DNA of 54,252 nucleotides from a virus (taxonomy: Duplodnaviria; Caudoviricetes). Under the pieces are notes generated by a model, which was not told where the DNA came from, did no database searches, and saw only the letters and a list, made by a program, of their open reading frames with translations. The position numbers and the translations under genes are program-made. Positions 1 to 54,252 of this stretch are shown here, one piece after another; the stretch's first letter is position 1, and every line of letters begins with the position of its first letter. The stretch lies in the IMG/VR virus record IMGVR_UViG_3300021373_002055, positions 1-54,252 of that record; one strand, written 5' to 3'.

Positions 1-110
1 CCAGCTTTATCGTTTTGTTCTTCGGGTGTCCAGTTATTCATTCTATAATCATAATTCTTACTATGAAATATAATAGACCTTTCCCTTTCAGTTAATTCTT
101 CTTTACTCAT
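1..110 (-). CDS. hypothetical protein, partial (runs off the left edge)
   Basis: ATG at 110 overlaps the TGA of 107..322; reads MSKEELTERERSIIFHSKNYDYRMNNWTPEEQNDKA with no stop before base 1. Confidence 0.6.
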   Translation of the reverse strand, partial: MSKEELTERERSIIFHSKNYDYRMNNWTPEEQNDKA

Positions 111-322
111 CTTTCTAATATTACAAATGATCCGAAGTTTTTATCAAATACTTCTAGTAAATTTTCATAATCTCCTGACGTCATTTCTTCTTGAAGTTTA
201 TTCCAATTCAATCCTAATTGCTGAGCATATGATTTAGCATAACCTAATAATACAAATGCATTGCCATCTGGACCTGTTAGGTCTATGATGATTTCTTTTT
301 TGGGTTGTTTCTTTCTTATCAT
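107..322 (-). CDS. small conserved phage hypothetical protein
   Basis: 71 aa; IDLTGPDGNAFVLLG motif recurrent in phage proteins. Confidence 0.75.
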   Translation of the reverse strand: MIRKKQPKKEIIIDLTGPDGNAFVLLGYAKSYAQQLGLNWNKLQEEMTSGDYENLLEVFDKNFGSFVILER

Positions 323-340
323 AGTGTTTAAAATTATAGT

Positions 341-390
341 AAAAGGGCTACTCGTCCTTCCGGTGCACCGGTGCTTTCACCCCTCAGCTA
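341..390 (-). other. GC-rich intergenic element with hairpin potential (possible terminator or structured RNA)
   Basis: 12-bp palindrome CCGGTGCACCGG (360-371), GGTG-AAAG-CACC hairpin on minus strand, ends CCCTTTT; lies just after the AAA ATPase stop. Confidence 0.35.
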
Positions 391-397
391 TGAAAAA

Positions 398-1546
398 TTA
401 GTCTGCAATATTAAAAATATCTTGATCTTCTGTTGCCATATGTTTCTGAATAACCTGCTTGACAAATGTTCTTTCAGAGTCACTGCCACCCGTTGGGTCA
501 AAGAATGGTAGTATTGCTACCTGTGTGGCTTCTGCTAAATCGAATCCGTCTACTAGCAAATCACAAAGTCTAACAGTCATACGAGTTGAAACCATAGTGC
601 TAAGTTTGCCTTCTTCTGATCTCCATTCTTTTCGGGTTGTGTCAGCAATATCAGCTACCGATTCAATTAGCTCTGTGTCTAGACTCGGAAAACGTTTTTG
701 CAACAACATTTGCTCTTGGGCTTGATTGAGAATGTCTACTTCAATAATTTCAAAACGATCCATCAAGGCTCTGTCTAATACCCGGCTTGAAGTATACTCT
801 GTTCCAATATTAGCAGTTGCAATAAAACATACGCCTTCTGCTACTTTGATAATTGGACTGTCTATAGATTCATCGAGCCTCAAATAGCGTTGCTCTTCGT
901 CTAACACCGTCATCAATATGTTCCAAGCTTCTGGATGTGCTCTAGATAATTCGTCTAATAATATAATAGCATTGGGTGTCTCTAATGCTTTAACAAACGG
1001 GGACTTGTCAAATAAAGTCTCTCCTTTCTTAAAATGAGTATTACCAATCAAAGCCGCTCTAGGGTCTTGTGTCGATCCCAAATTGAAATAAAAGAATGGC
1101 TTATCGGTGGCTTCAGGCAGACTCTTTGCGGCTTGTGTCTTACCACAACCAGCAGGTCCAACCATCATTATGTTTTTGCCTCGTACTGTGGACCTAACTA
1201 AATATTTCCATTTGACGTCTGACATCTCCAATGTGTCAGGTTTAATACTAGGAGCATTTTTAATAAATGCAATCACCGGATCATTGTCTTTGACTTTGGC
1301 TCTCGGAGCTTCACTAACATCATCTTTAGGTAAGTCTGACAATTCAATTCGTTTACCTCTACCGGTTTCTTCATTAAATTCTAATGCTTGATTGTTTTCG
1401 TGAGCCAAGCGAATCATGTCTGGCCTAAATAGATGTGTAATGTCTTTGCTACTATCTACTTGGAATACTGTATACACAGTTTCTTCGCCGGTTGAGATTG
1501 ATGGGATTGTTGATGATACGATTGTACCATAAATTTTGTTTTTCAT
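398..1546 (-). CDS. MoxR/CbbQ/CobS-like AAA+ ATPase
   Basis: Walker A GPAGCGKT, Walker B ILLDELSR, ATAN sensor, LDRALMDRF arginine finger, STR motif. Confidence 0.85.
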   Translation of the reverse strand: MKNKIYGTIVSSTIPSISTGEETVYTVFQVDSSKDITHLFRPDMIRLAHENNQALEFNEETGRGKRIELSDLPKDDVSEAPRAKVKDNDPVIAFIKNAPSIKPDTLEMSDVKWKYLVRSTVRGKNIMMVGPAGCGKTQAAKSLPEATDKPFFYFNLGSTQDPRAALIGNTHFKKGETLFDKSPFVKALETPNAIILLDELSRAHPEAWNILMTVLDEEQRYLRLDESIDSPIIKVAEGVCFIATANIGTEYTSSRVLDRALMDRFEIIEVDILNQAQEQMLLQKRFPSLDTELIESVADIADTTRKEWRSEEGKLSTMVSTRMTVRLCDLLVDGFDLAEATQVAILPFFDPTGGSDSERTFVKQVIQKHMATEDQDIFNIAD

Positions 1547-1573
1547 AACTGATTATTTAATATTTATACTATT

Positions 1574-1602
1574 AATATAAATAAAAAAAATCAATTATCC
1601 AA
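1574..1602 (-). promoter_or_regulatory. class A promoter candidate TTGGAT-N17-TATATT
   Basis: one of ten elements with identical 17-nt spacing upstream of operon heads. Confidence 0.6.
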
Positions 1603-1607
1603 GCATT

Positions 1608-1958
1608 TTACCATTTACGACAAGACCAATATCTTGCTTTGTGTCTTGGTCCTGGATTATCGCAGTTGTGTCTTGCTCTGAATGACTTACGAGCTTTAGG
1701 ATTGTTTTTTCTGATTCGCATGGTTTTCTGTCCTGCTTTTTTTGCAGAGGTTCCACCATGACCAAAGTTTACTTTAACCACGTTACCTTTTGGATTCTTA
1801 ACATACACTTTGAATTTTTTAACATCGCCTCGCATTGGCTTTCCAAGTTTAACTTTACGTCCTCGGTATTCGGCTTCATTAACATCTGGTTTATACTCTC
1901 GTATAAATTGTATGAACTCTTTTATGTCATGATAATTTTCTACAATATATTCTTGCAT
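1608..1958 (-). CDS. basic conserved viral protein, possibly virion-internal
   Basis: KVNFG...ARKSFRARHNC...KARYWSC motif typical of aquatic viruses; very Lys/Arg rich. Confidence 0.7.
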   Translation of the reverse strand: MQEYIVENYHDIKEFIQFIREYKPDVNEAEYRGRKVKLGKPMRGDVKKFKVYVKNPKGNVVKVNFGHGGTSAKKAGQKTMRIRKNNPKARKSFRARHNCDNPGPRHKARYWSCRKW

Positions 1959-1959
1959 C

Positions 1960-2709
1960 TTACAAATCCTGTCTTATTCCTAGTTTAGGTAGCATTGTTC
2001 GCCACCGCTTTATTATTTTTTCTTTTTCTTCGTTAGTCAACGTTCCATTGTCGACCCATATGTCTAAATATGAATTGATTACTTCAGCAAATGGTTTACG
2101 TTCTTTCTTGGCTCTAAAATACAATCCCTGAATCATTGCTGGTTGTTCTTTTTGTAACAGCCAATAATTTATAGTGTCGATGTCGCCTCGATTAATTTTG
2201 TTTCTTCGAGCCATATCCGATCTCAAATACTTGCCTTGTTTAACATTCCATCCACTCTGTGTTATGTGTTCAATTTCATGACGAAGTATGTCTTTGAGGT
2301 CCATTGATACTTCGGAAAGTACTCTCGGATATTGTTCTGGATCTATTTCAAGTCTAACTTCGATTAGTGGAGGAGTGTCTGCCTTTGCCGGGTCTTTTGC
2401 TGAGTCATTGAATGCGTCCCCGCCATAACGATATGCATTGAGTCCTTCTACCCATTGTATTTTGAGAGTCAGATAAAATTCTAATTGCACATTAGGTGCT
2501 TCAATCTCTTCGAAGTATATTTCTGGATGTTCTTCTATATGTGGTACGGACTCTCCTTTTGCAAAAAACGTTTTCTTTCCTGCAAACATACCGTCCTCTG
2601 ATTCAACACAAGAATAACTGTTTTTAACTACACTTAACAACGTGTTAGATAGTTTAGTTACCAGACTGTCATAACGGCCTTCTACAATTAATGCTTTCAT
2701 TGATATCAT
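1960..2709 (-). CDS. putative zincin-like metallopeptidase with N-terminal leader
   Basis: HExxH motif ILRHEIEHITQ with downstream Glu (KEQPA); starts MISMKALIVE. Confidence 0.55.
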   Translation of the reverse strand: MISMKALIVEGRYDSLVTKLSNTLLSVVKNSYSCVESEDGMFAGKKTFFAKGESVPHIEEHPEIYFEEIEAPNVQLEFYLTLKIQWVEGLNAYRYGGDAFNDSAKDPAKADTPPLIEVRLEIDPEQYPRVLSEVSMDLKDILRHEIEHITQSGWNVKQGKYLRSDMARRNKINRGDIDTINYWLLQKEQPAMIQGLYFRAKKERKPFAEVINSYLDIWVDNGTLTNEEKEKIIKRWRTMLPKLGIRQDL

Positions 2710-2715
2710 ATATTA

Positions 2716-2723
2716 ATAAATAT
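2716..2723 (-). promoter_or_regulatory. class B (late-type) motif ATATTTAT
   Basis: 6 nt upstream of the ATG at 2709; same octamer recurs before other operon heads. Confidence 0.5.
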
Positions 2724-3271
2724 CATTCAAGTAAATTGTAGTTCCAATAACGTTCTTTGTCTTCGTTATATGGATTTCCTGATTGTTGATAGTAACAGTT
2801 CATGCAAAGCATTTGCAGATTGTCTATACAATGGTTAGTCGTATCTCCGTCTTTATGATCTAATAAAAGAGGCACAGTGTCATCTGTTATGCGACGTTCT
2901 TCATAACCACAACTAGCACATTTTTCTGGCAGTATGGCTAATGCTAAAAGTCTATTGCGCAGTTTCCATATAGGATACTTAGGATGTTTGCCTAAAAGTA
3001 TATTGTCTATACTATACACTCCTCGATTGGCTTTGACTACATCTTTAGGTATTCCAACTCCGAATTGATTTTTATGAAGTTCATACAATGTCTTACCAGT
3101 AGCTCTGTCAGTATACATTCGAGCATATTTTTTATAAGATGTAAATGATATCTTAAGAAAACGAGCTGCAGCTGCATTGGACTTAGTATTTTCCATTGCA
3201 TAGCGTATATCAGACTCAGGCACATTTAACGCCGTTCTTCCTTGACCATATACATACTTATATTCACTCAT
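2723..3271 (-). CDS. HNH endonuclease-family protein with N-terminal HTH-like region
   Basis: CASC...LDHKDGDTTNHCIDNLQMLCMNCY; N-terminal NAAAARFLKISFTSYKKY. Confidence 0.8.
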   Translation of the reverse strand: MSEYKYVYGQGRTALNVPESDIRYAMENTKSNAAAARFLKISFTSYKKYARMYTDRATGKTLYELHKNQFGVGIPKDVVKANRGVYSIDNILLGKHPKYPIWKLRNRLLALAILPEKCASCGYEERRITDDTVPLLLDHKDGDTTNHCIDNLQMLCMNCYYQQSGNPYNEDKERYWNYNLLE

Positions 3272-3657
3272 TAATATACACCTTGTTTTCTTAAATATTC
3301 AACAGTATCTCTAATTGATGTTTTTTTAGAATATAATTCTTGTAATTCTGGTTTTAGTTTTAATGTGAAATCTACAAACGTTCTGTGATATACTCCACTC
3401 TTTTTTTGTACCGCGGCTATCCAATATGAATATACTGGGAAGTCATCATCAAAGCGATTGGCATCCGTACGGTTATTCATATACTCAATTTGATCTTTCA
3501 GTGGCCATAAGTTAAAAGGTACATCTGGTGACTTGCGTCGAGTTGGTAATAAGTCTTTGTGTTTATTACGTTTTTCGTTTCTAGTAATAAATTTATCCAT
3601 CATATTGATAGATCTGTCTTTTGGCGATTCGCCACTATGTGCTGCTTTCTTTCCCAT
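3271..3657 (-). CDS. hypothetical protein
   Basis: 128 aa ORF coupled to neighbours. Confidence 0.65.
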   Translation of the reverse strand: MGKKAAHSGESPKDRSINMMDKFITRNEKRNKHKDLLPTRRKSPDVPFNLWPLKDQIEYMNNRTDANRFDDDFPVYSYWIAAVQKKSGVYHRTFVDFTLKLKPELQELYSKKTSIRDTVEYLRKQGVY

Positions 3658-3838
3658 CGTTTGGTTTATTTTTATTTAATAATATAACTAATTTGCGCCA
3701 AGCATCTTCTGCTCGGTATATGTATTTTTTAAATTTAACTACGTTTTGTTGAGTTCTGGCGATCTGTGCCCACTTCATGTTTCGGTGATATGTAGCATGA
3801 AGAAATCCTATACGTATTGTTCTTATAAGTTTAAACAT
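3635..3838 (-). CDS. hypothetical protein
   Basis: 67 aa basic ORF filling the gap in the operon. Confidence 0.55.
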   Translation of the reverse strand: MFKLIRTIRIGFLHATYHRNMKWAQIARTQQNVVKFKKYIYRAEDAWRKLVILLNKNKPNDGKESST

Positions 3839-4097
3839 TTTTCTTTTGTTTTTTTACAATAACCGTTAATCCATTTTTAACTAAGTTTTCCCAAACTGAA
3901 TAACAGTTGTCATAGTTGTCTACGAATATAGAACATTTGCCGTTATTATGTGTTAATAAAGCACATTGGTTGGCTTGATATTCATTGTGCCCACATAATT
4001 CAACTAAGCACGTCATAACGTGATCGAAACTAACCGATTCGTCGTTGTGAAGTATTAATTCAAATTTACCTCTAGGCTTTGATTGTTTTTTGGACAT
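3831..4097 (-). CDS. clpS: ATP-dependent Clp protease adaptor ClpS
   Basis: LILHNDESVSFDHVMTCLVELCGHNEYQANQCALLTHNNGKC matches the ClpS core, Cys-containing Bacteroidota type; likely start MSKKQ at 4097. Confidence 0.85.
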   Translation of the reverse strand: MSKKQSKPRGKFELILHNDESVSFDHVMTCLVELCGHNEYQANQCALLTHNNGKCSIFVDNYDNCYSVWENLVKNGLTVIVKKQKKNV

Positions 4098-4275
4098 CTC
4101 TAATAATTGAACATTGTTCATATAACTCTAATTCTATTGCATATTCAAGGCTTTCGTCTAAAAATTTTTGTTTGCGTGTGTCGTCCCATCTTTCTGGCCA
4201 TTCCCAATCTGTAGTTTTCATGTGATTGATTGACCGTTTAAATAGAACCTCAACAAAATTTCTTGCTTCTTCCAT
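4072..4275 (-). CDS. small protein with UVR-like C-terminal motif
   Basis: AIELELYEQCSIIRD resembles the UvrB/UvrC hairpin (E-x-Y-E-x-A-x-x-x-R-D). Confidence 0.55.
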   Translation of the reverse strand: MEEARNFVEVLFKRSINHMKTTDWEWPERWDDTRKQKFLDESLEYAIELELYEQCSIIRDVQKTIKA

Positions 4276-4280
4276 AATAT

Positions 4281-4309
4281 ATAATAATAAATATTAGGCA
4301 AAGACCCAA
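4281..4309 (-). promoter_or_regulatory. class A promoter candidate TTGGGT-N17-TATTAT
   Basis: 17-nt spacing, just upstream of ATG 4275; also contains ATATTTAT. Confidence 0.5.
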
Positions 4310-4312
4310 ATA

Positions 4313-4840
4313 CTATTTTTTAGATTTTTCTAATTGATCAGCATAGTACTTGAATCTATTATAATTCCATTGCATACGCTTTTTGATACCGGGTGCACCC
4401 GTTTTATATTCATTATGATTGATGTACTCTTGTGCGGCATCTTTCCAATTATTTTGTTTCATATACTGTACTGTGTTATGAGTACTTTTCAATTCTCCAC
4501 GAAACATTGCGTTAATTAATGCCTGTTTGACATACTTTGGAAGTGTGTTAAAATTTATACCTAATGTATTTTTAATTTTACTAATAGCTTTAGACACATC
4601 CATTAATAGTAAGGTAGTTGCTTCTTTTTCTGTTATTCCTTGTGAATAGTCATCCGTCGACTTCATTTTATGACCATAAGCAATAGTATCAGTTCCGCCT
4701 TCTAAACTTCCATGGGGGAACCACTTTTTCTTTTCTTTGTCCCAGCCTCGTTTAATAGAGTTTTCAAAATATTTTAACAGATCAAGAAAACTAGTAGTAG
4801 TTACCAATGATTCATTTAATATGTTATTTAGTCTAATCAT
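4313..4840 (-). CDS. phage lysozyme (GH24/T4-lysozyme-like) with N-terminal leader
   Basis: LKYFEN...GGTDTIAYGHK, ITEKEATTLL, ALINAMF, WKDAAQE; starts MIRLNNILNE. Confidence 0.8.
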   Translation of the reverse strand: MIRLNNILNESLVTTTSFLDLLKYFENSIKRGWDKEKKKWFPHGSLEGGTDTIAYGHKMKSTDDYSQGITEKEATTLLLMDVSKAISKIKNTLGINFNTLPKYVKQALINAMFRGELKSTHNTVQYMKQNNWKDAAQEYINHNEYKTGAPGIKKRMQWNYNRFKYYADQLEKSKK

Positions 4841-5565
4841 TTTAAATCTACATGAAAATGTGGAGCCGATTTTCCTCGTTCATCAATGTAACTACTAATT
4901 AATCCGTTGTCCTTTGCATAGTCTAAAAATTTAATAACGTTGTTATTATTTTTGCCATACTTACCTCCTCGGAACAATGATAGATCTATTGCTTTACCAG
5001 ATTGGTGTCTAGACATATATTTGCCTTGTTTTTCCATGTTTTTTAAAAATGCAATTGCTTTCCGCTTTGCTTTATTTGGCTTATCTTCATGTTCTATAAA
5101 AATAGCCTCAATTGGATCACCAGCCCATCTACCATATCCAACACCTCCCTCACTTCTAGGTTTTAGGTAATTTTTATCTCCACTCCATTGCGCCCATATT
5201 GCATTAATTTGTCTTTCAGGCCCTCGATATCCAGATGTCACTACTGGACCTATAGGTCCTAGATTAGTATTAGCATCCATCCATTGAGTATATGCATTAG
5301 CAAAATTTCTAACTTTGCCTCGTATGCCTCTTAAATTAATATCTTTTGTTTGCCAATATGAACCTCTACGTTTACGAACTGTTCTATTGCGCACATACTT
5401 CCAATCATCAGCTTTAGTAGTTTGTTTGCCTGTAGATTTATCAAATACAATATTGATCTGTTCTAGATTTTGTATTGGTGGATCACCAATGTCGTACATG
5501 TCTATAGAAACCGCAGGACCGCCTTCTTGTGTAGATTCTAATAATATGTTTTTAAGTCGTATCAT
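4837..5565 (-). CDS. peptidase M15-like Zn peptidoglycan peptidase with N-terminal leader
   Basis: VTSGYR..RQ, SRHQSGKAIDL and HFHV motifs; starts MIRLKNILLE. Confidence 0.8.
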   Translation of the reverse strand: MIRLKNILLESTQEGGPAVSIDMYDIGDPPIQNLEQINIVFDKSTGKQTTKADDWKYVRNRTVRKRRGSYWQTKDINLRGIRGKVRNFANAYTQWMDANTNLGPIGPVVTSGYRGPERQINAIWAQWSGDKNYLKPRSEGGVGYGRWAGDPIEAIFIEHEDKPNKAKRKAIAFLKNMEKQGKYMSRHQSGKAIDLSLFRGGKYGKNNNNVIKFLDYAKDNGLISSYIDERGKSAPHFHVDLK

Positions 5566-5570
5566 TTTAT

Positions 5571-5578
5571 ATAAATAT
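5571..5578 (-). promoter_or_regulatory. class B motif ATATTTAT
   Basis: 5 nt upstream of ATG 5565. Confidence 0.5.
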
Positions 5579-5589
5579 AAACAAATTGA

Positions 5590-5718
5590 TTATCTGCCTT
5601 GTCCTTTGTATTTAGACTTATGACCATTCTGTCCTTTACTGGCATTCTTTGAATGAACACCTGGACGTTTCTTTTTTTGTGTGTCTTGTTTTCCTATAGA
5701 TATGTTTCTTATTGCCAT
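5590..5718 (-). CDS. 42-aa basic protein (missing from ORF track)
   Basis: MAIRNISIGKQDTQKKKRPGVHSKNASKGQNGHKSKYKGQGR; TAATG overlap with upstream stop. Confidence 0.75.
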   Translation of the reverse strand: MAIRNISIGKQDTQKKKRPGVHSKNASKGQNGHKSKYKGQGR

Positions 5719-5939
5719 TATTTTTTCTTTTTCTTTTTAGACTTATTGCCCCAATTTTTTGCACCTTTCTTTCTGCATTGCACTAATGCACCAGATGCAT
5801 AAGCAGACGGCCATACTTTATAACGTCGTTTTACTTTGTGATAACAAGCGTCTCGTTTTTTCTTTTTCTTTTTACTCTTGCGTTTCTTTTTACGCTTTTC
5901 ATCAAGAGCAACTTCCAATAAGTCTTTGAGTCGTATCAT
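5718..5939 (-). CDS. very basic small protein with N-terminal leader
   Basis: poly-Lys tracts around DACYHKVKRRYKVWPSAYASGALVQCRK; starts MIRLKDLLE. Confidence 0.75.
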   Translation of the reverse strand: MIRLKDLLEVALDEKRKKKRKSKKKKKKRDACYHKVKRRYKVWPSAYASGALVQCRKKGAKNWGNKSKKKKKK

Positions 5940-6313
5940 TTTGATTTACCCCATTTTGTACCTCTACCTGGATCATCACACGCTGCTGGGGTCTTTCTGC
6001 AATCAGGACTTTTTTTACGTCCTTTCCCGGCACAAGCTTTACATTTTATTCTTCTGCCTGTTTTTTTGCTACGCTTACATGTATTGCAATCTATCCAACC
6101 TTTGCCTTTGTTGCGACTAAACCATTTTTTTAGATCTTCATCAATCTCATCTTCATACATGATCATTTGATCTTTATCAGAAAATCCGTCATCTGGAAGT
6201 TTTGCTTCTCGTTTAACGCAATTAGGAACACGCTTACCGAACATGGTTTTCATGCCCTTCTTCTCATAGCCTTTCCAGCATTTTTCTGATAATAATGGTT
6301 TAAGTTTTATCAC
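5936..6313 (-). CDS. Cys-rich basic protein with N-terminal leader
   Basis: GTG start at 6313, 2 nt after the upstream stop, gives MIKLKPLLSE; CWKGY...VPNCVK motif and CxxC pairs. Confidence 0.7.
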   Translation of the reverse strand: MIKLKPLLSEKCWKGYEKKGMKTMFGKRVPNCVKREAKLPDDGFSDKDQMIMYEDEIDEDLKKWFSRNKGKGWIDCNTCKRSKKTGRRIKCKACAGKGRKKSPDCRKTPAACDDPGRGTKWGKSK

Positions 6314-6315
6314 AA

Positions 6316-6822
6316 TTATATTCCTGCTTTGCGTGCCCATTCTTTTGAAACTTTATCTGAATCAATTGGTCCACCTTTAGCCCACGTGTCACACGTTCTA
6401 GCTGAATGGCATTTGAAATGATGCATCCAACAATATCCAAATCCTACGTATGCATCTTCTGGCATACCTGGAAAGTCTGATGCTGGTAAATCAGCCATCA
6501 TGCTATCTGCAACATCCATTGGGTCAGCATCTTCTAAATCTTCTGGAGCTTCGACAGTAGGTAAACACTTTTGCATTCTTTGTGAAATATCAAATGCTAC
6601 ACAATTACCACAACGCATACCTCGAGCTTCTGCAGGAGTAGCACCTTCCCATTCTTCACTCATCTTTTCCCAGTAACCATCACTTTCTGCAGATGGATTC
6701 ATTGGACCATATGCATGTTTTTTCCTAGTGCTGTTTCTGTTTTTAGTGTTGAGATCAACGTCTTGAGTTGCTGCTGGACATTTAGTTTCAGCTTCGATTA
6801 GTATGTGTTTTAATTTTTTCAT
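6316..6822 (-). CDS. Cys-rich putative metal- or Fe-S-binding protein with N-terminal leader
   Basis: CPAATQD...CGNCVAF...GYCWMHHFKCHSARTCDTW; starts MKKLKHILIE. Confidence 0.7.
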   Translation of the reverse strand: MKKLKHILIEAETKCPAATQDVDLNTKNRNSTRKKHAYGPMNPSAESDGYWEKMSEEWEGATPAEARGMRCGNCVAFDISQRMQKCLPTVEAPEDLEDADPMDVADSMMADLPASDFPGMPEDAYVGFGYCWMHHFKCHSARTCDTWAKGGPIDSDKVSKEWARKAGI

Positions 6823-6836
6823 TAATGTCTTTTATA

Positions 6837-6844
6837 ATAAATAT
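6837..6844 (-). promoter_or_regulatory. class B motif ATATTTAT
   Basis: 14 nt upstream of ATG 6822. Confidence 0.5.
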
Positions 6845-6852
6845 TAATTGTT

Positions 6853-7575
6853 TTAATTTGAACTAGATACTGCGGATGCTAATCTTGTGAAGCTGTGAAC
6901 TCTCCATCCGTTGCCACCCATACTTCTAATCATGAGTGAATCTGTTTGACGTAATCCAGCATCAGTGTCTAATGTTAATTTATCTACATTTAACAATGCA
7001 TCAGTACTATTAGTAGCATATGAAATACCAGATATCTTTGAAGAACCACTTTGTATTACAAATTTGGCAGTACTCCCTCCAATTGCAGCAATATCAAATG
7101 TATACTCATATCCTAAATATGTATCATCACCATCGTTAGCTGCTGGTAGTTGCACTGTAATAGTTTGAGTATCAGACGACAATAGTACCCGAGTCCGACC
7201 GCCGGCGGGTAAGCTACCTAAGTTAGGTCCTAATGTTACTGTAGAAGGTCCAATTGTAGTAGTTGGTAGTATTATTTGAGAAGCTGACTGAAAATTAACT
7301 TCTGACCCAGAGACTAATAAACTTCCTGTTATGACAGCATCTCCATTAAATGGAAATCCAGATCCAGCACCAGCATTTTCTGCATATGAAGCAGTAACAG
7401 CATATGAAGCACTTGTTATAGTTCCAGCATATGTTCCATTAAATGAACCAGTAAATGACCCGGTAGCTACAACTTCTGTAGTCGCGGTGCCATCTAATGC
7501 ATCAATGATGCGAGTTATATGTTCTGCCTTACTGGTTAATCCGTCTTGTATACCTGTTTTACTTATTGTTGCCAT
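6853..7575 (-). CDS. probable virion structural or fibre protein
   Basis: G/S/T/A-rich with TGSFTGSF and SASYAVTASYA repeats. Confidence 0.65.
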   Translation of the reverse strand: MATISKTGIQDGLTSKAEHITRIIDALDGTATTEVVATGSFTGSFNGTYAGTITSASYAVTASYAENAGAGSGFPFNGDAVITGSLLVSGSEVNFQSASQIILPTTTIGPSTVTLGPNLGSLPAGGRTRVLLSSDTQTITVQLPAANDGDDTYLGYEYTFDIAAIGGSTAKFVIQSGSSKISGISYATNSTDALLNVDKLTLDTDAGLRQTDSLMIRSMGGNGWRVHSFTRLASAVSSSN

Positions 7576-7750
7576 TTACATTCCTTTTCTTATACATGGG
7601 CCAATTCTTAGTTTTTTCATTGAGCCAATCTTGTCTTTCATCACACCCACAATCTTCGTCTAATAGTTTAGCAATTTTTTCTGTTAATTGATCTAATCGT
7701 GTTGCTGATGTAATCTTTTTAATGTCGTCTCCTAATCCTCTAGATTTCAT
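7559..7750 (-). CDS. small conserved phage protein with CGC motif
   Basis: SRGLGDDI...DCGCDERQDWLN. Confidence 0.7.
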   Translation of the reverse strand: MKSRGLGDDIKKITSATRLDQLTEKIAKLLDEDCGCDERQDWLNEKTKNWPMYKKRNVNGNNK

Positions 7751-7759
7751 ATAATGTCC

Positions 7760-8977
7760 TTAATATTTATCAGTTACCGGGTATCCTTTATTAATACTGT
7801 CATTTGGATGTTTACCTGGTCCTTTTTTAAAATTTGTTTTATGACGATGTCCGGTACCCCATGGGCCTCCATAATCTGAGTAATCATGTTCTTTACCAAA
7901 TGGTCCTGCAAAGTCTTGTTCTTTTATAGTAGTCATATCCGTTAACAATTTCTTAAGTTTTTTAAGTATAGTGTTATGTTCTGGAGTCATTGGTATTTCT
8001 AATACTTTGCCTCCTGGGTAACCATAATCTTTTTCTGGGTGCATTATTTTGCTATGTCCAGTATCATCAATTCCCAATACTTTGTAAGGAACATTTTTCA
8101 TTGTTATTTGATTGCTAGGTATTACTGTGCATTGTTTTGGATGATCCCATTGACCTCTCGGATCTTCAATTGCGTTCATATATTTTAAAACATTTTGCCA
8201 ACTATTTTTGTCTAATGTTTTACGTTTTGTTATATGTGCTGCTAAATCGCCTATTACATCCATTTTAACGCCTCCTACAACTTGTTCTATTTGTAATTGA
8301 CTCAATGTAATACGTTTAGACATCTCTTTTAAACGAGCTAATAACCCTTTATTACGAAGTTTTTTGAAAGCTAAGTTTTCTATAGAATATTCACCTTCTG
8401 CTTCTAACCCGGTTTGTCTCATTTTGTATAATCGTTCTAATATATGTTTAATTTGATATTCTAATTTAGGATCTCGCTCTGACAAATTTTCTATTTCGTA
8501 TTCAAGTGGAGCCATTTTTGCATCAATAACTTCATCGTCGATTGATATAACATCAGCATTTGGTTTTTTTAACCATTTACTCTTCATTAATGAATATTGT
8601 CCTACTGATGAATGTAAACGATCATTCCAATCTTGTGCATATAATTCAATATCCATTCCCTTGTATGTTAACGGATAATTAGTACTCCATATGCTTTTTT
8701 TAGCCATCATTAAATTTTTAACTAAATGTAAATTCTTTCCTACTGATTGATAATCAATAACAACATGAAGATCGATATCTGATTTATCTGTCCAATTATA
8801 GTTTGCATTACTCCCAATAAGCAGAACATCTAATATTTTTGCTGTGTCTGGAACTTCTAAAAAATCATAGAATGCTTTTGCTATGCGAAGAAATTTATAG
8901 GATAGTCCTTTTTTAAGACGATCTCCGTCCCAAAGTTTTGGGTTTAATGTGCTCTGTGTTTCGTATTCGTGTAGCAT
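7760..8977 (-). CDS. Pol-beta superfamily nucleotidyltransferase with extra C-terminal domain
   Basis: LLIGSNANYNWTDKSDIDLHVVID (GS...DxD) and IELYAQD. Confidence 0.8.
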   Translation of the reverse strand: MLHEYETQSTLNPKLWDGDRLKKGLSYKFLRIAKAFYDFLEVPDTAKILDVLLIGSNANYNWTDKSDIDLHVVIDYQSVGKNLHLVKNLMMAKKSIWSTNYPLTYKGMDIELYAQDWNDRLHSSVGQYSLMKSKWLKKPNADVISIDDEVIDAKMAPLEYEIENLSERDPKLEYQIKHILERLYKMRQTGLEAEGEYSIENLAFKKLRNKGLLARLKEMSKRITLSQLQIEQVVGGVKMDVIGDLAAHITKRKTLDKNSWQNVLKYMNAIEDPRGQWDHPKQCTVIPSNQITMKNVPYKVLGIDDTGHSKIMHPEKDYGYPGGKVLEIPMTPEHNTILKKLKKLLTDMTTIKEQDFAGPFGKEHDYSDYGGPWGTGHRHKTNFKKGPGKHPNDSINKGYPVTDKY

Positions 8978-8992
8978 TTAATATAAATACCG

Positions 8993-9340
8993 TTACTTCC
9001 AAAAGAGCTGAATTGCTATAATTGAAAATGCTAATATTAAACATGTAGCTGTTTTTAAATTTACAGCTTCACCTCGAAATAAGTATGTCATGGCTGTAAA
9101 TATAACTATCCCTGATACAAAAGAAAGAAATCGGCCTGGCCAGAATTCTCCTTGAAATCCATCAACTGACAGTCGTGTTGCCTCCATGAATAAATATGTT
9201 ATTGGAATTCCACAAAACATTAAAGCCCAACGCCATTCTTTTGCCCACGGCCATATAATTGGTCCATTGACTTGTATCCATACGATACATTGTCCAAAAG
9301 TAAATAGTAATGCTGATAATGTGATATATTTTAGATTCAT
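8993..9340 (-). CDS. small 4-helix membrane protein (SMR/DMT-like topology)
   Basis: four hydrophobic segments in 115 aa. Confidence 0.65.
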   Translation of the reverse strand: MNLKYITLSALLFTFGQCIVWIQVNGPIIWPWAKEWRWALMFCGIPITYLFMEATRLSVDGFQGEFWPGRFLSFVSGIVIFTAMTYLFRGEAVNLKTATCLILAFSIIAIQLFWK

Positions 9341-9346
9341 TTATAT

Positions 9347-9375
9347 ATTATAAGAAATATATTTTACAAATCAAA
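9347..9375 (-). promoter_or_regulatory. class A promoter candidate TTTGAT-N17-TATAAT
   Basis: 17-nt spacing, 6 nt upstream of ATG 9340. Confidence 0.6.
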
Positions 9376-9700
9376 ATCCTCCCATTACTGCCTCGTCGAT
9401 TGCTTCTTGCATTTCACTTTTTGTAGCTGAAATTTTAAACGAAATGTCTGCTTGATAACGTTTTATTTCTTCCCCATCTAAAAACATTACGACTGTCGGC
9501 ACAACAACAACTTTATATTTTTGTTGTAAGTTTGGATATTTAGTTATATCGTAGTACTTAACATTACAATCCGTTAACTTAGTAAGCCATGTTACTTTGT
9601 TAGCGTTATTCCATGCTGCGTTAAAATGTTTAACGGTAATCTGACTATAACAATTCATCGTAAAAACTAATATACTTATAAGTAAAAATAATTTTTTCAT
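9371..9700 (-). CDS. exported thioredoxin-fold protein lacking CxxC
   Basis: signal peptide; HFNAAWN in place of FxAxWCxxC; KYKVVVVPTVVMFLDGEEIKR cis-Pro region. Confidence 0.7.
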   Translation of the reverse strand: MKKLFLLISILVFTMNCYSQITVKHFNAAWNNANKVTWLTKLTDCNVKYYDITKYPNLQQKYKVVVVPTVVMFLDGEEIKRYQADISFKISATKSEMQEAIDEAVMGGF

Positions 9701-9706
9701 AATAGA

Positions 9707-9991
9707 CTATCTTAAATTATCAATTTTTTCTTCAATTCTATCCATATCTTCTTTAAGTTCGGATACATCTTCTTGTGTAGTCATGATGGTCTGTCGTATT
9801 AACTGATCTTTCATGTCATATTCCATTCGGGTAACTTCTGGATCTGGTGGCTTTGGTAATTCTTTTGCCTCTTGTATGTCTGCCTGTAAAGCAAACCACA
9901 TTCCCACTACCGTTGCAATTGCAAATGCAATTCCTATCAATGTTTTAATACTTACCTTAAAACCAGTGTCTTCATTTAATTCTGTTGCCAT
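9707..9991 (-). CDS. single-TM protein with C-terminal coiled coil
   Basis: TLIGIAFAIATVVGMWFAL followed by heptads (VSELKEDMDRIEEKIDNL). Confidence 0.7.
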   Translation of the reverse strand: MATELNEDTGFKVSIKTLIGIAFAIATVVGMWFALQADIQEAKELPKPPDPEVTRMEYDMKDQLIRQTIMTTQEDVSELKEDMDRIEEKIDNLR

Positions 9992-10001
9992 ATCTCTGTC
10001 T

Positions 10002-11063
10002 TTATAATATTATATAATTTACTCCTACACTAAAATTGTGCCATCTTCTGTTCCAATATTTATTATATTTTCCTTCAAGGAATACTCCTAAACTTTTATT
10101 AAATTTATATCCAAATATCAATCCTCCAGAATAATCAATCCATTGACCGTCATTAAAATTGTGATATGAATATTCATTTGCAGTTTTAATATGAAGTGGC
10201 ATCAAGTTAGCCCAAGAATGAAGCCAAAAGTCTTTTGTATAGTGATAAAAATCAAAACCTAATACTAATGAATGATTCCATTGTAAGTCTAATGCGTTAC
10301 GTTCTTTTTCTGTATACTCTGCTAATACTTCTGGAACTACAACTGCTTCCCATACTTGTGTGTTTTCTGCAACTATATTACCTGCAGGATCAAAATATGT
10401 TACTCCACCATCACCATCAAATTCGATATTATATCCTTGTTGTAGTGCTAATTGTGTATAATGAAGATTTCCATCTGACAGTAACCATTCGTCTAATGGA
10501 TTATACCCATATGGTTCTGATATTCGTTGTACTGCACCAATATTAAATGATAATTTGTTTCCTAGTTTTTGTCTATAACGTTCTGAAGACTCAAAATACT
10601 GTATATCGGCAAATCCGTCTTGTACATATTCTACTTTTGCTATCCAATTTTTAGCAACATATCGTAAAAAGTGATCTTGATTAAAAAACGATGTACCTTG
10701 TTGACGTGTCCAATCTGCTTCAAATAAAAATTCAAATCCATTTATTTTTCCTATAGTAGCAGCGTCACCATATGTTTTTTCTGTACCATCAAAAAATACA
10801 TTAGTTCGATTTTCATATCCAAATCTTGCAATCTTTCTGATACCTAATGCAATAGAATAATCAAATGGTGTTTTTTCAGTAAACGTCTCTAATCCATCTG
10901 TTACAGAATAAACATCTACATCTGATACTGAATTACCTCCTGTTATTGCACCATAAAATGTAGAATATTTAAAAACTTTTTTAATTGTTTTTTTAAACTT
11001 AGAATCTGTTTGACTAAATGCAATGGTTGGTATTAGTAAAAATAATATTAATAATTGTTTCAT
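10002..11063 (-). CDS. putative outer-membrane beta-barrel protein
   Basis: signal peptide (IAFS|Q), alternating aromatic strands, terminal strand FSVGVNYIIL. Confidence 0.7.
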   Translation of the reverse strand: MKQLLILFLLIPTIAFSQTDSKFKKTIKKVFKYSTFYGAITGGNSVSDVDVYSVTDGLETFTEKTPFDYSIALGIRKIARFGYENRTNVFFDGTEKTYGDAATIGKINGFEFLFEADWTRQQGTSFFNQDHFLRYVAKNWIAKVEYVQDGFADIQYFESSERYRQKLGNKLSFNIGAVQRISEPYGYNPLDEWLLSDGNLHYTQLALQQGYNIEFDGDGGVTYFDPAGNIVAENTQVWEAVVVPEVLAEYTEKERNALDLQWNHSLVLGFDFYHYTKDFWLHSWANLMPLHIKTANEYSYHNFNDGQWIDYSGGLIFGYKFNKSLGVFLEGKYNKYWNRRWHNFSVGVNYIIL

Positions 11064-13435
11064 TGTTTTATAATTTTCTTGTTAAATTGTTTTCCGTCGT
11101 GCGTTATTGTTAAGAAATACACTCCAGTTTCTAATGTGTTTAGGTATAAACGATCGTCATTCCCGGTTAATACTACTTTACCAGTTGCGTCTTTTAATTC
11201 ATATACGATACTTAAATGGGTCTTAATATTTAAAATATTATCGGTTGGGTTTGGAAATACAACTATACCATTTGCTAACATTTCGTCTAAACCAACAGGC
11301 CACCCTTCTTCGCAATAGTCATACATTGATTGGCATGATGCATCCCATTCTGTTTCGCAACAATATACATCTACATCTATTACCCAAGCATAACAGCCGT
11401 TGTTTAGCCAATAAGGATTACCAGGTCCACCAACGCACCCTGCGTCGTATAGACACGCAGTTGAGTCAGATACATTTGCTTCAGGATTATAATTATATGC
11501 ATTTGGATCTGTACATCCTGCTAATGGTAGTATACAAGTCCCATTATCTGTATTAGCTAATGGATCGTAATTTAATGCAGTTGTGTCCGTACAACCAAAT
11601 ACTACTTCTATACATGATCCATTATCTGTGTTTGCTAAGGGGTCATAATTGAATGATGTTGGATCCATACAACCATAAATTACCGGTATACAAGAGCCAT
11701 CATCTACGTTTGCTAATGGATTATAATTAAAAGATTCTGGGTCTGTGCAACCATATATAGGATATATACAAGTTCCATTGTCTACATTTGCTGTTGGGTC
11801 ATAATTTAATGCTAAAGAATCCATACAGCCAAAGTATATACATGAACCATCATCGATATTTGCTTCTGCATTATAATTCCAAGACAACGGATCCATACAT
11901 CCATATACAGTAGATATGCAAGTGCCATCGTCAATATTGGCATTTGGATCATAATTAAATGCCAACTCATTTGTGCACCCATATACAATAGGAATACATG
12001 AGCCATCGTCTGTATTAGCTAATGGATTATAATTAAATGAAGTAGAGTCTAAACAACCATATATTTTAGGTTCGCAATAGTCTCCACAATATGGTAATGC
12101 TGAATATGTAATCCATGATGGAGATTCAAAAGGTTGTAATGCACCTTGTCCATTATTGGCAAAAGGATTTGATCCTTCATACATTAATTCAACACCATCT
12201 TCGTTAGTTAATTTAAATGAATTATGCCATGTTTGAAATTCAACTTCTTCTGGCGATTGTTGTGGTAACGCATTTTCAAAGTAGTAAACATATACTGGTT
12301 TATTAGTATTTAATGGGATATTAAAAGTTTGTTCACTCAATCCGAAGCCCATTGTATATGTTCCTAATGTGTTTCCGTCTTGATACACTCCGATATATGA
12401 GTTACCCCAGCCGTCAGCTGCAGCGTCACCAATCCATAATGTATAATTACATGTTTCTACTATTTGATTTATAGTAGCATCTGGATTATAATTATAAGCC
12501 GCGGTGTCGATGCACCCATATATATGCAAATTAGCACAAGTACCATCATCTACTGTAGCTTCTGGATTATATTCTTGATATGCTGAATTAGTACATCCTG
12601 GTATTGGTTCTATATTATTACACGGAACTCCATTAACAACTCCAGAATATGCAGTAGACCCAAAATTTGGCTCAGGTAGTTCCCACAATACGTTTCCATT
12701 GCAGTCATATATGACAACATCTCCGTCAATATTTCCACCAGTTGTAGATCCAGCTAAACCGTCACCATATGAATCATTAAAAACTAATTCTGCGCCAGCT
12801 GCAGGAATACATGTAGTATAACTATATGTTTGACCAATATCATTAAAGTTATAGGTACCTTGTGATATATTATATAATAAGTTCCCATTTGATTGATCTA
12901 CAAATAACCACGATGTTTCTCCTGGATAACTGTCTAATGTAACTTCGATTGTTACTTCGAAATCGCCAGGATCACAATTTTCTCCGCTGGTACCATCACA
13001 TGAACCGTCATCTTGATTAGCCCATGGGTTGTAATTTTCAGAGGTAGGCTCTGTACATCCAGGTATACATGCATATGGTGTATATGATATAGTGTCTGAT
13101 TGTGTACCGTCTACATAATTAATAACTAGATAATGTTCTACTGACCAATTTGGTGGCATATTTTGTGTCCCGGCATATACGCCAAAGTTACCACCAGGAA
13201 CATTTGCTGGTTGTCCAATTGGATATGTAAATGGACCTACACCTTCTGCCGTTGAATAAGAAACAGATTCTACTTCACAACTTCCTGGACCGTTAAACCA
13301 TTCGAATATTATAGCTGCTTGAGCGCCGTCATTGATGCATAGTTGGTATGCATTAGAACTTTCAAAATTACAATTCTGCGTTACACTTAAAAACGGAATA
13401 ATACTTACTAATAATAATAACAAAAACTTTTTCAT
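11060..13435 (-). CDS. secreted Cys-repeat protein with type IX secretion (type A) C-terminal sorting domain
   Basis: signal peptide; 11 GCxDxxAxNYNPxAxxDDGSC-type repeats; C-terminus VFPNPTDNILNI...LETGVYFLTI...KKIIKQ. Confidence 0.85.
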   Translation of the reverse strand: MKKFLLLLLVSIIPFLSVTQNCNFESSNAYQLCINDGAQAAIIFEWFNGPGSCEVESVSYSTAEGVGPFTYPIGQPANVPGGNFGVYAGTQNMPPNWSVEHYLVINYVDGTQSDTISYTPYACIPGCTEPTSENYNPWANQDDGSCDGTSGENCDPGDFEVTIEVTLDSYPGETSWLFVDQSNGNLLYNISQGTYNFNDIGQTYSYTTCIPAAGAELVFNDSYGDGLAGSTTGGNIDGDVVIYDCNGNVLWELPEPNFGSTAYSGVVNGVPCNNIEPIPGCTNSAYQEYNPEATVDDGTCANLHIYGCIDTAAYNYNPDATINQIVETCNYTLWIGDAAADGWGNSYIGVYQDGNTLGTYTMGFGLSEQTFNIPLNTNKPVYVYYFENALPQQSPEEVEFQTWHNSFKLTNEDGVELMYEGSNPFANNGQGALQPFESPSWITYSALPYCGDYCEPKIYGCLDSTSFNYNPLANTDDGSCIPIVYGCTNELAFNYDPNANIDDGTCISTVYGCMDPLSWNYNAEANIDDGSCIYFGCMDSLALNYDPTANVDNGTCIYPIYGCTDPESFNYNPLANVDDGSCIPVIYGCMDPTSFNYDPLANTDNGSCIEVVFGCTDTTALNYDPLANTDNGTCILPLAGCTDPNAYNYNPEANVSDSTACLYDAGCVGGPGNPYWLNNGCYAWVIDVDVYCCETEWDASCQSMYDYCEEGWPVGLDEMLANGIVVFPNPTDNILNIKTHLSIVYELKDATGKVVLTGNDDRLYLNTLETGVYFLTITHDGKQFNKKIIKQ
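11455..12060 (-). repeat. eight tandem coding repeats of about 24-27 aa
   Basis: GC(T/M/L)DxxxxNY(N/D)PxANxD(D/N)G(S/T)C units, visible in DNA as recurring ggattataatt/gggtcataatt. Confidence 0.85.
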
Positions 13436-13719
13436 ATTTCTTCTTCTGAGTCTGTTGAGTTAGGTCGTTTAAATATTTTACCTGCTTCTGCGATACCAAA
13501 ACATCCTAATGTAATCCATAAGAATGAATTGTAAATAAATTCGTTAACATGTAATGGATTTCCCATCCATCCAGTTACGATATCTGCTACTGCAAATAAC
13601 ACCATTACTGCAAACGAAGCAAATCCTACTACGCTTTTTTCATTGATATCATTTTCGTCTTTAAAAATATTTGCGAATGCCATGAGCTTTCCCTTTAAGT
13701 TTAAGAGTAACCTTTTCAT
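13432..13719 (-). CDS. two-TM membrane protein, holin candidate
   Basis: two hydrophobic helices, charged tail, directly downstream of the amidase; start may be 13683. Confidence 0.55.
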   Translation of the reverse strand: MKRLLLNLKGKLMAFANIFKDENDINEKSVVGFASFAVMVLFAVADIVTGWMGNPLHVNEFIYNSFLWITLGCFGIAEAGKIFKRPNSTDSEEEI

Positions 13720-13738
13720 AATTGCAACCTTTTATTGT

Positions 13739-14653
13739 TTATAATTGTTTTAACATTTCTACTAGTTCTGGTTGTGGAAAACAATCGAATTTATCTTTTC
13801 TAACATTCGTATGTGTCCATAAGCCAAATTGCTTTGCATTGTATGCATCTGCGTTAAATTCAAATGCATCTTTTGGATGAACTCCTTCTTTTAATAGTTT
13901 AGGTAGTCCATTTTCCAAATCCATTTTAGGATAAATGTCTTTTAAATGTAGAATAAGTAATCTTAAACTTTCTATTTGCTTATCTGAGTAAGCGTGCCAG
14001 TATTGATGACCTCTAAATTTATATCCTAAATCACAAACATATTCTGGTTTTACTTCAGTATTGACATATGTATAATACTTGTCGCCTTTCTTTTTGAGGT
14101 ATCCAAAATTATTTAGTTCAACACCACCTGATAGTTTGGATATTTTAAAACTTCCTACTTTACCTAGGTGCCAACCTAAATAGTTGTTTGGAAAACATTC
14201 TACTACAACGCCATCATGTTTAGTCTTGCCTTTTACATTGCTTCCACCAATACAATATTGAGTAGCTACTCGGCCTCGTTTGTCTTTGTTCCACTGACTA
14301 ACTGTGTTATATGGATTATCCCAACCAGCAGTATGATGCAAAAAGAATCCTAATGGCTCTATTTTACCATAGTCTCTTACGTATTCGTCTTTGTCTAAGT
14401 ATTGACGGTCAATTACTAATCCATCTTTAGTAGTGTATTGTGATTCTTCAGCTGCAGCTTCAGTGTCAGTATCAATACCAATAGCTTCCCATGTTTTGGT
14501 TCCAACTATACCGTCTGCTGTTAATCCGTTTTCTGATTGAAATCTGCGTACTGCTAACTCTGTATCCGCACCGAATATACCGTCTGCGGATAATTCTAAT
14601 GCAGTTTGTAACTCTTTTACGTGTGAGCCTTTACTGCCTCGTTTTAATAACAT
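13739..14653 (-). CDS. endolysin: peptidoglycan-binding domain plus N-acetylmuramoyl-L-alanine amidase
   Basis: LKRGSKG..VKELQ..L...ADGIFG..T..AVRRFQ...GL.ADGIVG.KTW; FLHHTAG, GVEL, THTNVRKDKFDC. Confidence 0.9.
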   Translation of the reverse strand: MLLKRGSKGSHVKELQTALELSADGIFGADTELAVRRFQSENGLTADGIVGTKTWEAIGIDTDTEAAAEESQYTTKDGLVIDRQYLDKDEYVRDYGKIEPLGFFLHHTAGWDNPYNTVSQWNKDKRGRVATQYCIGGSNVKGKTKHDGVVVECFPNNYLGWHLGKVGSFKISKLSGGVELNNFGYLKKKGDKYYTYVNTEVKPEYVCDLGYKFRGHQYWHAYSDKQIESLRLLILHLKDIYPKMDLENGLPKLLKEGVHPKDAFEFNADAYNAKQFGLWTHTNVRKDKFDCFPQPELVEMLKQL

Positions 14654-14668
14654 ACTTATCCTTTAATA

Positions 14669-14676
14669 ATAAATAT
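14669..14676 (-). promoter_or_regulatory. class B motif ATATTTAT
   Basis: 15 nt upstream of the endolysin ATG. Confidence 0.5.
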
Positions 14677-14689
14677 GTATTGTTTAAGA

Positions 14690-15508
14690 TTACCGTAGAT
14701 ATTTTTTATTGTTTTGAGGATTGTGCTGTATATAACCGCCCCATTTGTATTGTGCGTAAGCGTGTCCTGCTGCTTCTGCCTTCATTCTTGCTTCTCCATT
14801 GGTTGATACTGAGGCAAAATGATAGAAGCTTGTGTTCTTGGTTCTACACATTTTAATTTCAGATAAATTGCACTTTAAAAAGAAGTCCCAATCTGCAACC
14901 ATTCCTAACTCATAGTTTTCATCCCACCCACCTAATCGTAGATAATCTTTCTTATACATCATAAACGGTAATGTTGAGCCATTCCAATTGTGCCCTGCTT
15001 TTACTAAGTTTTGTTCATACTTCCAGAAACGATCTAAATCGAAACTCTCAACATCAGTACCTAAGTTTTCTATTACAAAGTCTTTGAACATAGATGGGTA
15101 TGGTTCTATCTGATTTGGTGTCAATACTATAGGATATGATCTTTCCAAATTATCCCAATATGTTCTGCTACAGTTGGAATGATATATATTCCAATCTTCT
15201 TCTAAACGGGTATCCCAATCTTTAGGAAACACATTGTCATCATTAACGATCAACACCTTATCGTATTTTGCGTTCATTACTCCTAGATTGGTTCCTCTAC
15301 ACAATCCAACATTCTGTTCCATATCGAGAATGTCAATAGATCCACCTCTGACGCTGTCATACTTGTACAGCACTTCTTTGTTTATATCGTAATGACCATC
15401 GACTACTACGATTATCTGATTAAAATTCTTTTGACCCTTTGTCGCAGACTCTAGGCATAAGTCTAGCATTTCTGGATTTTTATATGTTGGTATTATTACT
15501 GATATCAT
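14690..15508 (-). CDS. glycosyltransferase family 2
   Basis: MISVIIPTY, VVVDG, IVNDD, GGWDE, DWDF; start 15508 by ATGA overlap. Confidence 0.85.
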   Translation of the reverse strand: MISVIIPTYKNPEMLDLCLESATKGQKNFNQIIVVVDGHYDINKEVLYKYDSVRGGSIDILDMEQNVGLCRGTNLGVMNAKYDKVLIVNDDNVFPKDWDTRLEEDWNIYHSNCSRTYWDNLERSYPIVLTPNQIEPYPSMFKDFVIENLGTDVESFDLDRFWKYEQNLVKAGHNWNGSTLPFMMYKKDYLRLGGWDENYELGMVADWDFFLKCNLSEIKMCRTKNTSFYHFASVSTNGEARMKAEAAGHAYAQYKWGGYIQHNPQNNKKYLR

Positions 15509-16215
15509 ATTGTATATGCTCTCCAATTAGTTAATGGTGATAGCCAGGCTGTCTCTCCGTGTGTAGCATAGCCAGGTAAAGGTGTTATCAACAACTCTCC
15601 TTGCTGTCTTAACTCTAAAAACATTTGGAAATCATTAGGATGTGTTCCTGATGTATGTTTTCTTAATATGGACTCTACTCGTTTCAATGTAGATACCTTT
15701 GCAGCAAACGTCATGGTTGTGCTATTGGTTATTTTCCAATGACAGCTGTTAGTCAAATAAACTCTTGTGTCTTCACCGCCACCTTCGCAATATGGATTAC
15801 CTCCTTTGCTTGGGTCTAGGTATTTATCTGGATGATCATATAGTGCTACAAATGATGCTCCTAATTCAAACCCTTCTCGTATTATCTTTGCTGACTCTGG
15901 TTTATGTATGTAATCATTTTCTATAAAATAAACTATATCATCATCATTATATTTCAATGCTTCGTCTAATGCTAAGTTAAATGTGCCTGCTCCATGTCCT
16001 ACTGAAACTGATTTAACTTTGGTTTCTGCTAAATGAAAAGATGTTGTTACAGCTTTTACCATATCTGTAGTTTCATCACTACAATTATCAGCAATAACTA
16101 ACCAATCTTCCTTTTCGAATCGATTCGACGCATTTACTAAACATGTTTCATTGTCTATGTAATCTGGTTTTTCTTTTTTATAACCAGCATCTGATATTCT
16201 ATAAATTATTTTCAT
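15505..16215 (-). CDS. GT-A fold glycosyltransferase
   Basis: VIADNCSD and YFIENDYIH motifs. Confidence 0.75.
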   Translation of the reverse strand: MKIIYRISDAGYKKEKPDYIDNETCLVNASNRFEKEDWLVIADNCSDETTDMVKAVTTSFHLAETKVKSVSVGHGAGTFNLALDEALKYNDDDIVYFIENDYIHKPESAKIIREGFELGASFVALYDHPDKYLDPSKGGNPYCEGGGEDTRVYLTNSCHWKITNSTTMTFAAKVSTLKRVESILRKHTSGTHPNDFQMFLELRQQGELLITPLPGYATHGETAWLSPLTNWRAYTI

Positions 16216-17924
16216 GTTAATTTAATTTTATTTTTTGGTACCGTATAAAAATGTTCTGATTGTTTTTTATTTAACAATGTTTGATGTGCGACAAATGTTT
16301 CTTTAATTGCATTTAAACGTATCCAATTATGCTTCCATAAAACATATGGAAATGAAATCTGATCTCGAATAGAATTATTATTTATTTCTGCCCACCACAT
16401 TTCATTGAAACTAACAATGTGACTATTGTTTCGTCTCATCAATATACCAGTTTCATATAATCCATAATCTTCATATTGTTCTCGAAGATATTTTTTTATT
16501 TGATTATTAACAATTGTGCTATCATCTAAGTTTCTTTGAATTATAACTTCTGCTTCTTGTATTATATTACTTCGATCACAATGTTCATGTAGACACATAT
16601 CAAAATTTGTCATATACAATTCAAATAAATCAACTGGGTCGTATTTAAACAAACATGAATTATCCATCCATATCCAAGCATCATAATTTGGTAAATATTT
16701 GTGCGGTAACATTTTATATTTACGGGCTTGTTTTCTAGCAGACAATTCACAATCAACTAATCTAATATCCCATGTATTAGATTTTAAATGTGGTGTATTA
16801 GTAAAACATATAAATTCTATAGAGCTATCTCTATATTCTGGCAATGTTCCGTGTATGTGTTCAATATCATCTGTAAACAATGCAGTATATACTACTAATC
16901 TTTCTTTATTCATATCAATGTTTTCAATGTGTTTAACATAATGTTTTGTGCTACAAAATTCTTCTCCGCCTTTTATAGTATTTTTTATATAGTCATTATA
17001 TCTACCATGTTCTATTTGTTCTTCAATATTTTTTTTCACAACATCTGGTTGCATTTCTACTAATCCAGGATATGAATCAAACGCACCAACGGCTCCTGCG
17101 CCTTTAATTAACACGGTTGGTATTCCTAATTGTATAGGTTTAAAACATAGTGTCGACGGAGCAGCAACTATTAGAATTGAATCTGCTATTAATTGATCAA
17201 TATCCTCACAATTTGTAACAACATCACAATCTAGTATACTTTTAACATAATTTATATCTTCAACATAGTTTGGTTTATCAAGTCTTGTTTTTATTTTAAC
17301 CTTTATAGGACATTGAAACTTTTCTTGTAATTCTAATAGACCGGTTCGTTGTATAAATGTTTTATCAAAGTTAACTGGAAATATGGAGCTACGATTTGAT
17401 AAAAAGTTAGTTATAACTAAAATATGCTTATTGTTACCTTTAACATGTTTTAGTGTGTCATTAGTTGGTATGCCTCCTTTACTAAAGTCCATACTATAAT
17501 CATATGCAGTTCCAATTTCGTTATGTGGTGAATCTTCATTTCCGTGTGAGTTGCCGATTACTATAACATTATTTTGTTTACAATATTGATAAAAAGATGG
17601 AATATTATATTCTGGTTTCTTTCTATTGTCATCGTATATTACAAACTTATACTTAGATATATCTATATAATCACAAAGACTTTGCTTTATACGATCTCCA
17701 TGAAATTGCACTCCTGGCCCTTGTATTATATTATCAATATAATCTTTGTATTGTTCTAGTTTTAACTCACGTTCATCTATATCACCTACCCATGGTGTTT
17801 CGTTACTAAACAATCCAATTGAAAACAAATCAATAACATAATTTTTAGATAATTCGGGTATGATAGGCCATAGTTTTTCTGCAACACGATGATTAGTAAA
17901 TAATAATAAAACACGTTGATCCAT
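16212..17924 (-). CDS. two-domain glycosyltransferase-like fusion (GT-B-like N-terminus plus DUF616-like C-terminus)
   Basis: N-part DIDQLIADS...STLCF...LGIPTV; C-part VVYTALF, FICFTN, RKYKMLPH, WIWMD, RDQISFPY; start 17924 by TAATG overlap. Confidence 0.7.
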   Translation of the reverse strand: MDQRVLLLFTNHRVAEKLWPIIPELSKNYVIDLFSIGLFSNETPWVGDIDERELKLEQYKDYIDNIIQGPGVQFHGDRIKQSLCDYIDISKYKFVIYDDNRKKPEYNIPSFYQYCKQNNVIVIGNSHGNEDSPHNEIGTAYDYSMDFSKGGIPTNDTLKHVKGNNKHILVITNFLSNRSSIFPVNFDKTFIQRTGLLELQEKFQCPIKVKIKTRLDKPNYVEDINYVKSILDCDVVTNCEDIDQLIADSILIVAAPSTLCFKPIQLGIPTVLIKGAGAVGAFDSYPGLVEMQPDVVKKNIEEQIEHGRYNDYIKNTIKGGEEFCSTKHYVKHIENIDMNKERLVVYTALFTDDIEHIHGTLPEYRDSSIEFICFTNTPHLKSNTWDIRLVDCELSARKQARKYKMLPHKYLPNYDAWIWMDNSCLFKYDPVDLFELYMTNFDMCLHEHCDRSNIIQEAEVIIQRNLDDSTIVNNQIKKYLREQYEDYGLYETGILMRRNNSHIVSFNEMWWAEINNNSIRDQISFPYVLWKHNWIRLNAIKETFVAHQTLLNKKQSEHFYTVPKNKIKLT

Positions 17925-18571
17925 TATCCTATACCTTTCCAAGTTGCTCCATTTCCAGTATAAAAATGATTAACTGATATGGATGAGTCGTAAATATAAT
18001 GTTGATGTTTATCTATCATATCTTTTGCCCAATATCTATCTTCTTTGCCTGGATATTGTTCCGGCATTGGATTATTAACTAAAACGGCTTTTTCATAAAA
18101 ACAAAATGCGTTATGAAGAAAATATCGTTGTTCTATATCTGAATACATATCCAATGTATCTTCTTCAGAAAAATGACTCCATATATATCTTTTTGATATT
18201 TTTTTGCCTTTGTATACAGGAATTTGATTTCCAAATACTGCTACATTTTTATTTTTAAAATGCATCACAACACGTTCAAGATTCATGTTAGTAATTTGAG
18301 CGTGTGCTGATAGTACCAAAACATAGTCATTAGAACATTGTTTAACACCCATATTAATTGATTTGCCAGGCGTATAGTCGTTGATTGATATAATTTTAAT
18401 CGTAGTTCGATCTTTAAATAAATTGACAATTTCTAATGAATCATCAGTAGATTTATTATCTACTATTATGATTTCTGGTTTTTTGAAATGATCTAAACAA
18501 GATTGAATAGCAAATCCTATAAACTCGGCCTCATTTCTATTTCTTATAATAATGCTAATATTATCCATCAA
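17924..18571 (-). CDS. glycosyltransferase family 2
   Basis: ISIIIRNRNE, IIIVDNKSTD, ED motif. Confidence 0.85.
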   Translation of the reverse strand: MMDNISIIIRNRNEAEFIGFAIQSCLDHFKKPEIIIVDNKSTDDSLEIVNLFKDRTTIKIISINDYTPGKSINMGVKQCSNDYVLVLSAHAQITNMNLERVVMHFKNKNVAVFGNQIPVYKGKKISKRYIWSHFSEEDTLDMYSDIEQRYFLHNAFCFYEKAVLVNNPMPEQYPGKEDRYWAKDMIDKHQHYIYDSSISVNHFYTGNGATWKGIG

Positions 18572-19358
18572 ATCTACCTGTATAATTTAATCTTGAATCT
18601 AACTCAAAATCTTGATAATCTAGTCCATTTTCAATCATCATATCATTTCGTAATTTTAAGTATTCAGATAAGTTATTTAATTGTTTAGGAAGTATTGCAA
18701 ATTTATTGTCTCTTCCTGGCAATTCATTATCTACCGTAAAATGTTTTTCAATTGCATGTATTCCGAATTCAATTGCAACTTTTGCAGATTCAACCCCTTG
18801 CATATGATCTGAATATCCAACCCATTTAAACAATTTATTTAATTCTTTTAATTTTAAAATATTTGCATTTTTTGGATGTAATGGATATGTTGAAACACAA
18901 TGCATTATACACGTTTTATTAATATCAATAATACGTGCTAACTCTTTAACTTCATCCCATGTAGTAGTTCCAATTGATATATATACTTTATCAAACACCT
19001 CCATGCATTTTTTAATAAGCGGATAATTTCTACTTTCGAAAGATGGTATCTTTACACACTTTGTTGTTACTTGTTTATATATCTCAATATCTCGTAATGA
19101 AAATACAGATGACATAAATTCGATATTATTATCATCACATACCTGTTTAAGATATTTATGGTCAGCTAATGTTAATTGAGCTTTTTCATATATTTCACGA
19201 CGGCCATCAGTATCCCATACTCCAGGTTTAAGATTACTTACTGACCATGATTGAAATTTTGCATGTGTCGCTCCATTTGCTGCCGCTTCATTAATCATTT
19301 GTTTTGCTAATGCCATATCACCCATATGGTTCCAGCCTATTTCTGCTATAATATTCAT
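18561..19358 (-). CDS. neuB: N-acetylneuraminate/nonulosonate synthase family, no C-terminal SAF domain
   Basis: IIAEIGWNHMGD, AKFQ, KIPS, MHCVSTYP, GYSDH, IEKHFT. Confidence 0.9.
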   Translation of the reverse strand: MNIIAEIGWNHMGDMALAKQMINEAAANGATHAKFQSWSVSNLKPGVWDTDGRREIYEKAQLTLADHKYLKQVCDDNNIEFMSSVFSLRDIEIYKQVTTKCVKIPSFESRNYPLIKKCMEVFDKVYISIGTTTWDEVKELARIIDINKTCIMHCVSTYPLHPKNANILKLKELNKLFKWVGYSDHMQGVESAKVAIEFGIHAIEKHFTVDNELPGRDNKFAILPKQLNNLSEYLKLRNDMMIENGLDYQDFELDSRLNYTGRFDG

Positions 19359-19894
19359 AGTCGTTCTTTTGCTCGTTCTAAATCTTGTTGGTAATGTATA
19401 TCGGTTGCATCATCTTTTATACATCCTATTCTTTTTGAAACATTACTGTTTAGTAAATGATCATATTTAAAAATTCTAACAGATCCGCTCCGTTTAAATG
19501 ATGGTTCAATTGTAATCAAATCGTCATAGTTATTATCTATCATATAATCTACACAATAATCAAAAGTATGTTCTCTGTCTGGATGATCAGGTTGTAAACA
19601 AACTATTAAATCAAATTCTTTATCTATTGAATTAAGTAAATCAATATACACATCTGTTACCTCTGCGTCTTTAAGTAAATGTACTGGTCGCTCTACAAAT
19701 GTTACTTTATTATCTAATGCTATTTTTAATACTTCATCACTTTCTGATGAAACAACAATTGTAGGATTATATTTACTTTGTTTAGCATAATCAATTGAAT
19801 ACTCAACTAATGTTTTACCTTTAATTTTTTGTATATTTTTTTTAGGTAATCTAGTTGAATCTGTTTTTGCTGGTATTATTGTTAATATCTTCAT
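19355..19894 (-). CDS. neuA: CMP-nonulosonate synthetase (cytidylyltransferase)
   Basis: IIPAKTDSTRLPKKN, LQPDHP, DIHYQQD; adjacent to neuB. Confidence 0.85.
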   Translation of the reverse strand: MKILTIIPAKTDSTRLPKKNIQKIKGKTLVEYSIDYAKQSKYNPTIVVSSESDEVLKIALDNKVTFVERPVHLLKDAEVTDVYIDLLNSIDKEFDLIVCLQPDHPDREHTFDYCVDYMIDNNYDDLITIEPSFKRSGSVRIFKYDHLLNSNVSKRIGCIKDDATDIHYQQDLERAKERL

Positions 19895-20838
19895 AATTTA
19901 TTTATAGCCCATTTATATGCTCTAGTTTGACCTTCAATCGTCATTCCGCCAGTATGTGGTGTAACAATTATATTTTCTCCTTGATTCATTGCTTGTATAA
20001 TAGGAGATGCTTGTAAGTCGTCAAATTCATTTTCAACTACATCTGCACCATAACCTGATATAACTTTATTTTCCAATGCTTCTACAATGTCTTGTTCGTT
20101 AACTATTTCTCCTCTACTGGTATTAATAATATATGGAGATTTTTTACTATATCCAAGTAATTCTTTATTAATCATGTACTTCGTTTCATCAGTAACATGC
20201 ACGTGTAACGATATAACATCACATTGTTTAAACATATCTGTTAACTCGCAATAAGTATTAAGTAAAAACGCATCATCCATTTCATCTCGTTTATATGGAT
20301 CATATACTTTTACATTAGCTCCAAATGCTTTACAATAACTGTACATCATTTTTCCTAAACGACCGTAGCCAATGATACCTATAGTCAATGATTTAACTTC
20401 TCGTCCTATAAATGGTATATAGTCCCAATTATATTCAGAAACATGTTGTTTGCTTTGTGGTATACTTCGTAGCAATGACAACATTAGTCCAAATGCTAAT
20501 TCTGAAGTAGATGGTAACTGTTTAATTAATTCATAATCTTTAGTTAAAGACAAAATTTTAATGTTTTGTTTTTTACAATATTCAACGTCGATATGATTCA
20601 TACCAGTTGAACATGTATTGATTAAGTTAACATCGGTTCCTTGTAATAGCTCTTTATCAATTTTATATGTTTGTTGATTAGGATTACAAACTATAGTATC
20701 AATATTACGTTTTAATAGTAAATCTCTAACTTGTTCTTTTGTTGATTCTTCACGAAGATATAACTCGTCACTTTTATTTATAAGTAATTGTACGATTCCG
20801 TCTAAATGAAATACTGGGGTTATTACTGCTATTTTCAT
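19891..20838 (-). CDS. D-isomer-specific 2-hydroxyacid dehydrogenase
   Basis: GIIGYGRLG, INTSRGEIV, ADV, TPHTGG. Confidence 0.9.
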   Translation of the reverse strand: MKIAVITPVFHLDGIVQLLINKSDELYLREESTKEQVRDLLLKRNIDTIVCNPNQQTYKIDKELLQGTDVNLINTCSTGMNHIDVEYCKKQNIKILSLTKDYELIKQLPSTSELAFGLMLSLLRSIPQSKQHVSEYNWDYIPFIGREVKSLTIGIIGYGRLGKMMYSYCKAFGANVKVYDPYKRDEMDDAFLLNTYCELTDMFKQCDVISLHVHVTDETKYMINKELLGYSKKSPYIINTSRGEIVNEQDIVEALENKVISGYGADVVENEFDDLQASPIIQAMNQGENIIVTPHTGGMTIEGQTRAYKWAINKL

Positions 20839-21791
20839 TTTTTATTTTGTATGTTTAAACAAATTTCCTGAATTACTTCGTTTGTGTTTTTTCTAATTTT
20901 ATAATCTAGCAATTTTTCTGCCTTTGTAATATTAGCAAATCTAACTAATATTTCTTGATAATTTCCAAATATTTTTTCAGCTGGGACAAATATTATGTCT
21001 GATTGATTTTTAAAATAATTATTAATATATTCTGCAGTGTATTTTACTGTAGTTTGTTCATTGGTTCCTAAATTTATAATTTCACCATTTGTAGTTTGTT
21101 GATTATTTAAAATACTTACAAATCCAGCTGCTATATCATTTGCGTGAGAAATTGATCTAGTTTGCAATCCATCACCATGTATTACAATGTCTTTACCTTG
21201 AGATGATAATTTAGCAAATAATGGAATATGTCCTCCACTCCATGTTGTCGAAGACCGTTTTGAAGCACACCCAAAGATACGTATTACGGTGCACTCTAAT
21301 CCTTGTTGCTGAAAGGTATTTAGTATGTGTTGTTCACTATACCATTTTGATAAAGCATATGAATATCGTACGTTAGTGGGGGCGCCCATTGTTATGTTAT
21401 CGTCTTCGCAAAATGTTTTTGAATTTCCATATATATCACTAGTAGATGCAAATATAAATTTAGTTTTATGTTGTAAACAACGTTGAACTAATAACTTAGT
21501 CATATGATAATTTGTATCTAATATGTCTGCAGATAATACACTACCATCCCATGCTTTTTTTAACGATGCAAAATGATATATAATATCATATTTTGTTTTA
21601 TAGTTTTCAATGTTTTCTACTTTGTCATGTATAAATTTAAAATTTTTGTTTTTTATAGCATCTGACAAGTTATCTAGCCTTCCATATGATAAGTCGTCAA
21701 TACCATCAACCATATGTCCTGCTTCAAGCAATAAATCTGTTGTATGACTTCCTATCAGCCCGGCAGCTCCTGTTACTAATATTTTTTTCAT
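20835..21791 (-). CDS. NAD-dependent nucleotide-sugar epimerase/dehydratase
   Basis: TGAAGLIG, ASTSDIYG, YALSK, GDGLQTR. Confidence 0.9.
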   Translation of the reverse strand: MKKILVTGAAGLIGSHTTDLLLEAGHMVDGIDDLSYGRLDNLSDAIKNKNFKFIHDKVENIENYKTKYDIIYHFASLKKAWDGSVLSADILDTNYHMTKLLVQRCLQHKTKFIFASTSDIYGNSKTFCEDDNITMGAPTNVRYSYALSKWYSEQHILNTFQQQGLECTVIRIFGCASKRSSTTWSGGHIPLFAKLSSQGKDIVIHGDGLQTRSISHANDIAAGFVSILNNQQTTNGEIINLGTNEQTTVKYTAEYINNYFKNQSDIIFVPAEKIFGNYQEILVRFANITKAEKLLDYKIRKNTNEVIQEICLNIQNKK

Positions 21792-22750
21792 ATGTTAACA
21801 CTTTTTAATGGTCCATTATTTACATTGTGATTAAAAAATTCTAAAATAAGAGTATTTGCATAATGTTGCTCTATTACATCAGAATATTTATGAACATTTT
21901 CATAATGCCATCCCCATCTGTCTTTCCATGCTTTAAAGTTAGAATATTCACCAAAGTGATAATCGTTTCCTTGTATCGCTCCCTGTGCTGAATTTTTATT
22001 TATGTTGTATTTTTCTTTTAATGATTGATTGTTTAAACAATATAAATCTGGTAATATTAAACATGGTTTATTTTTATGATTGAATTGCATAGCAATATCA
22101 GGTAACCATAAGTGAAAATGATATTGATTTGTTGCAATTATATGTTTATTCCAATTTGAAACATTTATTCCAACGGCTGCCCACATCGGAAACTCTACAA
22201 TAAATGGAGTTCTCCATACTTCTTGTTTTAGTAATTCTGTTTGCCGCTTTGTACATAACCAACGTTTAGAATTATTTCGAATTGACAAATGACACATTCC
22301 TATCATTCCTAGCGGAGACTCTCCTCGATCGAATTGCTGTAAACTATTTGATGTGTAGTTACCATGATCTAAAACATTGAATCCAACTATACCAAAGTCA
22401 TTGAGTTTATCACTTTGTATATATTTGTCTAACTTCGAAAAAAAGTTTTTTGATATAGGGTATATATCATGTTGAAAACAAACTACCCATTTACAGTTAG
22501 GACGATTTTCATTAACAAAGTCTATAAGTGTTTGAGTAGCCATTTGTACACCTCTATCTTTGTTCTTTAGAAAAACAACATCATGTTGTTTGCAAATAGC
22601 TTCACCTTTATTTAATTCATCAACAGAAGAATTGTCATCAACATTGATAAATTCAAAACCTTCGGTATTAATGTTTTTCAATACCTCATTTTCTAACATA
22701 TCATAATTGTTTCTTGAAGATACATATATGATAATACTATCACGCTTCAT
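21788..22750 (-). CDS. glycosyltransferase family 2-like
   Basis: NVDDNS and CFQHD motifs. Confidence 0.75.
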   Translation of the reverse strand: MKRDSIIIYVSSRNNYDMLENEVLKNINTEGFEFINVDDNSSVDELNKGEAICKQHDVVFLKNKDRGVQMATQTLIDFVNENRPNCKWVVCFQHDIYPISKNFFSKLDKYIQSDKLNDFGIVGFNVLDHGNYTSNSLQQFDRGESPLGMIGMCHLSIRNNSKRWLCTKRQTELLKQEVWRTPFIVEFPMWAAVGINVSNWNKHIIATNQYHFHLWLPDIAMQFNHKNKPCLILPDLYCLNNQSLKEKYNINKNSAQGAIQGNDYHFGEYSNFKAWKDRWGWHYENVHKYSDVIEQHYANTLILEFFNHNVNNGPLKSVNI

Positions 22751-23614
22751 TTAATACATACCTTTAAAAGATTCTACATAGTTAGTAATATTTTGTTTAG
22801 GTTGATAGCCAAAATTTTGTGTAGCTGATATATCTGCTAATGTAATTCTAGCTTCACCTGGTCGTGCTGGAATATATGTAGTGTCATCGCTAAACATAGC
22901 AGCAATTTCATTTATAGAATAATTTGTTCCGGTACCTAGGTTATAAACTTCTCCAGTATGAGTATGTTTACTCAAACATATCAATCCGTCACAAATATCA
23001 TATACATGAGTAAAGTCTCTTCGTTGTTCTCCATCACCTGTTATAGTTAATGATTTGCCATTTGAATACTGTCTTTCAAAGATACCTATAATAGTTGCAT
23101 ATGTTCCTTCGGTTGGATGTCGATCTCCATATACATTAAAAAATCTAGCACTCACCGTTGATATATTATATACTTCAGAATACATTTTCAACGTTTCTTC
23201 ACCAGTCCATTTTGCAAATGCATATGGATTTAATTTTGGTCCACCATATGCGGAACTACTAGCAGCATATATAATTTTTGCATTACATCTCCTTGCTAAT
23301 TCACAAACATTAACAGTACCCATTATATTGGACTGAAAATAACGTATTGGATCTTTAAATGATGGTTGAATTCTTGCAAGAGCTGCTAAATGAAAAATTA
23401 AATCAAAATTTAAATCTTCATATTTAACATTATCTAAGTTGTTAATATCATCAATAATGTATTTAACATTTTTATGTTTGTTGTTTCTACTGCTAGATTG
23501 TGAAGACAAATTATCAATAACAGTTATTTCATAATCTGTTGTTTGTAATAATCGTTTTACTAAGTTATATCCAATAAAACCTAAGCCTCCGGTAACTAAT
23601 ACTCGTTTTTTCAT
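22751..23614 (-). CDS. NAD-dependent nucleotide-sugar epimerase/dehydratase
   Basis: TGGLGFIG, HLAA, YAFAK, RFFNVYG, GDGEQRRDFTHV. Confidence 0.9.
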   Translation of the reverse strand: MKKRVLVTGGLGFIGYNLVKRLLQTTDYEITVIDNLSSQSSSRNNKHKNVKYIIDDINNLDNVKYEDLNFDLIFHLAALARIQPSFKDPIRYFQSNIMGTVNVCELARRCNAKIIYAASSSAYGGPKLNPYAFAKWTGEETLKMYSEVYNISTVSARFFNVYGDRHPTEGTYATIIGIFERQYSNGKSLTITGDGEQRRDFTHVYDICDGLICLSKHTHTGEVYNLGTGTNYSINEIAAMFSDDTTYIPARPGEARITLADISATQNFGYQPKQNITNYVESFKGMY

Positions 23615-24268
23615 TTATAATCCTTCGTATAATTTATTTTGTCGTTCTTGTCGATCAATTGTTTTGTCGTGACGTAAACACCACTGCTCTTCAATTGGAA
23701 GATAACTCATTGTCCGGTAGCCTTCTAATACTTCATGAACTCGATTTACCCATGTTATCTTTTTATTGTTCTTGTAAATGCGCCATTGAAAGTCCGGAAA
23801 GTTTACCCAACCTTGATCATTAACACCCCAATTCCATTTTGCTATATGTTCTTTAGTAAGCCCTTCAACTGTGTTTATTCTAGGAACTTTTAACACATCA
23901 ACGTCATTATGTTTTAATACTTCAGGTATCATATCCATCATATATGTTGTAGGCATCTCATCTGCGTCTATCTGAAATATGTAATCTCCTGAGCAATTAT
24001 CTGTTAGGTTGTTTTTAAAGTTGGCAAAGTGATTATCTAATGAAAAATCACATATAAATTTAATTCGACCTTCTTTATATAAATTACCACAATATAGATT
24101 AACTTCCATTTCGGGTGTTAGTGGAGTATGGGATGCAGATTTTTTATATGCCCCATCTTGTTGTACAACTATCTCATCTTGCTCACGTTTGTTTTCTAAA
24201 AGAAAATTCAGTAAACGTTGTATCTCTATAAATTCATTGCAGACTGTTATAGCGTAACTTATTTTCAT
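23615..24268 (-). CDS. glycosyltransferase family 2
   Basis: ISYAITVCNE, FQIDADE, PDFQWR, VHE. Confidence 0.85.
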   Translation of the reverse strand: MKISYAITVCNEFIEIQRLLNFLLENKREQDEIVVQQDGAYKKSASHTPLTPEMEVNLYCGNLYKEGRIKFICDFSLDNHFANFKNNLTDNCSGDYIFQIDADEMPTTYMMDMIPEVLKHNDVDVLKVPRINTVEGLTKEHIAKWNWGVNDQGWVNFPDFQWRIYKNNKKITWVNRVHEVLEGYRTMSYLPIEEQWCLRHDKTIDRQERQNKLYEGL

Positions 24269-24447
24269 TCGGAGTGTTTTTCTAAATCGTTTAACAATGC
24301 TAAAGTTTCACCAAAATTATAGTATTTACATTTGCCTAATTTTATATAATAGTCAAAGGTATCTCGATTTATTCCTATATTGATTTCAATACCGGTAATT
24401 AATTTGGATCTTTCTATTTTTAATAATTCTGTTTCTTTCTGTGTCAT
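24265..24447 (-). CDS. hypothetical protein
   Basis: 60 aa, first gene after a class A promoter, ATGA-coupled to the next gene. Confidence 0.55.
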   Translation of the reverse strand: MTQKETELLKIERSKLITGIEINIGINRDTFDYYIKLGKCKYYNFGETLALLNDLEKHSE

Positions 24448-24452
24448 ATTAT

Positions 24453-24481
24453 ATTATAATAAATTTACTTTAAATATCCTA
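24453..24481 (-). promoter_or_regulatory. class A promoter candidate TAGGAT-N17-TATAAT
   Basis: 17-nt spacing; heads the inner glycosylation operon. Confidence 0.55.
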
Positions 24482-25735
24482 TACTTTTTGAAGTTTTGGA
24501 AGTTTTAATTTAGGAAGTTTTAATTCTACTTGCTCTGGTATACTATTAGTACCTTTATCAATAATATCCAATAACAAGTCATATTGTTCAGATACAGCGG
24601 TTTCCGTAAATTTGCTATTAACAAAATATCGTTGACGAGTAGCCAATTGTTTCCATCGTTTATAATTTTTAAGAACGTCTACTAGCATTTTGCTGGCATA
24701 CCCATAATCAACCGTAAACCATTGGGCTTCTTTTAATAAGAAGTTGTTTGCTGCAGATTCATGTATATTAGTTAACGTTCCTGGTAATGCACATATGAAT
24801 TCCTTTTTCAAGAAGTCGGCCTGGCCAGAATAATGTGGAGCAATAATAGGTTTACCTGTTGTAGCAAATTCTAATAACGGTCTTCCGAATCCTTCTGCTT
24901 TTGTAAAACTAATCATGGCTTTAATTTTTTTGTCATTATACAATGCATTCATTTCTGCATTTGTTAAATCTCCATGAAGTAAATACACTGATGGTAGTTT
25001 GTGTTTCTCTGCTCCAAATGTATCTCGTATCTGATTGATTTTGTTTTCAATCTCCCAACGATCTGTTACACTATATGTAGCCCCACTTGTTTTCAGTACT
25101 AGAGCCGGCTTAGTTTTTTTGTCTTTGAATGTTTTAAAGAAACAATGCAACGCGCCGCTTATATTTTTTCGATCTTCCCCCAATTGGCCAGACAACCAAT
25201 GTCCACACATTAAGAATGCTTCTTTTTCTTGGATAGTCGACAAAGCCGGTACCGAAGTAGTTACGTTGTTACTGTCATATATTTTATCATTGAAATATTC
25301 AGATATTACTTGTAAATTGGTAGTTATAGTTTTACCATGTTTTGCTGCCGTATCTTCGAAAGTCTTTTTGGTAAATTCACTTGGTACAATGGTTATTTGC
25401 ATTTGATTGATTCTGTCAATCCATTCTGGGTTACAAACACTTCCTTCTGTCCCTGCTGTGACTCCTATATTGTATTGACCAACTGCTTGAAACTCATTAG
25501 GCACAGTTATTTGTACCCAGATATCTGGCTTAGTTTGTAATGGTAATCCTATAAACTTTTGTCGCCACTCAGTAGGTATAGGATATGTAAATGGAGTATT
25601 GCCCCATGGCATTGAAAGCAGATTAATATCCCATTCATCTTTTTTCTTGTCTATAAATTGTTTAATAACTTCTCGGGCATGATGTCCGTAACCAGATTGT
25701 GTTGCTACTGGTGATGATATAACTACTTTTCTCAT
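24479..25735 (-). CDS. GT-B (family 4-like) glycosyltransferase
   Basis: SGYG, DRKN, EGFGRPLLE (EX7E). Confidence 0.85.
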   Translation of the reverse strand: MRKVVISSPVATQSGYGHHAREVIKQFIDKKKDEWDINLLSMPWGNTPFTYPIPTEWRQKFIGLPLQTKPDIWVQITVPNEFQAVGQYNIGVTAGTEGSVCNPEWIDRINQMQITIVPSEFTKKTFEDTAAKHGKTITTNLQVISEYFNDKIYDSNNVTTSVPALSTIQEKEAFLMCGHWLSGQLGEDRKNISGALHCFFKTFKDKKTKPALVLKTSGATYSVTDRWEIENKINQIRDTFGAEKHKLPSVYLLHGDLTNAEMNALYNDKKIKAMISFTKAEGFGRPLLEFATTGKPIIAPHYSGQADFLKKEFICALPGTLTNIHESAANNFLLKEAQWFTVDYGYASKMLVDVLKNYKRWKQLATRQRYFVNSKFTETAVSEQYDLLLDIIDKGTNSIPEQVELKLPKLKLPKLQKV

Positions 25736-27204
25736 TATGCTATTCCTATGTTTTCGTATTGTTTTTCTTCAACTTTATTAAATGTGTATCTAGGGCGGCT
25801 CAAAGGTCGACTAATTAATAAATCAGTCATTTCGATAACTTTGTCTGCCATTTGCTTTGCGGTTAATCCATTATCCAAACAAAACTGTCTACCTCTTGCG
25901 CCTAATGCTAGTCTTGAAAATAAATCCATATCCCACCAATGATGCATAGCATCTGCTACATCTTCTGGTTGACATCTATCGTCAAATATATACGGTGTTG
26001 GCACACTTCCTTGTAATGATCTGTTGCTTGGAAATACTGGTTTAGCCCAAGCCCCATGTCTATTATATTTACCCATATGATTAGTTGGAAATTCTCCATC
26101 GAATCGTATCCATTCATCATTTTCATCTAGGAATCCACATTGGTCTTGAAGACCTCCGGTAACATTGTTTATGATAGGTGTTCCTGCTAGCATTGATTCT
26201 GTGCTACTTAGTCCCCAACCTTCATTGCTGGCTATATTCACAACTACATCGGCAACGTTATACATTGCATTAAGATCCTGTACAGAAAGTTTAGCTTCTG
26301 AAAACATTATTTTACAATCCGGAGCAATATTCTTTGCAACTGCTCTTAAATCAGTTCCGTTGCCATCAGTTGGCGTTGTGTGCATAAGCAGCATTGTTTT
26401 GCTTCGTTGTTGTGGCGTTAACTTGTCATTGAACATTTTAAATGCAAGTATCACATCACCTGGTTGTTTTCTTCTTATATTCCTATTATTCCAAAATACT
26501 ACAAAATCTGCGCCATTGGCTTCTTTTATTTGTTTGTGCATATTTTGATATTCGGGTTTATTTCGATCTAATGGTGTATATACATTTTCGTCTAATCCAT
26601 GTGGTACATATCCGGTAATGATACCTTTTTGATCTTTTTCTTCTGAATCATAGTCATATACCTCAAATCCATTCTGTTTAAGCACTTCTCTGTGTATATT
26701 GTCTGACTGCTTACTGATTCCCATAATCATATCGCAACTACCGTAAAATGGGGCGTTCCACATTGGATACGGGAGATCGTCCCAAATTGAAAGATATGAA
26801 ATAGGAGTACCATATGTAGTTTTAATTTCGTGCTCTAAAGCATATAACCATGTCCAATATCTTGGATCGGTAAAATGCATAATAACATCTGGCTTTTCTT
26901 GATTTAATATTGAGAATAGTACATTACGATCGCCATATCCTGTCCATGGAATAACTTTTACATCAGCATCCGTAACACCCGTCTCTTGAGCTACTTGTTG
27001 TGATACATCTTGACCCTTACCGTGATTGGGATGCTCAAGAGCTGCTCCTAGTTGCACCCAATCATAATGGTGAACTGTTTTCATGATTATTTCACGACTA
27101 ATAGTTCCAATACCACTTGGTAAACGAAAATCATCAGATAGTAATAATATTTTTTTCTTTGTTGGTTTGTTAGCTTCTACTGGTTGTAGCTTTGGTAACT
27201 TCAT
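25735..27204 (-). CDS. GT-B (family 4-like) glycosyltransferase
   Basis: SGIG, VPHG, NRNIRRK, EGWGLSSTE (EX7E). Confidence 0.85.
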   Translation of the reverse strand: MKLPKLQPVEANKPTKKKILLLSDDFRLPSGIGTISREIIMKTVHHYDWVQLGAALEHPNHGKGQDVSQQVAQETGVTDADVKVIPWTGYGDRNVLFSILNQEKPDVIMHFTDPRYWTWLYALEHEIKTTYGTPISYLSIWDDLPYPMWNAPFYGSCDMIMGISKQSDNIHREVLKQNGFEVYDYDSEEKDQKGIITGYVPHGLDENVYTPLDRNKPEYQNMHKQIKEANGADFVVFWNNRNIRRKQPGDVILAFKMFNDKLTPQQRSKTMLLMHTTPTDGNGTDLRAVAKNIAPDCKIMFSEAKLSVQDLNAMYNVADVVVNIASNEGWGLSSTESMLAGTPIINNVTGGLQDQCGFLDENDEWIRFDGEFPTNHMGKYNRHGAWAKPVFPSNRSLQGSVPTPYIFDDRCQPEDVADAMHHWWDMDLFSRLALGARGRQFCLDNGLTAKQMADKVIEMTDLLISRPLSRPRYTFNKVEEKQYENIGIA

Positions 27205-27226
27205 TTAAACTCCTTATAACTTTTAT

Positions 27227-27234
27227 ATAAATAT
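27227..27234 (-). promoter_or_regulatory. class B motif ATATTTAT
   Basis: upstream of TAAGGAG and ATG 27204. Confidence 0.5.
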
Positions 27235-27632
27235 CAGCCTAGTACAACTACCGGCTTTTTTTGTTTATTAATATTTGTATATGCTGTTTTTAAAAATGGA
27301 TCCATTTTATCTTCGTTAGTCATTATGATCATATAATCACAATTTTCTGCAATGAGTTTCATTCTGTGATGCAATTGACTGAAATGATATGATTTACCAT
27401 AATATGTTTTAGGCATTGCTGAGTATAAGTTATACCCTGAATAAGACGGATTATATTCTTTATATGACATTCCAAATTCTAATGCATATTTTCTAACCAT
27501 ATGATTTGCGCCTTCGGCACCACCAGCACCTATAATTGTAACATTTTCATATTTAGTTTTTAACTCCCGCAATGCTTCTTGAACTTTGCGTCTGTTCTGC
27601 CAATGTTTATTTCCTATCAATGCAACTTTCAT
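27234..27632 (-). CDS. SLOG-superfamily (YspA/DUF2493-like) protein
   Basis: MKVALIG, IIGAGGAEGAN, ..RMKLIAENCD, KKPVVV. Confidence 0.7.
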   Translation of the reverse strand: MKVALIGNKHWQNRRKVQEALRELKTKYENVTIIGAGGAEGANHMVRKYALEFGMSYKEYNPSYSGYNLYSAMPKTYYGKSYHFSQLHHRMKLIAENCDYMIIMTNEDKMDPFLKTAYTNINKQKKPVVVLG

Positions 27633-28591
27633 TCTCGTATTCTATTTTCTTTAGGACAATTAACATAGTCTGTCTTGAACGGGCACCATTTACAATTCTT
27701 TGCACCTTTGCCTGCTAATGCTAAATATTTACGGTCTGCATTTTTATTGCCCTCGCCATCAAAGCACTCTTCGATAAATGTATCAATTCGCTTCTGCACT
27801 TTCTTTTGTGTAACTGTGCCAGAAGATGGTCTATGTTGTTGTATTCGTTTCTGTGGGAACATTGAGTTTTCCATTAGCTTTCGTTTAACTATGAAAAATT
27901 CTACATTAATATTTTCTTTAGGTATTCCATACTGATCAGAAAAATAATTTTTATATGTAACCAATTGAGCTGATTTTAATGAGTCGGCTTTTTGATATTT
28001 ATTCCATCCCATTCTGCTTGTTTTAATATCAATAATATCAATAGTATTAGTAGGTTTATGTCGTATAACTAAATCCATAAAGCCATACCAATATACTGAC
28101 TCATTTTTTGTAGATGCTTGTGTACATAATTCCATTTCAATACCTAATAATTCGTAGTCACGACTTGAAAAGTATTGGCCTCTTCTTTTCTTAAACCATT
28201 CTAATATAGCTACACCATCTTGATGATACTCTGCTAATTGTAATGGATTCGAAAAATGTTCTCCGTCTTTATCAGAAACACATTTGCTATATTCAGTTTT
28301 AATATTATCCATTAACAATGCTGACAAATCTATACTATCAGCTCTTTTAACAGAATCGGTATACATAACCGTTAAATAATGTTGAAACGTTTCGTGAAAT
28401 GCCGTACCAAATACAGTTTCTATAGAAGAAGTAAATGGAGCTAATCCATCTATATATGCAAGTTTCCAATTCAATGGACAACGCTCATACATACTCCATT
28501 GAGAATATGATATTCTTCTAGGCACCGACTTAGGGTCTCGTACTGCTAGTTTATATATTGGACTAATATAGTTTACGCTTTCCTTACTCAT
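27629..28591 (-). CDS. PD-(D/E)XK exonuclease (RecB/Cas4-like)
   Basis: ISYSQ...CP, FGTAFHE, GFMDLV, IIDIKT, QLVTY, CKWCPF....C. Confidence 0.85.
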   Translation of the reverse strand: MSKESVNYISPIYKLAVRDPKSVPRRISYSQWSMYERCPLNWKLAYIDGLAPFTSSIETVFGTAFHETFQHYLTVMYTDSVKRADSIDLSALLMDNIKTEYSKCVSDKDGEHFSNPLQLAEYHQDGVAILEWFKKRRGQYFSSRDYELLGIEMELCTQASTKNESVYWYGFMDLVIRHKPTNTIDIIDIKTSRMGWNKYQKADSLKSAQLVTYKNYFSDQYGIPKENINVEFFIVKRKLMENSMFPQKRIQQHRPSSGTVTQKKVQKRIDTFIEECFDGEGNKNADRKYLALAGKGAKNCKWCPFKTDYVNCPKENRIRE

Positions 28592-28607
28592 TACACGTTT
28601 TATTTAT

Positions 28608-28636
28608 AATATAAGGAAATTATTAGTATATACCAA
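28608..28636 (-). promoter_or_regulatory. class A promoter candidate TTGGTA-N17-TATATT
   Basis: 17-nt spacing upstream of the exonuclease. Confidence 0.55.
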
Positions 28637-28654
28637 ATTCTATTCAGATATAAT

Positions 28655-29128
28655 TTATGATTTTTTCTTGAACTTAATCGGCCATTTCCATCCGACATTA
28701 AGCACATGTATATATTCACCTCGACCGGATTGACCTGTACCCATTTCGGCACAAAAAGTAAAGAATCCTAAATCATCGATTTTAATGTGATACTGTGCAT
28801 ATAGCATAGCTGGTCTAAATCTCACACCTAATATGATACTAGCATTTTCAATACCACCCATATCATAATAAGATCCTAAACCTATTTTTGCAGTCCATAT
28901 ATCGGGAAAAGAAACACCTGCTGATATGTCAATTAAACTATAATCACCAAAATCTGATGTTCGGCCGATGCATAGTGAAGTAAATGGAAGATTACTAACC
29001 TCCCAATCATCAATAACACCTATACCGGTATTTGCTTCTACGTATATTTGATTATCCGGACGAAATTGTCTTGTTTGTCCTAGGAGGAGGGTAGGGGCTA
29101 GTAGTAATACTAATAGTATGCGTTTCAT
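28655..29128 (-). CDS. exported protein, probable small outer-membrane beta-barrel
   Basis: signal peptide (LLLG|Q), amphipathic strands, terminal LNVGWKWPI; ATATTTAT at 29177-29184 upstream. Confidence 0.6.
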   Translation of the reverse strand: MKRILLVLLLAPTLLLGQTRQFRPDNQIYVEANTGIGVIDDWEVSNLPFTSLCIGRTSDFGDYSLIDISAGVSFPDIWTAKIGLGSYYDMGGIENASIILGVRFRPAMLYAQYHIKIDDLGFFTFCAEMGTGQSGRGEYIHVLNVGWKWPIKFKKKS

Positions 29129-29210
29129 ATCTATATCTCTTTGTCATATTTAATGTAAATTAGTTGTAAATTTATTATAAATATAGAACTCTAACGCATT
29201 CCATTAACAA

Positions 29211-29444
29211 TTATTGAAATTCTTTTAGATAGATATCGATTACGTCTTTTGTTTTTTGTAAATCCTGTTCAAATTTGCCTTTTCGTCGGCATCTTACAAT
29301 TCGTTTAAGTATGTCAAATTCATATGCATTAAGCTCCCACTCAGTTGCAAATTTATATAAACTGTCTTTGCCTGTATAATGTTTCTGTGTGTGTATTGTG
29401 TCACCTTCGAAATCAATTGTTTCGCCTTGCTTATTTACAAACAT
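29211..29444 (-). CDS. DUF3310-like small protein
   Basis: KHY...ILKRIVRCRRKG...QDLQK pattern resembles P.HY...N..KY..R...K....DL.KA. Confidence 0.6.
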   Translation of the reverse strand: MFVNKQGETIDFEGDTIHTQKHYTGKDSLYKFATEWELNAYEFDILKRIVRCRRKGKFEQDLQKTKDVIDIYLKEFQ

Positions 29445-29876
29445 TTACTTTATTCCTTTCATCATTTTTTTCTTCTCTGCTGCAGTATACCCATATAATG
29501 ATAGTATACGATCACAAGAATCTTTATTCAACAATTCTAAATATTCAGTAGATTCACTTTTGCTTACCTGATAATGATCTGCTAATTGCGTAATTAATTT
29601 TGGGTCATACTTATCAGACTTTTTGCCTTTAACATATTTTGCAAATGCTTTGTTATTAGGAAGCAGATCATGATACAATTTATATGTGTCTCTGGGTTTC
29701 AACTGGCCTATAGTATAGCATTGAAGTTCATTGACAAGATCCGTTAACTCCATTCTCATTGATAGCCAACGATTCACAATAAATGGAGAGAACTTTTTTT
29801 GCTCTACATCAGTCCATTTATTCCAAGCTTTCTTTTTGCTTGTTATACCTCCAATAAAATCAAATATTGTTGCCAT
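29445..29876 (-). CDS. clamp loader small subunit (T4 gp62-like)
   Basis: PFIVNRWLSM, FAKYVK, LADHYQVS; near large subunit and clamp. Confidence 0.75.
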   Translation of the reverse strand: MATIFDFIGGITSKKKAWNKWTDVEQKKFSPFIVNRWLSMRMELTDLVNELQCYTIGQLKPRDTYKLYHDLLPNNKAFAKYVKGKKSDKYDPKLITQLADHYQVSKSESTEYLELLNKDSCDRILSLYGYTAAEKKKMMKGIK

Positions 29877-30091
29877 TATAAATTATATTTTTTTCGCCAT
29901 TTAGCTTCAAAATCCGGACCCATTCCCATTTCTAATATTATAGCATTTTCTGGGATACCAACCAATTTTTTTGCTGTTAATATATCATCGATACTCTTAC
30001 GTTTATATGTTTTAATTTTTGTCTTTGCATTGCTGCGATTACTTGTTTTAAAAACTAGAGTAATTGTTCCCTTTAAGATCTTATCTGCCAT
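29876..30091 (-). CDS. hypothetical protein
   Basis: 71 aa basic ORF, TAATG-coupled. Confidence 0.6.
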   Translation of the reverse strand: MADKILKGTITLVFKTSNRSNAKTKIKTYKRKSIDDILTAKKLVGIPENAIILEMGMGPDFEAKWRKKYNL

Positions 30092-30219
30092 AATCTTTTT
30101 ATTATTAATTTAGGTTTAAACTGTATTAAACTTTCATGATTTGCTACAATTATATCAATTAGATTAATATGAGCAAAATGATCTGGACATAGTCCTATTA
30201 CATGTAATACTTCGTGCAT
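30073..30219 (-). CDS. small hypothetical protein
   Basis: MHEVLHVIGLCPDHFAH; start 30219 immediately after upstream stop. Confidence 0.5.
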   Translation of the reverse strand: MHEVLHVIGLCPDHFAHINLIDIIVANHESLIQFKPKLIIKRLWQIRS

Positions 30220-30220
30220 A

Positions 30221-30400
30221 TTATTGATTTGCGTGTTCCAATTGATTTTCATTGAATATATGTAATAATCCAAATTCATCCATTTCTCCTACAATTCGAA
30301 TATCTCCTTTAAGGGTTTGAAATACTCCTACTATAGTACATGGAAATGCATATCCTTTTGGTTTTACTGCTTTGTCGCCAACTTTAAATTTACTTTTCAT
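30221..30400 (-). CDS. SH3-fold small protein resembling type B (R67) dihydrofolate reductase
   Basis: FKVGDKAVKPKGYAFPCTIVGVF...LLHIFNENQLE aligns by eye to [23 protein letters not shown]...SVQIYPVAALE. Confidence 0.45.
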   Translation of the reverse strand: MKSKFKVGDKAVKPKGYAFPCTIVGVFQTLKGDIRIVGEMDEFGLLHIFNENQLEHANQ

Positions 30401-30407
30401 TTTAACC

Positions 30408-31334
30408 TTATATTTCATTCATAATATTAACAAACATAGCCATTATGTTTATTTCTTTGTCTACCACCGTAGCATCTTTAAACTGTGCTTCTGCAATAAT
30501 CAATATAATTGCAGCAATATGACCTGTAGCAAACTCTTCTAAATTATCATATAAAAATGTATATAAAGGTGTAAAGTCTTTTACTTTGCTATCTGCAATA
30601 CATTGTCGTATTTTATTAAAGGTTGCTTTTTTGTCTTTAGCTGTTTTAAGCATTTCCAATACCTCGGTCATATAATTTGCTTGTATTGCACTAGCTTTGT
30701 CTAATTGCAACACACCATCTACCACTGAAGCTTGAGCAGCATTGATTGCTCTTCGTATATCCGGATATGATGCATTGATAATTGCTGCAATATCCTGAAT
30801 GTCGTATGTAACCCCTTTTTGTTCTAACACCGTAACTAATCGCTTTGCCACATCTGTTTTATTAGGAGGTGTTATTGCAAATGTCTGACATCTGCTTTGT
30901 ATTGGGTCGATAATCTTTTCTACATAATTACATGTTAATATGAATCGAGTAGTTTTGCTATATGTTTCCATTAGGTTTCGCAGAGCTGCTTGAGCATTAG
31001 GTGTCAAATAGTCTGCTTCATCTAATATCACAATCTTCCAACGTTTAAATCCTACAGTTGATGCATAACGCTTAATCTTGTCTCGAACTGCATCTACTGA
31101 GTTTTCGTCTGATGCGTTAATATACATCATATCAGCATCCACACTACCAGCAATAATTTTTGCTAAAGTTGTCTTACCGGTTCCAGCTGGTCCAAAGAAT
31201 AACAAATGCGGAACATCCCCATTCTTAATGAATATCTTGACTTTGTCAATAATATGCTCATTACCAATATATCCATCCATTGTGTCTGGGCGGAAGGATT
31301 CTACCCATAATGTATTTTCTGTTACTCCAAACAT
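30408..31334 (-). CDS. clamp loader large subunit (RFC/T4 gp44-like AAA+)
   Basis: LWVESFRP, GPAGTGKT, INASD, ILDEAD, QSRC. Confidence 0.92.
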   Translation of the reverse strand: MFGVTENTLWVESFRPDTMDGYIGNEHIIDKVKIFIKNGDVPHLLFFGPAGTGKTTLAKIIAGSVDADMMYINASDENSVDAVRDKIKRYASTVGFKRWKIVILDEADYLTPNAQAALRNLMETYSKTTRFILTCNYVEKIIDPIQSRCQTFAITPPNKTDVAKRLVTVLEQKGVTYDIQDIAAIINASYPDIRRAINAAQASVVDGVLQLDKASAIQANYMTEVLEMLKTAKDKKATFNKIRQCIADSKVKDFTPLYTFLYDNLEEFATGHIAAIILIIAEAQFKDATVVDKEINIMAMFVNIMNEI

Positions 31335-31341
31335 AATTTAT

Positions 31342-31773
31342 TTATTTATTACCTGTTGATCCAAATCCGTGTTCGCCTCGTTTAGTACCTGTTAGACTTG
31401 TTACTGGATTCCATTCTATTCGTTCTACTTTGTTCATTACCAATTGACCAATTCTTTCTCCTTTTTGCAAAAAGACTTGTTCTTTTCCATGATTAATCAA
31501 GATTACTCCTATTTCTCCTCTATAATCTGCATCTATTGTGCCAGGACTATTCAATACGGTTATTCCTTTAGACAAAGCCAATCCGCTTCTAGGTCTAACT
31601 TGAATTTCATAGCCAATTGGAATTTCAACGGATAATCCTGTTTTAACTAACAATTTATCACCCGGATTGATAGTGGCATCATGATTAGATCTTATATCAC
31701 AACCAGCCGCAGCTGCGGTTTCTGCCATTGGCAATTTAATGCCAGCGTCTTTTACTACTACGTTAACTTGCAT
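31342..31773 (-). CDS. dut: trimeric dUTPase
   Basis: AGCD, PRSGLA, GTIDADYRGE, RIGQL, RGEHGFGSTG. Confidence 0.95.
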   Translation of the reverse strand: MQVNVVVKDAGIKLPMAETAAAAGCDIRSNHDATINPGDKLLVKTGLSVEIPIGYEIQVRPRSGLALSKGITVLNSPGTIDADYRGEIGVILINHGKEQVFLQKGERIGQLVMNKVERIEWNPVTSLTGTKRGEHGFGSTGNK

Positions 31774-31774
31774 A

Positions 31775-32485
31775 TTAATTTTGTAATTGTACTAACCAAT
31801 AATTGGACTCAAAATCACTACCATCAAAGTCAATTCTTGATAATCCTTGACTCGAAACATGCATTGTACCTTTGTCGCCTTTATTAGCAACTAATACTTC
31901 CTTGAGCTTATCAGCACTAAAACATATTGGCTCTAAATCACCTTCAGAAGTCGTACCAACAGAAAATGTAATGTTGTCTGAATTAACGGTTGAATAGTTA
32001 ATAATAAATTTAATTTCTCCATTGACTACTTGCACTGCAAAATTCTTAGCATCTGGTAATGCATTTTTTGCTTTGATAAATTTTGTCACAAATTCATCGT
32101 CTATTGGCAGAGTCACTTCATATGGTGGCTCAGCATTGATAGCGGGAACTGCAGGAATAACGGTTGTGTCTGCTAACATGAAAGTTGCTTTAGTGCTCCC
32201 TTCGCTAATCTTCATAGCATAGTTTTTACCGGCAGCATCTTGTACATCTATATTGATGTTTTCGCCAACTGCAGACAACATTTTCATCAATGCTCCTGTA
32301 TGATTGATACCCAATTCTCCCTTCATAAAAGGAGTCGTTTTCCATTGCAGTTTCCCAACCACAGTTTGATCCATGTCGATAAGTTCACAACCTACCCCTG
32401 TTTCATTTTCTTTTAATATTACCGCTTCGCAATTACCTGCAAGATAATAACGATTGATAAATGATTGTAATTTACTTTTTTCCAT
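31775..32485 (-). CDS. sliding clamp (T4 gp45/PCNA-like)
   Basis: 236 aa two-domain alpha/beta pattern ending SNYWLV; next to the clamp loader. Confidence 0.7.
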   Translation of the reverse strand: MEKSKLQSFINRYYLAGNCEAVILKENETGVGCELIDMDQTVVGKLQWKTTPFMKGELGINHTGALMKMLSAVGENINIDVQDAAGKNYAMKISEGSTKATFMLADTTVIPAVPAINAEPPYEVTLPIDDEFVTKFIKAKNALPDAKNFAVQVVNGEIKFIINYSTVNSDNITFSVGTTSEGDLEPICFSADKLKEVLVANKGDKGTMHVSSQGLSRIDFDGSDFESNYWLVQLQN

Positions 32486-32497
32486 TGTATAACCTAA

Positions 32498-33754
32498 TTA
32501 AAATTTAAAAAATTTCTCGAATTGTTTAGCATCGGTAGTTGATATACTATCTCCACCAAATTTCTTGTATGTCTTTTTATATGTTGCATATACATTCATT
32601 GCATTGTCTGGATCTGCGAACATTTCGTGTAATGATAGTATAACATTAAATAATTCCTTTGGAATAGCCGTTTCTAATAATTCAACATGATTATGTGTCA
32701 ATTTATTAATGTCTTTAACAATTTCACAATACAGATGCGTATTATGAACTACCATTCGGGGCATTCCTTCTTGTGAATATCTGTCTAACCCAGTTGCTGT
32801 CTGTCCTCCTAAGTATTCATATGTAAAGTCTTTACATGCTGGGCAGTCAATACTACAAGGAACATGTTTAGTTTTGTCAATGCTTATTTCACCGTCTTTG
32901 CCTTGTTTAACATGAGTCTTTCTGCGATACTCAGCATTCTTTGGAAAATACAATTCAGTGAATGTCTGTGTCTTATAGTTGCCAGAATGAAGATATGTTC
33001 CAAATACTGGATATTGACCTGGTGAAGATGAGTCAGACATCAATTGTATGCGATTGTCTGTCAGTTTATTCAATAACTCTTGCAAGGTTGCTAATATAAA
33101 GAAATCTGATATTTTGCTTATTCCTAGCAAATGCACATATTCTACATGTTTCTTTTCAAATTCTCGTTCTTGAAGCATTAGTGCAATTACATACATAAAG
33201 TCTACTAATTTTTTAGGACCTCCTATACACCAACCTTTAAAGTCAAAGTCTTTGAACTTGTGATACCATTCTTTATATTCCTCACTAAATGTACCTTGAA
33301 TAACATTTAAGAATTTTGTCTTACCACTTTGATTTTTTTCAAACCATTTAAAATTGTCAAATGATATATCCATTGAGTCTTGAAATCTATTTTCAAATGT
33401 AACTCTAGGTGGTATATCTAAGTTTGCGGCTACATCACTATTAGCTTCTAACCAATGAAATATTTTTTCACGAATTGTGCTATCCCATTTAAGAGCACCA
33501 GTAGCAATCTGGAATCCTCCTGAGTCGCCAAATACAAATGTTTCGTCATCTAATCCCAATTGGTCACGAAAATCCATTTTCTTGTAATGATGTCCTGCTG
33601 TTACCAAAAAATATGGATGTCTCCACTTTTCGGGGTATTCTTTTGCAAAGAATCGCATTGTAGTGCCATCTTCAAATTTAGTATCCTTTTTAAATGCAGA
33701 TACCATGCTACCCGCAGATAATGACGGTATATATAAAAACTCTTTTCTATCCAT
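32498..33754 (-). CDS. dpdA: TGT-family transglycosylase, probable DNA 7-deazaguanine insertase (DpdA-type)
   Basis: DSGGFQ, LDIPP, NVIQG, WCIGG, HLLG, DSSS, CxxxCPAC...HN zinc site; context of folE/queD/queE and replisome. Confidence 0.8.
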   Translation of the reverse strand: MDRKEFLYIPSLSAGSMVSAFKKDTKFEDGTTMRFFAKEYPEKWRHPYFLVTAGHHYKKMDFRDQLGLDDETFVFGDSGGFQIATGALKWDSTIREKIFHWLEANSDVAANLDIPPRVTFENRFQDSMDISFDNFKWFEKNQSGKTKFLNVIQGTFSEEYKEWYHKFKDFDFKGWCIGGPKKLVDFMYVIALMLQEREFEKKHVEYVHLLGISKISDFFILATLQELLNKLTDNRIQLMSDSSSPGQYPVFGTYLHSGNYKTQTFTELYFPKNAEYRRKTHVKQGKDGEISIDKTKHVPCSIDCPACKDFTYEYLGGQTATGLDRYSQEGMPRMVVHNTHLYCEIVKDINKLTHNHVELLETAIPKELFNVILSLHEMFADPDNAMNVYATYKKTYKKFGGDSISTTDAKQFEKFFKF

Positions 33755-34922
33755 TCTGTTCCTGTTCTAATAAATGTTTACAATATGCTTCTTCATGCCA
33801 CACATTGATTTCTTTGTCATAGTCATTTGCTATAATATAACCTTCCATCTGTCGACCTAAGTCTGATACAATTGGAAATCTCATAGTTTGAAAGTTATTG
33901 CCTCGTTCAATAACATGATCAAATGTCTTTAAGCAGTCATTGACATCAAATGGTTGATATAGTTTGTCTTGTGGTATAAATTCCGGGAATGATCTAAAAT
34001 TAGGATATACAACATCACAACCAAACAGAGTAGCTTCTAGCACTGTCCAAGAGACATAGTCTTGTAAAGCTGAATTAAATTGTATACGAGCCGTGGATAA
34101 TTGTTCGTAATATTCTTGTTTAGTTAAGTTATGCATACAAACAAATCTAGGTTGACGTTTTTCTAGCTCATGCATTGCTCCCAATACCCCCGGCAACGAA
34201 GATTTAAATTCTTTACCAGATGTGGTAACGTGCCATGTCCAATTAGGATTATCTGCTAAAAATGCTTCTGCTACTTCAAGCATAAAAAACGGATTCTTTT
34301 CTTTGTCTAATCTACTAGAATATACAACAGTATTTTGTCGTTGATCTAATGGATTGTACTTTGGATTCTTATCTAATGCCATTTCTGCATGTAATGGAAG
34401 TGAAACAACGTGTATTGGTGCTTCAAATCCTGCTTGTCTGAGTTGTTCTTTATGAATAGTAGAACCTACAAATATTCCTGTCATTCGTTTGTCTAATCCT
34501 AATTCAAAACCACGCATCCATGAACGCATTGGATACACAAAGTCATATTCGTCTACACTTTGTGCGTGAAGCATTGAATAAAATTTCAAATCAATACCAT
34601 ACAAGTCAATCGCATATAATATAGACTCAATACCCGGATGCCAATAGTCTTGAAGAAATATGATATCGCCATCGTTTACTTCTCCACGATTAAGCATATC
34701 TAAAAAGTTAGCACATTGACTCATTGCAAATTTGCCTCTGCCTACGGCGTCGAGTACTACTCCAATCTTTATTTGCTGATCGGGGTCAAACTCTCCTTCA
34801 ACGTCTATAAACTCTAATTGATCTGCATATGGCTTGAAAGTAGCCGGCATCCATTCTTTTGATAGCTGATATGTATATCTAGCTTTTAGCGGCTCTAGGC
34901 CAAAATAAAATAATTTTCTCAT
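33747..34922 (-). CDS. GT-B fold glycosyltransferase inside the DNA-modification operon
   Basis: VYSSRLDKEKNP, QDYVSWTVLEATLFGCDVVYP, SFPE; start MRKLF at 34922 by ATGA overlap. Confidence 0.75.
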   Translation of the reverse strand: MRKLFYFGLEPLKARYTYQLSKEWMPATFKPYADQLEFIDVEGEFDPDQQIKIGVVLDAVGRGKFAMSQCANFLDMLNRGEVNDGDIIFLQDYWHPGIESILYAIDLYGIDLKFYSMLHAQSVDEYDFVYPMRSWMRGFELGLDKRMTGIFVGSTIHKEQLRQAGFEAPIHVVSLPLHAEMALDKNPKYNPLDQRQNTVVYSSRLDKEKNPFFMLEVAEAFLADNPNWTWHVTTSGKEFKSSLPGVLGAMHELEKRQPRFVCMHNLTKQEYYEQLSTARIQFNSALQDYVSWTVLEATLFGCDVVYPNFRSFPEFIPQDKLYQPFDVNDCLKTFDHVIERGNNFQTMRFPIVSDLGRQMEGYIIANDYDKEINVWHEEAYCKHLLEQEQNG

Positions 34923-35263
34923 CTTTCTATTATTGCTCCGTTTTCCCAATCTTCCCATACTTCTACTTTATATAGATAACCAGGATTATTATTTAATATC
35001 CATTCTCCAATGTCTTCACAACTCATTCTACCAAATTCTAATATATTACCACCAAAATTAGTTCTTAATTGTTTTTTTAATCTTCGCTGCATTAAGATAA
35101 ACTCTTCATCTCTATCTGTATGACTTACTTTTGCATAACAACGAAATCCAAATTGATGTCTATGTCTATCTGATAAAAATGCTACTTCTTGTAACACTTC
35201 GTTAGCTTCTGGCCAACTATGAAATCCTTCTGCGGTAAATGATACTACTACACTATATTTCAT
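34919..35263 (-). CDS. QueD-paralogous T-fold protein (DpdL-like)
   Basis: EGFHSWP, LSDRHRHQF, DRDEEF, SCEDI, VEVWEDWENGA. Confidence 0.7.
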   Translation of the reverse strand: MKYSVVVSFTAEGFHSWPEANEVLQEVAFLSDRHRHQFGFRCYAKVSHTDRDEEFILMQRRLKKQLRTNFGGNILEFGRMSCEDIGEWILNNNPGYLYKVEVWEDWENGAIIER

Positions 35264-35712
35264 ACTTGTTCATCAAATTTATAGTTATCTGGCTTAATTT
35301 CCATCATGTTGCATTTAGTAACCTGATGAACTCGATACCAACCAGCATCTACACTGAATGTGTCTGTGTCTTTTAATTTTTGTAATGCTTCGTCTTGAAT
35401 ACGATATATAACATGGCAACGATTAAATACATCTGGTGGTAAATTTCCTAATACAGATTCATTAGCTTCTATAGTAATTACACTATTTGTAGAGTCTAAT
35501 ATTGCCCTAATAGGATCATATAAATTTTGTTTATTTTGCCATTTATCAGAATTCATAGCAGCCTCCATATATTCTATAGTAAAATAATAATGAGGATAAT
35601 CACATAAATTTTCTACATTAATACCATCTCCTAAGTTGCGAACAAAGTATGTCATCATGTCTGAGTAACGACCTTCTACTTCTCTACCACGCCATTGATC
35701 TTTTCCGTACAT
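35260..35712 (-). CDS. hypothetical protein heading the DNA-modification operon
   Basis: 150 aa; GREVEGRY...TYFV N-terminus; ATGA-coupled to the T-fold gene. Confidence 0.7.
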   Translation of the reverse strand: MYGKDQWRGREVEGRYSDMMTYFVRNLGDGINVENLCDYPHYYFTIEYMEAAMNSDKWQNKQNLYDPIRAILDSTNSVITIEANESVLGNLPPDVFNRCHVIYRIQDEALQKLKDTDTFSVDAGWYRVHQVTKCNMMEIKPDNYKFDEQV

Positions 35713-35727
35713 ATAACTTTTTTATTT

Positions 35728-35756
35728 ATTATAGTAAATTTATTCTTATTTTCCAA
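35728..35756 (-). promoter_or_regulatory. class A promoter candidate TTGGAA-N17-TATAAT
   Basis: 17-nt spacing upstream of 35712. Confidence 0.65.
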
Positions 35757-38256
35757 AAGAAAAGAATTTATTCACTGTATTATTTTCTGGTAATTTACCC
35801 CAATTCATTGCAGCATAGAAATCATCTATTTTACCCTGCAGGTCTCGTTCGAACATCTTATCTCGATCAATATACATATTAACAAATTCAACTAATTCAG
35901 GTGGATCTTCGTATCCTCGAAGTGCCATAGTATCAAATCCATATGGATTATTTTTAAGATATCCCCATTTAACCTTTTCACCATTTTTAATTTCAGTAAC
36001 ATCAGTTTTTAATTGTGTTAACATATCATTAAAATTTATTGCAGATTTAACATGGGCAGGAGTTCCTGACATATATCCAGTAAATGGCTTACGTGCTTTT
36101 GTATATTTAGAAACCTCTTTGACACCAGAATTTTTCATTACGTCTAATACATTGGATTTTTGTATAGATTGTTTAAAGTCAAATATAACATCGGAAGTAT
36201 CTGTTTTGCTTTTTTCTTTCAACACACACCACAAAGTTTCTTTCATTATCTTTTTGAAATCTGTTGGGAAACTACTCCTAACTACATCTAAACCTTTGAT
36301 ATCCATTTTATCCGTAGGTTTGCCTTCTTTGAATATGACCCATTGAGCATATCTCTTTTTTGCTATCCAAAGACCAGATTTAGCAACATATTCCTGTTTA
36401 ATCTGAAATTGATGCTCTGTTGTATTGTGAAAATGCACAGCATACTGATCATACATGGTATTAACATACTTTTGTATTTCGGATGCTACTTCGTTTGTCT
36501 TTTCAATCATGAATTGTTCATCAGTTTCATCATATCCAGGATAACGCTTTTCTATGAGTGGTAATGAACTAACAAATGTAGAATCTGTGTCTGTATAAAA
36601 ACTAAATTCTGCTTTATTACCATTTGCATTGATAAAATGATCTTTACCAGTTTCTTTAGCATAATATGCATTGATTGCTTTTGCAGAAAATTTAATTACA
36701 CTTTGACCTGTTGCTGTAATAGCACCTGCATTGTCTAAGTCATGGAATCGGAAAGTCTTAAGTCCCAATACTCCATAAAATGAATTCAACAACACTTTTT
36801 GTGTTAATTGCAATGCATCATAAAATTTATATTCTTCAGAGCCAACTTCATACTCATCTCGCTTGTTTTTATATTCAACACGCTCAATAAACCATTTTTT
36901 AAGAATAGCTGGAAGAAACCCAATCCTAGATGTATCATATACCGCTCCATTACTAGCAACTGTATATTTGTTATCTTGTAGCCATTGTTTAACGTCTGGT
37001 ATAGTTTGATTGTTAATCGTAACAGATACAGCATCAGATTGTAACAAGTATTCTTGATTCCAATTTTTAATAACTCCAATTTTAGTCTCTGGAGATATAT
37101 TCAAACTCATAATAATACTAGGATACAGAGAAGTTAAATCTAAATCGTATATCCATTTATATAGCCCTGGAATTGGAGGCATTACATATGCTCCTGCTAA
37201 TGCATCTTGCCGTTCTTCTTCAATAAATCGAAATTGTTTGTTAGGAGCAACATATCCGTTACGCTTCAAGTCTACAATAGCAGCACCATCAAGATATTTA
37301 GATGCGTAATATACATCTTCATATGGAACATGTCCTTTATGGCATATAGTTCTTGCAAGATTGATGAGTTGTAGTTTTTCGTCTAATTCATATACCAAAT
37401 CAACATCTGTCATATTATAATAAGCAAACTTGTGAATGTCTTGTTCAAACAAATCATCTAAATCGCCATCATATTCAACTTTACCCTTATTGAGTTCAGT
37501 TTTACCAACAGTGTCTAATCTGTAATTAGGAAGTTCTGTGTATGTGAAGTTTTTATATAATTTAATATAATCTAAACTAGATACACCAAATATCTTCCAT
37601 TTTTTACTTTTAGGATTTTGTGTAACAATTCCTGCAGGCGAAAATTTCTTGATAGACTGATTGCCTAATACTTTTTTACATCTGCCTAATAAATATGGAA
37701 TATCATAACCGTCAGTATTCCAACCAGTTATAACAGTAGGCTGTATTTCTGCAAATGCGTTTATGAATCTAGTAAGTAAGTCTTTTTCACTGCGAAATAT
37801 TTCCAAAGTATATCCGTCACCTTGTATAACACTATCTTTGATGCGTTTACGTTCATCTAATATGAGTACTCTGCGGTCATTACCACTTTTATCATAATAT
37901 GCTATGGATGTTATAGCCGTTCTTACATCCTCAATAGTACTATATCCATTCTCATCTTTTGCCGTTTCAATATCAAAGAAAAAGTCTCTATGTCCTTTAG
38001 AAACAGTGTCATCTTCATAGTATAAATCTATTAGAGTGCGAACTTCTTCATTTAAATCAGATTCATATGCATCTGGGTTATCTCGATGATTGCCGGGGAC
38101 TTTAGCCAATTGTACACCATCCAATGTTTTGTATTTACCAGTGTCGGAAGGCAAATATCCATATGGTTGAAATGGAAACTTTTGATGACCTAATTCATCA
38201 TCCCATACGTGCATTATGCCTCCGCGCTTGTCATAACCTATTGCTTGATATGCCAA
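35746..38256 (-). CDS. family B DNA polymerase
   Basis: exonuclease FDIET, GWN...YDIPY, YNMTD; polymerase DLTSLYPS, KVLLNSFYG, YTDTDS, KKRY. Confidence 0.96.
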   Translation of the reverse strand: MAYQAIGYDKRGGIMHVWDDELGHQKFPFQPYGYLPSDTGKYKTLDGVQLAKVPGNHRDNPDAYESDLNEEVRTLIDLYYEDDTVSKGHRDFFFDIETAKDENGYSTIEDVRTAITSIAYYDKSGNDRRVLILDERKRIKDSVIQGDGYTLEIFRSEKDLLTRFINAFAEIQPTVITGWNTDGYDIPYLLGRCKKVLGNQSIKKFSPAGIVTQNPKSKKWKIFGVSSLDYIKLYKNFTYTELPNYRLDTVGKTELNKGKVEYDGDLDDLFEQDIHKFAYYNMTDVDLVYELDEKLQLINLARTICHKGHVPYEDVYYASKYLDGAAIVDLKRNGYVAPNKQFRFIEEERQDALAGAYVMPPIPGLYKWIYDLDLTSLYPSIIMSLNISPETKIGVIKNWNQEYLLQSDAVSVTINNQTIPDVKQWLQDNKYTVASNGAVYDTSRIGFLPAILKKWFIERVEYKNKRDEYEVGSEEYKFYDALQLTQKVLLNSFYGVLGLKTFRFHDLDNAGAITATGQSVIKFSAKAINAYYAKETGKDHFINANGNKAEFSFYTDTDSTFVSSLPLIEKRYPGYDETDEQFMIEKTNEVASEIQKYVNTMYDQYAVHFHNTTEHQFQIKQEYVAKSGLWIAKKRYAQWVIFKEGKPTDKMDIKGLDVVRSSFPTDFKKIMKETLWCVLKEKSKTDTSDVIFDFKQSIQKSNVLDVMKNSGVKEVSKYTKARKPFTGYMSGTPAHVKSAINFNDMLTQLKTDVTEIKNGEKVKWGYLKNNPYGFDTMALRGYEDPPELVEFVNMYIDRDKMFERDLQGKIDDFYAAMNWGKLPENNTVNKFFSFGK

Positions 38257-38486
38257 AGTCTTTCCTTTTTAGTTTTGCATATGTTCCATATGCCGTAAAT
38301 ATTAATTGATATAATAACTAAACTCAACACCATATGGCTGATATTAGTTATTAACAAATCATACGTAACCCAACCAATATCTCCAAGTATCCAAGAAAAC
38401 ATTGCTAGTTTAGTATAGTGCCGGGCATTAAAAATATACCCCGCTAAAACTAATATGGTGCTAATCCATCCTAGAGTCTCAATCAT
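38238..38486 (-). CDS. small 3-TM membrane protein (half-size PnuC-like pattern)
   Basis: LGWISTILVLAG...SWILGDIGW...INIYGIWN. Confidence 0.55.
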   Translation of the reverse strand: MIETLGWISTILVLAGYIFNARHYTKLAMFSWILGDIGWVTYDLLITNISHMVLSLVIISINIYGIWNICKTKKERLWHIKQ

Positions 38487-38772
38487 TGACTACTGCAATT
38501 TCCGATTCTCTTACTAATACATATTGAGTGTCGTCTAATACAATCTCTTTGTTCTCGCCTAAATTAGACTTATAAACATATACCGAGTTTCCAACTTTGA
38601 CTGTCATTGGAATACGAGCTCCTGTCTGAGTAAATAACCCATCTCCAGTTGCTACTACTTCTCCTAACACAAATGCCATGTCTCGATCTACGAGTATAAT
38701 TCCAGATTTTGTCTTTTCTGCAGTTTTTTCTACTTTTAGCAATACTTGATCGCCAATTGGTTTCCAATTCAT
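38479..38772 (-). CDS. groES: co-chaperonin GroES (Cpn10)
   Basis: KPIGDQVLL, KTKSGII, GEVVATGDG, VKVG, LVRESEI; likely start 38772. Confidence 0.9.
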   Translation of the reverse strand: MNWKPIGDQVLLKVEKTAEKTKSGIILVDRDMAFVLGEVVATGDGLFTQTGARIPMTVKVGNSVYVYKSNLGENKEIVLDDTQYVLVRESEIAVVND

Positions 38773-38864
38773 AACTTGTTCCTTTTCCATTGTATGTTTT
38801 TATATTTATAAATGTATTTTATTTTTAAATTTTCGTATGTTGTTGTGCTATACCAATACATCAT
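38769..38864 (-). CDS. 31-aa microprotein (missing from ORF track)
   Basis: MMYWYSTTTYENLKIKYIYKYKNIQWKRNKL; ATGA overlaps at both ends. Confidence 0.5.
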   Translation of the reverse strand: MMYWYSTTTYENLKIKYIYKYKNIQWKRNKL

Positions 38865-39097
38865 AACCTTTTTATATTGTCAATAGTTACACTGTTTCCT
38901 ACTATTCTTGATACTTCTTGTCCTTGTGCATCGATTCGCATAAAACAAGGAATATTTCTAACATTGTAATGGTTAGCCGTTGCCATATCTTGATCAATAT
39001 TAATTGTTCGAAATGGAACGGTTAACTGATTCAATTTAGGCTTTAATAATTTACATGGTCCGCACCATGGTGCTGTAAAATATAGTAATTGACTCAT
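38861..39097 (-). CDS. thioredoxin
   Basis: FTAPWCGPC, VRNIPCF. Confidence 0.9.
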   Translation of the reverse strand: MSQLLYFTAPWCGPCKLLKPKLNQLTVPFRTINIDQDMATANHYNVRNIPCFMRIDAQGQEVSRIVGNSVTIDNIKRL

Positions 39098-39867
39098 TAT
39101 ACTCCTCTTTCTGTATCATATGCAATGATGTGGTCTCTACCTGTCATATTATAACCATGTTCAGCAACCATTTCAAATACGAGTGGATACATTTTAATTA
39201 ATTCTTCTCTTGTGTCTCCAGCTGGCATAACATATGTTTTATGTTTTGGTATATTATGCAATACACGGAAGTCTTCAATTTCTTTTAAAGTTTCTTCGGT
39301 ACCATCCCATACTGGTTTATAATGATAGTCATGATGATATTTCAATGTCTTGCTAATAGCTTCATGATTCAATCTCAATCTGTTATGTGTCTTGATCATT
39401 TTTTCATCAACTATTTTACCGGCAGGAGTCTTAGTTCCGACAACCGGCACACTATTGCTAAACTTAGGTGAAAGTGACACTAAATCAAATGGCATTGGTG
39501 TTTCTATAAAATGACTACCTTCTGTTTCTACAGTTGTCATAATACCACGTTTAGATGCAAACAATGTTAATTCATTCATTAAAGCAGGATGCATTGTGGG
39601 AGAACCTCCCGTTATCATCATCTCTTTAACTTGTGGATTAGCATCATATATGTCTACAATGTCTTGAAAGCAAAATGTGCCTTTTTCTGGATGTATACTA
39701 GTATACCATGAATCACACCAACCACCTTCGCCAAAATAACATCGATGAGTACATCCGGTTGTTCTTATTGCTATAGTGGGCATTCCGAATCTACTGCCTT
39801 CACTTTGCACACATCTGTATACTTCTAATACAGGTAATCTTTTTTTATAATCTTCTATTCGTTTCAT
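39097..39867 (-). CDS. queE: 7-carboxy-7-deazaguanine synthase (radical SAM)
   Basis: VQSEG, IRTTGCTHRCYFGEGGWCDSWY, ITGGSP, VETEG, SLSPK; likely start 39867. Confidence 0.9.
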   Translation of the reverse strand: MKRIEDYKKRLPVLEVYRCVQSEGSRFGMPTIAIRTTGCTHRCYFGEGGWCDSWYTSIHPEKGTFCFQDIVDIYDANPQVKEMMITGGSPTMHPALMNELTLFASKRGIMTTVETEGSHFIETPMPFDLVSLSPKFSNSVPVVGTKTPAGKIVDEKMIKTHNRLRLNHEAISKTLKYHHDYHYKPVWDGTEETLKEIEDFRVLHNIPKHKTYVMPAGDTREELIKMYPLVFEMVAEHGYNMTGRDHIIAYDTERGV

Positions 39868-39868
39868 A

Positions 39869-40207
39869 CTAGAATGGGAGGTCATCGGCAGGGCCGACAT
39901 TACTATTGGTAACATTTATTAATTCATTTAATTTATTTTCTAATCGAGTAACTTTATCATGTAACATATCAAACTGATCTTTACGTACTAATATCTGTTC
40001 AGGTCGTTTATATATACTGTCTAAAAAGTCTATAGGCCATGTTGCAACTGATTTATACTTATCATTTTGCAATTCTTCTGGTAACATCTTGGTTCCTGAC
40101 TTGATGCCTCGACTTGCTGCTAACTCAGCAACTCGTATGCCGTCATCAGAGTTAGCAGTAGACCGACCTAAATAGTCATATAAAGATACATATACAGTTT
40201 TACTCAT
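39869..40207 (-). CDS. hypothetical protein between queD and queE
   Basis: VSLYDYLGR N-terminus, coiled coil, ends DDLPF. Confidence 0.65.
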   Translation of the reverse strand: MSKTVYVSLYDYLGRSTANSDDGIRVAELAASRGIKSGTKMLPEELQNDKYKSVATWPIDFLDSIYKRPEQILVRKDQFDMLHDKVTRLENKLNELINVTNSNVGPADDLPF

Positions 40208-40661
40208 AACTTGCTGAATTTTTAGCGTGTTCGTATACTTCAACTTTACTAGCTCTTACACGACCGTCTGTTTCTTTAAGTAAGAATCCATTGATAACCT
40301 TATATAAAAACTCTGCAAACTTTTCGCACCCAGTATCATCAATAACTCTGAGTTGAATAATACCTTGTGCATCCATCATTCTGAATGAATCTAGCTCTGG
40401 GTCGTCGTTTGCTATGATTACTGTGTGATCTAATAACCAATCAAAATAATCTTTCGGAGCATATCCATTTATTTCGTGTTTAGAACGTTTCATACCACCA
40501 AAGTCAAATACCCAGTTGCGATGATCCAATTCTCCTTCAAACCATACTCGAAATGATAGTGCATATCCATGTAAATAACTACAATGCGTTTCAGTTGCTT
40601 TCCATTGTCGGAAACAAGTTGAGTATCCGTCAAATAATTTAGTTGATGTAAATTTAGCCAT
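40200..40661 (-). CDS. queD: 6-carboxy-5,6,7,8-tetrahydropterin synthase
   Basis: HCSYLHGY, WVFDFG, LDHT, GCEKFA, VEVYEH. Confidence 0.9.
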   Translation of the reverse strand: MAKFTSTKLFDGYSTCFRQWKATETHCSYLHGYALSFRVWFEGELDHRNWVFDFGGMKRSKHEINGYAPKDYFDWLLDHTVIIANDDPELDSFRMMDAQGIIQLRVIDDTGCEKFAEFLYKVINGFLLKETDGRVRASKVEVYEHAKNSASYE

Positions 40662-41319
40662 TATATCCTTTTACAAATTCATAATATTCATTTCTAGTTG
40701 CTGGGTCGTCTTTGAATGCACCTGTCAGTTTGCTTGTCTTCATTGATGCACCTCCGTGCTTAACACCTCTACATGATACACAATTATGGGTAGCATCAAT
40801 CATAACAGCAACACCTTTATTGTCATTGATAATAGTATCAATTGAATTGTGTATAGCAACAGTTAGTTGTTCTTGAATAGCACCACGTCTTGCAAAATGC
40901 TCTACTAATCTATTCAATTTACTCAAACCAATTACTTTGCTATCGTTACCTGGAATATATGCTACATGCACTTTACCCATAATGGTTTGATGATGATGTG
41001 AACACATTGATGTTAATGGAATACCTCCTTCGAATACCATACCGTCATATCCATCACTAGGAAATGCAGTAATATTAGGAGCACCATTATATCTACCTGC
41101 CCATAAATCGTTTACATATGCTTTTGCAACACGATGTGGTGTATTGTCTGAGTTTGGATCATTTCTCCAATCACATTTAAGTGCATCTAAAAACAAACCA
41201 AATGCATTTGCTGCAGCATTAATCATTGTAGCTTTCTGATTTTCAGTGAGAGGCTCATTCTGAGCCACACCATTAGCAAAGCCTTCTTTAACTAGTTCTA
41301 TACTTTTCTTTATTGTCAT
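40654..41319 (-). CDS. folE: GTP cyclohydrolase I
   Basis: TPHRVAK, SMCSHH, GLSKLNR, IQEQLT, HNCVSCRGV. Confidence 0.95.
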   Translation of the reverse strand: MTIKKSIELVKEGFANGVAQNEPLTENQKATMINAAANAFGLFLDALKCDWRNDPNSDNTPHRVAKAYVNDLWAGRYNGAPNITAFPSDGYDGMVFEGGIPLTSMCSHHHQTIMGKVHVAYIPGNDSKVIGLSKLNRLVEHFARRGAIQEQLTVAIHNSIDTIINDNKGVAVMIDATHNCVSCRGVKHGGASMKTSKLTGAFKDDPATRNEYYEFVKGYNG

Positions 41320-41338
41320 AACTTCCTTTATTACTTAT

Positions 41339-41367
41339 AATATAATATATTTTATTGGGCTTTCAAA
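41339..41367 (-). promoter_or_regulatory. class A promoter candidate TTTGAA-N17-TATATT
   Basis: 17-nt spacing upstream of folE. Confidence 0.6.
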
Positions 41368-41567
41368 GTTTTTTCACCTTTTTTATTTTTTGGATAATAT
41401 GGACAATGTCGACAACCATTACCGCAACAATAACCTCGCCTGGTATGATATGATTCTGTCATGACACGATATCCATTTTCATAGTAAAAATCTGTAGAAA
41501 GGAGCTTGTTTCCAAACTCCCTTACATATGCTTGTTGTATCCAATCTTTATCCGCCGGAATCATCAT
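41352..41567 (-). CDS. small Cys-rich protein (DUF5522-like)
   Basis: YHTRRGYCCGNGCRHCPY. Confidence 0.75.
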   Translation of the reverse strand: MMIPADKDWIQQAYVREFGNKLLSTDFYYENGYRVMTESYHTRRGYCCGNGCRHCPYYPKNKKGEKTLKAQ

Positions 41568-43420
41568 TTTATCTCACAAGCTCCACCAGCACAAGCTAAT
41601 TCGCCTGATAAATCGGTGTTATCATCTAGTTCTACAATTTTAGATAAATCTATGTCTTTTAGTGCCAACATCATTTCATTGTACTTTGCCTCATCACAAT
41701 CTTCAAATGGTGCCTGAACATAAGTACCACCGTCATATGGAAGCACGGATAATCCATTATAATGTGCTTTATTTTCCCACATCCATTGTCCTGCTAAATC
41801 CCATTCATCTTCTTTTAAAGATACTGTAGCAGACACGTTATGAGTATTATTCCCGGTACGGTGTCCTGGTTTTACCCATTCTAAATGAACTTTCTTGATT
41901 CTGTCTAACAATTGGAATGGTGATTCAGTTCTCATTATTGCGCCTGTTGGTGCTTTTTGTGGAATACTAATAACTGCAGTGTCGTGAGGTCGGAAATATT
42001 CATCTTCAATTAGCTCTGGATGATTTGTAGACAAATAGGTGTATATTGCTTCATTTTTACCAACTCTGACTCTTCGAATATAATAGTCATTGTGCCATGC
42101 ATGAATACCGGAACTAGTACCTAATGCCAATGATGTTGTACCAGCTGGTTTAACAGTTGTGGTTCTTGCACTTGCATTGATTCCTAATATTTTAGCTACA
42201 CGCACATTTTCTTGTTTAACAATTTCTGCAGCTGCTGTCATATCATATCCTAATACTGTTCCACTTCCAATTCCTGTCATTGATACGCCTATTAAAGCAT
42301 CTTTTTCAGTGGTTCTTTGCCATACTGGTCTTAAATAATGAAATTCAGTGTAGCCGGCTTGAAGTGTACCTATAAATGCTGCAGCTTTTACTCTGTTTTC
42401 AAAATCTTCTTGAGATTCAATATCTGATGCATTTACTTCACAAAGATTACAGAATTGAAATGGTCGCAAAGCAATTTCACAACATGGATTTGTTCCCCAA
42501 TCTTTGTCATTTGTTAAATATATACCAGGTTCGCCTGCTCCTGACAATTCTACTCGCTTCCAAAGATCCATAAAAAACGATTTGGTTAATTTATGTCTCA
42601 TTAATGCTGCAGAGTTATTAGCACGTCCTCGTTGAGGATTTGTTTCCCACCAATTGCCTGATTTACATGCAATCATTTCTTCGTCATCAGCCGAAAATAA
42701 ACTAATAAGTGCCGCACGCCTAATACCGCCTGCCAATACGGCGTCTGCAATATGACAAACCATGTCATGTACTTCAATTGGTGACAAAAATTCACCATTA
42801 TGTTTAGCATCTAATATTCCTTGTACTTTGATTAAACATTCTTTTAATGGTTGTGGTCCTGGAGCTTTACCACCCGATGTTACTAATCTTGCTCCCTTAG
42901 GTCTAATATCTGAAAAATCAAATTTTAATTTTGATGTTCCTTGAAAATAGCTTTTAACAAGTGCTTTAACTGCATCTGCCCAACCTTCAATTGAATCTGC
43001 TATAAGAAAACGACGTGTTCTATCAAAATTTGGTTTACGTATTTCTGGTAATTTTTCTACATGGTGTTTTTGCACAGAATAACCAACGCCAGTACCACCT
43101 AATAACAAAAACATAGTTTCACCGAAAGCTCTGTAATCGTCAATTGGAAGATACGCACAATTATAAATTCGATTAGGAGAGATTTCTATGGGTTTACCAC
43201 CAAATTGTAATGATCGCATCGATGGTAATACTTTTTTTGCATATACATATTCATATGCTTCCATTATTTCTTTGCGTAGTTTAGGATATTGTTCTATGTG
43301 CATATCTCGGTTACGGTCTACTAATTCGTCCCATGTCTCGCGCCGTTCGAGTTCTGGGATATACTTGGCATACTTCATGTATACTGTAATGTCACTCAAA
43401 ATTTTGTTTGAAATCTCCAT
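41564..43420 (-). CDS. nrdJ: class II (adenosylcobalamin-dependent) ribonucleotide reductase, monomeric type
   Basis: LPSMR, YNCA, RRAA, TNPCCEI, CNL, KPAGT, C-terminal CAGGACE; no R2 gene in window. Confidence 0.9.
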   Translation of the reverse strand: MEISNKILSDITVYMKYAKYIPELERRETWDELVDRNRDMHIEQYPKLRKEIMEAYEYVYAKKVLPSMRSLQFGGKPIEISPNRIYNCAYLPIDDYRAFGETMFLLLGGTGVGYSVQKHHVEKLPEIRKPNFDRTRRFLIADSIEGWADAVKALVKSYFQGTSKLKFDFSDIRPKGARLVTSGGKAPGPQPLKECLIKVQGILDAKHNGEFLSPIEVHDMVCHIADAVLAGGIRRAALISLFSADDEEMIACKSGNWWETNPQRGRANNSAALMRHKLTKSFFMDLWKRVELSGAGEPGIYLTNDKDWGTNPCCEIALRPFQFCNLCEVNASDIESQEDFENRVKAAAFIGTLQAGYTEFHYLRPVWQRTTEKDALIGVSMTGIGSGTVLGYDMTAAAEIVKQENVRVAKILGINASARTTTVKPAGTTSLALGTSSGIHAWHNDYYIRRVRVGKNEAIYTYLSTNHPELIEDEYFRPHDTAVISIPQKAPTGAIMRTESPFQLLDRIKKVHLEWVKPGHRTGNNTHNVSATVSLKEDEWDLAGQWMWENKAHYNGLSVLPYDGGTYVQAPFEDCDEAKYNEMMLALKDIDLSKIVELDDNTDLSGELACAGGACEIK

Positions 43421-43466
43421 TGTTTGTAATCTCCTTGTTTTTTATTAAACGATTTGTTATTAGATG

Positions 43467-43491
43467 AAAAAAGCCCAACATTATGTCGGGC
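43467..43491 (-). terminator. intrinsic terminator-like hairpin
   Basis: minus strand GCCCGACA-TAA-TGTTGGGC then T6; one G-U pair that works only on this strand. Confidence 0.7.
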
Positions 43492-43502
43492 GAATTGCTT
43501 AT

Positions 43503-43510
43503 ATAAATAT
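43503..43510 (-). promoter_or_regulatory. class B motif ATATTTAT
   Basis: between helicase stop and nrdJ. Confidence 0.45.
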
Positions 43511-43514
43511 GACA

Positions 43515-44870
43515 CTACCCTAACGTTCCGCCAAGATCTTTGAACTTTTGCGCAAGATTTTTTTTCACCATGTTTTCTCCTGTTTTCATAACTTGTGTAG
43601 TTTGCTTTCCTTGTGTAGTCTGTGGTTCAAAGAATTGAAACTGACCATTGTTTGTGTTTATTTTACACGGTAATGTTATACCGTCTGGACCGAATCTATT
43701 TTTAATTACATGACCTCTACCTGTGCCTGACATTTTATCTTCTACTTTTCTAGAAAGTGACATTAAAAAGTCTGCTACCATTACTTTACCATATGACGAT
43801 GCAATCTTGTCTGCTTCAATAACATCTTCTTCTAATGCAGACCTGCCTGCTTGTGATGCTGTCCAAACTGGTATGTTATATTCGCCGGCCATACCTCGCA
43901 TTTCTTCATATAATTCTTCTAATGCTTCATGTTTATCTTTTTTAGCGTTAACCTTTAAAAGATCACCATAATCAATAATAACCAGATCTGGACTATTTCC
44001 TAGCATAATAGTTTTTTCTATATGAGCCTTGATACCCATTACTCCTATAGATTTAGTTGGATAGTGTTTTATAATTAACTCACCTTTCAACGTGTCCATT
44101 TTTTCTTGTATGTCTTCCTGATAGTTTTTCAAGTTCTGTGCATTAATACCAGTTACTACAGAATCATATCTTTGACCTACGTAGTTTTCATTAAGTTCTA
44201 ATGTATAATGAATAACAGTTTTGCCGGCTTTAACTGCATTTGCTCCTATATTGATAAGCAACCAAGACTTACCAATACCAGCTGGAGCCATTACTACTCC
44301 CAATTCTCCTGGTGCTAATCCACCGTCCATTAAATCGTCAATAACATCCCAACCAGTTGTCATTGTATGTCGGGCTGCTTCGTCATAACGAATTGCTACA
44401 TTGTCTTTGTATTCTAATCCTATATCAGTATCTGCACCAGCTTTCATTGCACTGTCCATAATGCTTTTAATTTCATCGTAACTACCCATCTTGAGTAATC
44501 CGACACTATCCATTATGGCTCTTTTAATCTCTTGATTTTTGCAAAATTTGAGTATTTCGTCTTTAACAAATTTAAGGTCGTCTGATTCCATGTAACGAAA
44601 AACTTCCTTTAATTGTTCTAATATGGCGGTCTTAAGCACATCATTCTCTATGCCAGTAACCTTGACTTTTAATACGTCTTTTGAAGGAGGAGCCTTATAT
44701 TCTCGGAAATGTTCTAATATAACGTCCAATAGCCAACTATTAGCATCTGACTCAAAATAGTCTGCTTGTATAATATCAGTTATTTGTTGTAAAAATATTC
44801 TGTCCGTAAACATTGCGGCTAAAACTTTTACTTGAAAGCTCCATCCGTATTCACTTAATTTATCTGTCAT
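43515..44870 (-). CDS. replicative DNA helicase (DnaB/T4 gp41-like)
   Basis: APAGIGKS, YTLEL, IIDYGD, WTASQ, KNRFG. Confidence 0.92.
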   Translation of the reverse strand: MTDKLSEYGWSFQVKVLAAMFTDRIFLQQITDIIQADYFESDANSWLLDVILEHFREYKAPPSKDVLKVKVTGIENDVLKTAILEQLKEVFRYMESDDLKFVKDEILKFCKNQEIKRAIMDSVGLLKMGSYDEIKSIMDSAMKAGADTDIGLEYKDNVAIRYDEAARHTMTTGWDVIDDLMDGGLAPGELGVVMAPAGIGKSWLLINIGANAVKAGKTVIHYTLELNENYVGQRYDSVVTGINAQNLKNYQEDIQEKMDTLKGELIIKHYPTKSIGVMGIKAHIEKTIMLGNSPDLVIIDYGDLLKVNAKKDKHEALEELYEEMRGMAGEYNIPVWTASQAGRSALEEDVIEADKIASSYGKVMVADFLMSLSRKVEDKMSGTGRGHVIKNRFGPDGITLPCKINTNNGQFQFFEPQTTQGKQTTQVMKTGENMVKKNLAQKFKDLGGTLG

Positions 44871-44875
44871 ATTAG

Positions 44876-44904
44876 ATAATAATAAAAATTAAAATAAAAT
44901 CAAA
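44876..44904 (-). promoter_or_regulatory. class A promoter candidate TTTGAT-N17-TATTAT
   Basis: 17-nt spacing upstream of the helicase. Confidence 0.55.
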
Positions 44905-45957
44905 TCATTTTTGTGTTTGTTTTGCGAATGCATCCAAAGACAGCCAGGTTCGAGTCAACCAATCTGGAAGATTCTTCATTACTGCCCACATTTTATCTTC
45001 ATAGAATAAACGTTGAAACTCAGCACGATTTAGACTAGAAATTTCTTGATCCATTATGCCTCGTATTTTAGAAGATACATTTGCAGATATATCTAGAAGT
45101 TTTATATCCATAAGTTGCCAATTTTTTTGTAAGGTTTCTCGATGATCTAAAATTTTCTGATATTGTTTGGTTTCAGTTACAAGATCGTTACTTTTTTCAA
45201 ATAATTCTTCTAATGTAACTTGACGCTGATTTGCTATTTCTGGAATAAGTTTCATTATAGTCTTTGGACCTATTCCTGCTACGCCTGGTATATTGTCTGA
45301 CTTATCACCAGTAAATGATCTGTATAAAACCATGTTGCTGGGATGTACACCAAACTCATCTATGATTGCTTGGGTGTCATACATTTTCTTTTTGATAGGA
45401 GACCATACTTGAATACGGTCATCTACTAGTTGATAGAAATCTCTATCGGTTGAAACAATTGTAATCTTCTTACATGTTTCTTTATACATTTGTGCTATAT
45501 ATGCAATAGTGTCATCTGCTTCTATTCCATCCATTGCTAAAAAAGTTACAGGCAAGTTATCTAAATATGAAACTAATCGACTAAACTGTTTTCTCATTGA
45601 TTCTTGCTCATCTTCTATACTTGTTTCATGATGATCGAATCTACGCAGTTTAGTTTTATTGGCTCTGTTTGCCTTGTAACCTTTGTAAATTTTTCTTCTT
45701 TTAGCGTTACCGCCACGTCCATCAAATGCAATAACACATCTGCTTGGTTTAAAGTCTCTGACAGTTTTACCTATAGAATATAAAAATCCAGTTATACCAC
45801 CTATATGGTCACCGTCTTCGTTATATGCCGGCGTTGCCCCAAAACTTCGAATAAAGGTATTGAGCCCGTCAAATACCATGATATGATCATTAGCATCCTT
45901 TGGGCTCGTTTCCTTTTCTTTTTGTAACTCTTTAAATAATCGTTGATACTTATTCAT
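44905..45957 (-). CDS. 5'-3' exonuclease/flap endonuclease (T4 RNase H/Pol I N-terminal-like)
   Basis: FDGLN, YKANR, EADD, STDRDFYQL, GDKSDNIPGV.GIGPK. Confidence 0.92.
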   Translation of the reverse strand: MNKYQRLFKELQKEKETSPKDANDHIMVFDGLNTFIRSFGATPAYNEDGDHIGGITGFLYSIGKTVRDFKPSRCVIAFDGRGGNAKRRKIYKGYKANRANKTKLRRFDHHETSIEDEQESMRKQFSRLVSYLDNLPVTFLAMDGIEADDTIAYIAQMYKETCKKITIVSTDRDFYQLVDDRIQVWSPIKKKMYDTQAIIDEFGVHPSNMVLYRSFTGDKSDNIPGVAGIGPKTIMKLIPEIANQRQVTLEELFEKSNDLVTETKQYQKILDHRETLQKNWQLMDIKLLDISANVSSKIRGIMDQEISSLNRAEFQRLFYEDKMWAVMKNLPDWLTRTWLSLDAFAKQTQK

Positions 45958-47126
45958 TATCCTTCTTCATCAATTACTTCTTCATCGATAACAACGTCAT
46001 CAATTCCTCCGTCTACACCTGCCTGATATTTGAAGATATAAGCGTCGCAGATTCTTTTGTATAACCTTTCTTTTGCTTCAGGGTTTTGCATAACCTTACT
46101 AACAAAATCTTTGCTCTGGAATTTCATTTCTCCAAAGACTTCACCAGTTTCATGATCTATATCTTCCAATGTATACCATGCTCCTGCTTGTTTAACCAAT
46201 TTGAATTTCTTCATTAGGTTCAACCAACCACCGAAATTGTCAATACCGCTATCATAATAGATTTCATAATCAATTTTACGATGTGGTGGACCCATACGGT
46301 TTTTAACTACCTGCACTTGAGTTTTGCTACCCACTACCTGTTCTGCACCATTAACTGTTGCTTTAATCTGACCGGTATTTTTTAATCGAAGTCTAACAGA
46401 TGCATGGAAAGGAATAGCCTTACCACCTGCTGTTGTCCATTGATCTCCAAATGACACACCCATTTTAACTCTGAGTTGATTGGTAAATATTAAACAGATA
46501 CGCTCCCGAGCAATCCAATTTGTAACCTTACGCATTGCTTTTGACAGAATGATTGATTTAGAGGTTGCATAACCATCCTTATCATATTCTGCAGACATTT
46601 CAATTTTTGTAGATGCGCCCATAATTGAGTCTACTACAATAGTAACTAATCTGTCTTTGTCAGATTTACGTACCCCGTCCACAATAGTTTCAATTGTTTC
46701 AAAAATCTCTTCTACTGTTTCAAGAGGTACGTATAGCATTGTTTTCAAATCGGCACCGATTGCAGTTAAGAATTCAGAACTAGTTGCTGACTCTGTGTCT
46801 ATATAGACAGCCAGACCACCTTTCTTTTGTGTTTCTGCTAAAGTGTGTGCTGCTAGCAATGATTTACCCGAAGCTTCTAACCCTGTTATTTCGGTAATTC
46901 TACCAACAGGAAACCCTCCGCCTGGTCTATTAGATATTGCTAAATCCAAAGAATCACATCCTGAAGATATCCACTCCTTAACATTACTTGGCGAATCGTC
47001 ATCGCCAGAAAGAAAGAATGCGGTCTTTAACGCTTGACCTTTAAACTGTTTGTTTATACTATCGGCCAATGTGTTTGCTAACGCATCTTCCAGTTCGTCC
47101 TTACTTTTGCTTTTTTTCTTTGCCAT
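45957..47126 (-). CDS. recA: RecA/UvsX recombinase
   Basis: GRITEITGLEASGKS, YIDTE, VVDS, FTNQLR, GGKAIPFHASVR, KNRMGPP. Confidence 0.93.
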   Translation of the reverse strand: MAKKKSKSKDELEDALANTLADSINKQFKGQALKTAFFLSGDDDSPSNVKEWISSGCDSLDLAISNRPGGGFPVGRITEITGLEASGKSLLAAHTLAETQKKGGLAVYIDTESATSSEFLTAIGADLKTMLYVPLETVEEIFETIETIVDGVRKSDKDRLVTIVVDSIMGASTKIEMSAEYDKDGYATSKSIILSKAMRKVTNWIARERICLIFTNQLRVKMGVSFGDQWTTAGGKAIPFHASVRLRLKNTGQIKATVNGAEQVVGSKTQVQVVKNRMGPPHRKIDYEIYYDSGIDNFGGWLNLMKKFKLVKQAGAWYTLEDIDHETGEVFGEMKFQSKDFVSKVMQNPEAKERLYKRICDAYIFKYQAGVDGGIDDVVIDEEVIDEEG

Positions 47127-47136
47127 TTAAAGACTC

Positions 47137-47922
47137 CTACTTGTTAAATAAATCGTTGAATGCTGATGCTACATCTGTTTGTTTTTCTTCAGTTTTGGCT
47201 TCTGCCTTTTCCTCAGTTTTTGCAGATGTATCTGCTGTGGTGTTAGATGATGTATCAACGTCAGCACTGTCATCTTCCGGATTCATCCACGCTTTAAGAG
47301 CGTTTTCTAACTCTTCATAAGTTGGTTCTGGGAAAATGTCTGTGATTACAGGCTGATTCATAATCTTCTCTGCAATACCTTTGTCTTCGGTTGCAGGTGT
47401 TGTGTTAGGTTTAACACGAATTGTAGTCTTTGGATAACCTCCGCCCTCTGCAGGAATAAACTCTACGTCGATGTCACGACCATTCATTAAGTCGGTAATA
47501 TCACCATAGTCTGGATCGGACACAATGGAAAGCAATTCTGTGTAGATCGTTTTACCGAATCCCCAAAATTTAACACCTTCTGCTTCTTTACCGCGTACGA
47601 TAACAGGAACATAAGTTCTCATTTTAGGTTCAATTTTACGACCCATCAGCCACTCATCTTTGTCTCCGGTCTTCTTGAGTTTTTCTGCAAATTCAACTAC
47701 CGGGTCTGCATTACCAAATGATACTGGTGATAGCATTGACCTTTTGGCAATGTCATAATGAAAATACAATTCTAGAAATGGATTGTCTTTGCGGTGAACG
47801 TAAGGTACAATTCTTACTCTTGTTTTTGGGCCAGCTTCTGGCTTCCATAGGTTGTTACGACGATCGTCGGTTTTGTTTAATTGGTTAAGTTTTGCCTTGA
47901 TGGCGTCTAAGTTAAGTCCCAT
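47137..47922 (-). CDS. single-stranded DNA-binding protein (T4 gp32-like)
   Basis: WKP...VRIVP, LYFHY, FWGFGK, DITD...GRD, acidic tail AFNDLF. Confidence 0.8.
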   Translation of the reverse strand: MGLNLDAIKAKLNQLNKTDDRRNNLWKPEAGPKTRVRIVPYVHRKDNPFLELYFHYDIAKRSMLSPVSFGNADPVVEFAEKLKKTGDKDEWLMGRKIEPKMRTYVPVIVRGKEAEGVKFWGFGKTIYTELLSIVSDPDYGDITDLMNGRDIDVEFIPAEGGGYPKTTIRVKPNTTPATEDKGIAEKIMNQPVITDIFPEPTYEELENALKAWMNPEDDSADVDTSSNTTADTSAKTEEKAEAKTEEKQTDVASAFNDLFNK

Positions 47923-47970
47923 TTAAGTACTCCTTTGTTAAGTTATTAATTTATGTTATTTATTAATTAT

Positions 47971-47999
47971 ATATTAGATAATTAAATCGTTAAGTCCAA
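47971..47999 (-). promoter_or_regulatory. class A promoter candidate TTGGAC-N17-TAATAT
   Basis: 17-nt spacing upstream of ssb. Confidence 0.55.
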
Positions 48000-48027
48000 G
48001 TAATTGTTTAATTTTTTTATTGTTTTT

Positions 48028-48393
48028 TTAGTAGCGCATTTTGTCTAAGTTGCGTTTTAATTCTGAAATGAAACGATCATAATTATGTGTTCCATAACTG
48101 TCTTCAAGTACCCTAGCAACAGCAAATGCAAGATCTTGATATGACATTGAGTCATTGATGTTGTTAATTGCATCGTAAATATCTTCGGCTAATTGCTCTC
48201 CCGTTGGATTTGCATCTAGTTTAGTATGACTAGCATCTTGTGGTACATAATAATGCCCGCCTGGATCAAATTCTGAATCACCTTGTTCTTTTAAATTAGA
48301 TTCATGTTTAGCAGTTGCATCTGCTAATGTCGGCAAAGAACCATCTGATTTACGCTCCCACGCATATCCTTCTAGTAGTTGTTTTAGTTTCAT
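48028..48393 (-). CDS. hypothetical protein with N-terminal leader
   Basis: starts MKLKQLLE-G. Confidence 0.7.
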   Translation of the reverse strand: MKLKQLLEGYAWERKSDGSLPTLADATAKHESNLKEQGDSEFDPGGHYYVPQDASHTKLDANPTGEQLAEDIYDAINNINDSMSYQDLAFAVARVLEDSYGTHNYDRFISELKRNLDKMRY

Positions 48394-48408
48394 TGTTAAT
48401 TCCTTTTA

Positions 48409-49128
48409 TTAAAATCCAGGTACTTCATCAAACCCCTGGCCAGGATCTTTTCGTTTCAAATAGTAACCAATCTCTCGGTCATCGATACCATACTGTTTAG
48501 CTACTTGTGGATCTTCAATTTCCATGCTTTCAACGTTACCATCTTCATCAAATATCATTTTTAAATCTATGGTAGTTCCGTCTTGTATTAGTATTTCACA
48601 ATCTGCTTTAAATTCACTGCTTTCTAATCTGGTTTGATCATATGCTGGATTGCCGTCGTCATCCGTTTGATTGGTAGACTCGGCATCTGTTATTAAAGTT
48701 TGTATACCGTCTATGACACGATCTTTTGTTAACAATGTTTCTGGTTTGAATGGTAACCAAACCGTATTGAAATTGGTGCTACCATCGATGCTATTGATAA
48801 ATATTTGAATTCTTGCTGCATCAGTCATTTCAATGGTATCCGGATCCATTTCAGTATTTTCACCGTTATAATCTTGATATGCATCAATTGAAAATTTAGC
48901 TAATGAATCAGGATCGTGTGCTATATAATAAACATCTCGACCTTCATTTCCATGATCTTCTACAACATCCATGTCATCATACTCGCCAAAATCAATTACG
49001 TATTTCTTTCCATAATATGTAAATGAAGCTACATCTGTTTTGTAGTCGAATTTTACATTTTGTAATGCAGGTTCTTTGAATTGCCTACGAGACATTTGTT
49101 CTGTTATTAAATCTTTAAGTCGAATCAT
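48409..49128 (-). CDS. acidic hypothetical protein with N-terminal leader
   Basis: starts MIRLKDLITE-Q; strongly Asp/Glu-rich. Confidence 0.75.
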   Translation of the reverse strand: MIRLKDLITEQMSRRQFKEPALQNVKFDYKTDVASFTYYGKKYVIDFGEYDDMDVVEDHGNEGRDVYYIAHDPDSLAKFSIDAYQDYNGENTEMDPDTIEMTDAARIQIFINSIDGSTNFNTVWLPFKPETLLTKDRVIDGIQTLITDAESTNQTDDDGNPAYDQTRLESSEFKADCEILIQDGTTIDLKMIFDEDGNVESMEIEDPQVAKQYGIDDREIGYYLKRKDPGQGFDEVPGF

Positions 49129-49149
49129 ATTATTACCTTATTATATATA

Positions 49150-49157
49150 ATAAATAT
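49150..49157 (-). promoter_or_regulatory. class B motif ATATTTAT
   Basis: 21 nt upstream of ATG 49128. Confidence 0.5.
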
Positions 49158-49161
49158 CAGG

Positions 49162-49545
49162 TTACCAAGAAATCTTCTTGAAAAATATTAATTCAACTAC
49201 ACGGTAGCTGTCGTCGTCTGTTAGTATAAATGAATTTTGATAGTGTGACCAATCTACTTGATATGATTTATCTAAAACTCCGTTGTTGACTCGACGTATA
49301 ATTGCGTTAAGAGCATTGACTGTATACAGAGTATTGGTTTCTTTTTTACGATGTATGCTTATGGTGTTTTGTCCCCGTCGAGTTGTGCTATCAGCATTGT
49401 AGGTGCAATACAATTGATCTTGTTGATCTGCATTGGAAAACACGAATATTCGTTGTTCTGGTATAGTGTAACTTTGTTGTATGTAATCAGTTACAATGTT
49501 TAAATCTGTCTGATGAGCGAATGTGCAAAGTAGTTGTGTTTTCAA
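49162..49545 (-). CDS. conserved phage hypothetical protein
   Basis: TTG start after AGGA; KTQLLCTF...SIHRKKETNTLYTVNALN. Confidence 0.7.
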   Translation of the reverse strand: MKTQLLCTFAHQTDLNIVTDYIQQSYTIPEQRIFVFSNADQQDQLYCTYNADSTTRRGQNTISIHRKKETNTLYTVNALNAIIRRVNNGVLDKSYQVDWSHYQNSFILTDDDSYRVVELIFFKKISW

Positions 49546-49555
49546 TTGTTTAGTC

Positions 49556-50494
49556 CTAGAATTTTTTTGGCTGTATAAATATTTTAAAAACTATAGATAC
49601 ATTATTTCCAATGTCGAATTGTTTTGCAAATTCTCCAGTTTCTCCGGTCGTTATTGCTGCAATAATTTGTTCTTTAAAATTAGTTTTTTCTAATCCAGCT
49701 TCAACTTGTGTAGTTAATATGTCTGAAATTTGTGATTCGGTACCTAACTGTGAATAAATTTTTTCTCCTAATGATATTCTGCGCAATAGTTGTGATGAAA
49801 TAATATATACCGGACTAATTGAGTTAAATTTATAGCCTCCACTATTTCTAAAACCAAATATATAAAATTTATTTGGATCGTTAGAAAAAAATGTAGTTTG
49901 TAAATTTAAATTAATATTACCAGTAGTTGCAGTTTTAACTTCAAATTTATTGTTACCATCCTCCCCGTCTACACCTTTTGCTTGGGATGTTACATGTTGA
50001 ATATTTGTGTTAAATTTAGAATTCAAGTAAGTAAATATAACTGCTTCTGCTGCTATGCCTGGAGATGTGTAATCAGATATTGGCAAATTAGTTTTATTAT
50101 TATTTCCTAGTGTATAGTGCCCATCATATCCGTCAGTATATTGGTCAATGTCTGTAATTGAAAATACTGTTTCGAAACTAGGTTTATAATGTTTTTTAGT
50201 ATATTCTGCTAATTGTTGTAACTGACCAATTTTGTTTTTAGTTTTTAACAATTGCAATAAATCCGCAAAATCATCAGTTGCTGAATTTGGATCTGATGAT
50301 AACATACCAGATGTCTCTTCTTCATCTTGTTCTTCTAATCCCATTGCTCTGCGCACAATTGCATCTTGTTGAGGTTCGGGTAAATCAGTTTGTTCGCGTA
50401 AAACGTTGCGCAACTCAATGTAATCTTCGGGGCAGTCTGGATAACCTTTTTCTAATCGGTATGTCCATTCTGTAATTATAGAATCTATATTCAT
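49556..50494 (-). CDS. putative PD-(D/E)XK restriction-like endonuclease with separate N-terminal module
   Basis: GIAAE...GVDG...KFEVKT catalytic-like spacing; N-terminal IDSIITEWTYRLEKGYPD then acidic linker. Confidence 0.5.
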   Translation of the reverse strand: MNIDSIITEWTYRLEKGYPDCPEDYIELRNVLREQTDLPEPQQDAIVRRAMGLEEQDEEETSGMLSSDPNSATDDFADLLQLLKTKNKIGQLQQLAEYTKKHYKPSFETVFSITDIDQYTDGYDGHYTLGNNNKTNLPISDYTSPGIAAEAVIFTYLNSKFNTNIQHVTSQAKGVDGEDGNNKFEVKTATTGNINLNLQTTFFSNDPNKFYIFGFRNSGGYKFNSISPVYIISSQLLRRISLGEKIYSQLGTESQISDILTTQVEAGLEKTNFKEQIIAAITTGETGEFAKQFDIGNNVSIVFKIFIQPKKF

Positions 50495-51813
50495 AACGTG
50501 ATAGTTCTCATTTTATCATAAATATCGCCAACTTTACATTTCACCGGAAATTTTCCCTGTTCCATGATAGTTTTTATTTGTGGCAATATGCCTTTGGCTT
50601 CTGATAAAGGAACATCGAATAGAACGGAGTCATATGTATACAATATTATACATGCTTCATAGTCTTGCAGATATTTTTGTAGTTCTGCTAATTTTTTAAC
50701 AGACACCTCTGTTTCAGTGGCCTGCAAATAATAGTTAAACAACTTATATGATGTCATGTTGGTGACTTGATCTTTGCAAATGCTACGACCTATTATAGGA
50801 GTTTTTATGCAACCACTGCGCTTCCATGTAGCCCAAAGCTTAAACACAAAATCATTTACTTGCTGAAAAAATGGAATCGTTAAAAACTCTTTGTCTATGC
50901 CTCCATATAAAAGTCTAAACGTAATAGCTTTACTTTCTTCTCTTTGTTGTTGTGTTAATTCTTCAACACCAAAATAAAAGCGACCCAAATAGTCATGTAT
51001 ACTAGTTTCAGGCAAATCATATCCAATAAGTTTAGCAATCAGTCTAACATGATAACTGTCAAAATCCATTTCAACCAAAGCACCTTCAGTGTGTCTGCTT
51101 ACAAATGCCGCTCTAGTTCCATCTTCTTTGTTCATTGCCGCATAATTGAATCCACCATATGCATTGCTTGGTCGACCCGTTGTGGTATGATAGTTGTATC
51201 TGGAATACACTCGATTGCCGTTAACTAGTTCTGGCATTCGAAAAGTGCTGTTAACTGCTAATCCATTTTGTTCTATGTCAGCAAACGTTCTGGGATACAA
51301 CTCATTGAAACGTTTATATGAATCGGTGAGTTTTGCATTGACAATCATGGGCCATGCATAATGTCTAATCTTCTGACACATAGCCAAATGTTGCTGCATT
51401 GGTATTACTGCATTTACTTGTGGTAATGATTTGAGTCGACGCCAATAAAAATCATGAGCTGGTGTAGGATAATGAGACTCATCATATGCTTCATTATATG
51501 TATACCACCACAAAGTCTTTACATCCCATACGGCATCGTTTCCACCGGTTTGAAGCCACCGCTTCTTGTCATGGATAAATATATTATCTAGTTGCAAGAA
51601 CTGTTTTAGATATTGTGAAAAGCCCCTTATTTGTTCTGTATGAGCCATTGGTATCAACCATTCACTTTTATCTTCACAATAAATGTAAACTGCGTGAATA
51701 TCTTGTTGTGATTCGTGGGTAGTTGGATTTGCATAGATAGGAACTAGTAATGTCTTGTTTTCTGCTATTATACTTAGGCAGGTCGTAACATCAGATTCAT
51801 AGTCCACTATCAT
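50491..51813 (-). CDS. short divergent family A DNA polymerase
   Basis: TTTGRPS, motif A MDFDSYHVR, motif B REESKAITFRLLYG, NYYLQ, motif C YTYDS. Confidence 0.8.
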   Translation of the reverse strand: MIVDYESDVTTCLSIIAENKTLLVPIYANPTTHESQQDIHAVYIYCEDKSEWLIPMAHTEQIRGFSQYLKQFLQLDNIFIHDKKRWLQTGGNDAVWDVKTLWWYTYNEAYDESHYPTPAHDFYWRRLKSLPQVNAVIPMQQHLAMCQKIRHYAWPMIVNAKLTDSYKRFNELYPRTFADIEQNGLAVNSTFRMPELVNGNRVYSRYNYHTTTGRPSNAYGGFNYAAMNKEDGTRAAFVSRHTEGALVEMDFDSYHVRLIAKLIGYDLPETSIHDYLGRFYFGVEELTQQQREESKAITFRLLYGGIDKEFLTIPFFQQVNDFVFKLWATWKRSGCIKTPIIGRSICKDQVTNMTSYKLFNYYLQATETEVSVKKLAELQKYLQDYEACIILYTYDSVLFDVPLSEAKGILPQIKTIMEQGKFPVKCKVGDIYDKMRTITL

Positions 51814-51820
51814 ATAACAT

Positions 51821-51849
51821 ATAATAGTAAATAATTTTTACGAATCCAA
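51821..51849 (-). promoter_or_regulatory. class A promoter candidate TTGGAT-N17-TATTAT
   Basis: 17-nt spacing, 7 nt upstream of ATG 51813. Confidence 0.6.
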
Positions 51850-52470
51850 TCCGTTGATGTCTGTGGGTTTGATAAAGTCTGTGTCGGTATAGTATTGAAG
51901 TGGGTCTGTTAATATGTTGGAGATGCCTGGTAATTTTACTTTAGCTAAATTTATTTGTTGTCGATTTTTTGATATTACTCCTAGAGTCGACACAATACCA
52001 TTAAAAGAATCTTGTTTTGGACCTGAAATATACCATTTTATTTCAATAATTGAATATAATTTTTTATCAGAAATATTACTAGATATATCGTCATATGATT
52101 TTTTTTCAATTTCTTGTATACTATTACTATCATATTTCTTAATAAAATATCTTGTTATATATCCTGTTGATATATTTTCTTTAGTTAAGTTTACTGGTAT
52201 TAAAGAAACTGATTTAAATTTTGTTTTAATCTTTGGTTTTAATCTTCGGTATTCAGTTGCGCCAGGATTGTTAGGTGTTGGTGCTTGATATGCAATTAAT
52301 TTTTTTGATATTTTAGCATTCCATTTTGATTGTGTGTAAATTTCTCCAGTTAAGTATCGATGATATGCTCCTTTATATTCAATATTATCTGTAGTCATCC
52401 ATTGTTTACCTTTAGTAAACAAATTATTAATAGTTTCATCTGCAGTGTAATATGTTTTTTGTCTGCTCAT
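51838..52470 (-). CDS. hypothetical protein, possibly baseplate-associated
   Basis: 210 aa directly downstream of the hub-like gene; EYKGAYH, GYITRYF, KWYISG. Confidence 0.6.
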   Translation of the reverse strand: MSRQKTYYTADETINNLFTKGKQWMTTDNIEYKGAYHRYLTGEIYTQSKWNAKISKKLIAYQAPTPNNPGATEYRRLKPKIKTKFKSVSLIPVNLTKENISTGYITRYFIKKYDSNSIQEIEKKSYDDISSNISDKKLYSIIEIKWYISGPKQDSFNGIVSTLGVISKNRQQINLAKVKLPGISNILTDPLQYYTDTDFIKPTDINGLDS

Positions 52471-52471
52471 A

Positions 52472-54252
52472 TTAATCTATATTAGGCCTCATTATACATT
52501 TAACTTTAGTAGTCCACATTCCATCTGTCCCAACGGTATGGTTTATTCCTATAATACTAAATACCGTGTTTGTTGTGTATTTTTTTGGTAATGCAGCAAA
52601 AGACAATACGTCGCCATATCGCAGTCCATTAATGCCATCGATGGTAAATGATGCATCGAATGGGAATATTGGTGCAGTTAATTGCTGTGACTGACGTATG
52701 TCAGATCCTGGATATTTTAGATATTCTAACAATGCAGTTTTTAGATCCGCTTCTGTTTCGGAGTCTTGTGGAGATAATCCATATTTTTCTGCTGCTTGAT
52801 TTAAGTTTTTTATTGCTTCTGTATGTTTACTTTTATAATTTTTGATAATATTGTTTAGACCGGCTACGTCGTCCGCATTAAACATAAAATTCATATATGG
52901 TGCAATTTTTTCTTCTGATATGTCAGTACCCTGATTTAAAACATAGCTAAGATTTTTTACACTTGTAGGCAACTTTGCAGAGAATTGAAAATCGTGAACT
53001 ATTGTACCAATAGGATCATTAGCAAACATTGGAACATTGTATGGAATAACATTTTCTCTGTCTATATATCCAGCGTCAGCAAATACTATTTTAGTATTGT
53101 CTTCTTTTAATTCAGTTAATACCAATTTAATTGCCCCTGCAGTTGCATTTTTAACTAAGTCTGATATTGATTCTAAAAATTTTCCAATTTTAAATGAATT
53201 TTTATTAGTAGATAAACTATCGATAATTGCGTCAATTGCTCCTAGATTTATAAAGATGCGGGTTGGAAATATTTTAGATGAACTATCTGTACCTGCTGAT
53301 TGATATATTCCTGGCCAATCTTGATATATATTTTTATCTTGCAAATTTTGTTGATAATCGAGTGTGTTTCTAACAGCAAATTCATAATATCCAGTTTCTC
53401 CATACCAATTCATATCTCCTGGAATAGATGGGTCTTTTGGTAACAACAAAACATTTTCAGGATCATTTGATTTTAAATGTTTATAATATGTACTAGCAAT
53501 CTGAATGTCATCACATAAAACACCTATACCTTGTTGTTTACTAGCTACTTGTGTGTTTATAAAATGTATTAATGCGCCTATTGTTATGTATCGATTTTCA
53601 TCAGTTAATATTTCTTTCGCTCGTTTTTCTTCTTTTTCAAATTGTTCTTTTTGAGCAGCTTCTTCTTGTTCTGCAGCTAGTTGTACAGTTTCTAATTCAG
53701 TTTCTATTGCTGCTATTTCTGTTTCTATTCCAGGTATAACTGTTAGATTATTTGTATCATTTGCAAAGTTTAATTCTGCATTTAAATCTTCTAATTGTGT
53801 TAATAAATTTTGCTCTGTTCCTTCTGTTTGTGATGGTTCATAAACAAATTGTCTTGTTATATTTGTTGTAAATGGTTGGCCAAACAATATAAATCTGTCA
53901 GTGGTACTAACATTTGACTCACCTTCAATAAAGAATGGCATTATTCCAGTAGACATATCATTGGTAGCAGCTTTAAATTTGCCTCGCAATTCGTCATCTA
54001 CTATACCTGACAATGTTTCGTAAAATTCTTTTTGAGTATCATCGTCTGGTTCTGTAACTTCTGGCTGAGCTGCATTTAATTCTATGTTGCTTGTTGCAGT
54101 TAATTTTGATTTTTTTTCTTTTTCTGGATCCATTAACATTGATACGTCTGTATATATATCACTAGTACCAGTTAATGAAATTGTTATTTCTACCGATGCA
54201 TCTGCTGCATATGATAAATCAAAATTAGTTATTAATCCAGTAAATGTATATG
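52472..54252 (-). CDS. baseplate hub/tail protein-like, 5'-partial
   Basis: frame is open to the right edge (YTFTGLITNFDLSY...); C-terminus TIDGINGLRYGD...FSIIGINHTV...WTTKV resembles gp27/GPD-type hubs. Confidence 0.6.
   Translation of the reverse strand, partial: YTFTGLITNFDLSYAADASVEITISLTGTSDIYTDVSMLMDPEKEKKSKLTATSNIELNAAQPEVTEPDDDTQKEFYETLSGIVDDELRGKFKAATNDMSTGIMPFFIEGESNVSTTDRFILFGQPFTTNITRQFVYEPSQTEGTEQNLLTQLEDLNAELNFANDTNNLTVIPGIETEIAAIETELETVQLAAEQEEAAQKEQFEKEEKRAKEILTDENRYITIGALIHFINTQVASKQQGIGVLCDDIQIASTYYKHLKSNDPENVLLLPKDPSIPGDMNWYGETGYYEFAVRNTLDYQQNLQDKNIYQDWPGIYQSAGTDSSSKIFPTRIFINLGAIDAIIDSLSTNKNSFKIGKFLESISDLVKNATAGAIKLVLTELKEDNTKIVFADAGYIDRENVIPYNVPMFANDPIGTIVHDFQFSAKLPTSVKNLSYVLNQGTDISEEKIAPYMNFMFNADDVAGLNNIIKNYKSKHTEAIKNLNQAAEKYGLSPQDSETEADLKTALLEYLKYPGSDIRQSQQLTAPIFPFDASFTIDGINGLRYGDVLSFAALPKKYTTNTVFSIIGINHTVGTDGMWTTKVKCIMRPNID

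Follow-up and report, generated by a model that had tools for sequence, protein, structure and literature searches.

A phage-encoded protein with type A T9SS export signals is part of a conserved envelope gene cassette

Introduction

The secretion system of type IX (T9SS) is the main route by which the cell surface of Bacteroidota is built. T9SS cargo can have a dedicated outer-membrane barrel: type A cargo is bound by PorV, which has a FadL-like, 14-stranded fold, and type B cargo goes with PorP/SprF-like partners. The C-terminal domain (CTD) of type A cargo was described as an Ig-like 3+4 beta-sandwich (PMC11285876). Phage-encoded T9SS cargo is already in print: three type A cargo genes with endoglucanase, GH39 and PA14 domains were described for the Cryophage (Bellas et al., 2020, Nat Commun, PMC7468147), and that paper terms such cargo in a phage a unique occurrence. 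ORFs with T9SS sorting domains were also reported from crAss-like cluster 2 phages (de Jonge et al., 2019, PMC6949934).

Here a T9SS-tagged cargo gene in a 54,252-nucleotide viral record of IMG/VR (IMGVR_UViG_3300021373_002055; the whole stretch is referred to as the window) is analyzed. It belongs to a conserved envelope cassette of phages, which in the window lies beside lysis genes. An earlier note had read the gene as a phage-encoded T9SS substrate that is displayed on infected cells or jams the secretion system.

Results

Export signals of the cargo protein

The open reading frame proposed in the earlier note is real. The encoded protein consists of a signal peptide, three beta-sandwich domains, 11 Cys repeats, a Cys-rich knot and a type A CTD, arranged as follows:

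11060..13435, minus strand: T9SS-tagged cargo gene, 791 aa (P0001)
13376..13435, minus strand: Sec-type signal peptide, aa 1-20, predicted from hydrophobicity
13061..13375, minus strand: N-terminal FN3/Ig-like beta-sandwich, aa 21-125, from the structure model
12086..12973, minus strand: two further beta-sandwich domains, aa 155-272 and 331-450, split by Cys repeats 2-3
11453..12058, minus strand: eight tandem 26-aa one-disulfide repeats, aa 460-661
11291..11452, minus strand: Cys-rich knot, aa 662-715, ...YCC-x3-WD-x2-C...
11063..11260, minus strand: type A T9SS C-terminal sorting domain, aa 726-791 of 791

The last 66 residues, at the extreme C-terminal end of the cargo, gave a full-length match to both curated type A models. 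With TIGR04183, the model by which the earlier note had proposed to check the domain, 40.5 bits were obtained (cut-off 23; model positions 1-72 of 72), PF18962 agreed (38.6 bits, cut-off 27), and in a six-frame search the stretch 11063-11260 scored 46.6 bits. The type B model TIGR04131 did not match the cargo at E <= 0.1; it did not match genomes G000-G004 either, which is little proof since the control genomes likewise gave no signal. Relatives of the cargo fall into more than 4270 protein clusters. The CTD was recorded in 118 of the best 120 database relatives and was kept in 64 of the 68 distinct C-terminal tails of relatives that adjoin the same neighbour gene. One relative of 892 aa (L110) has the same body with no detectable CTD.

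The N-terminus, MKKFLLLLLVSIIPFLSVTQ, carries two lysines followed by a hydrophobic 19-mer (aa 4-22; mean Kyte-Doolittle 1.97), and Gln20 is the likely mature N-terminus, following the pattern of the Bacteroidota Q-rule (PMC5837995, PMC10653852). A Q ends the hydrophobic segment in 17 of 17 aligned orthologues (alignment read by eye), and a crude screen of 55 distinct N-termini detected a hydrophobic core in 49, all 49 with a Q at most 16 aa downstream. Every sequence-visible mark of the Sec and T9SS route that had been claimed is present on the phage-borne gene. From the tag and the Q pattern only, we infer that the host has a T9SS.

Domain architecture and variable tip

The predicted structure of aa 21-460 was all-beta (pLDDT 73.3), and the mature cargo was modelled as a string of beta-sandwiches on a stalk of one-disulfide repeats. 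The best Foldseek matches of the model were the BIg domains of the SiiE adhesin (3.6e-5), FN3 arrays and the T5 pb4 fibre; taken together, the fold matches are of a generic beta-sandwich type (best Z 8.9, in a range classed as common). The N-terminal domain, whose model matched many FN3/Ig-type domains in the same generic way (VIA, Z 8.0-8.9), is the most variable part of the protein, with 66% identity in close orthologues and 15% to the distant group. For the two inner beta-sandwiches, pLDDT block means were 84-91 (aa 155-272) and about 41-79 (aa 331-450), and their GDG[LW] motifs are invariant in the orthologue alignment. Longer relatives have a MAM domain (aa 28-174 of P0004, aa 43-198 of P0008) or a CBM48-like domain (P0113) at or near the tip.

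No enzyme domain was recognisable in the mature part of the cargo. A search of solved structures gave weak matches only, to the lipase 7pzj (E 0.0091) and, for the CTD, to 8glk_D, a 75-aa chain named Endonuclease I (E 0.014), and with aa 150-275 as query the leads of a protein atlas search all stayed below threshold (0.81 and 0.77). Because of its beta-sandwich and stalk build, the lack of an enzyme domain and the exchange of the tip between relatives, the cargo most likely binds something; it is therefore regarded as a putative binding protein, an assignment drawn from the modelled architecture rather than from a specific homologue. A cargo paralogue was not found elsewhere in genome G001, and hence nothing points to the tip being a copy of the receptor-binding protein of the phage itself.

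The disulfide-type Cys repeats, 11 by the earlier count, were again counted as 11 one-disulfide copies of a C-x19/20-C unit (G-C-[TM]-D-x3-NY[ND]-x-x-AN-x-DDG-[ST]-C) in a protein with 38 Cys in total. Their first Cys lies at residues 127, 281, 308, 461, 487, 513, 537, 563, 589, 615 and 641. The eight-repeat tandem array is likely the stalk; it has 84% mean identity among close orthologues and 56% to the distant group. The knot is nearly invariant in the orthologue alignment (86% identity). The one-disulfide repeat of the stalk also occurs in ORFs of 4439 and 4601 aa from Bacteroidota MAGs, and short matches to the knot stretch occur in MAGs of several phyla.

D-[ST]-[AILVMT] is the O-glycosylation motif of Bacteroidota (PMC8550257). 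The six such sites listed in the earlier note are present exactly as given (DTI114, DTA310, DST463, DSL539, DTT617 and DST657), whereas the argument for glycosylation that was built on them is statistically weak: 2.66 sites are expected by composition and 90 of 2000 shuffles reach six. Since four of the sites occupy one fixed position of the repeat consensus, the six are not independent. Among 17 aligned orthologues, each position remains a sequon in 8 to 13.

Neighbouring genes and distribution of the cassette

The genes that surround the cargo gene in the window are:

9371..9700, minus strand: 109-aa exported protein with a thioredoxin-like fold without the CxxC active site (Thioredoxin_2, 23 bits, cut-off 27)
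9707..9991, minus strand: 94-aa bitopic inner-membrane protein, transmembrane segment aa 17-35, charged periplasmic helical tail
10002..11063, minus strand: 353-aa outer-membrane 12-stranded beta-barrel with signal peptide, from the structure model
13432..13719, minus strand: 95-aa membrane protein, holin candidate, strong hydrophobic segment aa 30-48
13739..14653, minus strand: endolysin (PG_binding_1 and Amidase_2), without signal peptide

The cargo gene overlaps both neighbours by 4 bp (ATGA on each side): its stop overlaps the start codon of the barrel gene, and its start overlaps the stop of the holin candidate. A 4-bp overlap was found in 23 of 69 cargo-barrel pairs.

The AF2 model of the barrel is of medium confidence (pLDDT 65.9, pTM 0.62). 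It was closest to KdgM (4pr7_A; Z 14.9, rmsd 3.1, 164 aligned) and NanC (2wjr_A; Z 14.7), and this medium-confidence model matched PorV (6h3i_F) with Z 7.8, rmsd 4.7 and 178 aligned residues. An alignment of 19 sequences has 114 invariant columns and a C-terminal NY[VI]I[FL]. The barrel belongs to no Pfam, NCBIfam or PHROG family (Pfam at E <= 10 gave only a chance match to FtsH_ext, 0.14); it did not match the PorV, PorQ, PorP and SprF models (NCBIfam, E <= 0.1), nor any solved structure by sequence. At least 584 viral contigs carry it. A search of 50,697 phage records gave no match to the barrel, so that it has no cultured relative. The distant barrels P0376 and P0464 had no viral loci, and one barrel is labelled as coming from a 'Bacteroidetes bacterium' MAG (8.7-kb contig). 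When the barrel (aa 19-353) and cargo aa 662-791 were submitted to complex prediction, the scores were 0.13 and 0.07, where the mark is 0.32; this is uninformative either way.

The 94-aa protein, the coiled-coil member of the set, was present in 37/42 close and 47/49 divergent barrel loci. Its best PHROG is of unknown function (E 5.8e-4), and a family match was not obtained. When its surroundings were read for a small lipobox ORF, none was seen; its flanks are the barrel and the 109-aa protein. In the latter, the W-C-x-x-C position reads WNxxN or similar; among 55 distinct homologues CxxC occurs anywhere in one and the [VI][VL]PT motif is present in 54. Searches of PHROGs and PADLOC at lenient thresholds with six cassette proteins yielded nothing useful, and the set of barrel, coiled-coil protein and dead thioredoxin is without a described family.

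Among the 80 closest barrel loci, all 42 with at least 4 kb on each side contain the cargo, as against 5 of the 49 with enough flank among 80 divergent loci, where TIGR04183 matched 2 of 150 neighbour tails scanned. The cargo is therefore an addition to an envelope set that phages have had for longer, and, as the trio mostly occurs without such cargo in divergent loci, a physical link of cargo and barrel is not required. Some related phage loci have Cys-repeat ORFs without a CTD. Judged by gene order and overlaps, the cargo is in this clade fixed beside, and translationally coupled with, the older envelope set, often by lysis genes.

The gene of the holin candidate begins 19 bp after the endolysin gene. 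The protein has no family match in Pfam or PHROG, and a homologue shares the locus with the barrel gene in 14/42 close loci. Beyond these two genes lies a sugar/glycosyltransferase cluster with a GtrB-like match. Lysis-type genes, counted as TM95-like, GTA_holin_3TM, amidase or M15 peptidase genes within 3 kb of the cassette, were recognisable in 23 of the 42 close loci only and not in the other 19, and late timing is therefore presumptive. Predicted sigma-70 promoters (44 against 46.1 expected from shuffles) and terminators (3 against 3.3) were at chance level; the T4 late-promoter word TATAAATA was found 12 times (14.3 expected), never upstream of the cassette, and a scan for tRNA genes found none.

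Phage origin and assembly continuity

The window is a viral record with matches to a polymerase, a clamp loader, UvsX-like and gp32-like proteins, a helicase and RNR, as in T4-type replication, and gp23 capsid genes are present in the related genomes G001 and G003. The same gene order was found on 21 viral contigs retrieved with the cargo, on 69 of the 80 closest contigs retrieved with the barrel and in four phage genomes rated 96-100% complete. Genomes G000-G003 have one type A CTD gene each, and G004 has two, 118.7 kb apart.

Contigs from other sequencing runs bridge both junctions of the cargo gene: record 18 of run X2 covers 10164-12256, and records 27 and 29 of run X4 cover 10748-11448 (0 differences) and 12211-14056. 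Since independent contigs and near-complete phage genomes share the arrangement, the chimeric assembly named in the earlier note as a possible refutation was not borne out, and the gene is phage-encoded as that note had claimed. Host contamination or a chimera was accordingly rejected, and a virion fibre was rejected on account of the signal peptide. An RNA library (run X18) contained only pieces 90-95% alike over the repeat region (e.g. 557 nt with 44 differences); these are a relative's repeat and no proof of transcription of this gene.

Megablast of the region against phage records gave no match, and tblastn of the cargo gave one record, covering 16% of the cargo and repeats only. With patterns specific to this protein, a cellular orthologue of the cargo was not found, only matches at the level of repeat or knot; because of that specificity the scan of genome contigs can miss cellular relatives.

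Discussion

For the cargo, tag, signal, conserved cysteines and phage origin are established. To judge from these sequence features, a binding protein made by the phage is probably displayed on the infected cell or released from it. We think it rather likely that this is an envelope protein exported through Sec and then the T9SS, which binds a surface target and so acts against superinfection and the loss of progeny. The cargo would be taken to the periplasm by Sec and its signal peptide cut before Gln20; about 19 disulfides would form there, and the host T9SS would pass the folded protein on by means of the type A CTD, after which it would be anchored on the cell surface by its C-terminal end or be released. 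The target, as a best guess, may be a glycan or receptor on the surface of host cells; by binding it, the cargo would cover or occupy the outside of the infected cell and of its debris, which would counter both superinfection and the loss of progeny phage. Synthesis of the cargo would probably coincide with that of the barrel, the coiled-coil protein and the dead thioredoxin and fall late in infection, at a time when the T9SS still has the proton-motive force that it needs.

The position of the cassette, 19 bp after the endolysin and with a holin-like gene included, also invites a role in lysis, in which cargo and trio would loosen or break the outer membrane at the end of infection and replace a spanin or disruptin. 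The four products span inner membrane, periplasm, outer membrane and surface, a lysis-type gene lies within 3 kb in 23/42 close loci, and the 94-aa protein, with an N-terminal transmembrane segment and a predicted periplasmic helix after it, is a candidate for the layout of an i-spanin, in which such a segment is joined to a periplasmic coiled coil. We consider this role unlikely, as 19/42 close loci have no recognisable lysis gene nearby, a lipoprotein partner resembling an o-spanin was not seen, and it is hard to see what an extracellular fibre whose tip varies would contribute to the fusion or rupture of membranes. Further, 44 of 49 divergent loci have the trio alone, so that its function needs no cargo, and T9SS export needs an energised membrane and must therefore precede holin triggering. 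The cargo might instead act away from the cell, as an adhesin or lectin that is free or vesicle-borne and makes infected cells stick to particles, to algae or to host cells nearby, so that progeny are freed next to new hosts. T9SS cargo can be released as well as anchored (PMC10202324), the beads-on-a-string architecture resembles giant adhesins, MAM and CBM48-like tips occur in relatives, and giant surface-type proteins of Bacteroidota MAGs have the same repeats. A mask of receptors fits this architecture equally well, however, and the tight coupling to membrane proteins points to a function on the cell, which makes a released adhesin improbable as well.

Resistance of Flavobacterium to phages maps to gliding and T9SS genes (bioRxiv 10.1101/2020.10.02.323337, PMC9804748), and T9SS-dependent surface structures therefore matter for adsorption in this genus. 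An abundant cargo could thus saturate the T9SS as a decoy and so keep the host from exporting adhesins or gliding proteins that phages use as receptors, which is the jamming envisaged in the earlier note. A jammer would not need a conserved, disulfide-rich body of 700 aa with a diversifying tip, though, and the CTD has the appearance of any other type A domain of full length; jamming is thus very unlikely. That the gene is an artefact, either a host gene misassembled into phage DNA or a virion fibre with a CTD-like beta-sandwich, is scarcely credible. Such an origin could appeal to the repeats in cellular MAG proteins and to the Cys-repeat ORFs without CTD in related phage loci, but it is countered by the gene order on cargo-found and barrel-found contigs and in the near-complete genomes, by the contigs bridging both junctions, and by a cleavable signal peptide, which is incompatible with virion assembly in the cytoplasm.

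More speculatively, and with little probability in our estimate, the cargo, the barrel, the coiled-coil protein and the dead thioredoxin might assemble into a single structure, built by the phage and reaching across the entire host envelope, in a large share of marine Bacteroidota phages. In such a device, of a kind so far undescribed, the fibre that the T9SS delivers would be held or received by the barrel, the inner-membrane protein would link this to holin and membrane potential, and the whole would sense or block incoming phages or ready the outer membrane for lysis. As for the surface-binding protein that we favour, a single dedicated T9SS cargo gene has become a fixed component of a group of uncultured marine phages that is widespread; if its product is displayed on infected cells, phages remodel the surface of abundant marine bacteria as a routine part of infecting them, which would bear on superinfection, particle aggregation and grazing.

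Compared with known systems, the cargo resembles cellular type A cargo of Bacteroidota in its Sec signal with Q pattern, its multi-domain body and its terminal domain of about 70 aa, and differs in being encoded by a lytic-type phage genome; with the patterns used, its cellular counterpart is limited to repeat units in the 4439- and 4601-aa MAG proteins. Like T9SS cargo with a barrel partner, its gene adjoins and is translationally coupled to that of an outer-membrane barrel. Unlike PorV, this barrel is modelled, at pLDDT 65.9, as 12-stranded and KdgM/NanC-like (Z 14.9 and 14.7, against 7.8 for PorV), and unlike PorV- or PorP-type partners its family mostly occurs without CTD cargo in divergent phages. 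With the Rz/Rz1 spanins the cassette shares a place beside holin and endolysin and a member with a transmembrane segment and a predicted periplasmic helix. Its outer-membrane partner is a 353-aa integral barrel, whereas that of the spanins is a small lipoprotein; spanins have no counterpart to the surface fibre or the dead thioredoxin, and no PHROG lysis family matches the cassette. T5 Llp, Cor and Lom/Bor-type proteins are phage proteins in or on the host outer membrane that block receptors. By analogy, the cargo as a phage surface protein would alter adsorption to the infected cell or its debris; these small lipoproteins or barrels travel via Lol or BAM, whereas the cargo carries T9SS signals and has no relation to them in sequence or fold.

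With the genes described for the Cryophage and the crAss-like phages (PMC7468147, PMC6949934), the cargo has in common that a phage gene ends in a type A domain, presumably hijacks the host system and varies between phage variants. The Cryophage has three such genes; one cargo gene per genome was found in G000-G003 (two CTD genes in G004). In place of the enzyme and PA14 domains of the Cryophage proteins, this cargo combines Cys repeats and beta-sandwiches with no enzyme domain, and its gene, unlike what is described there, always adjoins a phage barrel, coiled-coil protein and dead thioredoxin in this clade (cargo in 42/42 close barrel loci). Compared with the Cryophage cargo, it is also very common, as its protein clusters attest.

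The cargo gene encodes a predicted type A T9SS substrate

An earlier note had ascribed a Sec-type signal, 11 cysteine repeats and a type A T9SS C-terminal domain (CTD) to the cargo ORF, and HMM matches together with a reading of the sequence confirmed this description:

11060..13435, minus strand: cargo ORF, 791 aa
11063-11260, minus strand: type A T9SS sorting domain of the cargo (46.6 bits in a six-frame search)

In the TIGR04183 search proposed in that note, the final 66 residues of the cargo scored 40.5 bits (cut-off 23) over the full model length (1-72 of 72), and the same residues matched the whole PF18962 model with 38.6 bits (cut-off 27). At the N-terminus (MKKFLLLLLVSIIPFLSVTQ), two lysines and a hydrophobic 19-mer (residues 4-22) are followed by a glutamine. 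By its sequence, the protein is classed as a predicted type A T9SS cargo.

Between signal and CTD the cargo contains 38 cysteines. A one-disulfide repeat of 20-21 residues occurs in 11 copies, eight of which are arranged in tandem with a period of 26 residues. All six D-[ST]-[AILVMT] sites named earlier, a motif described for Bacteroidota glycosylation (PMC8550257), are present, and four of them share one position in the repeat consensus. However, the argument for glycosylation drawn from them is weak: 2.66 sites are expected from composition, and at least six were reached in 90 of 2000 shuffles. Sixteen orthologues carry 4 to 9 sequons each, about twice the expectation, and in an alignment of 17 sequences each site of the cargo is still a sequon in 8 to 13. 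Glycosylation of the cargo is possible, but the sequon numbers give no proof of it.

The type A CTD, the glutamine following the signal and the relatives of the repeat in metagenome-assembled genomes (MAGs) point to a host among the Bacteroidota. The glutamine was found in 17/17 aligned cargo orthologues. In a crude screen it occurred at most 16 residues past the hydrophobic core in all N-termini having such a core (49/49 for the cargo, 64/64 for the barrel). The Q-rule has been described (PMC5837995, PMC10653852), and Porphyromonas phage genes with Q-rule signal peptides were noted earlier (PMC10367356). The repeat unit was also detected in 4439- and 4601-aa ORFs of a Crocinitomicaceae MAG and a Bacteroidota MAG; a cellular orthologue of the entire cargo was not found with the patterns used.

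Cargo architecture and copy number

Residues 21-460 of the cargo, modelled with 26 aligned sequences, were predicted to be all-beta (pLDDT 73.3), with a low pTM of 0.38 that is in keeping with loosely linked domains. The first domain matched FN3/Ig-type sandwiches with Z-scores of 8.0-8.9, a range that is common according to the tool, and the top Foldseek matches of the model were BIg domains of the giant adhesin SiiE (3.6e-5), FN3 arrays and the T5 central fibre pb4. No enzyme domain was detected in the cargo with Pfam, even at E-values up to 10.

Among 13 close orthologues, the N-terminal domain (66% identity) and the CTD (65%) are the most variable parts, and the repeats (84%) and the Cys knot (86%) the most conserved ones; towards four distant orthologues, identity drops to 15% in the N-terminal domain and 31% in the CTD. 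Longer relatives carry other modules at the tip or close to it, namely MAM domains at residues 28-174 of P0004 and 43-198 of P0008 and a CBM48-like domain at residues 176-221 of P0113. A precomputed MAM match was listed for 8 of the best 120 cargo relatives.

TIGR04183 matched once in the window, once in each of the related near-complete genomes G001, G002 and G003, and twice in G004 (245,646 bases, rated 100% complete). The two cargo copies of G004 (104591-107086 and 223331-225826) are nearly equal and lie 118.7 kb apart, and this record may be, and probably is, a concatemer of a ~120-kb genome. Related protein clusters number more than 4270, and 118 of the best 120 have a precomputed PF18962 match. 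The T9SS cargo is one dedicated gene per genome.

Genes surrounding the cargo

The cargo lies in an array of genes on one strand, in the following order:

Upstream, minus strand: endolysin (PG_binding_1 and Amidase_2) without signal peptide, 19 bp before the 95-aa gene
13432..13719, minus strand: 95-aa membrane protein, holin candidate; stop codon overlaps the cargo start (ATGA)
11060..13435, minus strand: cargo
10002..11063, minus strand: 353-aa barrel protein with signal peptide; start overlaps the cargo stop (ATGA)
After the barrel, minus strand: 94-aa bitopic membrane protein (coiled-coil)
After the 94-aa protein, minus strand: 109-aa exported, thioredoxin-like protein

In sum, the sequence shows a phage gene whose product starts with a Sec-type signal, ends in a genuine type A CTD and has a conserved, disulfide-rich body of several domains; the gene is translationally coupled to genes of envelope proteins.

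For the 353-aa protein, 114 columns are invariant across 19 sequences with 56-93% identity to that of the window, and most of the 19 end in NYVIF or NYIIF. Modelling gave a barrel of 12 strands that carries an inserted domain (pLDDT 65.9, pTM 0.62). Its fold was closest to KdgM (4pr7_A; Z 14.9, rmsd 3.1, 164 aligned), NanC (Z 14.7), Tsx (Z 14.0) and autotransporter barrels, whereas PorV reached a Z of just 7.8. Foldseek was concordant (NanC, 1.5e-6). The family had no counterpart in Pfam, NCBIfam, PHROG or PADLOC. A profile search collected 404 clusters at 50% identity, whose full-length members all range from about 340 to 430 aa, and eight distant relatives had no Pfam family either. In the thioredoxin-like protein, WNxxN or a similar motif occupies the W-C-x-x-C position. 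Among 55 distinct homologues, CxxC occurs anywhere in only one and [VI][VL]PT is kept in 54; the Pfam score of 23 bits is under the gathering cut-off of 27.

Phage origin and assembly continuity

The 61 larger ORFs of the window all share one strand. Among the PHROG matches are a family B DNA polymerase (3.3e-175), clamp loader, sliding clamp, UvsX-like recombinase, gp32-like SSB, DnaB-like helicase, ribonucleotide reductase, dUTPase and the endolysin; as a viral record, the window is rated 32% complete. Among 50,697 deposited phage records, the polymerase is at most 43.8% identical to anything and no homologue of the barrel was found, which indicates that the lineage is uncultured.

A cargo-based search returned 21 viral contigs with a common gene order, and all four related genomes with a rated completeness of 96-100% carry the cargo gene. 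Of these, the two closest (about 155-158 kb) have a capsid gene of the T4 gp23 type. Gp23 (PF07068) matched in the ~155-kb genomes G001 and G003 (2.2e-73 and 4.1e-77) but not in the two ~120-kb genomes G002 and G004, and the cassette of cargo, barrel, coiled-coil and thioredoxin-like protein is therefore common to two or more distinct phage groups.

Thirteen public runs contain near-identical sequence, judged by half or more of the words sampled from window 8900-14700, and contigs of two of these (X2 and X4) bridge the cargo gene junctions with the flanking phage genes on both sides:

Window 10164-12256: X2 record 18
Window 10748-11448: X4 record 27 (0 differences)
Window 12211-14056: X4 record 29

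The continuity check suggested in the earlier note thus gave a positive result. A chimeric assembly of the cargo gene is ruled out by the common gene order, the 96-100% complete genomes and the junction-bridging contigs.

The 13 runs stem from many studies and are labelled freshwater metagenome (11 rows) or seawater metagenome (2 rows); either the phage or its close kin is widespread, or the run labels are loose. Contigs of the metatranscriptome run X18 match window 11475-12196 in the repeat region at ~92% (e.g. 557 nt with 44 differences). They derive from the gene of a relative, and DNA carry-over is possible.

Further genes were observed elsewhere in the window:

14690-27204, minus strand: run of ~13 genes immediately upstream of the endolysin, with PHROG matches to glycosyltransferase, GtrB-like, nucleotide-sugar epimerase and related proteins
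39097-41319, minus strand: QueE-like (2.6e-47), QueD-like (1.2e-35) and GTP cyclohydrolase (1.7e-61) genes (PHROG E-values)
38479-38790: GroES-like gene
398-1546, minus strand: AAA+ ATPase, phrog_249 (labelled porphyrin biosynthesis, CobS-like; E 9.8e-33)
2723-3271, minus strand: HNH endonuclease (E 2.1e-15)

The first is a sugar-modification cluster that is large for a phage and might act on surface glycans of the host, on the virion or on DNA; the second suggests 7-deazaguanine synthesis, as in phage DNA modification.

The cargo is fixed beside the barrel set in the clade of the window

Two samples of viral barrel loci were analyzed. Sample 1 was obtained with a profile of barrels close to that of the window (at least 584 viral contigs, best 80 used, 60-92% identical), of which 42 loci had at least 4 kb on either side of the barrel gene. 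Sample 2 was obtained with a profile of divergent barrels (at least 576 contigs, best 80 used, 30-61% identical to the barrel of the window, median 33%) and gave 49 loci with enough flank.

Table. Genes accompanying the barrel in viral loci
Sample 1, cargo-like gene: 42/42 loci
Sample 1, coiled-coil protein: 37/42 loci
Sample 1, thioredoxin-like protein: 40/42 loci
Sample 1, 95-aa protein: 14/42 loci
Sample 1, amidase endolysin: 6/42 loci
Sample 2, coiled-coil protein: 47/49 loci
Sample 2, thioredoxin-like protein: 31/49 loci
Sample 2, cargo-like gene: 5/49 loci

The 11 sample 1 loci without a cargo match all end early on the side where the cargo is expected. The 4-bp overlap of cargo and barrel genes was seen in 23/69 pairs; in other loci the gene order is permuted, with the genes still a few kb apart at most. 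TIGR04183 matched 64 of the 68 distinct C-terminal tails of cargo-like ORFs with at least 29.6 bits. The four tails without a match belong to L072 (834 aa), L092 (1292 aa), L110 (892 aa) and L112 (663 aa), and both L072 and L112 contain a second, CTD-bearing copy. In sample 2, neighbouring ORFs of at least 250 aa gave 180 distinct tails, of which 150 were scanned, with two matches at E ≤1e-4; for the other 30, from L191-L201, our own CTD profile marks L195 and L201. As the coiled-coil protein accompanies the barrel in most divergent loci and the cargo does so in 5/49, barrel and coiled-coil protein form the older and more widespread module, to which the T9SS cargo was added and beside which it became fixed in the clade of the window.

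In many divergent loci (L149-L154, L158, L160, L167, L172-L174, L178, L187-L189, L191-L192, L194, L197, L200) a giant ORF of ~1900-2300 aa without CTD match either immediately precedes the barrel gene or is a few small ORFs away from it, and ribonucleotide reductase genes lie downstream on the opposite strand. Related phages also encode more large ORFs with the Cys repeats of the cargo but no CTD (L019:36-4169, L020:83-3400, L072:86-2590, L092:13-3891, L112:365-2356), several of them 5'-incomplete. An SNase-like 155-aa protein (PF00565, 27.4 bits) is encoded near the cassette in 10/42 close loci (L051, L054-L056, L058, L061, L065, L091, L104, L110); L058 also has an Fe/Mn superoxide dismutase, and L061 a Zeta_toxin-family kinase domain and a PAP2 phosphatase nearby.

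Proposed function of the cargo

Based on established knowledge of the T9SS, the cargo would be exported by Sec, fold in the periplasm and cross the outer membrane in a CTD-dependent manner driven by the proton-motive force, after which it would be anchored or released (for the export route and both fates see PMC10202324). Its architecture suggests a stalk that would keep a variable binding tip off the cell. We favour the reading that the cargo is a putative binding protein made by the infected cell and either displayed on its surface or released. Most probably it would occupy or mask host surface structures, so that superinfection would be reduced and fewer progeny would be lost on debris.

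Other functions have to be weighed against this. The cargo might take part in outer-membrane disruption at lysis, and the neighbourhood of the cassette bears on this proposal. In a Pfam scan of neighbouring ORFs covering 150 of 158 cluster representatives, 8 loci were seen to encode a GTA_holin_3TM protein close to the cassette, and one an M15 peptidase. Altogether, 23/42 close loci carry a lysis-type gene (GTA_holin_3TM, M15, 95-aa protein or amidase) within 3 kb, and none was recognisable in 19/42. The association with lysis genes is frequent, not universal, and is a lower bound because most neighbours have no family. Alternatively, the cargo could be released as an adhesin that makes cells aggregate or attaches them to particles, or it could jam the secretion system, but a binding protein displayed on or released from the infected cell remains our preferred interpretation.

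In open-access papers and preprints, we found no description of the Cys-repeat cargo or of the set of barrel, coiled-coil and dead thioredoxin. Phage-encoded type A cargo as such is already known from 'Cryophage', in which three variable genes encode enzyme or PA14 domains (PMC7468147), and ORFs with a T9SS sorting domain were noted in crAss-like phages (PMC6949934).

What the first reader, a model, noticed from the sequence alone, without database searches (positions are those of the whole stretch)
32498..35756. 7-deazaguanine DNA-modification operon with an embedded glycosyltransferase and an unknown partner: possible new hypermodified base
Seen: four overlapping genes behind one class A promoter: unknown 150 aa, QueD-paralogous T-fold protein (LSDRHRHQF), GT-B glycosyltransferase, TGT-family enzyme. 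They continue into clamp, dUTPase and clamp loader. Known: phage DpdA swaps guanine in DNA for 7-deazaguanines made from FolE/QueD/QueE products; from memory, an LxxxHRHxF T-fold protein (DpdL) is the proposed CDG decarboxylase giving 7-deazaguanine. None of the characterised derivatives I know (preQ0, preQ1, G+, ADG, CDG, DG, methyl/formyl-preQ1) needs a glycosyltransferase. Inference: this GT, wedged between dpdL-like and dpdA and 6.5 kb from the surface-glycan island, may attach a sugar to the inserted base or its precursor.
Basis: partly seen in the sequence, partly recalled or inferred. Interest (0 to 1): 0.88.

Follow-up and report, generated by a model that had tools for sequence, protein, structure and literature searches.

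The report
Sugar transferase inside phage deazaguanine genes
A marine phage carries the known genes for swapping guanine in its DNA for a 7-deazaguanine base, and a sugar-transferring enzyme plus a small unknown protein are wired into that gene set here and in many unrelated phages and bacteria, which predicts a sugar-linked purine in DNA that nobody has yet measured.

Summary
The four minus-strand genes are real. They are an unknown 150-aa protein (u150), DpdL with its LSDRHRHQF motif, a GT4-like GT-B glycosyltransferase, and a long DpdA-type transglycosylase. FolE, QueD and QueE lie 3-6 kb upstream. QueC is absent from the window and from two complete relatives.

The order DpdL-GT-DpdA holds in 79-80 of 80 related viral contigs. 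The same GT family sits in the deazaguanine cluster of six cultured phage lineages, three further viral-contig lineages and 10 of 11 genome-collection hits, including Magnetospirillum chromosomes. Seven DpdL phage lineages lack it, among them Cellulophaga phiST, the only group in which plain dDG was measured.

u150 belongs to a family of about 140-aa proteins that is fused to DpdL in two metagenomic proteins. The DpdA ends in the same C-terminal motif as the phage DNA polymerase, which points to DNA rather than tRNA as its substrate.

The "class A promoter" is not above chance.

What the GT does chemically is untested. A sugar-bearing 7-deazaguanine is the best reading, at about 0.45. I found no paper describing it. 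This scan has noted the same idea on other DNA (46 notes).

The parts
40654..41319 (-). FolE, GTP cyclohydrolase I (first step to the deazaguanine base)
   Evidence: PF01227 5e-46; NCBIfam FolE 4e-47
40200..40661 (-). QueD, CPH4 synthase
   Evidence: PF01242 PTPS 9e-15; 37-40% identity to QueD of ACP17, BCSR5 and BUCT-ZZ01
39869..40243 (-). 124-aa frame between queD and queE, unknown, TTG start, overlaps both neighbours; may not be a gene
   Evidence: No family match below E 0.05; no BLASTP relative in six comparator clusters
39097..39915 (-). QueE-like radical SAM enzyme (CDG synthase)
   Evidence: TIGR03365 QueE 5e-14, below its cut-off; BLASTP to phage QueE of BCSR5 1e-9
35746..38256 (-). 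Family B DNA polymerase; C-terminus ...NKFFSFGK
   Evidence: PF00136 5e-40; tail conserved in 51 of 51 relatives read
35728..35756 (-). Sigma-70-like consensus match TTGGAA-17-TATAAT in the 33-nt gap before u150; not above chance
35260..35712 (-). u150: member of a family of about 140-aa proteins of unknown fold that accompanies or is fused to DpdL
   Evidence: No Pfam, PHROG or NCBIfam match. 108 representatives at E<=1e-3, two of them DpdL-u150 fusions. Model pLDDT 80, with no fold match above noise
34919..35263 (-). DpdL, QueD-paralogous protein, proposed (unproven) CDG decarboxylase
   Evidence: phrog_17812 1e-20; 36.5% identity to phiST DpdL; L30, H34, H36 and F38 invariant in 26 sequences
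33747..34958 (-). GT4-like GT-B glycosyltransferase of a family tied to DpdL (probable true start M13 at 34922)
   Evidence: VIA Z 24.2 to BshA 3mbo_D; Foldseek 2e-11 to 5d01; invariant R216, E220, K221, E308 and N-domain residues across 7 lineages
32498..33754 (-). Long DpdA-type guanine transglycosylase; C-terminus ...FEKFFKF resembles the polymerase tail
   Evidence: PF01702 29.4 bits; 25.6% identity, E 8e-20 to PA5oct QCG76197, classed DpdA3 in DS1 of PMC10516641; GDSGGFQ motif; tails
31775..32485 (-). Sliding clamp
   Evidence: phrog_223 3e-8
31342..31773 (-). dUTPase
   Evidence: PF00692 4e-31
30408..31334 (-). Clamp loader large subunit
   Evidence: PF00004 and PF13177

Best explanation
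This is a 7-deazaguanine DNA-modification system of the DpdL type, with no QueC, in which a glycosyltransferase and a small partner protein are integral parts. Shown by homology: FolE, QueD and QueE make 7-carboxy-7-deazaguanine (CDG); DpdL is the family proposed to process CDG; and the long DpdA exchanges guanine in DNA for the modified base. Inferred: DpdA docks on the sliding clamp through a C-terminal motif it shares with the polymerase, so exchange follows the replication fork. Inferred: the GT4-like enzyme takes an NDP-sugar and puts the sugar on the CDG-derived moiety. This more likely happens at the level of the free base or a soluble precursor, with DpdL and u150, than on DNA. The DNA would then carry a sugar-bearing 7-deazaguanine rather than plain dDG. 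u150 works with DpdL, and the two are one polypeptide in some organisms.
For: Pathway genes. QueC is absent from the window and from 2 of 2 relatives that CheckV rates 100% complete (169 and 173 kb).

Gene order: in 80 related IMG/VR loci the TGT follows the GT in 80 of 80. DpdL precedes the GT in 79 of 80; the one miss starts inside the GT.

Spread of the GT family: it lies within the deazaguanine cluster in PA5oct, ACP17, BUCT-ZZ01, X1 (and BUDD), BCSR5 and Phosso. It does so in viral contigs L104, L105 and L106/L107. In the genome collection it is next to DpdL in 10 of 11 hits. Eight of those also have a long DpdA, including Magnetospirillum contigs of up to 1.4 Mb.

The GT follows DpdL, not the DpdA type. 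DpdA2 occurs in ACP17, X1, BCSR5 and BUCT-ZZ01; a DpdA3-like protein occurs here and in PA5oct.

The GT profile finds no real match in the whole records of 7 DpdL lineages: D479, MA9V-3, phiST, Roos, Bakedbeans, RHph_I1_18 and Ahp1. dDG was measured only in the phiST group (PMC10516641, passages).

The GT looks active. The fold gives Z 24.2 to BshA. R216, E220, K221, E308 and D/E300 are conserved across lineages that share 22-37% identity.

Sugar-handling genes join the module elsewhere. A PF01467 nucleotidyltransferase lies between u150 and DpdL in 26 of 80 relatives. A PIG-L deacetylase is present in BCSR5, with a homologue in X1.

u150: two DpdL-u150 fusion proteins exist, with homologues next to the GT in X1 (1e-12) and BCSR5 (4e-17).

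DpdA and polymerase share C-terminal motifs here (65 and 51 relatives) and in ACP17, X1 and BUCT-ZZ01.

Cui et al. report that DpdL plus DpdA of ACP17 and phiST gave no dDG in E. coli, and that other enzymes may be needed.
Against: No chemistry was done, and no obvious hydroxyl acceptor exists on CDG or DG.

About half of the DpdL lineages do without the GT, so it is not needed for deazaguanine insertion as such.

The structural neighbours form a plateau (Z 20-24), which says nothing about the acceptor.

Pfam scores the window's GT below its cut-off.

The argument for action on the free base is weak. It rests on the missing clamp-type tail, on small-molecule GT4 enzymes being the nearest folds, and on linkage to DpdL. 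A second GT-B in BUCT-ZZ01 does carry the polymerase-type tail, which fits sugar transfer on DNA.

u150 was not detected in BUCT-ZZ01, in Phosso, or in the bacterial loci.

Many of the lineages are large T4-like or jumbo phages, so the number of independent origins is smaller than the number of records.
Confidence: 0.45

Rival explanations
1. The GT and u150 are needed to make plain 7-deazaguanine (dDG) in these lineages. They might act through a transient sugar-linked intermediate or as accessory subunits of DpdL. The final base would carry no sugar.
For: DpdL plus DpdA of ACP17 alone gave no dDG in E. coli (PMC10516641). u150 is fused to DpdL. The GT follows DpdL rather than the DpdA type.
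Against: phiST makes dDG without this GT or u150. Its DpdL plus DpdA also failed in E. coli, so that failure is not specific to GT lineages. A conserved donor-binding site suggests real sugar transfer.
Confidence: 0.17
2. The sugar is added after insertion. The GT glycosylates the deazaguanine residue in DNA, as T4 glucosyltransferases do on 5-hmC and as the GT4 enzyme QTMAN does on queuosine in tRNA (both recalled).
For: The GT-B fold is shared with DNA- and RNA-acting transferases (general knowledge). The second GT-B of BUCT-ZZ01 ends in the same motif as its polymerase and DpdA2. In Magnetospirillum the module sits beside a CoiA-type nuclease and a HEPN protein, like a modification-restriction island.
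Against: The conserved GT lacks the polymerase-type tail in all 7 lineages read. dDG offers no hydroxyl. No DNA glucosyltransferase is among the top 50 structural matches.
Confidence: 0.2
3. DpdL and the GT make a pterin glycoside from the FolE product, like cyanobacterial biopterin glucoside. This would be unrelated to DNA.
For: DpdL is a PTPS/QueD paralogue. Tetrahydrobiopterin glucosyltransferases are among the structural matches (9v0l Z 21.1, 5zes Z 20.3). BUCT-ZZ01 infects Synechococcus elongatus PCC 7942.
Against: DpdL lacks the catalytic cysteine of the QueD motif (PMC10516641; alignment). BshA-type enzymes score higher (Z 24.2). The GT is always beside DpdA or QueE, and DpdL tracks with loss of QueC. 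No sepiapterin-reductase partner is conserved.
Confidence: 0.06
4. The GT serves another target, such as a protein, a cell-surface glycan or another DNA base, and sits in the cluster only by genome packing.
For: The window has a large separate glycan island. More distant GT relatives (about 22% identity) occur with GlmS and a BshB-like deacetylase in PhiXhv-12, which has no DpdL.
Against: The GT is adjacent to DpdL in unrelated phages of Bacteroidota-type, cyanobacterial, Pseudomonas, Xanthomonas, Acidovorax, Burkholderia and Sinorhizobium hosts, and in bacterial chromosomes. Gene orders differ but the neighbours are always the same. There is one copy per genome, inside the cluster, in 3 of 3 controls.
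Confidence: 0.1

Closest known systems
DpdL-type dDG system of Cellulophaga phage phiST (FolE, QueD, QueE, DpdL, DpdA3; Cui, Hutinet et al., NAR 2023, PMC10516641; passages and supplementary sheet DS1 read)
   Same: FolE, QueD and QueE without QueC. DpdL carries the LxxxHRHxF motif (36.5% identity). A DpdA-family transglycosylase lies next to replication genes.
   Different: phiST has a P-loop kinase-like 159-aa gene where this phage has the GT. It has a short DpdA3 (259 aa against 418 aa), no GT and no u150 anywhere in its genome. The paper's main text does not mention a glycosyltransferase ('glycosyl' 0 occurrences).
Deazaguanine clusters of Pseudomonas phage PA5oct and Acidovorax phage ACP17 (listed in DS1 of PMC10516641 as DpdA3+DpdL and DpdA2+DpdL)
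   Same: The same GT family lies between DpdA and DpdL. PA5oct DpdA is the closest classified relative of the window's TGT (E 8e-20).
   Different: The GT was not noted in that paper. PA5oct DNA is known only to resist G-containing restriction sites, and the base is not identified (PMC12191111, passages). The gene order differs, and PA5oct adds a phosphoribosyltransferase and an SDR fragment.
GT4 retaining glycosyltransferases with small-molecule acceptors (BshA, MshA, SenB)
   Same: GT-B fold, Z 22-24 over about 320 residues. Conserved R...EK and D/E-x7-E elements (the motif names are recalled).
   Different: About 10% identity. The N-terminal domain has its own invariant set (E22, R27-Y28-T29, Q81, D104, D139, E152). 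The acceptor is unknown.
T4 alpha/beta-glucosyltransferases on 5-hmC DNA, and QTMAN (GT4) on queuosine in tRNA (both recalled, not tested here)
   Same: A sugar added to a modified base of a nucleic acid by a GT-B enzyme. QTMAN acts on a 7-deazaguanine derivative.
   Different: No detectable sequence relation. Their acceptors have a hydroxyl, which CDG and DG lack. A sugar on a purine in DNA is not described in any paper that my searches found.

Membership tests
DpdL (Cui et al. 2023) | Sequence homology to phiST CGPG_00067 | tested here: met
   36.5% identity over 114-115 aa, E 2e-12 by tblastn and 1.4e-18 by BLASTP; phrog_17812 1e-20
DpdL (Cui et al. 2023) | Motif LxxxHRHxF in place of QueD's CxxxHGH | tested here: met
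   L30-S-D-R-H34-R-H36-Q-F38; L30, H34, H36 and F38 invariant in 26 sequences; motif definition from the paper
DpdL (Cui et al. 2023) | Occurs with DpdA, FolE, QueD and QueE, and without QueC | tested here: met
   QueC in 0 of 1 window and 0 of 2 complete relatives
DpdL (Cui et al. 2023) | CDG decarboxylase activity | not testable with these tools
   Unproven for the family itself
DpdA (DNA guanine transglycosylase) | TGT-family domain | tested here: met
   PF01702 29.4 bits against cut-off 26.3, but only residues 104-181
DpdA (DNA guanine transglycosylase) | Catalytic aspartate motifs of TGT | tested here: inconclusive
   GDSGGFQ at 76-82 and SDSSSP are present. Mapping them to the catalytic Asp residues rests on recall; no structure-based check was done
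DpdA3 subfamily | Groups with proteins classed as DpdA3 | tested here: inconclusive
   Closest is PA5oct QCG76197, classed DpdA3 in DS1 (E 8e-20). There is no significant match to the short phiST-type DpdA3 profile (hhalign probability 1.3%), and a weaker hit to ACP17 DpdA2 (1e-6)
DpdA (DNA guanine transglycosylase) | Acts on DNA, not tRNA | not testable with these tools
   Indirect only: the polymerase-like C-terminal motif and its place between polymerase and clamp genes
GT-B / GT4-like glycosyltransferase | Two-Rossmann-domain GT-B fold | tested here: met
   Model pLDDT 79.5, pTM 0.82; Z 24.2, rmsd 3.9, 322 residues aligned to BshA 3mbo_D
GT-B / GT4-like glycosyltransferase | Pfam Glycos_transf_1 above the gathering score | tested here: not met
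   19.5 bits against 26.4 for the window's protein, although close homologues carry precomputed PF00534
GT-B / GT4-like glycosyltransferase | Donor-binding basic residues and the E-x7-E element | tested here: met
   R216, E220, K221 and E308 invariant, and D/E at 300, in 11 sequences of 7 lineages. The assignment of roles is recalled
Pteridine glycosyltransferase (BGluT) | Closest structural class | tested here: inconclusive
   9v0l Z 21.1 and 5zes Z 20.3, within the GT4 plateau and below BshA
QueE-like (for u150) | Homology to QueE | tested here: inconclusive
   hhalign probability 24.5%, E 8e-4, 25 columns at the N-terminal EG...G..T.F motif; VIA Z 4.5-5.2 to three QueE structures, within noise; no Cys cluster; no PDB sequence match

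The most novel reading that the evidence does not exclude
The DNA of these phages, and of some bacteria, carries a glycosylated 7-deazaguanine, which would be the first sugar-bearing purine in DNA. It would be built on the free base by DpdL, the DpdL-fused u150 protein and a dedicated GT4-like transferase, and then written into DNA at the replication fork by a clamp-tethered DpdA.
Probability: 0.35. Interest if true: 0.9.

Novelty: new variant of a known kind. Interest (0 to 1): 0.74.

Why it matters
All eight known 7-deazaguanine DNA bases are small, and none carries a sugar. A glycosylated one would be a new class of DNA hypermodification on a purine. It would matter for how phages evade restriction, CRISPR and glycosylase defences, and it would supply new enzymes for DNA labelling.

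The prediction can be tested now. Several phages with the module are in culture (PA5oct, BUCT-ZZ01, Phosso, ACP17, X1). A close control without it (phiST) has a measured base. PA5oct is already known to have an unidentified modified G.

The module may also explain why DpdL plus DpdA alone failed in E. coli. Its presence in Magnetospirillum chromosomes, next to nuclease and HEPN genes, suggests a bacterial modification-restriction use.

Tried and rejected
1. Complex prediction with three copies of DpdL plus u150 gave 'no answer'. It counts neither way.

2. For u150, Foldseek against PDB found nothing at E<=0.001. VIA-wide gave a best Z of 5.4 (STAS domains) and QueE at Z 4.5-5.2, all within noise. 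The protein atlas gave no usable hit. PDB profile searches hit only ribosomal eS1 or leucine-rich repeats, which are spurious.

3. The radical SAM gene that occupies u150's place in L105 is QueE-like (hhalign 94%) but does not align with u150. The positional argument for a QueE origin of u150 was therefore dropped.

4. phiST CGPG_00066 and its MA9V-3 homologue sit where the GT sits here, but they have a P-loop motif and do not match u150.

5. GT and TGT sequence searches against PDB sequences found nothing useful.

6. The search for related loci with the seven-lineage GT alignment failed for lack of a conserved stretch. I used single proteins and alignment A3 instead. P0342 found no viral contig.

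7. Isoelectric points were checked as a hint of DNA binding. The GTs are acidic (pI 5.4-6.2), but so are most of the DpdAs, so this is uninformative.

8. PIG-L was found in 0 of 4 relatives' records. A phosphoribosyltransferase was found in 3 of 4, but about 40 kb from the module, so neither is part of this lineage's module.

9. The promoter motif is not enriched.

10. Short proteins after the GT in L104 and L106 could not be classed as DpdA.
Full report
**What is there**

The window is a 54-kb fragment of an uncultured virus, about 32% complete by CheckV. Nearly all genes are on the minus strand and G+C is about 33%. It is a distant T4-like phage, and its family B polymerase is at most 44% identical to any cultured phage's. 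A protein with a type IX secretion sorting domain suggests a Bacteroidota host.

At 32498-35712 four genes run head to tail with overlaps of 4, 40 and 8 nt:
- an unknown 150-aa protein (u150);
- a 114-aa protein with the motif LSDRHRHQF;
- a 403-aa protein;
- a 418-aa protein with a TGT domain (PF01702, 29.4 bits).

The polymerase gene ends 33 nt upstream. Clamp, dUTPase and clamp loader follow. FolE, QueD and a QueE-like radical SAM gene lie at 39097-41319 on the same strand.

The one part that fails is the promoter. The TTGGAA-17-TATAAT match at 35756-35728 is one of 42 such matches in 9 kb, against 47.6 in shuffles. Its core word is no commoner than chance, 7 against 6.2.

**Identities**

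The 114-aa protein is a DpdL. It is 36.5% identical to CGPG_00067 of Cellulophaga phage phiST. That is the protein Cui, Hutinet et al. (PMC10516641; passages read) named DpdL and proposed, without proof, as the CDG decarboxylase. In an alignment of 26 DpdL sequences, L30, H34, H36 and F38 of the motif are invariant.

The 418-aa protein is closest to PA5oct QCG76197 (25.6% over 293 aa, E 8e-20), which sheet DS1 of that paper lists as DpdA3. It has the GDSGGFQ motif. It does not match the short phiST-type DpdA3 profile, so I call it a long DpdA, DpdA3-like.

The 403-aa protein scores below Pfam's cut-off. Its model (pLDDT 79.5, pTM 0.82) is nevertheless a GT-B fold. Foldseek gives E 2e-11 to BshA. 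VIA-align gives Z 24.2 (rmsd 3.9, 322 residues) to BshA 3mbo_D. SenB, MshA, sucrose-phosphate synthase and two tetrahydrobiopterin glucosyltransferases follow on a plateau at Z 20-23. The fold says 'GT4-like retaining transferase' and nothing about the acceptor.

QueC is absent from the window and from both relatives that are rated complete (169 and 173 kb).

**Is the glycosyltransferase part of the pathway?**

Within the lineage, 80 IMG/VR loci with a GT 66-97% identical keep the order polymerase-u150-DpdL-GT-TGT-clamp-dUTPase wherever the contig reaches. TGT follows the GT in 80 of 80. DpdL precedes it in 79 of 80, and the one miss begins inside the GT. u150 is present in 65 of 80, and the other 15 contigs end before its place.

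The more telling comparison is with unrelated phages. A tblastn search with the GT finds 23 cultured-phage records. In PA5oct and its relatives, ACP17, BUCT-ZZ01, X1 and BUDD, BCSR5 and Phosso, the hit lies inside the deazaguanine cluster. It is next to DpdL, DpdA or both, in several different gene orders.

Three more viral-contig lineages show FolE-QueD-DpdL-(u150 or a radical SAM gene)-GT, or QueD-QueE-FolE-DpdL-GT.

In one genome per prokaryote species, a motif scan found 11 GT relatives, and 10 have DpdL beside them. The eleventh is a 3.8-kb contig with u150 directly before the GT. Eight continue GT-DpdL-long DpdA-QueD, in Magnetospirillum, a Rhodospirillaceae MAG, Sulfotelmatobacter and a Verrucomicrobia MAG, on contigs of up to 1.4 Mb. 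In one Magnetospirillum contig the genes just upstream are a CoiA-type nuclease and a HEPN protein.

The GT keeps company with DpdL whichever DpdA is present. DpdA2 occurs in ACP17, X1, BCSR5 and BUCT-ZZ01; the DpdA3-like form occurs here and in PA5oct.

The remaining five cultured-phage hits (PhiXhv-12 and kin, about 22% identity) sit with GlmS and a BshB-like deacetylase in a genome without DpdL. The wider GT clade is therefore not restricted to deazaguanine clusters.

**Who lacks it**

A profile of the GT from seven lineages finds no real match in the whole genomes of seven DpdL phages: D479, MA9V-3, phiST, Roos, Bakedbeans, RHph_I1_18 and Ahp1. The only hit is 14.7 bits with five stops. 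The same profile finds exactly one copy, in the cluster, in each of three positive controls.

The phiST group is the only one in which dDG was measured. Six of these GT-free lineages have a short DpdA of 259-303 aa beside DpdL, whereas the GT lineages have DpdAs of 416-540 aa. RHph_I1_18 is an exception, with a 422-aa DpdA3 and no GT.

No GT-carrying phage has had its base identified in anything I could read. PA5oct DNA resists enzymes with G in their sites and is hit by nucleases that sense modified G, but the base was not determined (PMC12191111, passages). Cui et al. also report that DpdL plus DpdA from ACP17 (GT-carrying) and from phiST gave no dDG in E. coli, and that other enzymes may be required.

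**Does the GT look active?**

Across lineages that share only 22-37% identity, the following are invariant:
- R216, E220, K221 and P223;
- L278, K280 and Y283;
- E308, with D or E eight residues before it;
- S323 and E326.

By recall these correspond to the diphosphate-binding basic residues and the E-x7-E element of GT4 enzymes. The N-terminal (acceptor) domain has its own invariant set: E22, R27-Y28-T29, Q81, D104, D139 and E152. That fits one shared, specific acceptor.

Sugar-handling genes join the module in some lineages:
- a PF01467 cytidylyltransferase-like gene lies between u150 and DpdL in 26 of 80 relatives of this very phage;
- a PIG-L deacetylase and a PAPS-reductase-like ATP-pyrophosphatase lie just before the GT in BCSR5 and X1;
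- PA5oct has an epimerase/dehydratase fragment;
- BUCT-ZZ01 has a second GT-B.

**The unknown partner**

u150 has no Pfam, PHROG or NCBIfam match and no cultured-phage tblastn hit. It does have 431 close relatives in metagenomes.

A profile search of 1.84 billion representatives found 108 proteins at E<=1e-3, most of 135-165 aa. A few are spurious leucine-rich repeat proteins. Two are fusions: P0339 (371 aa) and P0342 (268 aa) have a DpdL domain with the HRH motif at the N-terminus and u150 at the C-terminus.

A broader profile then recognised three phage proteins:
- the 155-aa gene just before the GT in BCSR5 (4e-17);
- the 143-aa gene just before the GT in X1 (1e-12);
- weakly, the 132-aa gene just before DpdA2 in ACP17 (7e-5).

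A partial match lies 27 kb from the cluster in PA5oct. None was detected in BUCT-ZZ01, Phosso, the seven GT-free phages or the bacterial loci. u150 is therefore an accessory of the GT-type module and a partner of DpdL, but not a universal one.

Its model (pLDDT 80) matches no known fold above noise. There is a hint that it is a stripped QueE. Its invariant N-terminal G-x-E-V-E-G-R...T-L-F aligns with the QueE segment just before the iron-sulfur cysteines (hhalign probability 24.5%). Three QueE structures align over 121-126 residues at Z 4.5-5.2. That is a lead, not a finding.

**DNA or tRNA?**

The polymerase ends in ...NKFFSFGK (a related motif in 51 of 51 relatives read) and the DpdA ends in ...FEKFFKF (65 of 65). 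Ten other proteins of the window do not end this way.

The same pairing holds elsewhere:
- ACP17: ...SLDDLFE and ...TLDELFE;
- X1: ...SLESLFG and ...SLEELFG;
- BUCT-ZZ01: ...TLDDFFS and ...SLDSFFD.

It does not hold in PA5oct. In T4-type phages the polymerase's C-terminal tail is what binds the sliding clamp (recalled). I therefore infer that these DpdAs ride the clamp, which fits complete post-replicative exchange of G in DNA.

The conserved GT has no such tail in any of seven lineages. The extra GT-B of BUCT-ZZ01 does (...SLEDFFND).

**How it most likely works**

Shown by homology: GTP is converted to CDG by FolE, QueD and QueE, and a DpdL and a DpdA are present.

Inferred: DpdL with u150 processes CDG. 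The GT transfers a sugar from an NDP-sugar to the resulting base, a precursor of it, or the base once it is in DNA. The clamp-tethered DpdA writes the base into DNA.

I lean to sugar transfer before insertion, for four reasons:
- the GT follows DpdL and u150 rather than the DpdA type;
- it lacks the clamp-type tail;
- its nearest folds are small-molecule GT4 enzymes;
- GT lineages have long DpdAs.

Each of these arguments is weak. The main chemical difficulty is that neither CDG nor DG offers a hydroxyl group. The acceptor atom cannot be named from sequence.

**Novelty**

DpdL occurs in one work only in the library searched. No paper found with combinations of deazaguanine, glycosyltransferase, glycosylated, hypermodification, ACP17 or PA5oct describes a sugar on a deazaguanine in DNA or links a GT to DpdL.

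The same idea has, however, been noted repeatedly by this scan on other DNA: 46 notes in at least 45 genomes, and three look-alike windows. Their leads on the clamp-type tail, the QueE-like small protein and the bacterial islands were re-tested here. The first and third held up; the second remains weak.

**Verdict**

This is a real and well-conserved variant of the DpdL-type deazaguanine system, with a dedicated glycosyltransferase and a DpdL-linked partner protein. The product is unknown. It can be tested directly in phages already in culture.

Noticed in passing
L007-L086 (relatives), between u150 and DpdL; e.g. L023:5302-5727: In 26 of 80 related loci a 133-141-aa cytidylyltransferase-like gene (PF01467) is inserted between u150 and DpdL. 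In 7 of 80 an unknown 167-aa gene sits there instead. One locus (L074) also has an HNH-type endonuclease. The window has none of these.
   Followed up: partly
L003:5010-6353 (Synechococcus phage BUCT-ZZ01) and L126:1168-3678: A second GT-B protein (447 aa) between FolE and DpdA2 ends in ...SLEDFFND. This is the same C-terminal motif as that phage's polymerase (...TLDDFFS) and DpdA2 (...SLDSFFD), as if it too docked on the clamp.
   Followed up: partly
L001:8351-8785 (PA5oct) and L003:3093-3554 (BUCT-ZZ01): Homologous small phosphoribosyltransferases (PF00156) lie next to QueE in two unrelated phages. They might salvage the guanine released by DpdA or make a deazapurine nucleotide.
   Followed up: no
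L005:6158-7525 (BCSR5) and L004:6338-7526 (X1): A PAPS-reductase-like ATP-pyrophosphatase and a PIG-L/LmbE-type deacetylase lie directly upstream of the u150 homologue and the GT. This recalls the BshA/BshB or MshA/MshB pairing of GlcNAc transfer followed by deacetylation.
   Followed up: partly
L101:4654-7888 (Xanthomonas phage PhiXhv-12): GlmS, a BshB-like deacetylase and a distant relative of the GT (about 22% identity) form a block in a jumbo phage with no DpdL. This may be another sugar-based modification system.
   Followed up: partly
L119-L125 (Magnetospirillum, Rhodospirillaceae, Sulfotelmatobacter), e.g. L123:1250-11215: GT-DpdL-long DpdA-QueD lies in bacterial chromosomes. In L123 the block is preceded by a CoiA-type nuclease and a HEPN_LA2681 protein, which looks like a modification-restriction island.
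   Followed up: partly
L094:9221-10372 (Vibrio phage Bakedbeans gp176) and L091:9452-10333 (Chryseobacterium phage MA9V-3): DpdL is the C-terminal third of longer annotated proteins (383 and 293 aa). The N-terminal parts were not identified.
   Followed up: no
L115, L116: Two short contigs with u150-(DpdL)-GT, 70-77% identical to the window's GT, are binned in a Candidatus Nitrosopelagicus MAG. They are most likely phage contigs binned by mistake.
   Followed up: no
window 14690-27204: A 12.5-kb glycan block holds three GT2, two GT1-type and a TOD1/MUCI70-like transferase, NeuB, a CMP-sugar synthetase, two epimerase/dehydratases and a 2-hydroxyacid dehydrogenase. No link to the deazaguanine module was found.
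   Followed up: no
window 50491-51813 and 35746-38256: A family A polymerase-like protein (PF00476, 440 aa) is encoded besides the family B polymerase.
   Followed up: no
window 3831-4121, 38479-38790, 38861-39097, 41352-41567: The phage encodes ClpS, Cpn10 (GroES), a thioredoxin and a DUF5522 protein. The last lies between the ribonucleotide reductase and folE.
   Followed up: no
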